Positions 1 through 64,000 of a stretch of DNA of 64,000 nt are shown in pieces. How positions within the stretch are numbered: position 1 is the first letter of the stretch; each line of letters starts with the position of its first letter. A program made the translations under genes and the position numbers. The stretch comes from Raillietiella orientalis (lineage: Eukaryota). The DNA is taken from the NCBI GenBank assembly GCA_036172245.1, contig JAYWIR010000038.1, forward strand, positions 620,001-684,000, written 5' to 3'. The notes beneath the pieces were generated by a model. It made no database searches, was not told the origin of the DNA, and worked only from the letters and a program-made list of their open reading frames with translations.

Positions 1-1399
1 GTTAGGTTCCCCCTTGATTCCTCTTTGCAGGAAGAGCCTCCGCCTCGCGCCCCGTGCCACCTCCACGCTTGCGCCACTCTCTCCCCGACAGAGGGCCGGT
101 CGTTTCTGCACCGCGAAGGGAATCTCCGTCGAGGGAACTGAGGCGCGCGATGGGGGCGACCGGGAGGGGAGGAGCACGGGTTGGTTGGTTGGCTAGGAAG
201 TAGCTCGAGCGACCGCGGCCTGCCACCCGTGAGCCACGGTGGCTGCTCTGCGCTCGCGCCGCTACTTCGTTCCGGAGGAGTCCGAGGCTCCTGCTTGCTT
301 CCGACCTCTGCGCCACCTCTTCCGATCCGGGGGGCGCGGACGCCTCTCTTTGGACGTCCGGTTCCCAGTGCGGATCGGTCGGCCGGACCGTCGACGGGCG
401 AGTACCACGCTCTTCCCTTCTCCCCGCTTTCTCTTTCTCTTTCTGTATTTCTTCCGGGTTGCGCGTGGGCATAGGGGCGAAAGGCGAACGGGCTGCTCGC
501 TGCCTCTGCTGTTGCGCGCAGGCGCTATCGGAGAAGAAGGGCGAGGACAAAGGGTCCGTCGGGCGGGGCGGATGGGCGGAGGAGGCCCCGACTCGCGTCC
601 AAACCCCACACGGGGCGAATGCCAAGGTTCTCAGCACCGGGCGCTTCCGGTGGGTAGGACCGGCGCTCGCTCTCCCGGACCGCGGGGAAGGCGCTGGTTG
701 TTGAGGGCGGCGGCAGCAGGACCGGCGGGAGCACCGCGATCCGTCGTCAGAGGGCAGCAGCGGCGGGGACAGCTTCGGCTCCTCTCCCTGCGTGTTGCCT
801 TGCGCGCGTCGGTCTCGCCGCTCTTGTAAAGGGGGCCCCGTGTGGGCGGCAACCCCCTATCCTCGACCGGAAGTGCGGCGCTCCTGAGAACGCAGATTCC
901 TCGGGCGCAGCGGTGCCGGAGGGAGAGATCGTGGGCGGAAGCGCAAGCGTCCTGCTCGCCGGCGGCACGGGTGCTGGCTGCCAGCGCGCTGCCGAGCGGT
1001 GACCGGTCTCAGGGCCGCGCGTATGGATCCCCACCCCCCTCTCGGGAGGGGCGAATCGCGCCTTCCGCTCCCGGAGCATCTCCCGGGAGGTCCGCGGAGT
1101 TGCGCATTTCCGTTTCCGGTCCGGGCGTCGTCTTCGCCGTGTACCGCCGGCCCGCCTCCTGCTCCTCGTCCTGGAGCGGCCCGTTCCTTCTCGGGGCAGC
1201 CGTCTCGTGGGCGCCGAGCCCCCCAAGCGCTCTGCTCGCGGTGCTCGAACGCTGGCGGCGCGACTCTTCCGCTTCCCGCCCCTCCTTACCCGCTTCCGTA
1301 AGAGGCGGAATCTGGCCATGTGGATCCTTGTAGCGTGATGAGTGTCGTCGTAGGCGAAGTCTCGGGAAGCATGTAGCAGTTTGTGCTGGGTGGTCGCCT

Positions 1400-2200
1400 T
1401 CGTTTGCTGTGGATCTTTCTCGAAGGAGGGTTTAGCTATTCTTCACTCGCTGGATGCTGCAGCAATTTTTTTCCCTCCAGAGATGCATGGAATTTCGTTA
1501 GTTATGGTGACGCCGCGGAGGTCCGTCGACCCTGCTTCCCTAGAGAAGAGAGAAGGGGAAGGAAGACGGTGTGACGACTTCTAGGAATGCGTCCGTGAGC
1601 TCAGGAAGGAAGGTTGAGAGGGATCGCGACCTTCTGTCCTTTGCGATCGAACCCACTTTCTCTCTTTATTCCGGTGGAGTGCCTCACGCAGCTGTTTGCT
1701 GTTTGCCTGCCTCCCCCTCATTCCCTTCCCTTGTGCACCAGAGATGGTCCTCCTCCTCATTTGCGTGCTTCTTCGGCAGAGAAGACGAAGGAGCGCATTC
1801 GAGGGTCTCCCTCGCTTCTCGCGCGTGACAGGACCTTATCTGGGGCGAATTCCCTCTGGATGCCAGCGCAACCATCCCTCTTAATCCCCTTACTTCTCGA
1901 AAGAGAGAAACTCCTCCTGGTAGTCAGGATCTTCGCCACAAGTCGCACCGACAGCTCTAGAAGGAGGTTGCGACCAGAAATTCCTCTCGGGTCAGTGGAG
2001 AGCGAAGGAGATTCGTCCTTCCTTTTTCACCGGCTTCCAAAGCACCCCAACCCGAAGAGAACGAGCTCCGCACGCCATCCGTAGAGAAAAAACACCCCGA
2101 CGCTGTAGGCACTGGCATAGGCTTGCCGGAGGAGCAGTTCCAGACACGGGGACAGCGGAGGCTGTGAGTAGAGTCGCCCAGAGCAGCTGGCTGCTCCAGC
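1400..2200 (-). mobile_element. Degenerate L1/Tx1-like LINE reverse transcriptase remnant
   Basis: Minus-strand frames give, in RT order, 'LLELSVRLVAKILTTRRSFSL' (cf. ISLLNxDYKILAKILxxRL), 'AGIQREFAPDKV' (cf. GRxIxDN) and 'RKGQKVAIPLNL' (cf. RGxRQGxPLSP); multiple frameshifts. Confidence 0.5.
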
Positions 2201-2472
2201 GATACTTATGGTCCTAGAGGACCTCAGTAGGAAGTAGTTCGAGGGATGAGTTCTTCCTTGACTGCTGTCCGGTACTCTCCGGAGGGAAATTCGCTCTCTC
2301 TCGGAGGAAGAAGCTTCAGGGAGGTTCTCTATAAGGTGAGAGGGGCGCGACCCCGGCGTCGCGTCTTTGGGAACTCAAGACCTCGTTCTTGTCAGGTTTC
2401 ATGGATGGCGGACCCCTGGATCCCGGACCTGGTTTCGGGTTCGGCTTGGGCGTCCTCCTCGATTGGTTCGCG

Positions 2473-3235
2473 TTGACGGCCGTACGGCGCGCGGCACATC
2501 GATTCCCGTTCGGGGAAGGATTGACACCGAGTACGGGGGATGCGTCGTGGGTTTACGGGTGCCCTTCCTCCACCCGTAAGGTGATGCTGGTTGGCCTGTA
2601 GGCTTCGGGTGTGGCACTGTCAGGAAGTCAGGAATCCCCGGATGCCCTGATGAGTAGCCGGGATTTGAAAGCTGACTCCCCCGAGGTTTTCCAAGAATCA
2701 AAAAGCCCATCTGGGTTCCCTTCCTCTCCGCTGCAGAGGCAACCCCCGAGTGGGGTTTGCCTCTGCAAAGTGTAAGTGCACCGCTCCCTTTTTGGAGAGC
2801 TCTCCAGAGAAATCGAGAAGTGTCCCTTGGGTTCTCTTCAGAAAAGGAGCAAACAAGTGCGAGTTGTCTCAGTAGAAAAAGTTCCAGGAGCAGATCCTTT
2901 ACTGGTTCACTTCAGAGAGGAAATGAGGAGTGGACCCCTCCGGGGAATCGCTCCAGAGAGAACAAGGAAGAGGAGGTTTTCTTCAGGGTTCCCTCCCAAA
3001 TCGTAAGAGAAGCATACTCCTTCCTCGGAAGCATTCCTGGATTCCATAGGATGGTCTCCCTCCGGGGTCACCTGCTAACTTGAAGAGTCACACGCACCCT
3101 CGGTGGTGTTTGCAGCGCTTAAGAGCTTCGTGGACCGAATCCCCAGCCTCAGCAGTCCTTGAGAAACAAAAAAAATAGGCAGCTGGAAGGAAAGCGGAGA
3201 AAGCAGGAGAACCCAAAGGATTTCATCATACTCGG
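2473..3235 (+). mobile_element. SINE-U copy S1 (near full length, degenerate tRNA-like head)
   Basis: Colinear with copy S3: GAAGGATTGACACCGA, GCGTCGTGGGTTT, GTAGGCTTCGGGTGTGGCAC, CCCCTCCGGGG subunit, TTCCTGGATTC, TTGAAGAGTCACACGCACCCTCGG, CCTTGAG then an A-run at about 3167-3176. Confidence 0.75.
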
Positions 3236-3374
3236 AAAAAACAAAAGACGCAAGGGGCAGAGTAATCTTGGCAAGGTGGGAAGTAACGTGCTGCATAGCA
3301 GCAAAGGCGAAGCTTATGGACAACTCGGGAGGTCACGGACACTGCGACCCCGAGTATCTCACCACATGAACTTT

Positions 3375-4095
3375 TATGGGCTGGGAAGAGCCGCTCCACA
3401 TCCCTCTGGAAGAGGTGGAGTGGCCTCCAGCGTGCTGGGACTGTCGCTCTTCCCCTCCGCCCTTCCCGAGCAAAGCGCACCTACACCATGAAACACGAGG
3501 GGGCTCGTGGACGCTCAATGCGATAGTTGCGGAAAGAAGGAGACCCCCCGCACCTGCTGTTGGGCTCTGATGCTCTCCGACTCCTTTGGGATCGCCTTGC
3601 AACCATCCTCGGAATCCCGGTTGGCAGCCCCAGGGACATTCTTAGACGTCTCTTCGCTCGTGACTCCGCTCTGCCGCCAGCCGCGTCCCTCGCAGTTCCC
3701 TCCTCTTGTTTTTCCTAAATCGCGGCGGTCTGGAACACCAGGGGAAGAGGCCATCCACTGGACGCAATCTTGCAGAAACGGCCTCGCCCGGGAGCTATAC
3801 GGACAGAACTTGCCGGCATCCTGCACATGATGCAGAGGACGCCTGGCAGCGTACCGTGATCGCTTCCTCATTTCCTTCCTTCCCTCCCTGTGTATACTAC
3901 CCTCTCCCCTGTTTTTTTGTTTGTTTCTTTTTTGTTCTTGCTTCCCCTTCCTCCACGCTGCCGAAGGAACCTCGCTGGTCTGAGCACCGGGCTTCGGCAG
4001 ACTCTTCATTGAGTGTAGTGGAACCAGCGGTTCCACCACACCAATGTACTTTTATTACGTCATGTAATGAATGCCCTGGCATAACCGGGTGAGAA
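3375..4095 (+). mobile_element. L1-A copy A1: 5'-truncated L1/Tx1-like LINE 3' end (ORF2 C-terminus plus structured 3' UTR)
   Basis: Frameshifted translation 'WEEPLHIPLEEVEWPPACW...DAQCDSCGKKET-PHLLLGSDALRLLWDRLATILGIP...AVWNTR...ELAGILHMMQRTP' fits the CxxC..ETxxHLL..W pattern of the L1 ORF2 C-terminus; hairpin at 4013-4041 and terminal AACCGGGTGAGAA. Confidence 0.8.
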
Positions 4096-4770
4096 TCATC
4101 CTCCTCGATTCCGTGTTCGTGGATTTGTCGAGAGCGCATTGCCTGGGGGGCTGTTTTCCCTGGAGGACTCCCGTGGGCATATCCCTCGAGCAAGCAGGTC
4201 TTTCTGCGTGCGAATTTTGCTCTCGGAATAGGTCCGTGCCTCTTGTCCCACAGATGGTCACTCGGATTCGCTCCTCCAAGAACAACCCGACTCGCACGAC
4301 GGCCCCGTCTAGTGTCAAGAGTTGACCTCGCACCAGGAGGCTGAGGGTGTGCTGTCTGTTCGGTTGGCTCACGAGCGCGTATCCGCTTCTGGAGAGAAGC
4401 CGCACTCGGTGCCGCCGCTCATCCCCCCGGGACTCTGAATTAAGCCGAAGGGAAAGTCAGTTAATCCGGACGCAGGTGGAGCGCATCTCGGAACGTCAGT
4501 CGTGGGGACGACGGGTGGATTCGTTGCATCTTCCCTGTCACCTCCGTCGACTTGTATGAGCTTGGGAGAGCTGCGCCACATCTCTCTGTAGGAAGTGGAG
4601 TGGCCTCCAGCGTGCCGGGACAGTGGCGCTCTCCCCCTGAAGTGGCAGGAGTCGGCGTTGTTACATGGGGGAATCCTGTGCAAAGCGCGCCTACACCATG
4701 GAACACGGGGGGGCTCGTGGACGCTCAGTGCGACAGGTGAGGGAAGAAAGGGACCCTCCCGGAGTGCCCC
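4096..4770 (+). mobile_element. L1-A copy A2 (internal ORF2 fragment, no 3' UTR)
   Basis: 4555-4760 is clearly similar to 3375-3550 (GTGGAGTGGCCTCCAGCGTG; GCAAAGCGC.CCTACACCATG.AACACG.GGGGGCTCGTGGACGCTCA.TGCGA); translation 'EWPPACRDSGALPLKWQESALLHGGILCKARLHHGT'. The upstream boundary is less certain. Confidence 0.75.
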
Positions 4771-5779
4771 GTCCACGGAGTCTGGAGAGTCATGACAACC
4801 AAGGACGTCCCGCGGAGGGAGAGACGCCGCCGCAAAGGCGGCCCCTCCCGCAATTTACAACCTCTGACGCCGGTGTTTCGCGCGCCAGAGTCGATCCTTG
4901 CCAGCTCTCCACCGGACGTCGTTCGTCGACGTGGGGAGGCGCCCGGCACCCAATCAATCCCACGGAGCCGGGGGTAGGCAGGGAAGGTGGGAAAGCACGG
5001 TTGCTGTCGCAGAGGATGACGAAGTCTCCAATTCTTGAATGCGATCTCTTCCGGGTGCGGTTGGCTCCCTGAGCCTCCGGGGATTCTTGCCGTGCCCTCG
5101 ATTCTGAGCAGGCTATTCTGAGCCCCCAGTGAGGGCTAGCCTGGAGTCAGCTCGCCGCATATTTCCTTGGCAAGTTGCCCTTTGCGTCACGGATGCAGAG
5201 GCAGCTCTACGGACGGGCTGGACCGCCCTCCAAGGACCCACGAAGGGACTTCGTGGGTCCTCGGTCGTGCTTTCCCGCCCCGCAGTTGACCTGCTTCCTG
5301 CTAACAGGGCAACTCATCGCTCCGGGATGTTCAGGAGTGCACCTTGATGGTAGGGGGCACATCGACCTCTTCCGAAGGAAATCTGGAGCTGGAAAAGGGG
5401 AGCAGAGATCGGGATTCACAGCCGAGATAACCACACCGTGGTCATCAGCGGCGTGTGCGCGGTGGTTCCCAGGGACCCGCGGAGGTGGAACCATCGTCAC
5501 GGGCACTCCCCTCCCTCCCAGGAGAATGGAGCGATCCGTTCCCTCGATCCCTGCCTCCATGGCCGAAGAGCCGAAGGAGAGAGAGAAGCGCCAGGAGACT
5601 CCCCTACCTTCCAGACGCTCCCTCGGAGGAGCCGAAGGTGGGTCCCGGTCCGTGACAACTCCACACGCTCTGGAACAGATCACATCTCTGAGCTGCGCAG
5701 ACGGAAAGTCTGAACTGCCCGGCCCTGCGGCGGCTGTTGAGGAGTTCGCAGTGGAGACCACTGGACACGAGAGGAGGGT

Positions 5780-6060
5780 GGGTGCTGAGTGGAAAGATGC
5801 GGGAAGAAGGAGACCCTCCCGTACCACTGCTGGACTGCGTTGCCTTCTAACCCCTCCGGGATCGCCTCGCGATGATCCTAGGTATCCCGGAGGACAGCCC
5901 CAGGACATCTTCGGATGCCTCTTCGCACGTGGTGCCGCTCTGCCGCCAGTCGCATCCCTAGAAGTTCCCTCCTCTGCGGGATCGGGACGGTCTGGAACTC
6001 TAGGAGAAGAGGCCATCCACTGGGAGCGGATCTTCCTGAGGACCGCGAACGTCGCGCGCG
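5780..6060 (+). mobile_element. L1-A copy A3 (partial ORF2 C-terminus)
   Basis: Shares GGAAGAAGGAGACCC, GCTCTGCCGCCAG.CGC.TCCCT, GGTCTGGAAC and GAAGAGGCCATCCACTGG with A1. Confidence 0.7.
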
Positions 6061-6449
6061 CGCAAGTGCCTGCCGTAGCCGCTGGCGACGGAGGGAACAC
6101 TCCGCGCGTCTTAGGACCCAACGTACAACAAGTCCGACTGCTGCCGACACACCGAGGGAAACACCGCGTGGCTGGACAGGTGCTGCTGGGAGGAGGGCAG
6201 GGCAGGCAGAAGCTGCCCTCTTCCCATTCGAGAGGAAGAGCTCGAAGGAAGTTTGTCGAAAATTCCCGGATGGAGGATCGGGTGATCTGGAGAGGGGGCC
6301 GAAAGAGCACGTGTCTTTGTTTTCGGACCTAAGGCATTGGTTCCTCCGAGTTCCCCGCGAACGCGAGGATTCCCGTCTCTCTTTCAGGGGTGGCACGTGC
6401 GCCATTCCCCTCTCATCGTACTCCGCAGTGCTTAGGGGCTGCTATCGAG

Positions 6450-7450
6450 GCTGCTTGCGATTGGAGGATCCATCTGCACTCCAAGGAATCCAGAGCGCCT
6501 TCTTCTTTCAGGCGGGCTTCCCGGGGTCAAAAGCTCGAGTGGGGGGTGGATGGGAGGTGGCTTGCCTGCTTTCCTTCCAGCTCGCCCGTGGTTCTGCTCA
6601 GGAGCGAGACCGTCCACTCGAGCCTCAGGGGATTTCCCGAACCTTTTCGTTCCCTTGAAGACCCCTTCCTGCTACCACTGTCCCTGCAGACATTCTTTCC
6701 GGAAGCGATTTCTTGCATCCGGTTCTCTCCAGAGAAACAGGAAGACGAGCCCTTCCGCATTCTGGAAGGCGGTGGCGGAAGGCGAGGAGGACGCCCATCC
6801 GCTGCCGCACGTTGCCGAAGGGACTTTCGACTTCTCCCTCTCCTCTTCTCCATCGCAGACGTGGGAACGACCGGATGTTCCCGTGATTGGCGTTGGAGAA
6901 CCAGCCAATCACCGGGAGCGTGCGGTCGCTGTGCATGCGGGAGGGTCGCTCCGCCGGCAGCGGCTCCAGTCGGTGCCCGATCCGGCCCGCTTCGCAGCCT
7001 TTCCCCTCGCTCGCGCCTTTGCCCTTCTCTTCGGGACCTCCATGAAGGTCCCGAACACTCCTCGGGACATGTTGCACCTCCTGGCTTGGCGTCCTCCGGA
7101 AGCCCCGCGGGCTTTGTCCCACCGCTCTGCCGTCCCTCGCCGCTCCCTTCGCGCCGGCCTCGTTTCGCACGAACGGGCGCAGGACCACTGGCCGCCTCGA
7201 CGCTGGAGCAGGAGAGGCTCGCTCTCCCGGGACGCGCGCTGACTGCTTCCTGATGGCTCCCTGGAACGTCGCGACGGGAGGGAGCCTATCCTCCTGCGCG
7301 ACGAGCAGCCGGGGCGTATAGATGGGACCGCGCACCTCCCCTGTTCCCGTCCGAGGTTTGCCTCGGAGTCCCTGAAAGATCCGAGACTGGTGAACAGATC
7401 GCGAAGACATTCGCGGCAGATCCAGGATCTCGAGGATTCCCCATTGCATG
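6450..7450 (-). mobile_element. Degenerate L1/Tx1-like RT and post-RT remnant
   Basis: 'LEILDLPRM...PIYTPRLLVAQEDRLPPVATF' (cf. RGVRQGDPLSPxLF), 'TLPVIGWF' (cf. KILGVxF), 'GLVFLFLWR' and 'LRLEWTVSLL' (post-RT FxFLW and LxWxxxLL motifs), in correct order across frameshifts. Confidence 0.5.
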
Positions 7451-8899
7451 TGGGCACCGTCGTCTTAGTGGACTGTTTTTTTCTCGAGCAAGAACGCACT
7501 TCCTCCTTCTGCTCGGCGGCACCACCACCGTGATGATGCGCGTGCTACTGCTGCCGTCTCACGGCACGCGCGAGATGACGGCGAAGACGCAGCCATCAAA
7601 GGTCCCCCCTACCTCCCCCTCCCCTTCAATTTAACATTTTTTTTTGGCTCCGTTCCTGAGTGCAGGGCACCGGCCTCGAGGTCAAGGGAAGAGGATCAGG
7701 TGGGATGCCGGAACTCCGAAGTAACCCTCCAGCTCCCGGCTCGGGAGCTAACCCCTTCCTCTCCCTGCTTAGCAGGAGCTCAGGATCCTGCCCCACCTCG
7801 GCGTCCAGGGAGGCGCATTTCCGCCATGCGAATCCCTTAGGGTGGTTGTCGGTAACCTCCCTTGGATCGAAGAAGCCGCTCCCATTCCCTCCGAGCTAAC
7901 CCAGATCTTCCAGCTTCTCCTTGTTCCCGCAGGAGATTCAGAATCTTCAGCGCATCCTTCGTCGCCATCCCTGCGGAGCCAGGGAAGCCCCAGTGTCCAC
8001 ACCAAGAGGCTCATCAAGAGCTCGACGAAAGGACCTCTTGAACCGCCCGGAGCCAAGTTCGGTTGCCGAGGCGCGCTCAAAACCGCCCTCGGCGGTTTCC
8101 TCCCTGTCGTTCTCGAAGGGATCGTCTCGGCCCAGCCGCCATTCCCTCCAGGAGCGCGGCGTGGAGGGGACGCCCTCGCCTCCCGGTCTGAAAACCTCCT
8201 GGTCCCTGAAGGACTGAGCCGGATCCTGCGAGATCCGGAGAATCGGCGCGCTCCCAGCGGGGAACTGGCACGCGGAGTTCTTTCCCAAACATGGCCGGCG
8301 GGGATCTTTGACGCCGCGTCGCCGAGATGCCCTCCACTCTCGGGTCCAAGGAGATTCTGCCTTGTGAAACACCCTCGGCTGCAGACCAGGACGGCGGAGT
8401 GGAGGGTGGGGGTCTCAGATTAGCCCTTTCTCGGGCAGAGCAGTGGATCTTCCGAGAGGAGTGAGGCAGGGCGGGGCGCCAGAGTTCTCCTCTGATACGA
8501 GCTGCGGGGCAGGCTCACATCCATGCACTCCATTTTCGTTCCCTCCTCTTACTTTCCCCTGATAATGAGGGTTGCCTCCCGAAGCAGTGGAAGAGGAGCG
8601 GAGAAGGGTGGCTCCCACGAGGCACATGGATGGTGCTTCAAGGCTTCGGGGCGACTTCTGGGGAGGCCCTCAGCCTTCTCCACCACACCCCGTTCGGCCG
8701 CCGTGAGGTCAGATCGTCGCTCGGAGGATGGAGCGCGCGCGCCAAAGGTACAGGGCCTCCCCAGAGTCGCGGTGAAAACTCGTGGAGAGGGCGGGGCAAC
8801 TCCCCCTCCGACGATCGCGTCCTCACTTCCGCCTTCTTCATCTGCATCCACTTGGGCGACCGTGCACTTTGAGCCAAATTAGGGGACGACCAGGCTGGC

Positions 8900-9500
8900 T
8901 CGCTGTCAGTGGCTGCCGGTCACCAGTCGCCCACGCAGAGCAGTGCCGCGTGGTGGGCCTTCCCCATCAGCAGGTCTCGCCGCGAACTTCGGTCGCCGCC
9001 TTGAGCTTCGAGGGAGCCTTGAGCTCGGCCCCTTCTCTGACCTCTCCTGCTGATGCGGGGCTCTCCTTGCCTGGCTCCGTTCCAGTGCTGCCAGCCCTTC
9101 GGCAGGGGTTCGCCCTTTGGCGAGCATGGGACGGGAGTGTAGGCCGGGAAGCCCACCATAGGATCCACGGTCCGAACGCGATTTCAGGAAATCTGGAGTG
9201 CCTTTTTCTCCTTCCGTCCTTTCCCGGCCAATGGGGAATGCATCGGGATATTGGAGCTTGCCCGTTCGATCGCGCCCCGCGGCCGGGGTGGCGATCGCTG
9301 CAAGAGGATGCGGCGCAAGGGCAAGGAGAGCCGGGTTCACCCCTCGTCCTGGCGAAAGCTCCCGGGCACAACTCTCGCGTCCAAAGGGAGACTCCTCCGT
9401 CGCCCGCGTGGCCGTTGCGACCAGGTGCACAGATTCTGCTTATCGGGAGCCGCGGTTTCGGTGCGACGCTCTCCACGGCAACGGGCGAAAAGGATCCCCC
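8900..9500 (-). mobile_element. Possible degenerate L1-type ORF1 zinc-knuckle region
   Basis: 'HARQRANPCRRAGSTG' and 'LMGKAHHAALLC' weakly resemble tandem YxGQxxxCxxCxxxGH knuckles; lies upstream of the RT remnant at 6450-7450 on the same strand. Confidence 0.25.
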
Positions 9501-10280
9501 TCCCCCCCCGATAGCGGAGGGCCGATTTATCGTGAATGGAATTTTATCTGAGGAGTGGCACCCGTCGGGGCTCCCATCCTCGGGCGCCGCGCAGTGGGCA
9601 GGGGGGGATTAGGAGGCAGGGGGGTCTCCACGGGATCTCCTCCCAGGGAGACCTCGGGACAGCCGCTGACACCAGCGATCGTCCGTCTCCGGGATCCGCC
9701 TGCGTTCCTGGGACGACGGCCTCTGCGGGAAGGTTCGAGCAGGAGGCGAAACGCTCTGGGGCGGTCCTGTCGTCACGCTCGGATGCTGCTACTGCTGCTC
9801 CTCCTCCCGCAATCAAGACGAAGGGAGAAGGAAAGGGCGCTGCTGTTCCCCGTAAGGAGGGGCGCATCTCGAGAGCAGCTCGAGCGCCGCTCCCCGACGT
9901 CTGCCGGGGTCGCTCGGGGTCCCCTCGTGACCATTGCCCGCTTTCCGCCGCGAAAAAGCGTCCCCAGCTCCTGGGAACACACGTTCCGCAACTTCCCGAC
10001 TCCTGCTTTTCCTCCGTCATTCATCGCTCTAACTGCTTGCTTCTCCCGGACCAACACGCGGGAGGAGATTTTTCCCAAGCGCTGCTGGTCGCTGGTCAGC
10101 GCGGTGTGATGAGAAGCACTGAGAAAAGGAAAATGCAGACCAAACATTCCTTCCCCCGTCCCTCAAAAAAAAAAAAAAAACAAATAGAAAGGAACAAAAG
10201 TGAACAAAAGAAGATTCTTTCGTCTTCTGAGCTTGTCGCAGCTCTCGGACGGAAGGCACCTTTTTGAGGTTGAGGTTGAA

Positions 10281-10770
10281 CCTCAAGGGTGCTTCCAGGA
10301 CATCAAGGGACCCTTCGGGGTTCCCCTCTGATTGTGAAAATGGAGCCACGTCCACCCTCAGAGGAGTCTTCGTGTTCCATGGAGCTGTATGATACCCCTC
10401 ATAGGGGTCGGTTGCCTCTTCGGAGAGCAAGAGCGTCCCTCCAGAGAAAATTGACGGCGTCCCTTCGGGGTTCTCTCCAGAGAGCGGATCCTCCCCGAGT
10501 TTCTTTGTGAGAAATGATCCCCTCCGGAAGTCCACCACCGGAAAGAATAAGGAAGAAGAGGTACCTTTCGGGGCTGCTGCTCCAAGAGTGAGAGAGGAAC
10601 GGAATCCTCCCTCCGGAGGCTTCCTGGATTCATAGGGCGGTCCTCCGGGGTCATTCCCAATCTTGAAAGTCAAAACGCACCCACGGGCGGAGTGGGCGAT
10701 GCTTGAAGATCTTCTCGAGCCCAACCTCTAAGGAGGCGAACGGTTCTTCAGCACCCCTTGAGGGTCAAAG
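10281..10770 (+). mobile_element. SINE-U copy S2 (5'-truncated)
   Basis: TTCCAGGACATCAAGGGACCCTTCGGGGTTCCC, further CCCTTCGGGG/CCCTCCGG subunits, TTCCTGGATTCATAGGG and the conserved 3' block CGGTTCTTCAGCACCCCTTGAGG. Confidence 0.8.
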
Positions 10771-11424
10771 GGATAGGAAAATGGGAATCGCGATGGCCCC
10801 TTTCGCAGGGAGCCCGGAGTCTCCTGAAGCCGCCATGGGCTGAAACTATAAGGGACGTTCCAGCTGAATCTCAAACCCAGCGATGAAACTCCAGCTGACT
10901 TCCACGACCTGGAGTCTCTGGTGAAGCCGGCACGTGCTAATCAGTTCGGCTTCGATAGCGGGGAGTTGGAGCACCTGCCGCCACGTGGGGGCATCGGCAC
11001 GCCGACCCCATCGAGGGTATGCCCACTTGTGGCACACGGCTTTGAGCATCAGGCTCCACTGTCCCCTCATGTCGGTCCCGTTTTTCTCAGACGATTGCAA
11101 CCCAGAGACGCGGAAGCTGAACGCCACTACAACTGTCTTCGCGCATCTTTCGCGGAAATCATCCTGCTCTTCATTCTTTCAGCCTCAACTTGTCCTTCCC
11201 TTTCATGAGACGAGACGGAAAGAGCGCTGACTTCATGCTAGATGGCTTCCAGACACTCTTCGAAGCCAGAGGATGTCCTCAGCAGGAACGCTTGTCTCGC
11301 GAATGCCACAGGAACTCTGGAAAGACGGCTACTTGAAAGCGAGCTTTCGAGGTCAGGGTACGCAGCAACCTGCTTCCTCTTCAGGTCTTCCGGAAGCTTC
11401 TGTGAATCTTCTTGAGCTCTCCTG

Positions 11425-12157
11425 GCTAGCGGCCATGTGGCTGCGGTCTCCGCACGCGCGGCACCAAGCGTTGTGGGTTTGAATCCTGCCTGGTGAAGGA
11501 TCGACCCCTCGAGAAATGGGTGCGTCGTGGACTTCGAGTCCCCCCGCAGGATGATGCTGGGTGATCAGTAGGCTTCGAGTGCGGCACCCCTGGACTCCTC
11601 CGATGAGTAGCCTGGATTTGGAAGCCCTCCTGACCCTCCGGGCTTCCTTCCAGGACATCAAGGACTCGGTTCCCTTCGGGGTTCCCCTCCGGTTGTCCAA
11701 ATGGATCGGCCCCCCTCAAGGGGACTCCCTACATCCGTACCATGGAGTTGGTGGATGAATACCTCTCCAGAGTATGAAGAAGTGAGCTGCTCACTTCGGG
11801 ACCGACCCTTCAGGGAAATTCCCTTCGGGGTTTTCCTCTCCAGAGGAGGAAACAGGCAGAGGATTCTTTCCGCGTTCCCTTCGGAGAAGAAATAAGGGAG
11901 TGGCTCCCTCCGGGGGTCATTCCAGAGAGAACAAGAGGAGATTCCCTCCGGGGTTCCCTATCAAGCGTAAGAGAGGAGCGGACTCCCACTTTCGGAGCCT
12001 TCCTGGATTCATGGGGTGGTCCCTTCCCGGAGTCACCTCCTATCCTGAAGAGTCGCACGCAACCTCGGACGGCGCGGACAGCGTCGAAGAGGAGCTCCGT
12101 CAGTCCCCCCTGAGGAGGCGGACGGTTCTTCAGCACCCCTTGAGGACCAAAAAAAAG
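11425..12157 (+). mobile_element. SINE-U copy S3 (most complete uninterrupted plus-strand copy)
   Basis: A-box-like TAGCGGCCATGTGG (about 11427), B-box-like GGGTTTGAATCC (11475), second T-arm GTGGACTTCGAGTCC (11527), subunit array 11630-12030, CGGTTCTTCAGCACCCCTTGAGGACC then A9. Confidence 0.85.
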
Positions 12158-12639
12158 GTCAGCACGCGTGGCATTGAAACAGGGCAAAGGGCGCACGTGG
12201 TTTCCGCGTACTGTTCCACTTGCCCACCGTGGTCTTAACAGTTTCGCAAAGCTTCTTCGCACCAACAGCTCTTGCAAACTGCAAAGTGGATGCCAGAGGA
12301 CGACCCTCCAGATGCTGCTGGGTGCAGACGTCCCGTTTGATGAGGCGGATCGCTTCTGACCTTGACCGGGAACACAACACTAGGGTGAATCGAAAGACCA
12401 TGCGATTTTATTCTTATTATGGTTGCATTTGAATGAAGGCATTGCGAAAACTTTCGTTTTTCTGTTTTTCAAGACCTCCGGGATTACTTTTCAAGGAAAC
12501 CCTTGCTTCACTCCATTCCAGATGATTCCTGAAAGCTAAGCAACCCTTGTCCCTCTGTTGTCCCTTTGATCACTTACTCTTTCCTTTTGTTTAAAAATCG
12601 ATCCACTCGCGATGCTTTTGTCTGATAGTCTGATAGTCG

Positions 12640-13012
12640 CACCTGCCTTTGGACTGCGGTGCCCTCCAGGGACTGTGGAGGAAGAGGCTGGCAGCAGCAC
12701 TCGTGCACCAGGAGGACACTGGTCGAGATGTGCTGCCATGGTTCTTCGAACCGGGAGGACTCTAGACAGGAGTGCTCGCAACCATGGGTTGCAACCGCGC
12801 CATCGTCATGGCCCACCATGTGTTCTGACCATGCAGCGAAGGGAGGTCACCAGGATGGCAGTCGCCTACATGAGGACGCTGCAAGGTGATCTCACCTGGA
12901 AGAAGTGAAGGAGGAGATCGCCGGCATCTCGAGCCGGTTTGAGGAGAACTAGGAACTGCGGACACCAATGACCCTTGTCCCCTGCTTCCATTTATTTATT
13001 TATTTATTTATT
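12640..13012 (+). mobile_element. Possible 3' end of another L1-like LINE with a (TTTA)n tract
   Basis: 'RREVTRMAVAYMRTLQGDLTWKK*' loosely resembles the L1-A C-terminal helix region; TTTA repeats at about 12990-13012. Confidence 0.25.
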
Positions 13013-13249
13013 TTCTCATCCCCCGTCCCTGTTCGCTCCGTAACTTCTCCGGTATTCTTTTTATCCCGGTGTCTCACGGAGCGGACTCAAAGATTCCCAT
13101 CCCATCTCATTGCATTTATTTTTTTTGTTGTCTCCCGATCCCATCCCTCGTTTCGGCCTTTCCGTTGTCCCAGCCTGCGTGCCAGTAAACTCTCCCCTTG
13201 AACTTCTTTCGTCGTCGGCTGGGAACTCCGTTCCCAACTGGTTCATTTT

Positions 13250-13690
13250 TTCCATAGAAAAAATGTCCCGGCGTGACCTGGTGGCAGATTTCATCCAAGA
13301 GACACACAGTCTCGGGAGAGAATAGCTGAAAGGGAAAGGCGTGCACTTTTCTGCACTGGACAAGTTCCTCATCCTCCTTCTGCAACGCGAAAGGCTCTTC
13401 TGCATGCTTCATCTACATTGCTAGGTTGTCTTCCTCCTCGTGTCTCCTCGGCACACTGTTCGAACAGAATTCCAGGCTTCAAGAACCCTTCGGGCGTTGG
13501 AGCGTTTGCGTGTCTTCTGATTCGGTTCTTGTTGACCCAGACCCTCGCCAAATCAGGTGGTCTTGCTGAAGTTTCTGATCACCGTATTCGAAAGCATGCC
13601 AGGGCTTTTGGGAGGACCGAGTGTCGAGTCCTTGGAGTTCGCACGTTGGTGTGGCCGGGATCGCCCTGGCGTGGCAGTGGTTCTGAAGGT
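13250..13690 (-). mobile_element. Possible LINE apurinic-like endonuclease N-terminal remnant
   Basis: 'GHTNVRT' (cf. xxNVRG/T), 'RVWVNK...PEGF' and 'RGGR..NLAM*MK' (cf. RxxxGGGVAxYxK) in order; heavily decayed. Confidence 0.3.
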
Positions 13691-14059
13691 CAGGGGAGGG
13701 AAGGAGGGTCGGCTGGTCGCTGCCGAGCAGGAAGAGGGTGACGAAGGAACGGGTTCCGACGGAGCGGGAGAAGGGGGCAACGGTGGTCCCTGTCCATTGA
13801 AAAGGAAGACGCAGCTAAGAAAGCAACATGATGTAATTATGAAGAAGAACGAGGTACCCGATGCAGAAAGAGTGAGAGTTTCGAAGAAGGGGGGCAGCTG
13901 AGACTGGCGATGTGTGTGCCGATGGCGGTGCCGGAGTGGTCTCTGAGGAGTCCGGTTCCATGCTGCGGAGGAAGTATCTTTTCTGGCGAGCCTGCGGCGT
14001 GGGCCCACCGACGACGAATGTTCTCCAGGGAAACGCGTGGAGTGAGTGACGCGCATCTC

Positions 14060-15164
14060 ATAATGGAGACGTGACGCAGCTTCGTCTGACATCAGACGAT
14101 TTCTCTTCTTGGAGAGTCCAGTAACCGCTTAGGAACGACCTCCACTCGGAAAATGGAAGCGAAGATGCATCGAGGAGGCTCTTGTGGTCCTTCTTTTCAA
14201 TTCGAATCCTCCTCGGACAGAAGAGCCATGCTGGTTCATCCTTGCCGCGTCGTCGGGAACGGCTACCAAAAAGGTTCCCTTCCAGAAAATCGGGAATCGA
14301 CATCCGTAAGGAGGGTGCCAGAGGGTTTGCGATGGAATAGGGAGCGGAAGGAAGTTCACGGACGACACATTAGTCAGGGCCACCTGGGGCCTGACTTTGT
14401 CGGCCCCGGGTGACATTTGTCGGTGAACACAGGCAGGCGAAAGTTAGGCTGCAAGGGTGAGGCAGGAGCATGGCTGTGGGTGAGGGAACCTTGGAAGACG
14501 ACCGCGCTACGGTTTCATCACCCCCTGTATTTCTCAGTTCGGCAAGAGTGTCCCGTGTTTATGGCTGCTGCCTTCGCTTGGACTCCCTTCAGAACCGTCT
14601 TGATAAGAGGCTGCCTCCTTCCTGCCAACTCCGAGAAGATTGCTGTTACCTCTCCGCCAACCATGCCAGATTCGATGGTTTAGAGGGCCCTTTCTCATGG
14701 GGGAGGCCGTGTCACATTCCTGCCGAGGTACAGACGAGCCTTGTTGAGACCTGCACCATGATTGCGGGGGCAGGCGAGGAGGGTTCTCCGTCGCAGGCGT
14801 GGTGCGAGGGTCTTGCTAACGGTATATCCACGCCGCATCTTCTGCACCCATATTTTCTTTGTACCTCCTCGATCCTGTGCGTAGCCATTATATGCCGTTT
14901 TATTTTCTGCTCCTGGAGGCGAACCATCATAGATCTGGAGATGTAGTCGCACCCCTTGACTCCACAGGCCATTAGGGATGATAGTGGAAATGATAGGGTG
15001 ACCACGCGAGCCTCTGAAGGTCCCAGTCCACTCTTTCCACTGTTTTCATCTCTACTATTGAGTATTCCGAATTCGAAGTGCCCTGTAGTGCGTTGGGCGG
15101 ATGGAAGACAGGCTTCTCCAGACAGACCGTGACCTTTAGTGCAGACAAGGAGTTCCCTGTCCAT
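14060..15164 (-). mobile_element. Utopia/NeSL-like (R2-group) non-LTR retrotransposon remnant: three N-terminal zinc fingers plus partial RT
   Basis: 'LSFPLSSLMACGVKGC...KRHIMATH' (C2H2), 'YGCRRCGVDIPLARPSHHAC' (CCHC) and, across a 1-nt frameshift, 'CTSAG-CDTASPMRKGPLNHRIWH' (C-x4-C-x12-H-x3-H, 14663-14732); downstream 'SPGADKV' and 'RFPIFWKGTFLVAVP' resemble early RT motifs. Confidence 0.65.
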
Positions 15165-15286
15165 TTCTCAGGGCACTGGGCATGCCACAGCATTGATGGC
15201 TCCTCAGGAATTCCTTTCTTAGAGTGTAATGCAAGGGCCACCTCGTAGAACCAACAGCATGCACTCACAAGCCGCGGTTAGTGAGT

Positions 15287-17300
15287 GCAAAGGTCTTCGA
15301 CTCATTGGATCACGTCATGCTGGAGCGGGGAACTAGGCTTCCCCATGATCTTTAGCAGCGTGGAGAAGTACGTGGCAGAAGTACGTGGAGAAGTCACTCT
15401 GGAGGAAGCCAACTTCACTATCAGCGTCAACGGGCCCACGTCGCAGAACATCAGGATGGGAAGAGGAATCCGGCAGGGAGATGCCCTGAATCCCACGCTC
15501 TTCTTACTGCACATGGAGGCGGTAAACGCTTCGTCCAAAACGAGAGCCGTCTCAGGAACCAAATAAAGAAGAAGAAGAGCTTTCTGGGAGAAGAAGAGAG
15601 CAACATCACGCTACTGGCCTAGGGCATCGACCTGCTCTTCGTCATATCAGACGAGCGGGATTCCTGGGCATCGTTCAGACCATGGAGTACGGCCTCGCAC
15701 TTAATTTGAATCCCAGAAAGTCTCATCTGCTCGCCATGGTAATACCGGTAATATCCAGCGTCCTCCGCGCCCATGGCTTCCACGGATAGTGTCAAGTACC
15801 TTGGGATACAGATCGGCGACGAAACACCAGCCCTGGAATACCAGCAACGGTCGGCCATCCTGGCCAAGCTGCTCAGAGAAACCAGCCACTACGTCGGAGC
15901 CTTCTCCTTGCCGAAGGACAAGACCAACCTCTGGAACGGATTGATGGTGCGCCAAAGTTCCTCTTTGCCACGTCTTTCCTTACGATTCCCTTGAGGACGG
16001 CAAAAGAGCTAGCTGTCATCCAGATGAACCTGTTCTGGAGCTGCAGAATCCAAGGCGAAGCTGAAGTACCTGTGTCGCCTGCTGACGGAAGGAGATACCG
16101 GCATGCGAGACATCGCCATTGGCGTGAAGCTGCAGGACCTCAGACATCTGATCCGAATCGTCAGCGTAGGATGGGACGCTTGGCCGTTCATGTTCCACTG
16201 CTCCTTGGCAGGGCTGGTGCACGGAATCGACGGCCTCATGACCACCATGCCGCTCACCGCGGACGACAGGAGGCAAGTGGACCAGACATGGCTACGAATT
16301 CAGCGTCTCCTGTGGACTTTCCAACTGAAGATCGTGCCAAGGAGCAAGGAGCTCTGGGTAAGGTGATCACGCTGTTCATTACCGTCCCTTGGGAAACGAG
16401 GACCTGGATCCAGAAGACCAGAGAAACGACGTTGGAGGAGTTGGACTGTAAAACAGCGTGGTCATCCACGCACGACTAGTCTTCGTGTACAAAAAAACAT
16501 TGGAGGTGAGAGTAACCCACAGGTCGTGCAAGCTTTGGTAAGACCAAGGTACGCAGTGGTCCAGGTCCAGATAAACAGCTTCAAGTTGCCAGGACCATTG
16601 ATCCCAAGGGAACAACGGAAAGAATGAGGAATGGGCTAGGGAACGCCGGCCTTTATCAGGGCGATCGGGACGGTCCTGTGGAGATCCTCCTTGCCGCCGG
16701 ACATTCAGGATCGACTCCTGATGTTCTACTACGGAGGCATCTTGTGCGGCACGAGACCCCAGCACTGGACCGCTAACCCCGACAACGATCAGTGTCCCAG
16801 TGTCCAGTGTCAACGACCAGACCAGTGCGGGTCAACAGAGGACGACCTGCATATCTACATCGCCAGACCCTCGTATAAGATTAGAGAGTGGCAAGTTGGG
16901 CGATAGAGATGGGCAACACGCTGAAGATGGAGACCCTACGAGGACTCTTCAAGGGTGAAGACAGCGTGCCCTACTACAGCCCCACGGGGGGGTGATCACC
17001 TCCTTCTTCCTGAGGAGAATCCTCATCAGAAGAACGAAACTGACGCTTGGAGACATGTGCAATATCAGGGACACCCTAAGTGGAGACTCCTGAAAAGGGA
17101 GACAAACATCCGGACTTGCGGAAGAGTAGCATTTTGGACTCTCCCGCAGTGCCTGAGAATACTCAACGACGCGTTCAGGACGGTGCAGTGCCCTACCCAT
17201 GAGGGCCGCAGTGTTTCGAAAGCGACCCAGCGGTCACAGTAATGATTATGTGTTTTGTCTGGTGTACGTGTCTGTAGTATGCATGATTATTGAATAAATC
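15287..17300 (+). mobile_element. 5'-truncated L1/Tx1-like LINE ORF2 pseudogene (second family), RT through zf-RVT and 3' UTR
   Basis: Ordered motifs 'AKVFDSLDH', 'ISVNGPTSQNIRMGRGIRQGDALNPTLF', 'ITLLA*GIDLLFV' (decayed YADD position), 'YGLALNLNPRKS', 'VKYLGIQIG', then 'LLMFYYGG...CPSVQC...EDDLHI'; AATAAA at about 17293. Confidence 0.85.
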
Positions 17301-19213
17301 CATCACCTCGAGCCGGACTGGGGAAAGAGTGCAAGGGTCGATCCAAAGGACTGGTCGCGGTTCCGCCACCCTCGAACACGTCGACGTGGTCCAGGAAGAA
17401 TTCGCTCGATCCGGGGTCCCATCAGCACACCCGCACGACCTCTTGCCACGGCTGCTCTTCTTGCGGAAGGAACGCGCGAGCGAGTTGGAACTGCAGCTCA
17501 AAACATTCTGTTTGCACATCCGTCAGTCGTGGCTTCCGCAAATGGATTGCAGCTTCCTGCTTTTCGCGGCTGGCAACCCTCTCGTCCCGATCTGCTGCAC
17601 CAGGGAACGAGCCAGCAGGCGTGTGCGAAATACTTTAAAGCAGCCGGGCACACATGAGCAGGTCAGGCCCCGCGAGCGGAAGCCACTCTGCATGAATTGA
17701 CCTTCTGGCCCTGCCTCATAGGCGTGAGACCTTTAGGTGACGCTTTCCCAACACATCCTTTAATTGAAATCGCATCCCGACTGGATACTAGGCCTTTCAG
17801 GGAACATTATTTCCTTCGAGGATTAAGTCTTGCTCAACGAGTTGACATCCCCCTCAAGCAAACGCCCCTAAGAAGCCTTCTAGGTAAACTTTCGCCAAAT
17901 TCCTTGTCTTCCTTCTAAGACGGCGGCCTCCGCCTCCGGCGGACTGAACAGTATTTTGCAAAATCTCCCATCGGTTACATTACATACATACGAGGACCTA
18001 AAAGTTAATCTGAATCCCGCTATGATTCGTTCCACTTGACGAACTTGTATGTTATCGTTTCCACTTGCTGTCGGTTTGGCACAAGAGGCACCTACTTCAG
18101 CTCCGTGTACCGCCCTCTTTTGTCGCTGCTCCACCCCGTCGTCAAGTAAATCAGTTCGTTGCTAACAATCTCGTGTTGCAAACATATCAGCCTCACAGTT
18201 ATTGATAGCAGCAACAGCCTCCTGCTTCCTGAATGAGATGCGTCGCCCTTGCCCGGTCACACCTTCCGGTACGTCCACCATGCCACGAGTTATCTAATCG
18301 CACGCCAAGCGGCGGACTCGATGTTTATCGCATCCGGATTGTCTCTTATCGCAAAATCTCGCAGCTTCTTCATCCCATTCCAGTACGAAAGGTACATTCG
18401 CGCATCCGAAAAATTAGAACGCTTTGGTTCATTTCTTCTTCTATCGAATCCAGGTTCGAACTGCCCAACTGCCCTTCATCAGGAAAATCCGTTATTCCCG
18501 GGGAAACGGGACGGCAACACCAAGGAACCAAAGAAGATGGGTTTCTCTCAAGCTAAGAAAACCCACCACCGCCAACTCCCTTATGCCCTTCCCCACCCAT
18601 CCACTGCCTGCTCCAGGGCTTTCGGTTCTCCTCTGCGGATGGTACCTACGAAAAAAAAAACCTACAATTGCACTACGAATTGGGGCTCGTCAACCAAGGT
18701 ACGAGTCATCTCAGCCTTTCCTCCACGCTGGCCGCAGCTTCCGGAGCACACAGTTCGTAAGAATTAGCTATTCCGAATCTATCGCAATCTGTCTTCCTCG
18801 AACCTAAACGCGGCGCGCGCCATGAGAGCCAGCGATAACTCAGACATGAAAACGGTTGCTGGCGGCCCGAGCATATTCAGAGTCTAAATTTAATGCACCT
18901 CCTCATTTCTGCCGCGTGAGTAACAACACGTCAGTCAAGAAATTTTCTCCCTCGTTGCGACCTCAACCTTCTCATTCCGAAGGAAACTCTGGTTCTGATC
19001 GTGAAACCAAAACCAAGGCAAATTTGAACCGTAGAATAAATAGATGCTTTAGAGTGCGGAGGTTTTTGAACTGAAAAACGACTCCAAAGTGCGGAACCTG
19101 GGGGAAGGGTGTGGAGAAAACCGTCGCAGGTGGGTTGGCACGACTGCCTCTGCAGAGATTTCTCGGTTCCCTAGGGAAACCTCGGAAGGATACGGGAACC
19201 ATGGGGGTCAGTT

Positions 19214-20000
19214 CGGTTTATCACCAGTTCACGCCGGGATGTTTAATATAAAAAAAGTAATAAACGTACACGTGTAGGGCCATCGGCCCTACATCGTCAG
19301 AAAGTGTTCGGAACTGGTCGAGGAACCGAGGCGCAGGACGGCGAGGTTTGCCTCGGCAGCGGAGGGGCAAACAAAAATGAAAACAAAACAAAAATCAATA
19401 ATAAAAAAAAAAACTCTGAGGGGAAAAACGGGAAGGGATCGTTGTCCTCTGGAGGGTGTCCTCTGCATCCTTTTCAGGATGCCGGCAAATTCTATCCGGA
19501 TGTGCCTCAGGTGGGGCCATCTTGCTGCCGTCCGCAGGAAGCTCAGGGCGAAACCGATGGCGTCCCTATCGCGCCGTCCTCCTCTCGCGTGACTCCAGGC
19601 CACTGCAATCTCGCGTAGGCAGCAGCAAAGAGCTGCTGGGGATGCTGCAGGCGAAAGGGCATCGCGCACGAAGAGGCGCTTCATCACTCCCCTGGGATTG
19701 TCCGTCGGTGCACCAAGGGCCGTTGCGTAACGCGGTCGCGTTGAGGTGCCGGAGGGCAACACAGTGCACAAGCAGGTGCGGGATCTGGGATTCGCGTTTC
19801 TTGCAGCTGCAACAGTTGGGGTCCACTGTCCCCCGGGTCTAGTGAGAGCTGAGGACGTTGCATGGAAGGCCCAGTGCAACGGGAAAGTGTCGACTCCTGC
19901 CACTTCCGGGGGAGGACTCGGCTGTTCATCAGCGCTGGGGGCCACTCGAGGTCCTCCTGTGGGATACTCAGAAGCTCACCCCAGCTAAGTGGTCCTTTTG
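19214..20000 (-). mobile_element. L1-A copy A4 (ORF2 C-terminus plus complete 3' end)
   Basis: 'WGELLSIPQEDLEWPPALMNSRVLPRKWQES', 'CCSCKKRESQIPHLLVHC', 'FLRTAARWPHLRHIRIEFAGILKRMQRTPS'; hairpin at 19273-19293; ends GAACTGGTGATAAACC. Confidence 0.85.
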
Positions 20001-20436
20001 GTTCCTTGGGGTCAAGTCGGCGTGCTACATGCGAGACAGAAGTGTGGATTCCTACCGCCTTCGGCTGCCTGCCCATGTGCCTCGCGTGGGGCACGTTTCA
20101 GTCTTTGCAAGAGAGCTCGGCTGCTCCCGCAGCGAAGGATGCAACCCAAATTTTCTCTGTTTGTCCCTTCGGGAACCCTCAAAAGGCCTGCAAGGGGTCC
20201 TTACGGGATCGAGAGATCCGTCTCCAAGAACGGAGGTGGCGTGATGGCTCGCCATTACCCGAGGAAGGCAACTGCGCTTGCAGAGGAAAAATCCTTGCTG
20301 GACCCCGTGTGCACGTTCTATTCTTTGGCAGGCCACGGACTTTCGACAGTAAGGTTTTTTTATTGCTTTGTTTTCCTTTTTTTTCAAAAAATGCCAGTAG
20401 CGGCCGAACATGGACACCGTTGCTATGGGTCTAAGA

Positions 20437-20950
20437 TGATTATCAGCCGGTTGTGCTGGGCATTTATTACGTAGAGTAATGAAGTCACATTGGTGTAGTG
20501 AGTGCAGTGAAGAACTTGCCTAAGAACGGTGCACAGGCCGGCGAGGTCCACTTCGGCAGCGTGGGGGAAGGGGAAAACAAAAACACACAAAAATAGGGGA
20601 GGGGGAATTCTACAAGGGACGAGAAAGGGATCACACAGTACGCTGCCAGACGTCTTCTGCATCCTGTGTAGGATGCAGAAGACGGCAAGTTCCGTCCGAT
20701 AGGGCTTAGGGGGAGCCATCTATAGGCGGTCCTCAGAAAGATTCGCGCCCAGTGGATGGCGTCCTGCCATTTCGGCCTCTTTTTTTTGAGTTCGAGGCCT
20801 CCACCATCCCGCGAAGACAGGAGGGAAATGCAAGGGACGCGGCCGGCGGCATCGCGAACGAAGAGGCATCAGAAAATGTCCCTGGGGCCACCCACCGGGG
20901 TTCCTAGGGTCATCTCGGGCGATCCCAAAGGGATCAGAGGGCAGCACAGT
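20437..20950 (-). mobile_element. L1-A copy A5
   Basis: 'YRTELAVFCILHRMQKT'; 3' end AATAAATGCCCAGCACAACCGGCTGATAA on the minus strand; abuts the 3' end of SINE-U S4. Confidence 0.75.
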
Positions 20951-20964
20951 CTAATGAGACCTAG

Positions 20965-21762
20965 GATGTTGGCAATCCTTTATGGTTCTCTTTTCGCTGC
21001 CTTCCTTCAAGCTTTATTTTTTTTCGGTGAGGAAGACCGAAATTTTCGGGTTCTTTTTTTTTGGTCTCAAGGGGTGCTGAAGAACCATCCGTCTCCCTAG
21101 GGGGAGGGGCTCACGAAGCTCTTCAGTGCTGTCCACGTCACCCGATGGCGCGTTGACTCTTCAAGATAGGGGGTATTCCGAAGGGACCACCCAATGAATC
21201 CAGGAGGGCTCCGGAGAAAGGAATCCGTTCCTCTCTTATACTTGGTAGGAACCCCAAGGGAACCTCCTTAATTCTCTCTGGAGGGACCCCCCGGATGAAG
21301 ACTTATTTTTGGGGAGATCCCTGGAAAGGAAGAGAACCCCAAAGGGACGCCTTCCGATTTCTCTGAAGGGCTGTCCCGGAAAGGAGCAGTGCTCTTCTTG
21401 ACACTCTGGAGAGGCGACTCCCTGAGAGGGATGCCGACCAGCTCCATGGTACGCGATGGTACGGCTCTCTCTTCGTCACTGAAGGGGATCTCCGAGGCTC
21501 CGTCATTCCCGGAAAGGCTCCAGAGGGTCCACTTCCAGTCCCGGTCGGTCAACAGTGTCATCCGGTGGTTTCCGGATCCAACCAGTGCCTCACCCAAAGC
21601 CAGCCAAGGCCAACCAGAGTCATCCTGCAGGGAAGGGATTCGTAAATTCATGACGCACCCCCCGTTATCGGCGTCGATCCTTCTCCCTGGGCGGGATTCG
21701 AACCCGCGACGCTCGGTACGCCACGCGCGCCGAGGACTCAGCCGCAAGGCGCCGCCAGCGCT
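20965..21762 (-). mobile_element. SINE-U copy S4 (full length)
   Basis: Perfect T-arm GCGGG-TTCGAAT-CCCGC on the minus strand (21691-21707), body subunits, and 3' block GGTTCTTCAGCACCCCTTGAGACC plus A-run at about 21054-21086. Confidence 0.85.
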
Positions 21763-21789
21763 GGCCTTGCGGATTTTTTGGAAACTTTT

Positions 21790-22140
21790 CAGAGGAAGAG
21801 GAAACCGGGAGCGATTCCCTCGTGGGTTCCCTGAGGAGAGCAAATTTCAGGATCGGATCCTTTCTGGGTTCCCTTCGGAGGAGAAACGAGGAGCGGCCCC
21901 CTTCGGGGTTCCCCTCTCAAACGTGAGAGGGGAACGGACTCCTTCCTTCAGAGCCATCCTGGATCCGTGGGGTGATACCCTTCCGGGGTACACCCTATAA
22001 CTTGAATAGTCAAAACGCTCCTCCGGGTGACGTGTACAGTGTCAAAGAAGAGCGTTGGGAGCCTCCGGGCGAACGGCTCTTGCGTGCCTGGCAGACCAGG
22101 AAAAAAAACAAAAACAAAAAGCAGAATAAGGAAGGGAAGC
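21790..22140 (+). mobile_element. SINE-U copy S5 (5'-truncated, back-to-back with S4)
   Basis: GGGTTCCCTTCGGAGGAGAAA, CCCCTTCGGGGTTCCCC, CCTGGATCCGTGGGGTG, ACTTGAATAGTCAAAACGC and an A-rich stretch at about 22101. Confidence 0.75.
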
Positions 22141-22299
22141 TTTTGGGGACTCCTGAAAAGTTCCTCGATCAAGAGTGAGAGCTCAATCTCACCGAAGCGG
22201 TTCCTCCGGCTCCCGAGACAGTCAAGCGTCTTCAACCCCATTCCACATCAACCTTTAGCCCCCGTCCGTCGTGCTCCCGTTGAAAAAACTGCGTCCAGG

Positions 22300-22930
22300 A
22301 GAATCGCACGTCGATCCGCCTCCCCCGGAACTTTTCGGCCGCTCAGCGGATGCCGCAATTTCCCGGACGGTCACCCCGAGGCCGCGCGGGGCCACGCAGG
22401 GGGATGCGAGCGCACCTGGAATCGGAGGAGTCCTCTCGTTCTCTCCCACAAGGGACCGAGGAAGATACTTTTCCATCTCGGGCCTCACGAGGAGGAAGGG
22501 AAGCCGCTTCTGGTCGGTAGGACGGAAATCCTGGAGTTCCTGGAGTGAGTCGATTCTGGTGGATGGATGCATTCTATCCGACAAAAGATGTTGCAGGCGA
22601 GTAAAAATGTGGGCTCTGGACCGTCTTCCCGTTTCTCGGACGGTGCGGATGCGTCGCCAGAGTTTACCCCTATGAACGCGCGGCTGCTCGGCAGCAACTC
22701 CTCCCACCAGCCGCCGCCCATAGGAATCCTCTCTCACCGATGTTCCATGGGATTGCATCTCTCCAAGGGTGAGTCCAGGAGATGCTGCGATGGCTCCGGA
22801 CGCAGGGAGACCACCGTTGGCTTCCTCGTTTTCTCCGCATGCATTTGCGGCTCACCGAACCCTCCTAGGGTCCCGTCACTTTTGGGGCGGTTTTCGACCC
22901 CATACTTCCCTTCTTGAAGGCGGGAACAGG
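22300..22930 (-). mobile_element. L1-like apurinic endonuclease remnant
   Basis: 'LTLGEMQ' (cf. xxGDFN) and 'GKLWRRIRTV...HIFTRLQH...STRIDSL' (cf. DxWRxxHP...FT...SRID). Confidence 0.5.
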
Positions 22931-23219
22931 CCTGCCCTTGCAGGTCATTAGGAGCAACACCTTGGGTGTTTCTTTCTCCCCCCCCCCTCTCTGTTGTGGC
23001 GATGTGGATCGCTTTCTCTCATCTTCTTTCTCAAGCGGGCAGCGACACCCAGCAACACCAGATCCGGCCTCGGGGTAGATTGTGCACTAGGAACACGTTG
23101 GTGTAGGGCCGGCGCCAAGCTCCGCTCTTTCTGCATGGATTGCAGTGGCGTCGTGTACATCACGCTTGTAGAAGACCCTGTACGGCGACCGGGAAAGTGA
23201 GCCGATGTCTCATACGGGG

Positions 23220-23580
23220 TCAACGAGGTCTTCCAGAGGCTCTGCTAACCTGCACCCGACCCGTTCTTCTCCTCATGGGCGAAGAAGCGGCAAGCAGCGA
23301 GCCGCAAAGAGCCTGCAGTGAGAAAACAGCCTCGGGGCCTGATGGAGTCCAGCGCAGCACAGGGCTTCCTGCTGATCACGGTAATTCTTAGTAAGGGGTT
23401 GCCATCGTTGGGCAGCGCATAGGGCTGTTACGAGCTTCTTCTGCATGGTGACTCGGACAGTGACGTCTCTAGACTGGGGTCCTGACGCTCCGTCGCCCAA
23501 CTCCCAAGCCTTGGAGGCACGGGGGAATGTTCTGCCCCCTCTGACATCTAGATGCTCCTAATGTCTTCTCCAATGCCAGA
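23220..23580 (+). mobile_element. LINE RT N-terminal fragment (clade uncertain, I/Jockey-like)
   Basis: 'EKTASGPDGVQ' (cf. KAPGPDGI) followed by 'PTPKPWRH..FCPL*HL' (cf. PIPKPGK..YRPISLL). Confidence 0.45.
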
Positions 23581-23619
23581 TGGCGGGAAGGGGGGGGGGA
23601 GAGAAGACGCGCTTCCTCC

Positions 23620-23692
23620 TCTTCTTTCCTTTCTTCCTTTTTTCCTTCTTCTTCCTCCCCTCCCTTCCTTCCTTCCTCCTCCTCCTCTTTTG
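23620..23692. repeat. Pyrimidine-rich low-complexity tract (CTT/CCT/CCTT)
   Basis: Directly visible C/T-only run; similar tracts occur at about 36500-36590, 44685-44780 and, as purine-rich runs, 55768-55840 and 56166-56217. Confidence 0.85.
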
Positions 23693-26600
23693 ATCTCGAC
23701 CAAAAGGACCCCGATAAATAGATGTGAAGACGGATAGACATAAACAGATATGATAGATGAATGGACGGATCGATATGAGCGCGGGCGTGTGCGTGCAGGG
23801 GGGAGGCAGACGGGGAGATTTGGCTCTCGGGTGTTCACGATGCTTCCTTTAGTAGCATCGTGCGATCATGGGACGAGTGCTATTTATAGAAGAGGTTCCA
23901 GGATTGATGTTTCCACAACTTCACTGGATGGCGAGATCTGTTTCCTGGGATGGAGGCTGGCATGGCGGCTCGTCGCTCCCCGCGGAAGGCAGCGCGCGGG
24001 ACGCACGCCGCGCTCGCTTGCAGGGGGGGAAGAAAACCTGAAAGAACCTCCGGATCCTGCCGCCCGCGCGCCCGAGGTCGAAACGGGATCCCGGACGGCA
24101 ACCCGCGTGCTAACCAGGATCCCGAGGGGAGGGGGGTGGGGGAAAAAAAGGAGGAAGTCCTTTCCTCGTTGTCCCGGAAGATTTTCTTTCCTGCAGCTCG
24201 GTCCCGTCCCGGTTAATGCGTTTCTTGGCAACCGCGCCGCGGAGGGAAAGCGGTTGTTGCCTTCCCTCCGCGTCGCGCTCCGGATGAAGATTGCGCTCTT
24301 CCCTTTCGGATGGTGGCTCTGGGAATCCTACCTGCCCCGCGGGATCGATCCGGAACCCCGCGCGAAGTGCTCCCCAGTAACCAGACACTCCTGCTCCTTC
24401 GCGCCAACTTCTTCGAGCATCAGCTCGAGGGTTCGACGGGCTTCCAGAAATAGCTCCGCGCGGTTCCCAAAATAAACCGCGTCTTCTCCTCCGTCTCCTC
24501 CTCTCCCTTGTTGCTGTTTTCATCTCGACACGTATCTGATCCTTTCGCGGGAGAACCTGCCAATCCTCACCTCAGCCGCCGATCCTTAAAATGGAACGCG
24601 GGCGCGCGCGCTCGACGGCTCCCCGCAAGACGCGCGCAGGCGAAGAGCGAGAGTGTCTTCAGTGGAATTTCAGTGGAATCTCTTCGGACACCCCATCAGC
24701 GACTCCTTATAAACAAGCCCTCATGTTTGCCCTCTGCCTGGAGCGGATAGGAGGGGGGGGGGGACCCGCATCTCACGAGTTGAGGCCGCCGCGGACCTGC
24801 CCTTGTTTGGAGACCGCGGCGCATGGACCAAACAACCAGCGGCGCGGTCTTTCGCGGCAGAACCGCGAGTGTCCCGTGCGGCGGCGGCGGCTCGGGTCTT
24901 CCGGGAAAGCCGTCTCCGCCGCATCATCGCGCGAATCAGACGGGTGAATCGCGCGTAAATCTACTACAGGATAAAGGAAGATGCTGAGAGAGACCAGTGG
25001 AGCTCCCCCCCCCCCCTTCCCTTCCACCTCTCCTCTTTTCCCGCAAGCGAAGCCCCAGCGGACGCTTCCTGCTAGCAGCGCGTTTGATGCGAGGGCCGTC
25101 TCCTAGGAGCTAAACTATTTCTGCATCGCGTCAGCCTCGGTGACCTTGAGGAATCTCCAAAGTCATTTTCGCTTCCCCACTCCCTCTCTTCCCCTGCGGT
25201 GCAGCTTCCTCCCATCTGCCTCTTCCTTTCCTCCTCAGGATCAGCCTTCCCGCGCTAACTTCCCCTACCCGTCTGGGCTGCGGGCTGATCTCCCGTGGGT
25301 GGGAGGCGCGCCGCGCACGTCCCGTCAGCTCCGTCCAGAGGCCCGAAGGATTACGCGATTCTCCGAGTGTAAACAACAGCCCTTGTGGTAGTGCACGGGA
25401 AAACACCTGTGCGCGGGAAGAAGCGCTGCTCATTTTTGTCGCAACACTTGGGACGGAAGGTTCCCTTGGAGACAGATCGAGATGATCTTTCCAAGCGGCG
25501 GGAGCCAACCTACGAGTAGGCCACCCTTTCCTGAGGACCGATGTTTCTCGGCAACGCGCAAGCGCGGTGTTCGCGTGCCTCTCGCGACCCGTAGGATGCC
25601 CTCCGGCGTAGGAAGACGGGGAAGGGGACGGCGGAAGAGGCCATTCCCATCTCTCCCCGTCAGCCGGCGCTGGAGAAGGGGCCCCAGTTTGCTGGAATGA
25701 GGGACGCCGATCGAGACGAGGTCCGCGGGTCTCGCGGGTCCCACGAGAAAAGGCTTCGCCGACCGCAGCAGCCCATGGTCGCGGGATTTGGCCTCCAGGT
25801 GTCAAAGAGGAGGAAGAAAAAGACCACGGAGGGAACGGTCGATGCGGTCCATCCGTGGACCCTGGCAGACCGGAAGACTATCCCGGTCGCCTGCATCTCC
25901 GAACTGGGCCGAGCTTCCAAGACTCCTTCCCGGGTTCCCTGAGCTGCTCCTGCAGCCTACGAAGGGCACGGCGCTGAAGGGCATTCAAGGAAGAATCCAC
26001 CAAGGATTTCATCAAGGATGGAATCGAGGTGCTCTTCCCGAGACGCAAGTGAAGAAGACGGGCAACACCTCAGGGTGCGGGCTATTCGGAATCACGGAAT
26101 TCTCTTATGGCGCGCCACCCCGGAACGAAGTCCTAGGATGGCACGCCCCGCAGTACTAGGACCACCCACGACAACGGAGGAAGAACAGGAAGCGGAAACA
26201 GTTCTCGCCTCCATAGAGAGGAAGCGTCCGGTGTCCCGGAAGCAGGCTCGAAAGAAATCAAGATGCAGCGAACGAGAGCGAATTTTTGAGCGACGAAGCC
26301 GCTTCGAGGCCGCGCGGGGGGGAGGGGGCACACCTGGCGCATGACGTCACGCTCCAGAGAATCGGAAATCGGAAAGAGAAAACGGGATCGAACGGGACGT
26401 TCCTCTCGGCTTCCCAGGATTGGCGCGTTTTCTACATCGATGAGAGATCAGGGGAGCCACAGGTCTTTTTCTCGGGAACGGTATTCCAGACGTCCGACGG
26501 ATTTGAAGGTTCCGACTGGAGCAGGGAGAGTCGATCCCTCTTTGTCTACGTCTCAAGGAGGAGGGGATTGGTAGGAAACTCCCCGAGCGGCGGACCGGGC

Positions 26601-27078
26601 AGAAAGGAAGGTCTCCAAGAAACTGTCAGAGAAGAACCGGACGTGGTAGAAGGAAAAGAGTCCACCCTCGGTGCTCAGGAAGCCCTTGGAGGACGAGGGA
26701 GGGAGGGAGGACGTGACGGCGACCTCCGCAACCCTCTCGGGAAGGGAAGGAAGAACTGCAGGAACGACGTTTCCCCGATGGGAGCTTAAGGGGCACTGAG
26801 GCAGGAGGAGAGAGTGTCGTCTGCTCGCCCTTAAACAAGGGGTCAGGGATCACTCGGCACGGTTGCGTCGCGCCGCCGCCGGATGCTGGGGACATCTTCG
26901 CATCCTCACACGAAGGAGGTTGGCTCGAGAAACGGAGACGAAGTCGCCGCCAAACAGTCGGCTCGTCCACGGGAACCGTCGGAGCGCAGGCGGGTCTCCA
27001 AGAGATGATGGGGACTCGTTGTAGCTCTCGTCTTTATGTGGTAGCGAATGACCAGAAGTGGTTTGAGCTGACGAGGTC

Positions 27079-27609
27079 AGGTCGCGGATTACTTGTGAGG
27101 TGCTCGATGATAAGTACTGCTAGTAATGCAGGTTTTCACGTTTTGTACGAACAAACCTTAATTATGTATACATATCTTTAGAACTTTACCTGATCTATTT
27201 TTTTTTAATAGATTCAGATTCACAACAGAACAATGGCAAGAGCATCCAATATATATACATCCATAAATTTATTTATGCACAGATATCCTTAATTGTATAC
27301 ATGAACATAATTGTAAATATAACCTTAATCATATCTGTATCCTTTGATACAATTAAGGTTAGTTATAAAATCCTTGATTGTACACATAACCTTAATTATA
27401 CATATATAAATATAATTAAGATTAACAGCCTTATAACATCTATCCTAATCCATGTTTGTTTGTTAGTAGATTTACATTCACACAGCAATGAAATCAAATA
27501 TCACTTTGCTGCCCGATATACATAAGTATGTACATTTAATTAAGGTTTGTTATTACCTGCATTATCAGCGGTACTTATCATCGAGCACCTCACAGGTAAT
27601 CCGTGACCT
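27079..27609. mobile_element. MITE-like non-autonomous DNA element: 55-bp inverted repeats around an AT-rich core
   Basis: 27079-27133 AGGTCGCGGATTACTTGTGAGGTGCTCGATGATAAGTACTGCTAGTAATGCAGGT matches the reverse complement of 27555-27609 with 5 mismatches; the interior is sharply AT-rich compared with the flanks; no clear TSD. Confidence 0.75.
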
Positions 27610-28035
27610 TACTTTAGTGTATTTCTACATACATGTTTGGATGCTCTTGCCACTGCCACGTGCGCGTGTGAATCTTTCAGAAAAAAAAAAAAAAAGAAAG
27701 AAAGGTCGAGTTCGGTTATATAGATCAGCTTCGGAAAGCTGATCTGGCTAGCTTGGGAGGCTGACTTGATCAACCTTGGCAAGAAAGAAGCAGAGAAGAA
27801 AGAGCTCCATATCTGTTGGATTCCACGCCAGCGGCAGAACTGAGTCTGATGAAAGGCATCAAGAGAAAGAAGCAGCGAAAGCTGCTTTTGTGTCATCCAA
27901 TGATCCAGCGTGTGAGGAAAGACATCGAGAAAAGGTGTGAGGAAGGAAAAGCGGGGGCTTTAATCACATCTTTGTGTAGAGGTGGGGGCAAAATTTCGAG
28001 TTACCATGAGAACCCAGAATGGAAGAAGAAGGAAA

Positions 28036-28058
28036 ACACACACACACACACACACACA
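28036..28058. repeat. (AC)n microsatellite
   Basis: About 11 AC units directly visible. Confidence 0.95.
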
Positions 28059-30119
28059 GAAGTCATTTGATAAACGAATTTTTTTTCTTCTTCGTTATGT
28101 GTGAACATTGCGTCCCCTCCCCCGTTTTCAATTTCTTCCCGGAATTCGGAGCTGGGCGTCGGATTTTTGGGATGAGAATGGCAGGCAACCGTCGGAAAGG
28201 AAGATCCTTGCCTGAATATCACAAGCAGTGTATTTTAGAATAGGAGTGGTGGCACAAAGCAAAGAAGAGAAGAAAAAAGGAGAGAGAATCGCAGAACCCA
28301 AAAAGATGCTTCTCGGCGCGCGCGAAACGAGCTGTGAAAACTGCGGGCGACTTCCGATGAACGATAAAAATTTTGGATGTTTTCCGGTTTCTCTGGATGG
28401 CTGTCGCCATCTGATTGCGACTAATTGCTCGCAGTCACGCCTGGCAGTCTGCACAAACCAATTTCCGAAACAGAAACTTCCGAGATGCGGACTGCGGATG
28501 CGGCTTTTATCATTTCTGGTTATTTCGGAGTTGCCTTCTGGCCGGGGTTTCCTCCGCAGCCCTCCTCTCGACTTCGGTATCTGTGCGGACCCAGCAGCAC
28601 TGCCAGCACGCCAGATCATCCCGAAAGCCCGTCTGCAGCTCCATTAACGGAGGAAACACAAAGGTGTTCGAAAGCTTCGCATCGTGCAAGCGTCATTCAC
28701 CAAATTAAGCGCACGGCTTAATTATCGCGGACTCGCGAGGAGGACTGATCTCCGTTTTCCTCCGCCTTCCTGCACAGCCTGGCGAGTGGCACCCCTGGAT
28801 CCCATGCGTTTAATGAACTGGCTCCTCAGACCGTTTTTGCACCCCGGATCAGCAGAAGCCGGCGAGGGTGTTTAATGGATTCGGTGCTCGCACCTTCAGG
28901 CGGCGTCTCGCGTCAGGAGCGGCCTCGCACGAGCCGGCGCCGGCCTCGGGGGCCCCCGGCCCGCACGCCTTCCATCCAGAAGAGTTCTCCAGCACCAAGA
29001 AAGTCCCTCAGCGGTCGCAATCAATGGAAGAGGGGGGAACCGGGGAAGCAGGAATCCTCCTCGCAAAGCAAACAAAGCGGGAAGAATTTCGCCTCCGTAA
29101 TTTCGTAATGTTTGCAAATTGGGGTTGCGCAACGGAATGCTCGTCCCGAAAAGTTGCGCAACCGCCTGCCGCTCGCCCTGAGGAGTTACACAACGCGCTG
29201 CTCGCAGAAAATCCGCGCGATGCATTATTCATTGCAGAATTACTAGATAAAGGGTTGCTGCGGCTTGCGGATCCGATGCTTCATTCAGAATTACGTGACA
29301 GGCTTGCCCGCCGACTGAGTCGGAAAGGGAAAAAAAAAACGCACGCACGTTAACAGAGAAAGCTTTTGGCGCTGCGGACCCCCTCCGCATGCCATAGGCA
29401 GCCGAAACTGGTCCTTGTACTGAAAAACTGCCAAAGGTACGTACGGTCTGAACCAGCCCGGACTCGAAAATGGATTATTAATACGTTATCAGTAATCCTT
29501 TTGCTGCAGTGGGAGCCCTTTCTTCGGCTTGCTTGTCACCTGCTGCCGCTCCCTTCCGTGTTTATTTGCTTTTTCTGCTCCTCCAGCTGCCAGCGCCAAC
29601 ACACTGTGCTTCGTCAATCGGGGAGAAAGAGAAAGCGTCGCGAAGTACGTCGGTGGCCCGCACGAAGGACCACCACCAAGCAGACTTCGACCCTAAAGGA
29701 TCAAACAGGTGGGTCGACTCGGGAGGGCCACGAACCCTAGGACTTCGTTCACACAGTACCCTCCGTTCACTTTTAATCCTTTCCCTTTCTTTCTTTCCTT
29801 CGCCGTTCGCCCGATCGCTCTCGCAACCACGCTCACGAGACACACGGCGAGCCTGGGGGCTTCAGCGGCTGCAACCGCTCTCTTCCGCGTGTCAGGGGTT
29901 TGATCCTTGAGAGGAAATGGCGTAAGAAAACACCAATTTCCGTCTCGGTGTTTCCTTTCTTGTGATGTACAAGGCGGGACGGTACAGTGGAGAGACGGAC
30001 TGCTCCCGCTTCCTGCTGACCTGCAAGGCAAACCTTCAGATCGCCGAGCATCCGATGAAAAGAAATCCCGCATCCCCTCCCCTGATCTGTGGCCGCGTGC
30101 CTCTTGATTCCCCGAACTG

Positions 30120-30440
30120 AAAACTCAGCCCAAGGGAACTTATTTTGGAATAGTCGAAGGCGTCCAGTAACCGATGTTCCAAATAACCTAACTGAAAACG
30201 ACTTTTGAGAACTGCTGCAAAGGCTGGAACCGAGGATGGGGCCACTGTAGGCAAGACTGCCAACCACCAATAATTTCTTAACGCAGAGTATTATTATTAT
30301 CATTGCCCAGCTGAGAAAAGTTTTCACATCTTGTAGATCAGAGCGTTCATTTAAAAAGCCGTGCTCCCTGATGAAAATCTGGAGTCTTTGATTTCCCAAT
30401 TGCAGCTTGGCTGATAGCTTGCTGCCGCTGTCTGGTCTCC
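30120..30440 (-). mobile_element. Possible CR1/L2/Jockey-type RT fragment
   Basis: 'GNQRLQIFIREHGFLNERSD' (cf. xNxRLxxFxExxxxLxxxQxGF) and 'SLCSSSQKSFSV' (cf. FLDxSKAFDxV). Confidence 0.4.
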
Positions 30441-32619
30441 ATCCAGAAATTCAGCAGTTTTTTTTCCGGAAAAAAGAAGAGGAAGAAGGGGTGCCTAGGA
30501 ACCCTTCTCTTCGGGTGACCGGCGTTTCCGCGGAAGAGATTAAATGTGAGGCATGGAAGGGGCAGACCCCTACTACCATTAGGAAGATTGAGAATAGGGA
30601 AGAGCGCCTTCCACGATCGTCGGCCATGTTGGAAAGGAATCCTCGCGTGATGGACATTCCGCTACTGATGGCGATGAGAACGAGGAGGCGTGTCTTTTGG
30701 CCGGGAGACGGCGGAGAGTTGGGAAAGTTTCGGAGACCTCAGGGCGGCTGAGTGGATCCCCTCCTGCACGGAGAAATTCGGGAAGACTCTGGGTACCTGC
30801 CATATTCAAGACGAATGGTCCAGATCCGGGCTTCGTCTGAACGAAGCGGAGGACACTTCCTGCCGCGTTCTCGAGTTGGCGAGAACCCGCAAGAGAACGT
30901 GGCTGCAAGAACCCTGCAGTTGCGCGAGCACCAGGGTGCGGAGCTCCCAGCTCGCCCGATCTTAGTAAAAACGGAGCGACCCGGGGAATAGAATTCAACA
31001 GATGCTCGAGAAGGGATCTTCCTTGATTCAGTCGTCCGGCGCGAATCCGGAACCGCTCGCGCAAAATGGCGGGCAAAGAACCCCCTATCCTATCCTAAAC
31101 CCTGCGCTCCGCTGCTGCTGCGTCCTGTCCTCTTGGCGTTTTCCCCTTCCCCCTTCTCACTTCAACGGAATTCCCGATTCAATGAACTTCAGTGCCTGCT
31201 GGCAATCTTATCTCTTGCGCGCTATCAGGAGAGGAGCTGTCCGAACGAAAGGCAGCAGTTGCCATCCGTAGGCAAAGTTCAAATTCTTCAGGGGACTTCC
31301 GATCACTTCGCGCAGGGATGACGTCCGACCTGGAAGAACGGGTGGCCTCATCGCTGTAAGCAGCAGCCAGAAGCAGCAGCGATGCCGCCAGCGGGTTGCC
31401 TCCCACGACACGGCTACTCCTCTTCCTCCTTGTCGAATTATCTCTGGAGCGGAGCACGGGAGCGGCCTGAACCCTTGCAGATGTTTCGCACGCGGGAACT
31501 GTCCTTCGGGTTTCGAAAATGAATTTTCCAACCACCCAACCCACCCACCTTTCCGTGCAGAAGCACCCCCACACCTGACTGGTTCTTCGGAAAGCAGCTT
31601 CCTACTTGGAGGAGACGATGGAACGAGATGCGGAAGCGGAACAGGTCGGGCTCTGACCAAGGTGGTCTGATCGGACGGCCGCCGGTACCGTCGGTGACCG
31701 CCGCGAGGTAGTGTGCGCAAGGCGGAGCCCCCCGCTTCGCATGGAACCCGGAGGAAGAAGGTAGGTGTTCCCGACCAAGCGTTTCGAAACAGCTGGCTTC
31801 GCCGCGATGCGTAGCTGCTTCTATTTTTCGACCCGGTTGGCTGAGGTGCTGCTGCATGCAGCCAAGTATTCTTCGCTAACCTCAGCGTGATCCATCAACA
31901 GGCATTCCCGGCATTCTTCGATGCGCTGCAGCGCGCTCCGTAAGAATTTCCAGCATCGACGACAGTACATGCCACAGCTTCCTGCTGAACCTGGAACGAG
32001 TGCCAGACGTTGCCCATTGCCGCCGCAGCATCCTTGGGAGCGAAACTCCCTCCTCGAGTGGACCGGCCCATCCACGTCGGCCTCCTCCGCCCGGCTGCAC
32101 CCGCGTTTCCCATGCTTTCCGGACGGGATGTTCGCCAGGGGCATCGGACTTGGGGAGACGTCACCGCGTTCTCTCGACCCACGGCTGCGGGGAGACCTGG
32201 AGGCCCCCCGTTCGGAAACAGCTCCATTCCCGCAGAGAGGCCGGGAACCCGGCGGTGCTGGCGAGCAGTGAACTCCCCTTTGCCTGCCCGACGGGACGCG
32301 TCCCGAACTTTCCGACCTCTCGTCCGGCGGAAGCGAGAAAGTCGCTTTCGTGCATTTCTCGTAGCAGCAGCAGCAGAAGAAGTCGACTTTCAGAAGGCTC
32401 CACGCTCGCCGTCCGTGCCTTCTTGAGGGTGCGTGACCGAAGAGACCTCGCGATCGAGCTGCTCGGACCATCGTCCGGACGGTCAGGGAAGCGCGCTCTG
32501 TCCGAGAATCAAGCGCGGGCGCCCGTGCAGAGAGGCAGTGACGACGAGGCCGAGACTAGGACGCTTTTAAAGGCCAGTGGTTTATTCAAGGGGACATCGC
32601 TGCTATTGGTCCAGGGTGG

Positions 32620-33880
32620 TGGAAACACTTCGGGTTTCTTCTGTTTTCCCTTCCTCCTATCCAGCTTCATTTTTTCTTCCGGGTTTTCTTTTTTTCTGGT
32701 CCTCAAGGGGTGCTGAAGAACCGTTCGCTTACTTAGGGGGAGTCACACAAAATTCTTTCAACACCGTCTACGCTGCCCAAGGGTGCGTGTGACTCCGCAT
32801 GACCCCGAGGGAGCACCCTATGAATCCAGGAAGGCTCTGCAGGAAGGAGTATGTTCCTCTCACGCTTGGCGGGGAACCCCAAGGTAACCTTCCACCCCGG
32901 TTGAGCCCCATTTCCGCCCAGGCATCCAGGGACGTTTCTTGAAATTTAAAGGAAATTCGCAAATTATGGTAGGACGCGTGGTCCGACCACACTCCGTTTG
33001 TCCACGGACCTGTCGGGTCGTCCGTATGCAGACCGGCGGGACTCAGAGACCAGCAGCGGAGGGGGGGAGAAAACAAAAATAAAAATAAAATAAAAGAGCA
33101 AATGCAAATAGATGGGAACACTCTGGACGGTCGGGAGGGGACCACTGTCCGCTGGAGGGAGTCCTCTGCATCCTTTCCAGGACACCAGCCAGGTCCGTCT
33201 GTATACTTCCCGCAGGTGGGGCCGTCTGGCTGCGATCCGTAGAAAGCGAAAGTGCTCACTCGATGGCGTCGTTCGCGTTTCTTTCTCCGTCGGCCTCGCT
33301 CCGGGAAGCCTCAATCCCGCGAATGCAGCCAAGGTCTTCTCCGAAGGGACTCCAGGAAGGATCCGCTCCAGAATTTCTTTTCCGTAGTCAACCCTCTGGG
33401 GAATCGCTCCCTGTTTCATCCTCTGAAGAGAACCCCGAATTTCTCAGAAGGGTAGCATTCCCGAGATTCCATTTCACGAGATTTTCTCAGAAGGGCCCTC
33501 TTTGACGGGAGCAGGCCAGCCCCCGAAGGAGGTATCAACCAACCCCATGATAGGCGACGGAGGGTCTCCTCACGGGGATAGGGGACAACTCCCTTTTCAC
33601 ATCCAGAAGGGAACTCCAAAAGGCTCCCTGGTTCCTGAAAGGACCCCTTAGGATCAACTTTCAATCCCAGAGGTCAACCAGCGGGAACATCCAGGGGTTT
33701 GCGGCTTCCCACCAGTGTCGCACCCGAATAGGTCAGCCTGGTGTCCTCCCGGGGGGGAGACTCAAAGCCCACGATGCACCCACTCATTTCTCGGCGTCCA
33801 TCCTTCCCTGGAAGGGATTCGAACCCGCTACGCTTGGTGGTGCCATGTGCGGAGACCTCAGCAGCCACGTAGCCTCCGAT
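32620..33880 (-). mobile_element. SINE-U copy S6, interrupted by L1-A copy A6
   Basis: Head GCGGGTTCGAATCCC at 33814-33828 (minus), body 33295-33700, 3' part 32620-32910 with AACGGTTCTTCAGCACCCCTTGAGGACC plus A-run. Confidence 0.8.
32912..33295 (-). mobile_element. L1-A copy A6 nested in SINE-U S6
   Basis: 'HFRFLRIAARRPHLREVYR'; GGATGCAGAGGAC motif; hairpin GTGGTCGGAC-CACGC-GTCCTACCAT; terminal CCTGGGCGGAAA. Confidence 0.75.
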
Positions 33881-35149
33881 GCAGGCAGGTGAGGAAAGAG
33901 GGGGGTTGCACGCGGATGAGAGACAAAGAGAGCGGAGACAAAAGGGCCAGGATGCCGGCGCGAAGGCAGCACCTCTCTCTCTCATCCCCTTTCCGCTTCC
34001 TCTGTCTTTCTGGAACGACCCTTTCTCTCAAGGTCGTCCTCCTCCTCCGTCAAGTCCCGTCACCTCCCGGCGGAGGCGAGGCCGAAAAGCGCGAGCCCTC
34101 AAAGAGGTCGAGGGTCCCCAGCTACTCACTCCGACCGCTCATGACGCAGGCGTCGCCTCCAAGAATGTACCCGCCGGGTTTATCTGTGTTTGCTCAGCCG
34201 AGAACTCGTTGGCTGCGGCGGAGGCGGCCTTCCCGTAGCGGCGACGCTGGAGCGGTTTGGAGTAACACCCGCTTATCTTCGGCTAAGCCACGTTCGGTGC
34301 GTCACGCGACCTAAATAGGGCGTAGAGGGAATGCGGACTTCCTCGAGAGATCTCTCTTTCGTTCGCCGTGATATCAGGGATGAAACTTGCCGCTCCTCCC
34401 AGCGACAGGTGCGACAGGTCGGCGCTCCTTCGGGCGGAACCCGACCTCGCTGGTAGGAAGATCGTCTCCAGCACGCCGACGAACCGGTCGGTGAGGCACG
34501 CGCACCGCAAGAGTCTCGCTGTCACCGTCGGTCGCCGGCACCAGCAGGGGTGCCAGCGTTCCCTCTTCCCACTGTTGCGGGGAGCCGAGTGCACTGTTTT
34601 CGTTTCGTTCTCTTTTCGGCGAGACTTGCAGCTGCCTCGCCGGACCAAACGCTCAGCGGCAGCGCTCGCCCCCTCCACCCTCACACCCCTTTCCTCTGGT
34701 CCTCTAGATGCATTTGGCACCCTGTCTGCCGGGAAGAGGCACCGGGGAATGCTGCCGTCCCCCCCCCCAACCCCAGTCTCCCTTCACTCCCTGCTGATTG
34801 CTCGCTGCGTCCGCGTTCTCTCACAGGAGGTGCCGGAACGAACGCGTCCCTCGCAACCGCATCAACGGCTGAATCGCGAATTGCGGGGGAGGTTCGTTGT
34901 GCCAATTCCGACGCCGGGAACATGGATTCGTGCACCTGACCCGTGTAATCACTGCCTCCTCCCCTCAGATCGGGGAAAGGGAACCTTTCTTTTTGGGGGA
35001 AGTGAGCCGGTTAGTTCGGATGAAGGGGGAGCAGCGTGCTTCAGGAATCTGCTCCGCCCGAAAACGATCCGCACAAGAGGAGGAGGAGGAGGAAGAGGAA
35101 GGGAAGAGGAAAAAGGAGAGGGGTGGATTTTAATCCCGGCCAGTCAACG

Positions 35150-35335
35150 GAGCTTCCGGAGTCCGCCAGTGCCGCACCCAAAGCCTACAGGCCAACCAGC
35201 ATCATCCTGCAGTGGGACTCGAAACCCACGACTCACCCCCCATTCTCGGCGTCGGACCTTGCCCGGGTGGAATTCGAACCTGCAACGTCTGGTGCCAAGC
35301 TCGAGGAGGTCGCGGTCACACAGCTGCCAACTCAG
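35150..35335 (-). mobile_element. SINE-U copy S7 (head only)
   Basis: Minus strand: GCAGGTTCGAATTCC..GCAAGGTCCGACGCCGA..GTCGTGGGTTTCGAGTCCCAC..GATGATGCTGGTTGGCCTGTAGGCTTTGGGTGCGGCAC. Confidence 0.8.
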
Positions 35336-35749
35336 GCCTAAAAGTGGACGGACCGTCCCTCCGCGGGATGATCGATCGATGTTGAGTGGCGAGTATGAGC
35401 TGCGTCCGAGGTGACCCGTTTGATCTTCCACAGGATCTCGTGATCACACTCGACGGGTCCTCTGGGACGAGGGCCAGCTCTGGACTAGAAATGAATCTCG
35501 CGATCCGCGCTTAGAAAATGGTTCGCTTGCATTTTTCTCCCTTCCGGCCGTCATCGTGAGACGAGCGTGGGATACCGGCGTTCCAGCCGTTTCCCACATG
35601 CACAACAGGTAAACGGGAGGTCCGGATTCGAGTAAGGGAGGAAGGAGCTGTAACCTTGGTTACCGCAGTCGCTTTGAATTGGCCACGATTCCAGTTGCCT
35701 GCGTCCTCCTACGTTCGGTCCTTCAAGGTGATCGGGATGCTCGGTGGTG

Positions 35750-36410
35750 GCAGGTGCAAAGGAGGACGATGCTTACGCCTCTGGCATGGAAGGGAACCCG
35801 TAGATGATGGGTAGGACGGAAGCGCAGCTCTTCGCTGACCATGGAGAGGAATGTGTCCATTTTCCGACTGACGAACAACCAGGAGCAGATCGAGGCAGGG
35901 GCGGGACGAGTTTGGCGGAAGGGCTGTGCGGAAGTCTGGTGACCTCCTCGGCCCGTCACGGGGACTCCTGTGAGAAATGATGGCAACCCTCGGAATTCGA
36001 GAGAACCAACCTGGCTTGGATCCATCCGGAAGTGTCAGAGGAGCCAAAATGCGGTTCAGCAGCAACGAAAACAAGCAGTCGCCTTCCCGTGAAGACGGGA
36101 AGTGACGACCGTCTCGAGGAACAGAGGTTCTCTGTTCCAAGATGCTGGACATCCTCGAGGCGAAGAGAAAGTCGGCGCGCACGCGTCCGCTGCTTCCCCG
36201 TGGTGGGAATACTAGTCAGCTGGCAGCAGAGCGTCGGCCTGTCCGCAGCTGCTTCCGGTGTTCCGGTCTGGTAGATGGCAGGTTGCGTCCCCGCTGAACA
36301 CCGCCAACTCGAGCAGAGAGCCGAACCGTTCAAAGCCGCGAAGCCGTCACGCCTGAGCCCTTGTAGAAGAGCAGCATGCAGACCACGAGGAAGCACTGCT
36401 TCCTGCAGCG
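35750..36410 (-). mobile_element. L1-like ORF2 C-terminal remnant related to the 15.3-17.3 kb family
   Basis: 'LPRGL-MLLFYKG...ALCSSWRC' parallels 'LPPDIQDRLLMFYYGG...QCPSVQC' at 16.7 kb. Confidence 0.4.
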
Positions 36411-36619
36411 ATTTCATTTAGAACAATGTTCATTTCAATGTTCATTTCTTTTTCATAAAGAATTAGAGCATGATTGAAATTACCGTTCTTGTCTATGATT
36501 CTTTCTTCTCCTCCTCCATTCTTCTTTCTTTCTCCTTCCTCCCTTGCTACTCCTCTTTCTCTTCCTTTTCTTCTCTCCCTTCCCTCCAAAATCAGGAGAC
36601 ATTAGCGAATTCTGGCCTT

Positions 36620-38300
36620 CGTCACGGGAACAAATCGTTTCGTGAAGCTGAGAGTGCTTGGTATTGCTGTTACTGGTTATTCCTTATGAGCCGACCGTCC
36701 TCGTCACGAAGCGTACCGGGAAGCAGCTTGGAGCAACTCTTCAACTCAGAGCTTCTCGCTCCCTGGAAGTAGAGTTCGACCATCCCGAAAGGAGTCCAGA
36801 GAGCTTATCAGGAAAGGAAAGAACCGAAACAGCGTGCTCGAAACAGCTGAAGAGTACGATCCATATGCTCTTCCTCCTCTCCTCTCCTCCAAAGAATCGT
36901 CCGAGAATAGTCCGGGTCCTTGTGCCTCCGGTGCAGACATCTCTGCATTCCGTGGAATGGATGGGAAGGAAACGTCGCCGGAGTGCAAGCTCACGACCGG
37001 AACGGGCACGGATCATGGCAATGCGGAAGCGAAGAGATTCTAGCGGAAAGCCGAGATGGAAGGATTCCGTGAATGAGCTCCCCTGGATTCCCCCCGCAAT
37101 GGGACTGCAGGGGATGTGCAGTGGGGAACTTTTGAAACAGGGTTCCTCGATCGTTAGGAAAAGTGGTCGGCATCTTGAAGCTAAAACCTCCGAGGGCAGA
37201 TTCCAGGAAGGATTCAAGCAGAGGCAACTGGGAAGCTGATTGGCGGAGGGAGACGTGAGCATTCTGTTCCTCGGCTGCTGAAGAATTCCTGGATCTGAGG
37301 TGTGGAAAGATTTCACGCATGAGTCCGGGATCACGTCGTACGGGGTGACTCCACTGCTGTTAGGGAACGCAGTAGAACCCGGGAGGAGAAAAAAAAGGCC
37401 CATCTCCCCTGTGGACATGTCGCTTTTTGAAGCGGGGATGCACACCGAGCTCCCCCTGAAGTGACTTGAAGGTCAGGCGACGCGGAAGTGTGAAACTGCG
37501 GGAGCGTTCAGATGCACGCTGGGAACATCTCCGCTCAATGCACCCGCTTCCCAAGACACCTCCATAGCCGGATGATACTGAGTGGATGCCAGTCTCCGTG
37601 GGCAATCGGGTCCACCGCCTACGCGCAAGGAGCCTTCCCGAGGAATGCATCTTCCATTGGATAAGATCAAAGAGATAAGATCATTCGACGGAACCCTTGG
37701 GGGGGAGGTTTTTCATGCAAACCAGTCCAGACGGCACCAGAGGATGTTTCCCTGGAATCCAAGGATCTCCCAGGCACTTTCGGAACGGCCCTGCGGTACC
37801 TCGAGGAAGGCCCGCTTGCGCATTCCCGCTCCCGGACCTACGTATCGGATCGGCTTCCCGGCGAGGGAAGGGGAGTGAAGAAGATGACCCGAAGTCCAGG
37901 GAACGCACCCCCGTCTGCATTCAGGAGGGCTCGGAACCACCAGGAGGTCGGAGCCATAACCGGAAAGGCGATCTCCACTTTCGGAGAGGGCAACATCCCG
38001 GTATCCGCGGAATGCAGCAGGATAGGGTGTGCGTAGGGAAGCCTGTTGGCGTGCATTTGGTTTTCACCGAAGCTTACGGAAGCACCGCTCATTAGTCGAA
38101 GCCACACAGCGCCCTAGAATTTGGGTCGGTCCTACGACGGAAACCCCGAATGCCACGAGACCGAAGGTCATGGAAGTCTCGGCTTCTCCCGTTTACGTCC
38201 CCTCTTTTAACATCATACCCTGTTCAAAAATTTAGTTCCTCCAGTCTGGAGCGCGATCTAGGGCTTGGAACACTTCTAAAAGGGGATTGGATGTTTCTAC
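36620..38300 (+). mobile_element. Degenerate L1-like ORF2 remnant (EN tail to RT)
   Basis: 'LFNSELL' (cf. WKxNxSLL), 'KQLKSTIH' (cf. WExxKxxI), 'RPISPVD' (cf. RPISLLN), 'LPLDKIKE..FD' and 'FTEAYGS...RIWVG' in order. Confidence 0.45.
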
Positions 38301-39084
38301 AAGATGACTCAGGCAACTGATTAGGCAGCCTTCCCGTTGGGAAGCCCCCCCTCCTCCACGCGCTGACCAATAGAGAGGGTGGTCCTTGGTCTGCCCTGTC
38401 TTTGGAATGGGGGAAGGCTTCTGAAGTCACTAGACTAGGCTGTGCGGGATCCATCTCGACTCCCGGTAACCACAGAAGAGCGGCCCCAGGTACCTCCAGC
38501 GGAAGGTGGGACCGTGGAGGTTCCGCGCTCGGGGACGTCGAAGAGAAGGAAGCCAGAGCAGGATATGACTTCGTGGTGTTGGCAGGCAAGCTTTCGGAAG
38601 AAGGGATGTGACCTCTCGACGTTCTCCCAGCAGCCGAGTCCCGATTACTCCCGTTCCGGACAAGCGTACCTCGGATGACCTCCTTCCGGCACGGTGAGAG
38701 GGAAAGGGGAGGAAGAAGCATGTGAAACGAACGTCCCGGTCAAGAAAAGGTCATGCCTTGTGCGAGGCGGCGTCGCGAGGCAGGACTCTCGGTGGTGAAG
38801 GGTGGCGTGGTGGAGGTTGGTAAACGCCGGTTGGTAGGTGCGGTGTGCGGGGTAAATCCCCTGCCTCCCCAAGAAGATGGAGGGTCGTGCGTCGAAGGCG
38901 CATAAAGAAAGAAAGGGTGGAGGATGAGGGGGGTGGATCGCTTCTACGCATCCTGAATCCTCCTTCTCATCCCAGTGAGACGAGATGGGATGGCGGCGTG
39001 CGCCCAAAAGACCATCCGGGACAATCGGGAGGCGGTTCTCTGTAGGCACTGCCGATCTCCCGCTCCTGGATGCTGGGATCTCAG

Positions 39085-40735
39085 GGATGATGGAAATCCT
39101 TTGGGTTTCTTTCTTGTTTCCCTGCCTTCCTTCTAGTCTTTCTGTTTTTGTTTTTTTTCGGGTTTCCCTTTTTTTACGTTCGCAAAGAACTCGAGAGCCA
39201 TCTCCGTTCTCCCGGGGGCTCATGAAGTTCTTCTTCGAGCACCGTTCTCGTCACCCGTGTGTGTATTTTGACTCTTCAGGATGGAGGGCACCCTGAGAGG
39301 GGTCCACCCTGTGAATCCAGGAAGGGGGGGGGGAAGGAGTTCGTTCCTCTCTCACGATTGGGAGGGGAAAGCCCGAAGGGGACCCTTGCCCTGGTTTTCT
39401 CCGAGGAGAACCACAAAGGGAACTCACTATTCCTTATTTCCTCTGGAGAGACCCCCGGAGGGGTCCACTCCTTATTTCCTCTCCGAATTGAATCCGGAAA
39501 GGACCCGCTCCTGGAACTCTCCGGGGACAACCAGCTCGTTTCCTCCTTCTCTGAAGGGATCCCCGAAGCGACACTTCATGATTTCCTTAGAGAACGGACC
39601 CCCCCCCTGAAGGGAGCAGAGAGCTTCTTCCACACTCTGAAGAGGTATCAAGCCGCTCCATGGTACGCGATGGAAAGCTCCATTTCCACAACCGGAGGGG
39701 AAAAAACCCGGAGAGTCAGCTTCCAATCCCGGCCACTCAACGCTAGTTTTTTTCTCTTACCGGAAACAAAAACTAGGCGTGGACGACGAGCGAAGATCTG
39801 CATTAGCCCCCGGTGCTTATAGACACCCTCACCCTCCCCTTGAAGTGGCAGGAGCCTAACGTTGATGCAGCTGCTACACTGGGGCCTCCCGTGCAATGTT
39901 CGCTGGCATCGCTGGGGACGCGGGGAAGGGATGGACCCAAACAGTGCAAGGTGTAGGGAGCGGGAATCCCTCTCGCATCTGCTAGTGGACTGCGTTGCCC
40001 TCCTGTCCCTTTGAGGACTCTCTGCCGTACCCGTGGAATCCCCGGTGGCAACCTCAGAGATGTGCGACTCCTCTTTGTGTGGGATGCCTTGCAGCCAGCC
40101 GCAGCCCCAGCAGCACTTTGATGCCTCCACGGGATCGTGGCGGCGTGGAGCGACGCCAACGGAAGAACCAACCCCATGGACGCCATCCACTTTGCTCCTC
40201 GCTTTCTACGGATAGCAGTCAGATGATTCACCTGGATGATAACATGAAATAAGACCTTGCCTGCATCCTCCAAAGGATGCAGAGGACCTCCCTCAGTAGA
40301 CTGTGATCCCTTCCCGTACCCCCCCCCCCCCAGAATTGTTTTATTTTTGTTGGTTGGTCCCTTCCCTCTGCTGCTGCGGTGGATCTTACCGGTCTGCGAA
40401 CCAGTAAAACGGCAGGGTACATACAAAAAGGACGTAGTTGGACCACCGGTCCATCCATACAAACTGTAAATGTTTCTTTTATATTTGAGTAAACCCCCGG
40501 CGAACCCGGGTGAAAACTCAGCGGGAGCATCCGGCATCCCACCAGTGCCGCACCCGAAGAGGCCAACCAACGCCATCCTGCGGGGGAGAAGGAGAAGGCT
40601 CGAAATCCAGGACGCGTCCCCCCCTTCCCCCTCCTCCCGTTTTCGGTGCGTCAACTCTTCCCCTGGGCGGGATTCGAACCCGCGATGCCCGATGCCCCGC
40701 GCGCGGGGACCTCCGCAGCCTCACGGCCGGCAACG
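39085..40735 (-). mobile_element. SINE-U copy S8, split by opposite-strand L1-A copy A7
   Basis: Head GCGGGTTCGAATCCCGC at 40667-40683 (minus) running to about 40520; the body resumes at about 39742 and runs to about 39085. Confidence 0.8.
39743..40515 (+). mobile_element. L1-A copy A7 nested in SINE-U S8, with a candidate 8-bp TSD
   Basis: CCCCTTGAAGTGGCAGGAG (LPLKWQE), GGACGCCATCCACT, GGATGCAGAGGACC, UTR hairpin at about 40434-40458, end AACCCGGGTGAAA; flanked by ACTCAACG (39735-39742) and ACTCAGCG (40516-40523). Confidence 0.8.
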
Positions 40736-40899
40736 CGGGTGAAAGGGGAGGATGAGCTGCATGCGGTATCTCATATCAAAGGTCTTTTCCCCTACAGCTC
40801 GGACGAGATATCGCCAAGACAGAGGAGAGGGGTGGATGACCTTTATCGAATGACCCTCTGCACTACGGGAGGCGCGATCCGTCGAACAGCCGCTCCGGC

Positions 40900-42110
40900 G
40901 CGAAGCGGCCGATGAGGTCCTTGTGGCACCTCCTGTTCCCGATCAGGATCGACGGCCTGGAGGCGGTGAGCTGCTAAATCACCAGATCCAGGATTCCTCA
41001 CATTCTGCTCGCTGCAGATGAACCGATGGTCCGTGTCCTGCTTCGGGTACCTCTTCGAAACAGCCGCTTTCGCAGCGGCATCCTGCCTGACTTCTCGGCA
41101 CTTTACACAAGAGGATTCGGTCCACAGCTGACTCCTGAAACTGGGTGCGAGACGGTTGCTGCGCGAGGCTTGCGGACCGATGAGCCCGTGCATTCCTCAT
41201 CGTCTGTCCAACCTCCTCTTTGACCTGAATACTCTTCGAGGGGCAGATCTTCTGTATGCAGCGGCACGGAAATCACTCTGCCTCACTTGCCCATCTGCTC
41301 TTCGTTTCCTGATGGCACTTCCGCTGATGCGTTCTTGGCAGAGGTGCGTTGCTGATGATGAGACTCGTGGACTCCCGTGCGCTCGGTGTCGAAGCCACTT
41401 TCAGAGCTTTCTTCGGCGCGCCCTTGCCTCGTCTCAGACTGACGAAACTTTGAGAATGCCAGGAGGCGCGATTACCGCGAAAGAGCGGTCTCTCCAGCCA
41501 ACGCAATCGATGGCGCTGCGGTGTCGCCTCCTCTGGAGCTGACGGTCCCGAGCAGGTTTTCGACCACAGTCACTCTTCCGATGTCAGTCTCGGTCCACTT
41601 TTGCTCGCCAGGATTGCCAGAAGAGGCCCTTGAGGCCCTCTGCAACGGGCAAAGCTGAGGCAGGCAACCCCGAGGCGACCCAGCTCTCTAAGAAGCAGCG
41701 AAAGGGACTGCGCGGGACACCATACTGCAGCTGGGTGGTGCAACCGGGTGCAGGTGTTCCCGTCTGAATTTGGAACAAAACGGGCGATCTTCAAGCTTTC
41801 TTTCCGGAGGAAAAAAAAATTTGTTAGATCCTTGTACACCACACAGAAAGCTGCACAGTCTGGAACAGGGCATCTGCCGCATGATCTACGTGGAGGGATG
41901 TCACAAACCGGCTGAGGAGACGAACGAGCTCCGCCTCCATAAGTGGGCGTCTGATTCCACGCTGGAGAAGTTGACTTTCAGAACGCCTGAAGTCTCTGAC
42001 AAAAGCAGTGGGATTCTGCGCCGGATCACTGACGAAAAAGAAAGAAATTCACTGCAGATGACCATCAGCTCGCAGGCCGGCTTCCAAGTCAGGGGCGGGA
42101 GAGAAAGAAA
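40900..42110 (+). mobile_element. Degenerate L1-like RT and post-RT remnant
   Basis: 'RRLLREACGPMSPCI' (cf. RGLRQGCPLSP), 'RCVADDET' (cf. YADD), 'MPGGAITAKERSL' (cf. SGAxINxxKS) and 'FLSGGKKNLL' (cf. FLWxGKxxxV). Confidence 0.5.
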
Positions 42111-42189
42111 CAAATGAAGGACTAAAAAAAAGAAAAAGGGAGTAGAGTAGGGACGGGGATCCTTGGTTTTTTTCGCTACTCCTTTCTTC

Positions 42190-42900
42190 CTAGAGCTGGC
42201 ACTGAATTCTGGCGCTCTCTCTGGCGACTTCTTCTTGCAGGTTAGGCCACCTCGTATCCGTCCTCATCGATACGGCTGCCCTTTGGATGAGCTCCCTCCT
42301 CCGCAGACGCGACTCCGTCACGGAGAGAGTCGCTACGATGGCGCGGATGCAGAATCTCGGTGCAATCTCGGCACCTGTGGCGAGTCCGCCATGCGTGAAG
42401 AAGCACTGCAGCAAGTCCTTGTGGCACGGTGCCTTCCAGGTGGCGTATCGCGGGAGCCAGCCGCTGCCATGCGTCCTCCGGAGCACTGCAGTCCAATAGG
42501 AGATGCGGGACCGATTCCATCGCCTCTCGCCTCAAACAGTTCGAGGACACAACCCCTACTTCCTGGAACCAGACTCCTGCGCTGGTTGCATCGGAATCCC
42601 CGGTGCAGAAACAGCAGAGCGTTCCGTTTCCACCCCAGTGGGAACATGGAGACGTTCGCACACAGAAAATACCCACGCCACACTGACACAAGGTCTCTGA
42701 AGACAGCAGAATTCCCGGGAAGGAATCTTTCCTGCTCCACTTTCCTGCGATATCAAGACGCATCTGTGCTCCTGGACAAAGGCCTCTCTTGCGCGAATTC
42801 CCCAAGTGGTGGAACCGGCAGGCGAGGGGGAGGCGGAAGGGTCTGCGAAGGCGGAAGGGAGGTGGTCTCTGGACGCCCACTGATTCGCGCATCGCTTTGC
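42190..42900 (-). mobile_element. L1-like ORF2 C-terminal zf-RVT region (another subfamily)
   Basis: 'VWRGYFLCANVSMFPLGWKRNALLFLHRGFRCN' then 'SNCLRREAMESVPHLLLDCSAPEDAWQRL...VLLHAWRTR'. Confidence 0.8.
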
Positions 42901-43289
42901 AGCTTGCCCAGCCCATCATCTCCTGGTCTTCTTCTGAAGAACAAGGACGCCCTCCCCTTCTGAAAAAAGGGAGGCAAAGGCGAAGGGAACAATCACATGA
43001 TCAAAGTGTCTTTCGGTGCCACTGGGCGCCCGAGGAGTCCCGTTACTGGTCCGAAAGCGAAACTTCCGAAGGCAACCGCTTTCGACTTTTGACCTCACTA
43101 GCTCTGAAGCCGATGAAGTGGTGAAGGGAGGTCTATGGATGCCGTTCCTGCCAGTTTTCCCGGATCCGAACTCCAGGAAATCCAGCGGCATTCCTGGAAC
43201 TTTCCACGGAAGTGACCTCGCTCTTTCGTTTGATCACCCCGCATGCCTTCCCCTCCTCCTACCGGTACGCACTTCGGCCAGCAGCTTCT

Positions 43290-43722
43290 CTATCAGCACT
43301 TTGCTGCCTATGTGGGATCGTCGCTACCTGGAGCGACGCAAAAGGAGGGCACAGCGACAGGAGTGCCATATCCACTTCGCCGTCATGCTTCATGAGGACA
43401 GCAACGAGATGGCCCTACCTAGAGGACAGCATACAGCAAGAGATTGCCGGCATCCTCGAAAAGATGCAAAGGGCCGCCCCCAGCAGGAAGTGGCCCCTTC
43501 CCGCACCCCACCCCCAGCCTATCCCAAAGTTTGTTTATTTCTACTTTTTTTTCTTTTCGTTTGTCCTCTCTCCTCGGCTGCTAGGGCGGACATCACTGGT
43601 CTGCGCATCGGTAACGCGGCCAGTTTGATTTGAAGAGGACGTGGTTGGACCACCGGTCCAACCACAGAAATTGTAAATGTTTATTTATTTATAAACAAAC
43701 GTTCCGGCGCACCCAGGTGACC
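43290..43722 (+). mobile_element. L1-A copy A8
   Basis: 'FMRTATRWPYLEDSIQQEIAGILEKMQRAAPS'; perfect hairpin at 43641-43665; end CCGGCGCACCCAGGTGA. Confidence 0.8.
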
Positions 43723-43729
43723 ACTCCGC

Positions 43730-44550
43730 ATGCCTCGGGCGGGCATGATCTGCGACAGCACTCGCTCGGGGAGCTTTGACTCCCTCCTTACTCGGACGCC
43801 TCCCAGGCGAGCGGCCTCGACAAGTTCCTCTCATCTCTGTGGATGGACTATTGCCTGAGGACGGTCCAGTCATCAGACTCCAGAAGGAGGAGGATCACGA
43901 GTGCCCTCTGTCTGCTTGGATCGAGAGGGGGGTGGACATCCCCCTACGAAAGCGTTCCCTCCGTTCCCCCGAGGGAGACCAGTGCAGACCAGACCGGGGG
44001 AGAAAGGGAGGCCAATCTTCGATCCTGGTGCTGCTGCGGAAGGGTGGCTGGGTCCAGTCTCGAAGATGTGTGGAGACTCTGGGTGCAGCAGTGGGGGCCC
44101 CAGGGAAAAAGAACCCAGAAGTCACCTGGAACGCAGACCAGCCTCCGGCAGTAGAGGAAAACCTCGCCTTCGCGGTCCACCCTGCAGAGATATGCGGGCG
44201 ACCGCAGCGCACGAAGTGGGAGGAAGAGAGCGACGACGTAGCCGAGGGAACATCCTCGAGGAAGGGGGAGACGGCCAGCCCTCTGTGCTGCATCCGGTTC
44301 GACGAAAGCGAAATTTTCCTTCCCTTCTTCGGAAGGGAGGCAGGCCACTTTCCCTCTTCGGGGACCGCCGCCTCCCTCACAGAGAGGTGGGAGTGCCCTA
44401 CATAGGAAGTGAGGCGTGCACAAAAAACCCTCGGGTAGTCGGGAGCGAGAGGGAAACCCCGCTCCCACGCACCCGGAAACGCCTTCCTCTTCTCCCTTGG
44501 GAATGCTCGATGCTTCCCGAAGTCGCCGTCCAAAGGTAATCCTCTGGGAG
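43730..44550 (+). mobile_element. Degenerate L1-like RT remnant
   Basis: 'ISVDGLLPEDGPVIR...ECPLSA' (cf. VNGxxSxxFxVxRGxRQGCPLS) and 'WGPQGKRTQKS' (cf. SGxKxNxxKS). Confidence 0.45.
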
Positions 44551-45321
44551 CAGTGACGAGGCTGACAGAGGCTGCGAGTCCCCTAGGAACGGCGGCGGCA
44601 GCGCCATCTAGGAGGGGGAGGTGAGAACTCCCACGGCACGGGAAAGTCCCCAGCTCTGAAGAAGCAGCTCCCGATGACGAAACTCCTCTTCTTTTCCTTC
44701 CCCCCCCCCCCATCCTCTCTTCCCTTTTTCTCCCTCCCTCCTCCCCTCCCGTTTCTCTTTGCTTTCGTCTCTCTTCTTGCGGGAAGCGGGTTCTGTCTGG
44801 AGTCCCGCCGCCTTTCCCTCGGCAAACTCGAACACCAAAAATAAGCAACGGCTCCCTTTGAATGGGGAACCTGGGCGACGGCGAAGACGTTTCTCTCTCC
44901 TTGCGGGCCGCCGGATATGTTGCCGACTCTCACTGCTCGTCTTCGGCAGCATGGAAGCTGGAGATGGGAGGAGGCTCGTCACTCGTCGGGAGGGAGCGGG
45001 CGGAGGAGTCCGCCGATGACGGTAGAAGGGAGAGAGCTCCCGGGGAGGAGGGAATCGCGCAGGGGTGAAAAGAGCGAGGCTTCGGAAACCCGGCAGCTAC
45101 CCCCTCCCGATATCAAAGTGGGACCCGGATGAGTCGGATGCTCAGCAGCCTGTCCCCGCAAAGTGAGGCTGACGGAGGTTCCTGTGGCCCGAGGTTAAGA
45201 CGTAGGGGAGGAAATCGAGATGAGACCGAGAGTCCATCGCGAAACGGGGAGCCGGAGGGTTCGTCTGCCCCCGTGTACCGTCCATTGCACGCCAAAGGGA
45301 CCACCAAAAGAATCAGACCCG

Positions 45322-45530
45322 CGCCGGCGGCGCCATGCGGCTGCTGCTGCGTGCGATCTCCGCACGTGTGGCACAGCCAGGCGCCGCGGATTCGAATCCC
45401 GTCCGAGCAGAAGGGTCGACGCCAAGAAATGAGGAGAGCGTTGTGGGTTTTGAGTCCCCCTCCCGCAGGATGACTGGTTGGCCCGTATGCTTCTGGTGGG
45501 ATTCGGGTGCCAACGTCGGCACCGGAGTGC
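45322..45530 (+). mobile_element. SINE-U copy S9 (head only)
   Basis: GCGGATTCGAATCCCGT (45386), GAAGGGTCGACGCC, GCGTTGTGGGTTTTGAGTCCCC and CCCGCAGGATGA. Confidence 0.8.
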
Positions 45531-46519
45531 TGACGAGACGGAAGGAGGGAGCGGTCGAGATCTCACTGAGGATGGATCAGGATGTCTTCAAGACTCTGGA
45601 GCAGGGGTCACCGCCGTGTGATGCAAGTTGGGGGCATCCCGGCTTGGGAAGGTCGCTTACCTCTCATCCCGCAGTCCCGATGCGGCGGACGGAAGGGAAC
45701 GGTGACGTCCATGGGAAGCCGTCTCGTCTTCTGCCAACGCTACAGCATCGGGGGTTCCCTAGAGCTGTAAAGGCGCTGGCCGAAGACATGGAGTAAGAAG
45801 CAGCTGGTACAGAGCGAGGCGGATACGAGTCGATGAGGCGACGGAGCGGGCAATCTCCTACTCTGGACAGTCGACGTTCCCTTTCCTCAGGAAGGAGACA
45901 GCGCTGCGGGAAAGAGGGAGGAGACGAGTGGACCACTTCGAGTAGTGGTCCTCCACCCTGCCACAAAGATTTTCCCTCTCCTCCGGGTGTGCTCCTTCTT
46001 CCTCCATGCGCCTCGGATTTCCTCAGCCGCGCCTGTGGCTGAAGAACCTGCAGGGGGTCCAGAGATGCTCCTCCAGCAATCTAGGAGAATACATCCTGCG
46101 GGGGTTCCGCGGACGGTGGGGAAGGCTCCGGTTGCTGGGTTAGCCGGCGATGCGCAGGAATTCGCAAACAGCTCGTTCCCCAGGACAGACCTTTGTGGCC
46201 GCATCCGTAGCTCCGCCATTTCCAGCGTCAAAACTCCCATTCCAAAAGAATTCCGACTGAGAGCCGCAGTGCATTTTGACCGCTGGGTCTTTTCGCTCTC
46301 AGTTGCCTGCAGGACCTTACATGAGGAACAGCCCTTCTCATGGACGTAAAGGGTCAGAACTAGCACAAATAGGCACCCTGGAAGGTAGTCAACGAAGATG
46401 TTCCACTCTGAGACCGTCTTTGTCAAGAGGATGCACGGAGACGGGACGAGGGAACTTTCTCCTCGCCTTTCTGGATTCTCCTCTGCAGCCGGAATCACCT
46501 AATTCGGAATAGAATGGGA

Positions 46520-49100
46520 GGATTGGAACGCACTGACCAGCTCCGAGTCAGCCTGCCCACGAAGGCTCCCTCGCAACTTGCATTTCGGAGTGGAACATTT
46601 CGTTGCCCTTCGCCTGCAAGCGATGACGACAGCAGACGGCTCCCCGGAATAACGACGGTCACGCCCTTCCCCCACTTTGACGGTTACCGGGGCACGCAAG
46701 TGGCTGGGAATCGGGCCAGCGAGGAAGCAACCTGTGACCCCGGAGAAGCGAGCATCCCTTTGAGAAGGTCATGTGAGACAGCACTAGGGTGCTGGGGTCC
46801 CCTCAGGGATTCGTTCCCATTTCCGCAGACGCCTTCCTCTCGCCTTGGTGGAGCACATCCCTTGGGTTCCTCTTCGCCGAGGCACGGCGACGTTCCTGGG
46901 TTCAGAGGAGGCCTCAGGGCACCGGCAAAGGCGCGGCGTTCCCGTGAGGAAGGGAGAGGACGCGATCCCGAAGTCTTCTGGGGAATTCCCGAGGGGATCG
47001 GCTCCGCCGTGGTTGACCTGAAAGTGGTCCTTAGGCGTGACGTCGTTCTCCGGAAGCGGCATTCGCCGCTCGACGACAGGCATGGGGACTCCCATGATCC
47101 GGTAGGTCACCTCACACGCTGCGGGAGAGCTTTCGGTCTCTCCCTGATCCCGCCGATGCGGAAGGGGACTGGCTTCTCAAGGCTGGATCCTAGGGTCGCC
47201 GGGGGATCAAGCGTCGTCGAGTATCCCGCCCTGGGAGGGGGGTTCCCCAAGAGATCAGTTCCATTGCTGTTTGCGGGGGCGGTGACTCTTCAGAAGCATC
47301 TCTTTTGCCTGGTGGTTCCCACTGTCACATGTTTCCTTCGAGCAGTGGCGACCCTGTAGACGCGGCGCCAACAGCGACGCAGAAGGTGGTGCTGATCTCC
47401 CTCGCCCTCTCCTGAGACTGCGTGAAAGGATGAGCACAGGTCCTTCGCTGCTGCATTCCTCTGTGAGAACACTTCCGGAGGCGCGGGACATCTACTGAAG
47501 TCTCCTCGGTGGATGTCTCCTGCCTCGCCATCGGCGTCAACCTCCAGAACGGTCCGTCCAGAGGATGCAGCCCAGTGACCAGGAGAAAAACTAGGATCAC
47601 CCTCTGGAAACCACATCCATTATGGCAGATGAACTTTAGACTTCTTCCTGTCCTGGATATCTGGAGGTTCAGATGGAGAGTCTTACACGAGATGCCGATC
47701 ACCATGACGCCGGCTCCCGTGGCGTCTGACCCCGGGCTCGTCTCAGTGTTGGACGCTGTGGCTACTGCACCTTCCACTTGCTCTTCAGACTGGGTTGCCG
47801 AACCGCCACAGCAGTCCCACGAAAGTCAGGCCGGTCCACTCGCGGCTCCCTCCCCGTGCCCTGGGCGAGTCCCTCCATTGCCCCCCCGATCCTCCTCAAC
47901 GCGTCGCTCCGTGGATGCTGAGATGCCTCCGCGGTGGCGAATCCCTGCGCTCATGCGCCTGCTGCCACCGAGGAGGATATTTGCCGCCGGCCTCTGGGTC
48001 GTTCGGCGCGCAAGGACCGCTCCTGCGCCGTTCGGGAAGAGCCACACGGCGGTGTTTGCGTGTGGATCCACTCCCGACCTTCTCAATGGAAACGGTGCCG
48101 CATGTGGAGCGAGGTTCAGGTCTTGGCGGCGTTCACTCCACGGATCGCAGCGCGGATGCGAAAGATCATTCAAGCCGTTCAAGGATCGATCCTTTAGCAT
48201 CCGTTTAGCATAGGCAAGGAGCGAGTCCTTCTCGTTACGCACCTCCCCACCCCACCTCCGCGACCTCTTGCGACTTGGTGCCTGACAGGAGCCGATCATC
48301 CTGAACCTTTGCATCCGTGCGTTTAGCGAAGGGGACGGTCGAGGCGCGGGTTGACATCCTTCCTTCAGGGAGGCAGCCCTTCGGGCAAGGGGGGAAGGGG
48401 ACGAGTGGACCCACCCACCTCATCCCACTCCTAGGGTGCTAGATTCTCTAGTGTCCCTGGGGTAGCCTGGAGCGACTTGCGTGCCGTTTCCTCTGCTGAG
48501 AAGATCAGTCTTCCCCTCCTTCCCTCTCTCCCTGCAGGATTCGACGGTGTCCCTGGGGTAACGCAACTCGTTCAGGGGCCCTGTTCGTTCTTAGGATCCC
48601 AAGATCCTAAGGTATGCGGGTCGTCTTCAGTATCCGCCCGGCGATGGACTGTGACCTTTTTTTCTTCGGGCCCTTTCCAATGACACTTCGTTCGAATTGG
48701 TAGAGCCCGAGGAAACAAAGGTGCCTCTAAAAGCAGAAAATGTGACTGAAAGGGAATCGTGTCTAACACATGTAGCGAGTTGGGAGACGCGGCGACACTC
48801 CTCCGACGAGACGGACGAGCGACTGAAGGTGCTCTGCGGCAGGAACAGCCGCCCTGGACCGGCGGCGGCGATGGAAGGGCAGCAGGGGAACGCAGCATCG
48901 ATCGCGCTACCCCAGAGGGTGCGGAGGACTGGAGGGCAGCCGCGCCGACTTCGCTCTCCGTGACCCGGTCGAGCCGAACGGCTGTCAGAAGTGATTCCGT
49001 GCGAGAAGACGGAGAGAGAGAGGAGCCCGGGAGGGAGAAGCTCTGGACCCTGGTAGAAAGCTGCAAGCATCTCTTTCGGTAAGGCTCGGACGAAGCCACC
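46520..49100 (-). mobile_element. Long, heavily degenerate L1-like ORF2 remnant
   Basis: 'KFICHNGCGF...VTGLHPLDGPFWRL' (RT QGxPLS region) and 'VTYRIMGVPMP' (post-RT); weak motifs only. Confidence 0.35.
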
Positions 49101-51829
49101 CTCCCCTTTTCCTCCTTCTCTTCGCCCCCGCGCCCCTCGCTTTGCCTGAGCGGGTCGCCTGCTGGCGTTGCTGCGGGTTCGGTATCCCGGCTTCTTTTCG
49201 GGAGGCCAGCCTTTCCCTCCCGGAACGACTGCCGCAGGTTCCCCGTTGCAGGTCGGGAGGTCAGTGACACCCAGACTGCCCGTTTGGGGAGGGAGAGAGA
49301 CTTGAAGAGGCTTCGAATCTTCCAGAAAAGCCGGACGGGAAGCGGGAGAAGCCCTCCTCATGATCACTGGCGCAGAAGTTGTTTTTTTTTTTGCGCCGGC
49401 AGTCGGCCGACAGGCTGGTCGCCCCGGTTCTCTGCCCGCTGTGGGATGGCCTTGTTGGGGAGGAGGGTGGGGAGGATACGCCCCTCCCGGCTGTTCCCAA
49501 ATGATAGGTGCGTCTCCGTTGGCCGTCTCCCTTTGTAGGTTTTGAAGCGGATGGTGTGGTCCCTGGTGTCCCAGCGGGCAGGGAAGACGGAATCCCAGAT
49601 GGGTGATTGTGTCTCCTCTTCTTCAGAAGAAGCCTACACCCCTCCACCCACCCCCTCAGTGTAGGATCTGACCGTGTCCCTGAGGTGGCGCATCTCATCC
49701 GCGTCCCCGAACCACGTGCCGGGCAGGTGCACCATGCCGGAATCCGACGTACCGATCTTCCTGACCAGCTTCCCGATTTTTGGCGCAGTGCTCCCACGTA
49801 TTCCTGGAACGAGCGCTCCCCCCCGGGAGGGAAGGAAGCTGGTCCCGTAACTAATGACGTTCAGATGCCAGTTCCACTCACAGCATCCGGAGACGAACCG
49901 GAGGGCTCTCGTGCTCCACTTGGTTTCCTCGCCCGATCTTTGCATTCCTCCGGTTCAGAAGGCAAAGCGCCACTCCAGCATCTCTCTCTTTTTCCCTCTC
50001 TCTCTTGACACGGAGAGAAACGTCTTCATCCCTCACCTGGCCTAACGAGCAGCGCTTCTCCGCAACTGAGGGAGCTTCTTCTCGGGGGAGGAGCAGGAAA
50101 CGGCGACCATCAGCTCATGCTGGAGGATCGAAGAAGTCCTTGCGGGCTGACCCGTAAAGGTCAGCTAGCGAGTGGGGAGCTCACTCACTTTCCTTCCCCG
50201 AAGACCCTGTCACCCGGTTTCGTTCCTGTCCTTTATCGTCCGCCTTCTTATCTGGGGGCTGATCATCAGGTGGGGGAGGAAAGAGTCGGAAGGCTTGCAG
50301 GGCCAACTGTGCCTGAAGCACTGTAGAGGCTGCAAAAGCTGTAGGCGCTTTGACACGGCTGGGTTCTTCTCGGTTACGACGAGAGAGCTGGGAACAGTGA
50401 TGGAGCGGATAGCTCCTACTGGGAAGGAAGCGATGAGCTCCTAGTGAGAGAAGTGAAGAGGCCGCGGCTTGTACCATCCCTCGTGATCACGCGGAAAAAA
50501 TTCCTCGCACAAATCTCAGTCCGAAATTCGCGAGGACCGACCGTTTTCTTCTTCTGCTGCTGCTGCTGTTGCAGGTTCTGGCAGCCTACAACGATCAGCC
50601 TCTCCTCAGACTTACGGGACGATTCCGTTTGGCCGACGTATTGCCTTGAGGCACGCCATCCTGTGGGCCTCGAATCGTTGTAGAATATCTGAGACCTCTG
50701 CGACTCTTCCACGAGACGAGATGTTCACTCGCTCACGATACAAGGTAACATTTTCCCAGGTGCAGACACTGAGCAACTTTGGCCACGCCGTCGGGAAACG
50801 AGCTGCTCAGAATGGTCCAGTAGGCTGAGGCTGCCCACAGACGCGTGGCTCACGGAATGCTAACCGGGGGCCATTCGCTGTAGGGGCAGTCGGAGCTGCT
50901 GCTTCTTTCCTGGAGTCAGAAATGCTCACGGGAGAGAGAACCCAGCGAATCAGAGATGGCTCCTGCGGACGGATGAGGAATGACCGCCTCCATGGACCAT
51001 AAATGACAGATTTCGAGCACGAAATTCTGCAAGAGCAAAGAGAGGTGGTTACAAGGAAAGAAGGGGAGTGCGAGGCTCTCACCGGCGATTTGAGCGACCG
51101 TCTTCCGTTAGGAGATCACTTGGCTTCGGAAATCGTCGGAACGGAAGGAGGAAAGAAGAATTCTGCATGAGGGTAAATTTGGAAGGCACGCAGAAGCAGA
51201 TCAACCTTCACCCAGAGAATGTTCAGAGGAACCCAAGTAAAGTCAGGATTCCAGGAGGAGGATTGGGGTAAGAAGCGTCAAAGCCCTTCTCTCTTGTGGT
51301 CACCGTGATCGCTCTTTATCTTTATGGATGGAATGCTGCAGCGGGATCCCAGCAGATCCAACAAACCGGGCCTCTTTTTCAGGCAAGCTCGAAGGAGATC
51401 CGCAAACGTTGGACCAGAGCCACGCCATCCAGCAGTCCCTCATCTCTGTATGTCACCGGAGCCATCGAGAGAATCGAAGCAGTTCGCACCCCTGGCAAAG
51501 CTGCTCTTCGGAAGGTAGACCCCGGAAACTGCGCGTTGTCCAATGCTGGCCCCTTCCCCGACCGTTGAGAACCAGGGTCGACGCCTCCTGCCCCGCGGCG
51601 GGAAGTCCAGGTATTCCACCGACGGAATGGTCCTTTGGCGCGGTCGCTGGGTGCCGCCGCGCCTGCCCACCGGTCCGTCTGGCACGCCGGCCAGGAAAAG
51701 CACGGACCCGAGCTGTTCCAGGCTCTGAGAAGCGGGAACCCTTCAGCAGCCGCTATTGGCCGAGCGCGCTGCCCCCTGGAGCGTGAGCGAACTCTTCGCC
51801 CCGGCCCTCCAGCCCCCATGGGGTTGGAT

Positions 51830-52232
51830 GGATAGAAGCGCTGAGACTCCATCTCTTCGTGCTTGGAGGAGTCGCCTGCCGCAGCTTCGCATCGCCTACG
51901 CAGTGCCTTGGCGCGGCGAGAAGCTGCCCCGAAAGGGGGGACAGACCTTACGCCATCCCCGTCGTGTCCTCTCTCCCAGGGATAGCGAAGCAAGATGGCC
52001 GCACGCCTCATGCCACAAGGAGGAACTTGCCAGCATCCTGGGAAGGTCGCACCCCCCTTGCTCCCTCCCTCATAGTTTTCAAAAGCAATTTTTTGTTTTT
52101 CCCTGCTTTTTCCCTCAATCTGCTTGCTAGCAGATGCGTCTCCCGGACGCGTACCGGCGAAGAGGGACGTGTCAGTCCCGCTGCGAAGAATTGAAGTCCT
52201 TTTCTTATGCTCTGGCCCCATCGGGGCGAAAA
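51830..52232 (+). mobile_element. L1-A copy A9 (diverged)
   Basis: CGCCATCCCC..AGCAAGATGGCCGCAC..GGAACTTGCCAGCATCCT, T-rich UTR and end ATCGGGGCGAAAAC. Confidence 0.65.
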
Positions 52233-52749
52233 CAGGGAGGCAACAAGGCACTCCGCCCTCCTACCTCTACCACCTTCCCTCTCAGCGGGCCCCCTTCGCC
52301 TCTCGTCCGCCTGCCCGACGCCGTATCCCCTTGCCGGTAGTTCAGTAGCACTCTGAAGTTCCTCCAGAGGGTGGGAGAAGCTCCTGAGTTGCCGGGGGAT
52401 CGGACCAAAGGTGAGACTCTCCTCTCCTCCTCCCTCTGGTTCTGCTTCGAACCTCCTCCCTCACTGCCACCCGCCGCGTGCGTGGATACTTCGGGAGGGA
52501 CAATCAGGAAGGGGAGCGAAGGGCCGCCTGCCCTAGCGTCGCGGGCTGCTTTTCGAACGCCGCTCCGTCTCCTGGGCACCACTCCTCCCCATCCGGGCAT
52601 CCTTCGCCGCGAGAAGCCGGCAAGTGAGAGTCGAAGCGGGGTAGCAGATCGGGGAGCTCGGATCTGCCTCCGGCAGAGGCCCAGGGACGCTTTGTCGGAG
52701 GGTCGAAGCAAGGCGACCCCTCCCGAGGAGGGAGAGAAAAGGTGCCCGG

Positions 52750-54410
52750 GTCCGCTGTTCGAACTCTTCGACCTGCTTGGTCGACGACGGAGATGAGCAA
52801 ATCACGCGGGGAGACGAGACACGTATAGCGACCTCGAAGTCGTTGTCCTCCTTTGATCCTCAGCTCGCGGAAGAGCTTCTTTCAGAGGGAGCTCCACCCC
52901 ACCTCCTTCCTCCCGCTTGGCTCTTTCCTTATCTGTACTCGGGTGCACACGGTATTTCCGGTTCGTAAGTCGAGTCTCAGTGGATGACCGGGATTCATCT
53001 TCAAAGACGCATACGGTTAAATTGCAGGCGTCCCTCAGTGGACACTCGTACTCCGAAGGCATCCCTCCAGGTCTGCGAGGAGTCATCAGGAGCGGAACAA
53101 ACCTTGAGCTGGAATGTGCAGCCTCGGGGACATAGCAATCTCAGCATCCCGTCCAGAAAGGAGGCGAACCCAAGGTGCGATGGCGGATGCCGCCAGGGGA
53201 AGAAATGGGAAAAGGAGTGAAGGGAGGGGGAACAACAGGCATCAGGCGTTCCTGGTTCGCTTTCTGCCGCGGAGGAATCTCTTCCTTGGAGATTCTTCGG
53301 AGGAAAAGCTGCTCTCCTGAGAAGATGAATCGTTCCGTTGGTGTTCCTCCTCCACTCGCATAGCACCACCAGCGCCATCCCTGGTACCTTCCTCGAGTGG
53401 TAGATGGAGCACGCGGCATCCTTGGCCTCTCAGATGTAGGCGGTCCCTCCAGCAGCACCCTTCCCAGTATCCGAGAATGCAGATCACGGGCGAACTTGCC
53501 CTTGTAGACCACGGACAGTTGCTCCCAGAAAGCGTTCCTCCCGAAGGATTGACATCAGTGACTCGAGGCAAGGCTTCCTTTCCGAAAACCGCAGGTGAAC
53601 CCCTCGGTTCCCGTTCCGCATTCCCGAAGTGACTGTGGCCATCCTCACTGAAGTGAACGGAATGCTGAATGTGTGGATCTCCACTACCGCGAAACCAAAA
53701 AAAAAAAATCTCCGGAAGCGATTTCACGCGCGCGTTTGTTGCCGCTGTCATTGATGGGATCTCGACCGGACGATCCGTCCCCTTCCGTTCCGTTATCCCT
53801 CTTCAACTTGGCGCAGGCGTCCTGGGATTACGGGTCAGTTTCTTGCGGACTCCCTGTCTCACCTTCGAAGCTCGCCGTCGAGCGTCTCCTGGGTGCGTTG
53901 TGGACTCCTTCCTGTTTTCCGCCGCCATCAAGTGGATGCTCACCTTCACTTGACATCTCGGCTTCGGCTCGGAGGCGCGACGCAACCGTAAGCTGCTGCA
54001 TCATCTGCTTCGAGTATATCCTTGGGGATCCCCCATCGCGAGGGACGCTGCGGTCGCTTGGATCCTGGCGTCCAAGTGGGTCCACAATGGAGGTGTAAAC
54101 TTTAGAAGGCTGTCCTTCTTGACCAGAGCCGATGAGCACGTCTTCCTTGTTGCCTGGTGGCGCCGAGAGCTTCGTCTTCGTTTCCGGACGGGCAGGCAAC
54201 TTCCAGCACCTCTAGGTGGACTTTCCTTCCGGATCGCCAAGGGAGGACGCAGGTCGGAATCCGCTTCGGGGACACGCCAATTGGCCTGCCGTCCCGCCGC
54301 CGCGACAGCGGCGTCAAGGAGACCATCCGCTGTCGCATCGTGCCCGGAGACATGCCGGAGAAAGCAGCGATCCGCAGTCGCTCCACGTAGGGGGAAGTGC
54401 GTTTCGTCAT
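52750..54410 (-). mobile_element. Degenerate L1-like RT remnant
   Basis: 'AAFSGMSPG' (cf. ALxxMxxGKSPGxDG), 'RIYSKQMMQQL' (cf. KILAKxLAxRL), 'VRGLQGQVRP' (cf. RGLRQGCPLSP) and 'WCYASG' (YADD position), in order. Confidence 0.5.
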
Positions 54411-54414
54411 ACAG

Positions 54415-54830
54415 ACGGTTGCGCAGGGGAGTTTATTTACATAAAATAAACATAGATGTCGGTGGCAGGACGCTTAGTCCCGCTACGTCACAAGTGCAAG
54501 AATGGGAACCTGACCTGGAGTCAGCGCTTACGCCGGCGAGGTTCGCCTCGGCAGCAGAGGGGGGGAGGGGAAACAACAAAAAAAGAAAAAGAAAACAAGC
54601 AAATCTATAGAGGAAAAAGGGGGAGGGTTCGGGATCACAGGATGCTGGAGGGCGTCCTCTGCATCCTTGTAAGGACGCCGGCAAGTTCCCAGATGGGGCC
54701 ACCTCGACACTATTCCCATGAAGAGGACCGCAGAACAGATGGCGTCCCTGTCGTTCTGGCCTCCATGCAGCCGCGATCCCGCGTAGGCAGCAGAGTGGTA
54801 GGAGAGACCCCGGAAGCGGTGGAGTGGCTT
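54415..54830 (-). mobile_element. L1-A copy A10
   Basis: GACGCCATCTG, GGATGCAGAGGACGCCCTCCAGC, GCTGCCGAGGCGAACCTCGCCGG, hairpin at 54462-54486, AATAAA. Confidence 0.8.
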
Positions 54831-57379
54831 GGAGCCCCAGAGCGGCGTGCGGCTTTCACTCGACCCGGGTGCTGCCGAATGGGCTCTTCCAGGGCCACGT
54901 TCCCTGTCGGAGGTCACCCGCGACGCAGCACGGGCTTTCTTTCTAGAGACGGGCTCGGATGCGACCTCGCCGAGATACGCTTCGGACCCGCCACCGGCGG
55001 ATTCCCCGTCTCGCCGACGTACGGGGAGGGACCCTCCCGCCGCCCACGCGCTCCCGAAAGCCACTCTTGGTCTTAGCTAGGAGATCTGTTCATCTCCCTC
55101 CGGCGGCGGAGGAAGGGTGAAGCGCGCGCGTGCGTGCCTTAAGCGCCGTGTTTCGCAACCGACCGCTCGGCAGCGGCCTGTACGTTTCGACACGACGCTC
55201 GCCTCCCGACTGGCCGGCGACGATCCCAGCTTCGTTCCTTCTTCATTCCCAGCCGACCCGACCCCGAGGGAGCACGGTCGGCTGAAGCTGCGCGAGAGCC
55301 GGAGCTGATTCTGCAGTGAGCGGCGGAGGGAGGCTTCAGAACTCGCCCCGGAAATTGCCGTTCCACCACCGGATTCTCCCCTGGGGGCGGCTGGGTCCCA
55401 CGCACGCCTTCGCTGAAAACGCGGGCGACGAGGTGCTTCGTGTCGTGTGGACGGTGGTGGTCGGCGGAAGGCTCCTCGGCGCTCTCAGTGGCTGCGCTCA
55501 GTCCCCGGGCGCGCCCAACGCGGAACGGATGCGTCTCTCCGGCGCCCAGCCGCGAGTGACCCGCTCGATCCTGCGCAAACGGACGCAGCCTTGGGAGGCG
55601 AAGAGCGAGGCGGAAGCTGAGGAGGAGGAGGAAGAGAAGTCGTCCGGTCTCGTGGGGACGGCTCTCAGTGTGCTCCGAGGAAGAGTTGCCATCGGTCTTC
55701 CGCTGCAGTGGCTCTCAGCGCGCTCCCTTCCTGTGTGATGTCTCCGTCGCCTTTCGTGCCAAAGGGTGAAAAAAAAAAAAAAAAGAAAGAAAAGAAAAGA
55801 AAAGACAGGATAAAAGGGGAGAAAAAAAAATGGGAAGAAGGAGACGCTTCCAGGATGTGCAGGTGAGTGACCATATGATTGCAGCGCGACGACGAGTTTG
55901 ATCAGCCGGTATCACATGGCAACAGGAGGCTCAAGAGCTTCCCCGTGGCAACGTGGACGCTTTCCCGCCGGTTCCTCCGACGAACCGTCAAGCGATCCCG
56001 GAAATTCCCAAAAGTGGAACGTGCAAAAACAGGAAGCCTGGAGAATGCAGGACCGCCCTGACGCGCCATTCTCTTATTACCCGTCGATTTGTTTCTTTGA
56101 AACCATGCCAACCCGCAGCAGCAGCAGCTTCCGAGGTGCAGCCTCTTTTTAGGAAAAGGATTCCCGAAGAAGAAGAAGGAGAAGAAGAAAAAGGAGGAGG
56201 AAGAGGAGAGGAAGAAGGCGTCCCGGCCTTGCTTTTGTTTTTTTCCCCGGCGAGGACAAAGGCGAGCGGCTCCTTCCCGAAAAGAGGGCGGAGGAGGGAG
56301 GGAATCCATCGGCGCGTGCGCTCGCTGAAAACGCGCCCGGGACGAAGGAAGGCACAGAGGAACGCGGCGGACGGAATGCGTCACGTGTGACGACAGCCGG
56401 GATGGCGAGGACGTGCCGCGGTCTCCATGCGGGAAAACCCGCGAAATTCGCGCGCGCGTTCACTGAAGGTGACCTCCCCGCTCGGAGCTTCCGAGGGAGG
56501 GGGCGGGAGGGGGAGCATCCACCGACGAGAGATGCGATGCAGCCCGGTGCAGCATCAGGCGCAAAAAGAAAAAAAAAAAAGAAAATCACCTGCCGGCGCC
56601 CCGGTCTGACGTCACTAGCAGACGATGCAAGGAGGGAGAAAGGCGGAGCATGTGCATGTGTTTATGCCGCGATCTACGCACCGACCGCGACCTTGCGGCC
56701 CACGGCCCAGACGCCGGCGCCTCGAGGATGGCCCTCTGGAACGCGCAGGAACTTCCAGCGTCTCCGGACTCCCGCGACCCGCGTGGGGAAAGGCCCGCCC
56801 GAGGGGATGAGAGCCTTTCCGCCCGTCCCGACTACCCCTTCCGCCGCCGCCGCCGCGCTTTCCGGAACAATCTCGAAGGGCCGAAGAGTCGTCGCTACGC
56901 ACAGCTGCGCTCTCCGGCTTGCAGGTCTGCATGCATTCGCCCCCGCCCTTCCCTCCGCTTGCCTCCCAGCGCGGACAAACCAGGGAGGAAACCATGACGA
57001 CGACGCCCCCGGTGATGGCAAATTACCAGTCGTGAGGGGAAGAGAGGGAGGGTGGGAAGGGGAGGGAGGGCTGACGAAGTGCTTCCAACACCGCTGGCAG
57101 ATCATCCCGAGCGGCATGGTGCAGCCCCTCTCGGACACACCCCTAGTGCCACGTGACGGTCTCTCCTGGCATCGAAGGATTTCTTGGGGTGGTCTCCGCC
57201 ATCTTGGAGAAGGGGAGACGCTCGAAGAGAAAGCTTGCAACTCTCGTTGGGAAAAAGAAGGGGAGTGGGAGGGGAACCCGCGAAACGCGCGCGCGCGCGC
57301 CGAAAAGGTGCTGCCGAAAGATCGGAAGGGAAAATCCGCGTCTGGGCAAGGCGAAGAGCTGCGGGGAGCCTCAAGAAAT

Positions 57380-58790
57380 GCTCTCACGCAGTCCCCACAC
57401 CTGCCCCATTCTAACAGTCCCCTACCAAAGGCTGGATTCGGCACTCTTGAGGAAGGCGGAAGGTGGTTGGGGATTTTTCCGGCGAGCGCGCCATCTACGA
57501 ATTTGCTACCGGGGAGATTCCTGGGTATTCCTGGGAGAATGCTAGGAGTTCGTCTAGCTCGTGCTCCCCTTCCAAGGCTCTTTTTCCTGGCCGATGGACA
57601 GAATTCATCAGCGCAAACTTTCGCCCCGCGATACCGGGACGTTGCTTGAGGAAACACACACAGAAAAAGGGCCGAAGTTCAGCTGAAGGGTTCACTGGCA
57701 CCGGCATGCCCTTTGCTGAGGCAGTCTGGAGCGGAGTAATAAGTGATTAAAGCAGGGCGGAGACAGGACTCCATGGTACGAGGCGGCCGCTTCCGGCTCG
57801 ATGACAGAGCGGAACGCCGGTGACCTCTGGCTCGACTTCTTCCGGCGACCTCGTGTGGACAGTGGCCGGCTGCCGTGCCGGCGTGACCTCCCCTCGCTGA
57901 GTCCGAGACCCTAACGCATGGCGAGTTCGTGGGCGCAAGCGGGACCGTAGCGTCGATGACGTGCTGCGTGCATGCCGTCATGCGTGTCCCTGGTCGACGC
58001 CATCGTCCGACGGCGCTGCGGTCGCCCCACACCGCTTCGCCCCGATTCGCTCAATTCGCTGCATCGACAGCTCCACTGTACTTCACGCCGTTTTCTTCCC
58101 CTGGGAAGAAGGGAACAGTCCCGCACCACGGGGAGGCTTTCCATCCGTGTTTTTTTTTTTTTTTTTTTCTGGAGAGTAAAGAATTTTTTTCTGAGGAAGG
58201 GAAGCGAGCTGGGATCGGGAGGAAGTGATCTGGGACCCAGCTGTTTTATCGCTTACATTAATAGTTTAACACCGTGTTACAGGAGGGGCTCTTCGCATTC
58301 TTCCGAGATTCCTCGTCTGTCCATCCGGGGTACTCGCTGCCCTTCATTCTGTGGCCCCCTCAACTTCTTGGCCTCCGTCTCGCGAGAGCTGACCGCTGGG
58401 ATTTTCCGGCCATCCCTGAGTTCCGGTCTCTCGTGTTGCTCCTCCCCGTGAAGTAGTCTGCGAAGGCGTCCCTGGAGTACGCACGAGACCACCATCCGGT
58501 GACTTATCCTCCCCGAGTGCTTTTTAGGAATTTCAAGATCCTGCAGCGCTTCTTCGTTGCCTGGGTCCCCTAGCTCCCAGCGAGCCAACGATGAGAGCAT
58601 GCAGTCCTCACTGCTTCCCCTCTCTGTCTATCTGGAGGGCCACTTCCTTGTACTTTTCCTGTTTTCTCCTGCTGGATGCGCTGAACGTCTCTCCACCACC
58701 CTCGTACAGGCAGCAGACGTCCAGCAGCATCGTTCGATGTCCTTTCTTCGGTACCAGGTCTGGCCGCAAGGGGAAGTCCGTTCTCGGAGC
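57380..58790 (+). mobile_element. Possible L1-like post-RT and C-terminal remnant
   Basis: 'TVPYQRLDSALLRKAEGGWG' (cf. LxxPKxEGGLG) and 'HETTIR*LILPEC' (cf. ETxxHLxxxC). Confidence 0.3.
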
Positions 58791-58796
58791 TCTATG

Positions 58797-59960
58797 GTTT
58801 ATCACCCGGATTTGCTGAGGTGCGTTTATTATAGAAATAATAAAAGTACAAAGAAACAGCCATGTGATGAACCACTTGGTTCATCACGTCCGTCTAACTT
58901 GTCGATCACCGGTACGGAGACCGGCGAGGTCCGCTCCAGCGGCTAAGGAGGAGGGAAAACCACACACACAAAAAAAGAAAATACAAAAAAGAGGGAGGGA
59001 AATGTGTCTTGGGGAAGAGAGGGCGGGCAAGGGATCACGTATCACTGGGAGACGTTCTCTGCATTCTGTCCAGGATGCTGACAAGTGGTGTTCTTGTGTT
59101 GCCAGGTGGAGCCATCTCGACGCAGTCTTTAAGAAGATCCGCGTCCAGGGTATGGCGTCCCTGACATTCTGGCCTCTCCTTTCCCTGTTCCAGACCCCCA
59201 CGATCCCGCGGATGCAGTAGAGAACTGCTAGGGACGCGGCTGGCGACAGAGTGACATGAGCGAAGGCGTTCCCAAAAATCCCCTGGGGCCGCATGCTGGG
59301 ATTTCTAGGATCGTCGACAGACGATCCCTGAGGGTTCGGAGGGCGGCGAGTCCACCAGAAGGCACGGGAAGGTTTCTTTCTCGCCGCACCTTTCGCAACG
59401 GGCATCCACGCTCTCCAGTGTCCAGTGATGGAGGCGCGCTTTGCACGGGATCTCCCCACCTCCAGCAACGCCGGCTGCTGCCACCATTCCAGCACGCTGG
59501 GGAGGGCACTTCACCTCCTCCAGAAGCATCGCGAGCAGCTCGCCCCAGCGTAGCAGTCCTTTTGGCGGGACACTCGGTCCCGAGCTCTCTGGTAGGTCGC
59601 TACTTTGCTCTATCCACCGTGGCCATCCTGATCGTTTCCCGAATCGTGTTGTATCGCGCAGTGAACCAACGACAGCGTCTCTTGCGTCAGTTTCAGATGT
59701 GAGGCAACGTTTCGTCTTCCGTCTGGCAGCGCCGGCATGCGCTGCCGGACGGACCAAGCTGACGGTTCCTTCGGGTCTTCCCCCTGATCGATCTGCGCTC
59801 ACTCTCCGTTTGGCGCGGCAGTGTTGACGGAGATCTGTGTCGGAGAGTCCTCGACCTCCTCCTATGTCCCAACTCCATGGCACAATGGAAGGCACCCCGA
59901 GACGGGAGTCGACTCCAAGATGCAAACTGAAGGGCTTGACGCTTCGTGACCTCTGGAAGG
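58797..59960 (-). mobile_element. L1-A copy A11 (longest, about 1.15 kb)
   Basis: 'WGELLAMLLEEVKCPP', 'PCKARLHHWTLESVDARCERCGEKETFPCLLVD', 'LYCIRGIVGVWNRERRGQNVRDAIPWTRIFLKTASRWLHL'; perfect hairpin at 58864-58887; end AATCCGGGTGATAAACC. Confidence 0.85.
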
Positions 59961-59969
59961 ACCTCAGTC

Positions 59970-60190
59970 GGTCCTCTCCGACTCCGGCTAGCCGACGGGG
60001 ATACCCAGCCTTCAGAGTGCACAAGCACCACCCCACTGCCATATCCGAAGCCCTCGAGCCAAGTTACTCGACCCGAAACCCACGACGTAGCTCCTATTCT
60101 CGTCGTCGGTGCTTCCCCGGGCGGGATTCGAACCCGCGACTCTCTCGGTGCCGCGCGAGCGGAGGTCGCAGCCCCACGGCGCCGCCAGCG
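59970..60190 (-). mobile_element. SINE-U copy S10 (head joined to L1-A A11)
   Basis: Minus strand: CTGGCGGCGCCGTGG..GTCGCGGGTTCGAATCCCGCCCGGGGAAG..CGTCGTGGGTTTCGGGTC..GGCTTCGGATATGGCA. Confidence 0.8.
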
Positions 60191-60204
60191 CGGGTGCTTC
60201 TTCG

Positions 60205-60960
60205 TCGTTCCTTCTTTGGGAGGCAAAACTCTTTAACGCTGTTCCAGCCATCCGAGGGTGCGTATCAACTCTTGAAGATAGGGTTTATCACCCGGTTGCA
60301 CTGGATATTTATTATAAAAAAATAATAAACGTACACGTGTAGGCCCTACATCGTCAGAAACTGTTCGGAACTGGTCGAGGAACCGAGGCGCAGGACGCCG
60401 AGGTTCGCCTCGGCAGCAGAGGGCAAACAAAAATCAATAATGAAAAAAAAACTCTGGGGGACCAAACGGAAAGGGATCGTTGTCCGCTGGAGGGCGTCCT
60501 CTGCATCCTGGTTTTCTCCTCTGGAGGGAACCCCGGAGGGACGCTTCCCAATTTTCCCTGAAGGGCGCTCCCCGAAGGGAGCAAGGCGTTTCACGCCCTG
60601 GAGAGGTGTCAATCCTTCAGCCTCTTGATACGGGATGTAGGGGTTCCCTTGAGGGGAGGACGGCTCCATTTTCCTTACCAGAGGGAACCCCGAAGGGTTC
60701 TCTGATGTCCTGGAAGGAACCCCGGAGGGTTCACTTCCCATCCCTGAAGCCAGTCGACGGGGACATCAGGCTTCCCACAAGTGCCGCCACACCTGAATCC
60801 CGTGGGGCCAACCAGCGTCGTCCTGCAGGGGGAGAATCGGAACCCACGAAGGACCTGTTTCTCAGGGGAGATCGACCCTTCCTCCGGGCGGAATTCTAAC
60901 CCGCAAACACCGGGTCCCACCAGCGGAGGAGGCTGCGGCCGCACGAGGCCGCCGTCGCGG
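60205..60960 (-). mobile_element. SINE-U copy S11, interrupted by L1-A copy A12
   Basis: Head GCGGGTTAGAATTCCGC at about 60888-60904, UNCG subunits at 60531, 60570, 60688 and 60720; 3' part TATCTTCAAGAGTTGATACGCACCCTCGG at about 60250-60281. Confidence 0.8.
60282..60508 (-). mobile_element. L1-A copy A12 (3' UTR) nested in SINE-U S11
   Basis: Very similar to 19214-19480 (TAATAAACGTACACGTGTAGG..CCCTACATCGTCAGAAA.TGTTCGGAACTGGTCGAGGAACCGAGGCGCAGGACG); ends AACCGGGTGATAAACC. Confidence 0.85.
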
Positions 60961-62099
60961 GTGTCGCCTTGTCTCCTCTCGGAGCCCAGGAGTAGTGGGG
61001 ACACTACACCCGGGGGAAGCAACCCTTCGACTTCGGGTTGACCCCTCAGCGAGTCCCAATTCTCCGCAGCTGGCACTGAGGAACCCTCGGGATCGCGCAC
61101 CGCGCGGCAGAGACCTCCCCTCCCTTTCTTCCGAGGCTTCCGGTTGCCAGTAGCGAGGGAAAGCGCCGTCTCCCCAGGGTCCCAGTTTTACATCTGGGAC
61201 CGCGGGACCCCGGGAGAGTGCCGGTCCGTAGAGCAGCCAGCAAGAGATCCTCCGAAGTCTGCGCACCCTTCCTGGTGTGTCGCGACGGACCCACGGGCAA
61301 TGCGGTCCCACCCCACCCCCTTCATTCTTCTGGATGGTCTTTCGCCGAAGCAGGGAGGCAGCAGGTGGGGACGGGATTTAGATCGATTCCTTCCAGTCCC
61401 CTTCGGGTCGGCTTCCTTGGATCCGCACCCCTCCTTCCTACCCTCCCGCCGCCTCGACTGCCCTGCATCCCGGAAGGCGCCCGACGCCTCCGCAGTTCGC
61501 TCTCTGGCAGCATCGCAGGCACTCCTTGCGCTCTATGCTGTCCTCTTCTCCCGCCCCTCCTCTCCTCCTAAGAAGCCGGGAAGCTCCTGGATTCTTCATT
61601 GGGGAAAGGACCCTTGTGGGACGCTCCGGGATTATCGAGACGTGGGAAGGTTGTCATCGGCCCATACTCGTCTCGGCAAGGAGAGGTGAAGAGTCGGGAC
61701 GTCTCCTGGAGCGGAGGGGCTGTATGCACCGGGAACGAGCCGCACGCCTCCAGGACCTCTCCTGTTGATCCGGAAAGTGCAGACCGCCTTCACGAGATCT
61801 CGGGAAAGCGAACGATGCAGACCCTTGAGGAATTATCGGAAACAAACGAAGCAGGCAAAATCCCTGGAGTAAGAACCAGGGAGCAGAGGAAGGGAGGGGA
61901 GGAATGAGGAGGAGAATCGATGGGGAAACGGATAAATAGGAAATGGGACGGACCGGACACTGGAACGATGCCCAGGGGTCTGCGTCAGGTAGCAGAGGAA
62001 GCGGGGCAGGAGCACCCAGAAGATTCCCTCGCATCCCGGACCGGGCCATTCCGTTTGCTCCTTTTGCCTGCAGGCGACAGCGGCCGCACCCGCGCTCTC

Positions 62100-63100
62100 C
62101 CTCCATTTTGCCGGCCGCCGCGTCTCACACGTGGCGGAGGGATAGCCAGCGGAAGGCAACTGGCGAGCCCCTGGAGAAGCCACCGGGAGAGCCCTGAGAG
62201 TTAGCATCGAGGAAGAAAGTGGAGCTCCAGGGAGATGCGCTCGCGCGTGCACTCTTCTGCCCCCGGCCTGCCCAGCCCCTCCTCTCGCGCTCCCAGTGCG
62301 AGAAGGTTCCCTCCGTCCCGCTGAGGCGCGGGTCCCTTGCTTCGGGGACCTCCTGGTTACCGCCGATTGATCGGCCCCGAATCCAAGGGAACGTGCCAGC
62401 TCCCGATACGCCGGAGCTCCGGAATTCGCAGGTTGGAAGGGCGTTTCGCGTCGGTGGCACGCCCGAGGGTGACTCCTCCCGGCCGCGCGGTCGTTCTGGT
62501 TCTCCAGAAGAACCCCTCCAGTCTCCGGTTTCATCTCGCGTCGGGAATGGTCACCGGATGCGGTGCTCGATCCGTCGCGGAAGGCGCGCATGAGCGTCGG
62601 GACGGATGGGAGCACCTCTCGGGGCGCGAACGGCGGCCAGGCGGTGCGGCCTCGACTCCGCCTCGGCTCGGGAGCTAGGAGCTCCAGACAGAAGGGCGGT
62701 GCCGGCCGAACGTCCCTTGCTTCGCCCAGCCAGGTGGCGTCCAGGAGGATAAAGGGGTGGAGAGTTTCCGGTCGTGGGCCACAGATGGCAGGCCGCCGCT
62801 CGCGCGAGCAGCGAAGAACGCGTTGCGCGCGCAGGCATATGCGATGGAGAACCGTGCCTTCGCGGAGCTCTGGGAAGAAGCGAGGGTGACAGACGTGCTG
62901 ACAAGAAGTGAGAGATTCTTTTGACAAGTTTGGCACGTGACTCGTGTCGAGGAGAGATCTTCGAGGGGTCGGCACGGCGCGGCTGACGGCAGCCGCAGAC
63001 TCCCGCGTCCGGGTCGCGTCCACGGTGACACTTCGTGCCCTCTCAAACTCGTTGAGTTGCGCGTGGGACGGCCGCCTCAGCGGTGAAAGACGAATCCGGC
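62100..63100 (-). mobile_element. Possible L1-like endonuclease remnant
   Basis: 'RFSIAYACARNAFF' (cf. NVYAP..RxxFF); weak. Confidence 0.25.
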
Positions 63101-64000
63101 CGTTTCCAACTTGCTCATGTGCGCGCTAGATGGCAGAGGTGAAGGAGAAAGTGATCTCCATGAGGGAGAGCCTCCGACCGCGGCAGGAGCGCCGCAGAAC
63201 TCGGGCCGGGGTTCGAAGCAGCTGCATCGGCGGAACATCTGGGATGAGAGGAGGCCTCGAGATGAACGTCCAGGACAGACGATGATGCCTTCTTCACCAT
63301 GGTCGGTGGCAGGAAGCCACCCTTCCCCCCATTCTCCGCTTCCCCTGCTAGATCCCCTGCCTTCGGGAGGATCACAGGGTTCCCGGCGACGGAGCGAGGC
63401 TGCGATCACGCATCTCTCGGACGAGACCTCAGGCGCTGATGTGTCCCGTTCTCGACGCCTCGCGGAGCAGCGCTCCTGCAAGGAGAAGACCTGGCGGAGC
63501 ACCGGGAAGTGGGCGTCCGTGCCAACCCCCAGCCTCCCTTGGGCCTATCCCCCACTACGGGAGCGTCGTCATGGTCTCCTACAGCCTCCTCGTCAGCGGG
63601 ACGAGTGTCACCCTCTTGTGCAGCCGGGTTTCAGAGCGAGGTCCCCGCCTTTGCCGTGCGGTTGCTCCGGGGCATTTATTTATCAAAGGATAAACGAGGA
63701 AGAGACGGTGGGGCACGATGCTACGCGGAGGAGACAATCCAGGGGGGGCCCCGAGGTCCACAGCAGTCATGGAGGGGAAAGGAGGGAGGGAATAACACTA
63801 GAAAAAGTAAACACACACATACGCGGTCAAGAAAACTACTGCTTTGGTGTTGTGATTGTTGTTACTGTTGTTGCCTCAATCTGGAGGGGAACGGAGAGTG
63901 GAGAATAATACTAAAAAAAAAAATTAGCTGTTTTGGATTCCAGAAAATGAGGATGGCGACGGGGTCCTCTTCGTCTCTTGGCGGGATGCCGGCGAGCTCC

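Follow-up and report, generated by a model that had tools for sequence, protein, structure and literature searches.

The locus at ~11408 to 12156 of the window (the whole 64-kb stretch of DNA analysed here) carries one CCC-TYCG-GGG palindrome after another, and it raises the question of whether such a string of potential UNCG tetraloop hairpins was selected as an RNA structure or is the product of repeated copying of a single palindrome. Our reading, to which as a whole we assign a probability of roughly 0.68, is that this locus (hereafter S3) is an old, decayed copy of a non-autonomous SINE-type retroposon, and that its string of UNCG hairpins represents one hairpin-bearing unit inherited some ten times by duplication, not a set of hairpins kept individually. 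We are fairly confident that the element initially delimited at 11630-12040 is an ordinary repeat in its sequence behaviour, with an unusual layout.

The extent of S3 exceeds that initial interval on both sides. From 5' to 3', the anatomy that it shares with its family runs from a tRNA-like, B-box-bearing head through a further T-arm-like box, a body of ~430 bp and a unique 3' region of ~100 bp to an A-run. In S3 these features lie as follows:

11408-11499, + strand: degenerate tRNA-like head (head alignment of 8 copies)
11475-11486, + strand: B-box-like T-arm GGGTTTGAATCC of the head (head alignment of 8 copies)
11526-11545, + strand: second T-arm-like box, GTGG-ACTTCGAGT-CCCC, just 3' of the head (read from S3 and the family alignment)
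11619-12040, + strand: body, a degenerate tandem array of ~40-bp subunits (sequence, autocorrelation, unit alignment, self-alignment)
11634-11643, 11672-11681, 11792-11801 and 11806-11815, + strand: hairpin cores (motif scan)
11821-11830, 11877-11886, 11906-11915 and 11944-11953, + strand: hairpin cores, continued (motif scan)
~11711-11722, ~11983-11997 and ~12013-12037, + strand: variant palindromes (sequence)
12041-12148, + strand: unique (non-repeated) 3' region (family alignment, columns ~600-700)
12149-12156, + strand: A8 run at the end of the element (sequence)

The motifs that the original prediction had placed in S3, CCCTCCGGGC at 11634 and CCCTTCGGGG/CCCTCCGGGG at 11672, 11821, 11906 and 11944, are found at those coordinates, as are GGGACCC-TTCG-GGGTTCC, beginning at 10307 in a second copy (S2), and two perfect hairpins on the minus strand, GAACCC-TTCG-GGGTTC at 60685-60700 and GAACCC-TCCG-GGGTTC at 60717-60732.

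A profile search with nhmmer, using a family model of 717 columns (up to ~830 nt with extension), identified 15 sense-strand pieces of the S3 family in the window (E 1e-222 to 2e-12). After merging three pairs of pieces, each split by an inserted LINE fragment, these correspond to ~11 insertions distributed over both strands and occupying ~5.8 kb, or ~9% of the window. The profile was seeded from S3, and the resulting consensus is therefore biased towards this copy; informative copies in the window number only 8-9. Besides S3, the family is represented by:

2487-3175, + strand: S1, model columns 26-717 (nhmmer E 1e-138)
10271-10769, + strand: S2, 5'-truncated, columns 192-712 (nhmmer E 2e-103)
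21053-21765, - strand: S4, full length (nhmmer E 2e-151), hairpin cores intact 0/7
21779-22105, + strand: S5, 5'-truncated, columns 396-717 (nhmmer E 3e-79)
32690-33890, - strand: S6, nhmmer pieces 33874-33334 and 32892-32690, with a LINE fragment (32897-33340) inserted between them
35126-35326, - strand: S7, head part only, columns 2-196 (nhmmer)
39168-40745, - strand: S9 (40729-40468) and S8 (39742-39168), found by nhmmer, with a LINE fragment at 39792-40517
45333-45500, + strand: S10, head part only (nhmmer)
59864-60195, - strand: S11, columns 4-317, its head being the sole ARAGORN tRNA call in the window
60196-60960, - strand: S12 (60945-60490) and a 3' piece (60295-60221), with a LINE fragment (60281-60511) between the pieces

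S8 and S9 are probably a single insertion broken by the LINE fragment at 39792-40517. Three copies are 5'-truncated and reach the 3' end, S2, S5 and S8 starting in the nhmmer alignments at columns 192, 396 and 173, respectively. In an independent DNA sequencing run, all 34 contigs fall within 11388-12180, leaving the flanks uncovered, and 24 of the 34 are less than 90% alike to S3, which indicates that the family is multicopy in an independent data set as well. By ORF and Pfam scan the copies are short and non-coding, 717 columns being nonetheless long for a SINE: of 273 stop-to-stop ORFs with 110 aa or more, the longest 150, some of them overlapping the copies, were scanned and gave no Pfam family. 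Rfam returned no match at gathering thresholds for the whole window; at E<=1 it gave only three sub-threshold matches to miRNA models, in a purine/pyrimidine tract at 23582-23677, and at E<=10 on S3 only a chance match to a miRNA model. Short strings of the S3 element were absent from the literature in a text search, and among the matches listed in the SINE and tetraloop literature, titles and the opening parts of abstracts describe no UNCG array in a SINE body.

The locus had first been described as a tRNA-headed SINE, and this designation stands in part. The family presents itself as a non-coding repeat, dispersed and headed by a tRNA-like sequence; it lacks a match to the Rfam tRNA model (none at E<=1 in the whole window or at E<=10 on S3) and target-site duplications (none of 7 nt or more in the five flank pairs examined). 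The copies are ~20% diverged, which may have erased short target-site duplications. Four of the eight heads carry an exact B box, GGTTCGAATCC, and the other four have one or two mismatches in it; no A box is clearly recognisable in the 8-copy head alignment. With default settings ARAGORN calls a tRNA in one of the eight heads (60114-60195), and at a relaxed threshold in two heads and in the head consensus. A tRNA origin of the head is thus plausible as a degenerate likeness. Columns ~100-118 of the family consensus keep the second T-arm-like box as GGGTTTCGAGTCCC, and at the other end an A-run of at least five A is present in six of the seven copies that reach the 3' end, S2 having AAA.

The body, which spans columns ~190-620 (~430 bp) and makes up ~60% of the element, is the degenerate tandem array of ~40-bp subunits that had been proposed, as both autocorrelation and unanchored self-alignment support; it is followed by the unique columns ~620-700 and by the A-run that closes the model. 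Lags 41 (z 4.3) and 79 (z 5.5) stand out as autocorrelation peaks in the consensus body, and self-alignment without any anchoring matches consensus positions 200-246 to 466-518 (81% over 53 nt, E 7e-8), as well as 380-440 to 465-519 (74% over 61 nt, E 4e-4); within S3 itself, 11634-11686 matches 11906-11958 at 78%. Self-alignment further reveals a two-hairpin unit, with TCCG in the first loop and TTCG in the second, that appears three times in the consensus. Eleven units align as a purine linker, (G)GA(A/T)CCC-TYCG-GGGTTCC and CTCC-AGAG-AGGAA, in an alignment that is anchored on the motif and hence partly circular. The subunit content originally described, a GC-clamped CCC-TYCG-GGG palindrome plus purine-rich linkers within a dispersed non-coding repeat, is borne out. 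Indels of 28-56 nt between copies are located in the array. Within 11430-12157 Tandem Repeats Finder, even with its score lowered to 30, misses the array, the units having diverged beyond its reach. By these alignments and the loop counts given below, the difference between TCCG and TTCG loops, taken in the original prediction for tolerated variation at N, is one fixed between neighbouring subunits and duplicated along with them.

All 14 matches to CCCTYCGGGG in the window lie inside copies of this one repeat family and in the family sense orientation, which identifies them as related by descent and not as independent events. In the consensus body the loop U-N-C-G is closed by a C-G pair, and C-U-N-C-G-G occurs in the sense strand at seven subunit positions. 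UNCG-loop hairpins number five in the sense orientation and none on the antisense strand, and one ancestral unit duplicated in a single orientation would give the same picture.

In the mechanism that we propose, a ~40-bp subunit bearing, in this order, the CCC-TYCG-GGG palindrome, a pyrimidine tract and a purine tract would have been amplified in tandem within the source gene, partly as a double unit of ~55-60 bp, presumably by slippage or unequal exchange. Judged by its sequence, the source element would have been transcribed from its tRNA-like head, probably by Pol III, and the transcript reverse transcribed by a LINE, as 5'-truncated copies with a common 3' end suggest; the genomic copies themselves have decayed neutrally by ~20%, hairpins included. 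Going by predicted folds, the units in RNA would probably form short local GC hairpins, and we regard this folding as incidental to the repeat, with a putative benefit, if any, for the source RNA.

The alternative that survives best, although we consider it unlikely, is that selection kept the body of a long Pol III transcript as c(UYCG)g hairpins arrayed like beads on a string, either for stability or for multivalent binding, for example to a partner LINE's reverse transcriptase or chaperone. The original prediction had argued for such selection on the grounds that the loop varies mainly at its tolerated N position. Counted over the 49-50 hairpin sites in the window's copies, loop positions 1 to 4 differ from the consensus in 8/50, 8/49, 13/50 and 9/49 cases (0.16, 0.16, 0.26 and 0.18), and position 2, the N, is therefore not the most variable. 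The two stem sides differ at 34/146 (0.23) and 21/146 (0.14) positions, as against 640/3079 (0.21) at other body positions and 285/1604 (0.18) in the head part, so that loops and stems alike decay at background rates. CpG decay was considered as a cause of the loop changes and ruled out, with CpG transitions at 0.13 compared to 0.108 at other C/G sites and an observed/expected CpG ratio of 0.89 in the window.

Compensatory change is likewise lacking among the copies. Across ten named hairpins (56 pairs, 353 cells), pairing stands at 75.6%, identical to the shuffled mean of 75.6% and reached by 253 of 500 shuffles. RNAalifold on the eight body-bearing pieces yields -3.48 kcal/mol with a covariation term of +1.59, and its consensus structure contains none of the named UNCG hairpins; with eight sequences, all of them dead copies, these covariation tests have low power. 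Folding energy is unremarkable and has no strand-specific excess: the S3 body has z -2.13 in the sense and -1.51 in the antisense orientation, and the consensus body has z +0.09 relative to dinucleotide shuffles when folded globally, and -1.7 (sense) and -2.0 (antisense) when pairs are restricted to 40 nt or less. Two hairpins, H1 and H2 (consensus 198-211 and 228-245), are present in the predicted minimum free energy structure of the consensus, the others being replaced by competing pairings, and the purine and pyrimidine tracts pair promiscuously in the predicted folds. The consensus body has 42 tetraloop hairpins of any kind whose stems reach 3 bp or more (22.3 +/- 4.6 in 500 shuffles), an excess that leans towards selection but would equally follow from a single ancestral unit duplicated in one orientation. 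At some sites a CUUC-loop register offers longer stems than the UUCG register, reaching 11 bp at 11823, and several UNCG stems have only 3 bp followed by U-U mismatches; the CUUC register competes, and the UNCG reading of the motif is thus not unique.

Four observations lean towards selection nonetheless. The first is the sense-only orientation of UNCG-type loops (five against none in the consensus body), which, as noted, also follows from duplication of one unit. The second is that the outer arms differ among subunits and yet are self-complementary, as in GAACCC/GGGTTC, GCTCCC/GGGAGC, GACCCC/GGGGTC and GGTGGTCCC/GGGGTCACC: beyond the CCC/GGG core, own-partner pairing holds at 79 of 140 outer stem positions, compared to 67.5 +/- 4.5 when 3' arms are permuted among the hairpins of a copy, a value reached by 13 of 2000 permutations, with a p-value inflated by the fact that the 35 outer-arm instances are homologous copies of only seven sites. 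We read this as a weak hint of complementary outer arms specific to each subunit. The third is an excess of intact C(UNCG)G loops, 23 of 49 sites compared to 16.9 expected from each copy's divergence (or 18.7, from the 38% of control 6-mers that stay intact), which is small and non-significant. Intact hairpins are unevenly distributed among copies, being best kept of all in S12 (4/4), with 5/6 in S8 and 7/7 in S3, and 0/7 in S4, 1/7 in S1 and 1/7 in S6. The fourth is that T-runs of four or more are not common to the copies and are missing from full-length S4, a pattern compatible with Pol III read-through, though not significant.

In the window's copies, then, the proposed selection on a bead-string RNA finds no support: loops decay at the background rate and stem covariation is absent in this small sample, which is the outcome that the original prediction had named as its refutation, and folding energy is ordinary. 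Dead copies are expected to decay neutrally whatever the source gene experienced, and these negative tests are consequently silent on selection in the source gene, where the outer-arm pairing and the slight excess of intact loops leave room for hairpin maintenance. The specific proposition that a multivalent array is kept up in the source genes, with about ten c(UYCG)g hairpins that each have a compensated outer stem on a Pol III transcript of ~800 nt, strikes us as very doubtful.

The LINE content of the window bears on both the mobilisation of the family and its outer boundaries. Two LINE remnants are present: a decayed reverse-transcriptase region at ~15285-15900, where a 93-aa ORF (15285-15563) falls with RVT_1-type clusters at 0.94-0.95 in the ESM Atlas, and a 12-copy family with a common single 3' boundary and a CCHC knuckle, devoid of poly(A). 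Fragments of the 12-copy family are inserted in three SINE copies and lie head to tail after two others (S1 and S4), indicating that this LINE family was active at or after the spread of the SINE. The 228-aa ORF of a LINE fragment has no homologue at E<=0.001 in the near-length range, and Pfam detects no family in 43 further ORFs around 12.5-18.8 kb and 58.6 kb. The SINE profile matches no LINE sequence in the 64-kb window, neither LINE remnant has a SINE-like 3' tail, and the hairpin motif is absent from the LINE 3' ends in the window. A coccidian genome is described, in an excerpt of its published account in which SINEs go unmentioned, as rich in old LINEs and DNA elements (PMC4337577), a description compatible with the look of the window that carries no weight as a test. 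A dinoflagellate spliced-leader motif has two matches at 3 mismatches in the window, compared to 2.2 expected. As to composition, the window has a eukaryotic look, with a G+C content of 48-65% in 2-kb steps; CpG is undepleted (observed/expected 0.89) and TpA strongly depleted (0.44).

That S3 is not a SINE, being instead one module of a larger composite retroposon whose end lies 3' of the A-run, or else a chimera that includes the LINE fragment downstream, we regard as decidedly unlikely. A purine-rich stretch of ~95 nt 3' of the A-run, common to S1, S4, S6 and S8 and partly to S5, occurs nowhere else in the window, and would suit a longer element, as would the 5'-truncated LINE fragment standing head to tail after S1 and S4; S3 and S2, however, do not have the stretch and end at the A-run, and the junctions with S1 and S4 fall at two different points of the LINE (query 20127 and 19768), which is not the behaviour of one fixed element. 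Likewise, the lack of target-site duplications in the five flank pairs, a length of 717-830 nt and a head unrecognised by the Rfam tRNA model all sit uneasily with a SINE, but the canonical B box in four of eight heads and the tRNA-like fold called by ARAGORN speak for one, and LINE-type retroposition would account for 5'-truncated copies that have their 3' part in common.

Hardly credible, finally, is the view that the motifs cluster by chance or through the composition of GC-rich purine/pyrimidine-tract DNA: dinucleotide shuffles of the body fold about equally well, and at least 121 metagenome stretches hold two CCCTYCGGGG motifs 18-45 nt apart in what must be unrelated DNA, none of them matching the family profile among the matches listed, but shuffling refutes a chance origin of the motif count (14 in the window compared to 1.26 +/- 1.10 expected, with 0 of 100 dinucleotide shuffles reaching 14), UNCG-loop hairpins in the sense consensus body exceed their shuffled frequency (5 compared to 0.28, maximum 3 in 500), internal self-homology extends to E 7e-8, and the explanation stands only for overall folding energy.

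Under the preferred reading of a decayed SINE-type copy with a duplicated palindromic unit, S3 illustrates that a striking tetraloop string can arise merely by tandem duplication, and that dead genomic copies offer no basis for arguing selection on such a string. Should the family prove undescribed and its source lineage have kept the hairpins, it would provide a tractable case for the role of a repeated RNA hairpin in retroposition and add a protist-type, CpG-undepleted genome to those with long composite SINEs. If the hairpin array was selected, it might act as a scaffold recruiting a partner LINE protein or protect a long RNA, and it would constitute a SINE body built from an RNA repeat, as opposed to LINE- or CORE-type sequence.

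Several known systems share individual traits with this family. Hairpins of the c(UNCG)g type are extra-stable RNA tetraloops; the S3-family consensus contains the motif, but many of its stems have only 3 bp and the CUUC register competes; the tetraloops are predicted structures, and the copies give no evolutionary sign of their maintenance. In stringent LINE/SINE pairs such as UnaL2/UnaSINE1, a single terminal 3' hairpin is common to the LINE and the SINE and is recognised by the LINE reverse transcriptase, whereas the S3 family has its hairpins inside the element and in many copies, and the 3' ends of the window's LINEs do not contain them. By analogy, recognition by a LINE reverse transcriptase would be the most plausible function of the hairpins, if they matter at all. 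EhSINE1 of Entamoeba histolytica and DANA of zebrafish are SINEs with short internal tandem repeats whose number varies between copies. Their likeness to the S3 family, which is compared here by description and is not a member of either, lies in the internal repeats, the organisms, base composition and units being different.

A closer parallel in layout is found in the SVA (SINE-VNTR-Alu) elements of hominoids, which are non-autonomous, with a GC-rich VNTR in the middle, an A tail and Alu-like and SINE-R modules, and which do not have a Pol III tRNA-like head. The S3 family resembles them in its central array with units of a few tens of bases, in length differences on the scale of the unit and in its A tail; it differs in its tRNA-like head and in having nothing suggestive of Alu-like or SINE-R modules or of a hexamer repeat, and the likeness, drawn from descriptions, is architectural and not one of membership. 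Classical tRNA-derived SINEs, in turn, have a small-RNA-like head with a B box and an A-rich 3' end, and are mobilised by LINEs. Like them, the S3 family has a B-box head, is non-coding, ends in a 3' A-run, is dispersed in both orientations and includes 5'-truncated copies with a common 3' part; unlike them, it is longer, the Rfam tRNA model fails to recognise its degenerate head, it has neither detectable target-site duplications nor a LINE sharing its 3' end in the window, and ~60% of its length is a tandem array. Taken on these likenesses, the S3 family would be a non-autonomous retroposon with a small-RNA-like head, which is a known kind, in the less common layout of a VNTR-like array.

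Alongside the SINE with its tRNA-like head, the window contains a second repeat family, for which a query copy and 12 further matches were identified.

LINE-family copies in the window
19190-20127, query copy (sense strand: minus)
3251-4116, further copy
4557-4738, further copy
5804-6046, further copy
12637-13014, further copy
20411-20953, further copy
32897-33340, further copy
39792-40517, further copy
43263-43721, further copy
51694-52111, further copy
54389-54794, further copy
58792-59566, further copy
60281-60511, further copy

Judged by its sequence features, this family represents the 3′ portion of a LINE: its reading frame encodes a CCHC knuckle, its 3′ UTR includes a T-rich stretch, and its 3′ end carries no poly(A). 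The query copy and the better-scoring 8 of the 12 further matches share a single 3′ boundary, and the 5′ truncation points vary among these nine copies. A protein search restricted to a near-length range returned no homologues of the 228-aa ORF of the family at E ≤ 0.001.

A decayed LINE reverse-transcriptase region was also found. It has a GIRQGD..NPTLF motif and KYLGIQIG in different frames, and the sequence is broken up by frameshifts and stops.

Decayed LINE reverse-transcriptase region
15285-15900, reaching to about 17700, plus strand

No Pfam match at E ≤ 0.01 was obtained for this region, ESM Atlas features pointed to RVT_1 clusters (0.94-0.95), and the window ORFs with the highest GC3-GC2 difference all fall between 15285 and about 17700.

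Fragments of the LINE family with the CCHC knuckle interrupt three SINE copies: S6 (at 32897-33340), the probable split insertion S9/S8 (at 39792-40517) and S12 with its 3′ piece (at 60281-60511). These three nested cases do not clearly exceed chance expectation, because 12 LINE and about 11 SINE copies lie within 64 kb. Two other SINE copies, S1 and S4, are each followed head to tail by a fragment of this LINE family in the same orientation, with junctions near 3251 and 20953 and with different LINE coordinates at the two junctions; these arrangements may represent either insertion into the A-rich SINE end or template-switch chimeras.

Copies S1, S4, S6 and S8 have in common a purine-rich stretch of about 95 nt following the SINE A-run, the end of which resembles ...GGATTTCCATCATCC, and copies S2 and S3 lack it. 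The SINE therefore also has a longer form, in which the A-run does not mark the end.

Purine-rich SINE extensions
3176-3250, purine-rich extension
20958-21052, purine-rich extension
32600-32689, purine-rich extension
39060-39167, purine-rich extension

Over the whole window, observed/expected ratios were 0.89 for CpG, 0.44 for TpA and 1.26 for AA/TT, and none of the 193 ORFs scanned contained a Pfam domain; together, these results suggest a gene-poor, repeat-rich region in a genome that lacks CpG decay through methylation. A pair of 58-nt inverted repeats (27076-27133 and 27555-27612; 90% complementary, 421 nt apart), located where the window is richest in A+T (48% G+C), looks like the remnant of a MITE-type DNA transposon. 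A long hairpin is formed at 23582-23677 by a purine tract and the pyrimidine tract that comes after it; its sub-threshold matches to three miRNA models (26-29 bits versus gathering scores of 60-99) most likely reflect base composition.

Outside the SINE, pairs of CCCTYCGGGG, the hairpin core of its body subunits, spaced 18-45 nt apart are frequent in unrelated metagenome DNA, occurring in at least 121 stretches (L001-L121), some of which, such as L045 and L056, contain two to three evenly spaced matches. None of the 121 stretches listed showed homology to the SINE; GC-clamped TYCG hairpins are a widespread motif and not specific to this SINE.
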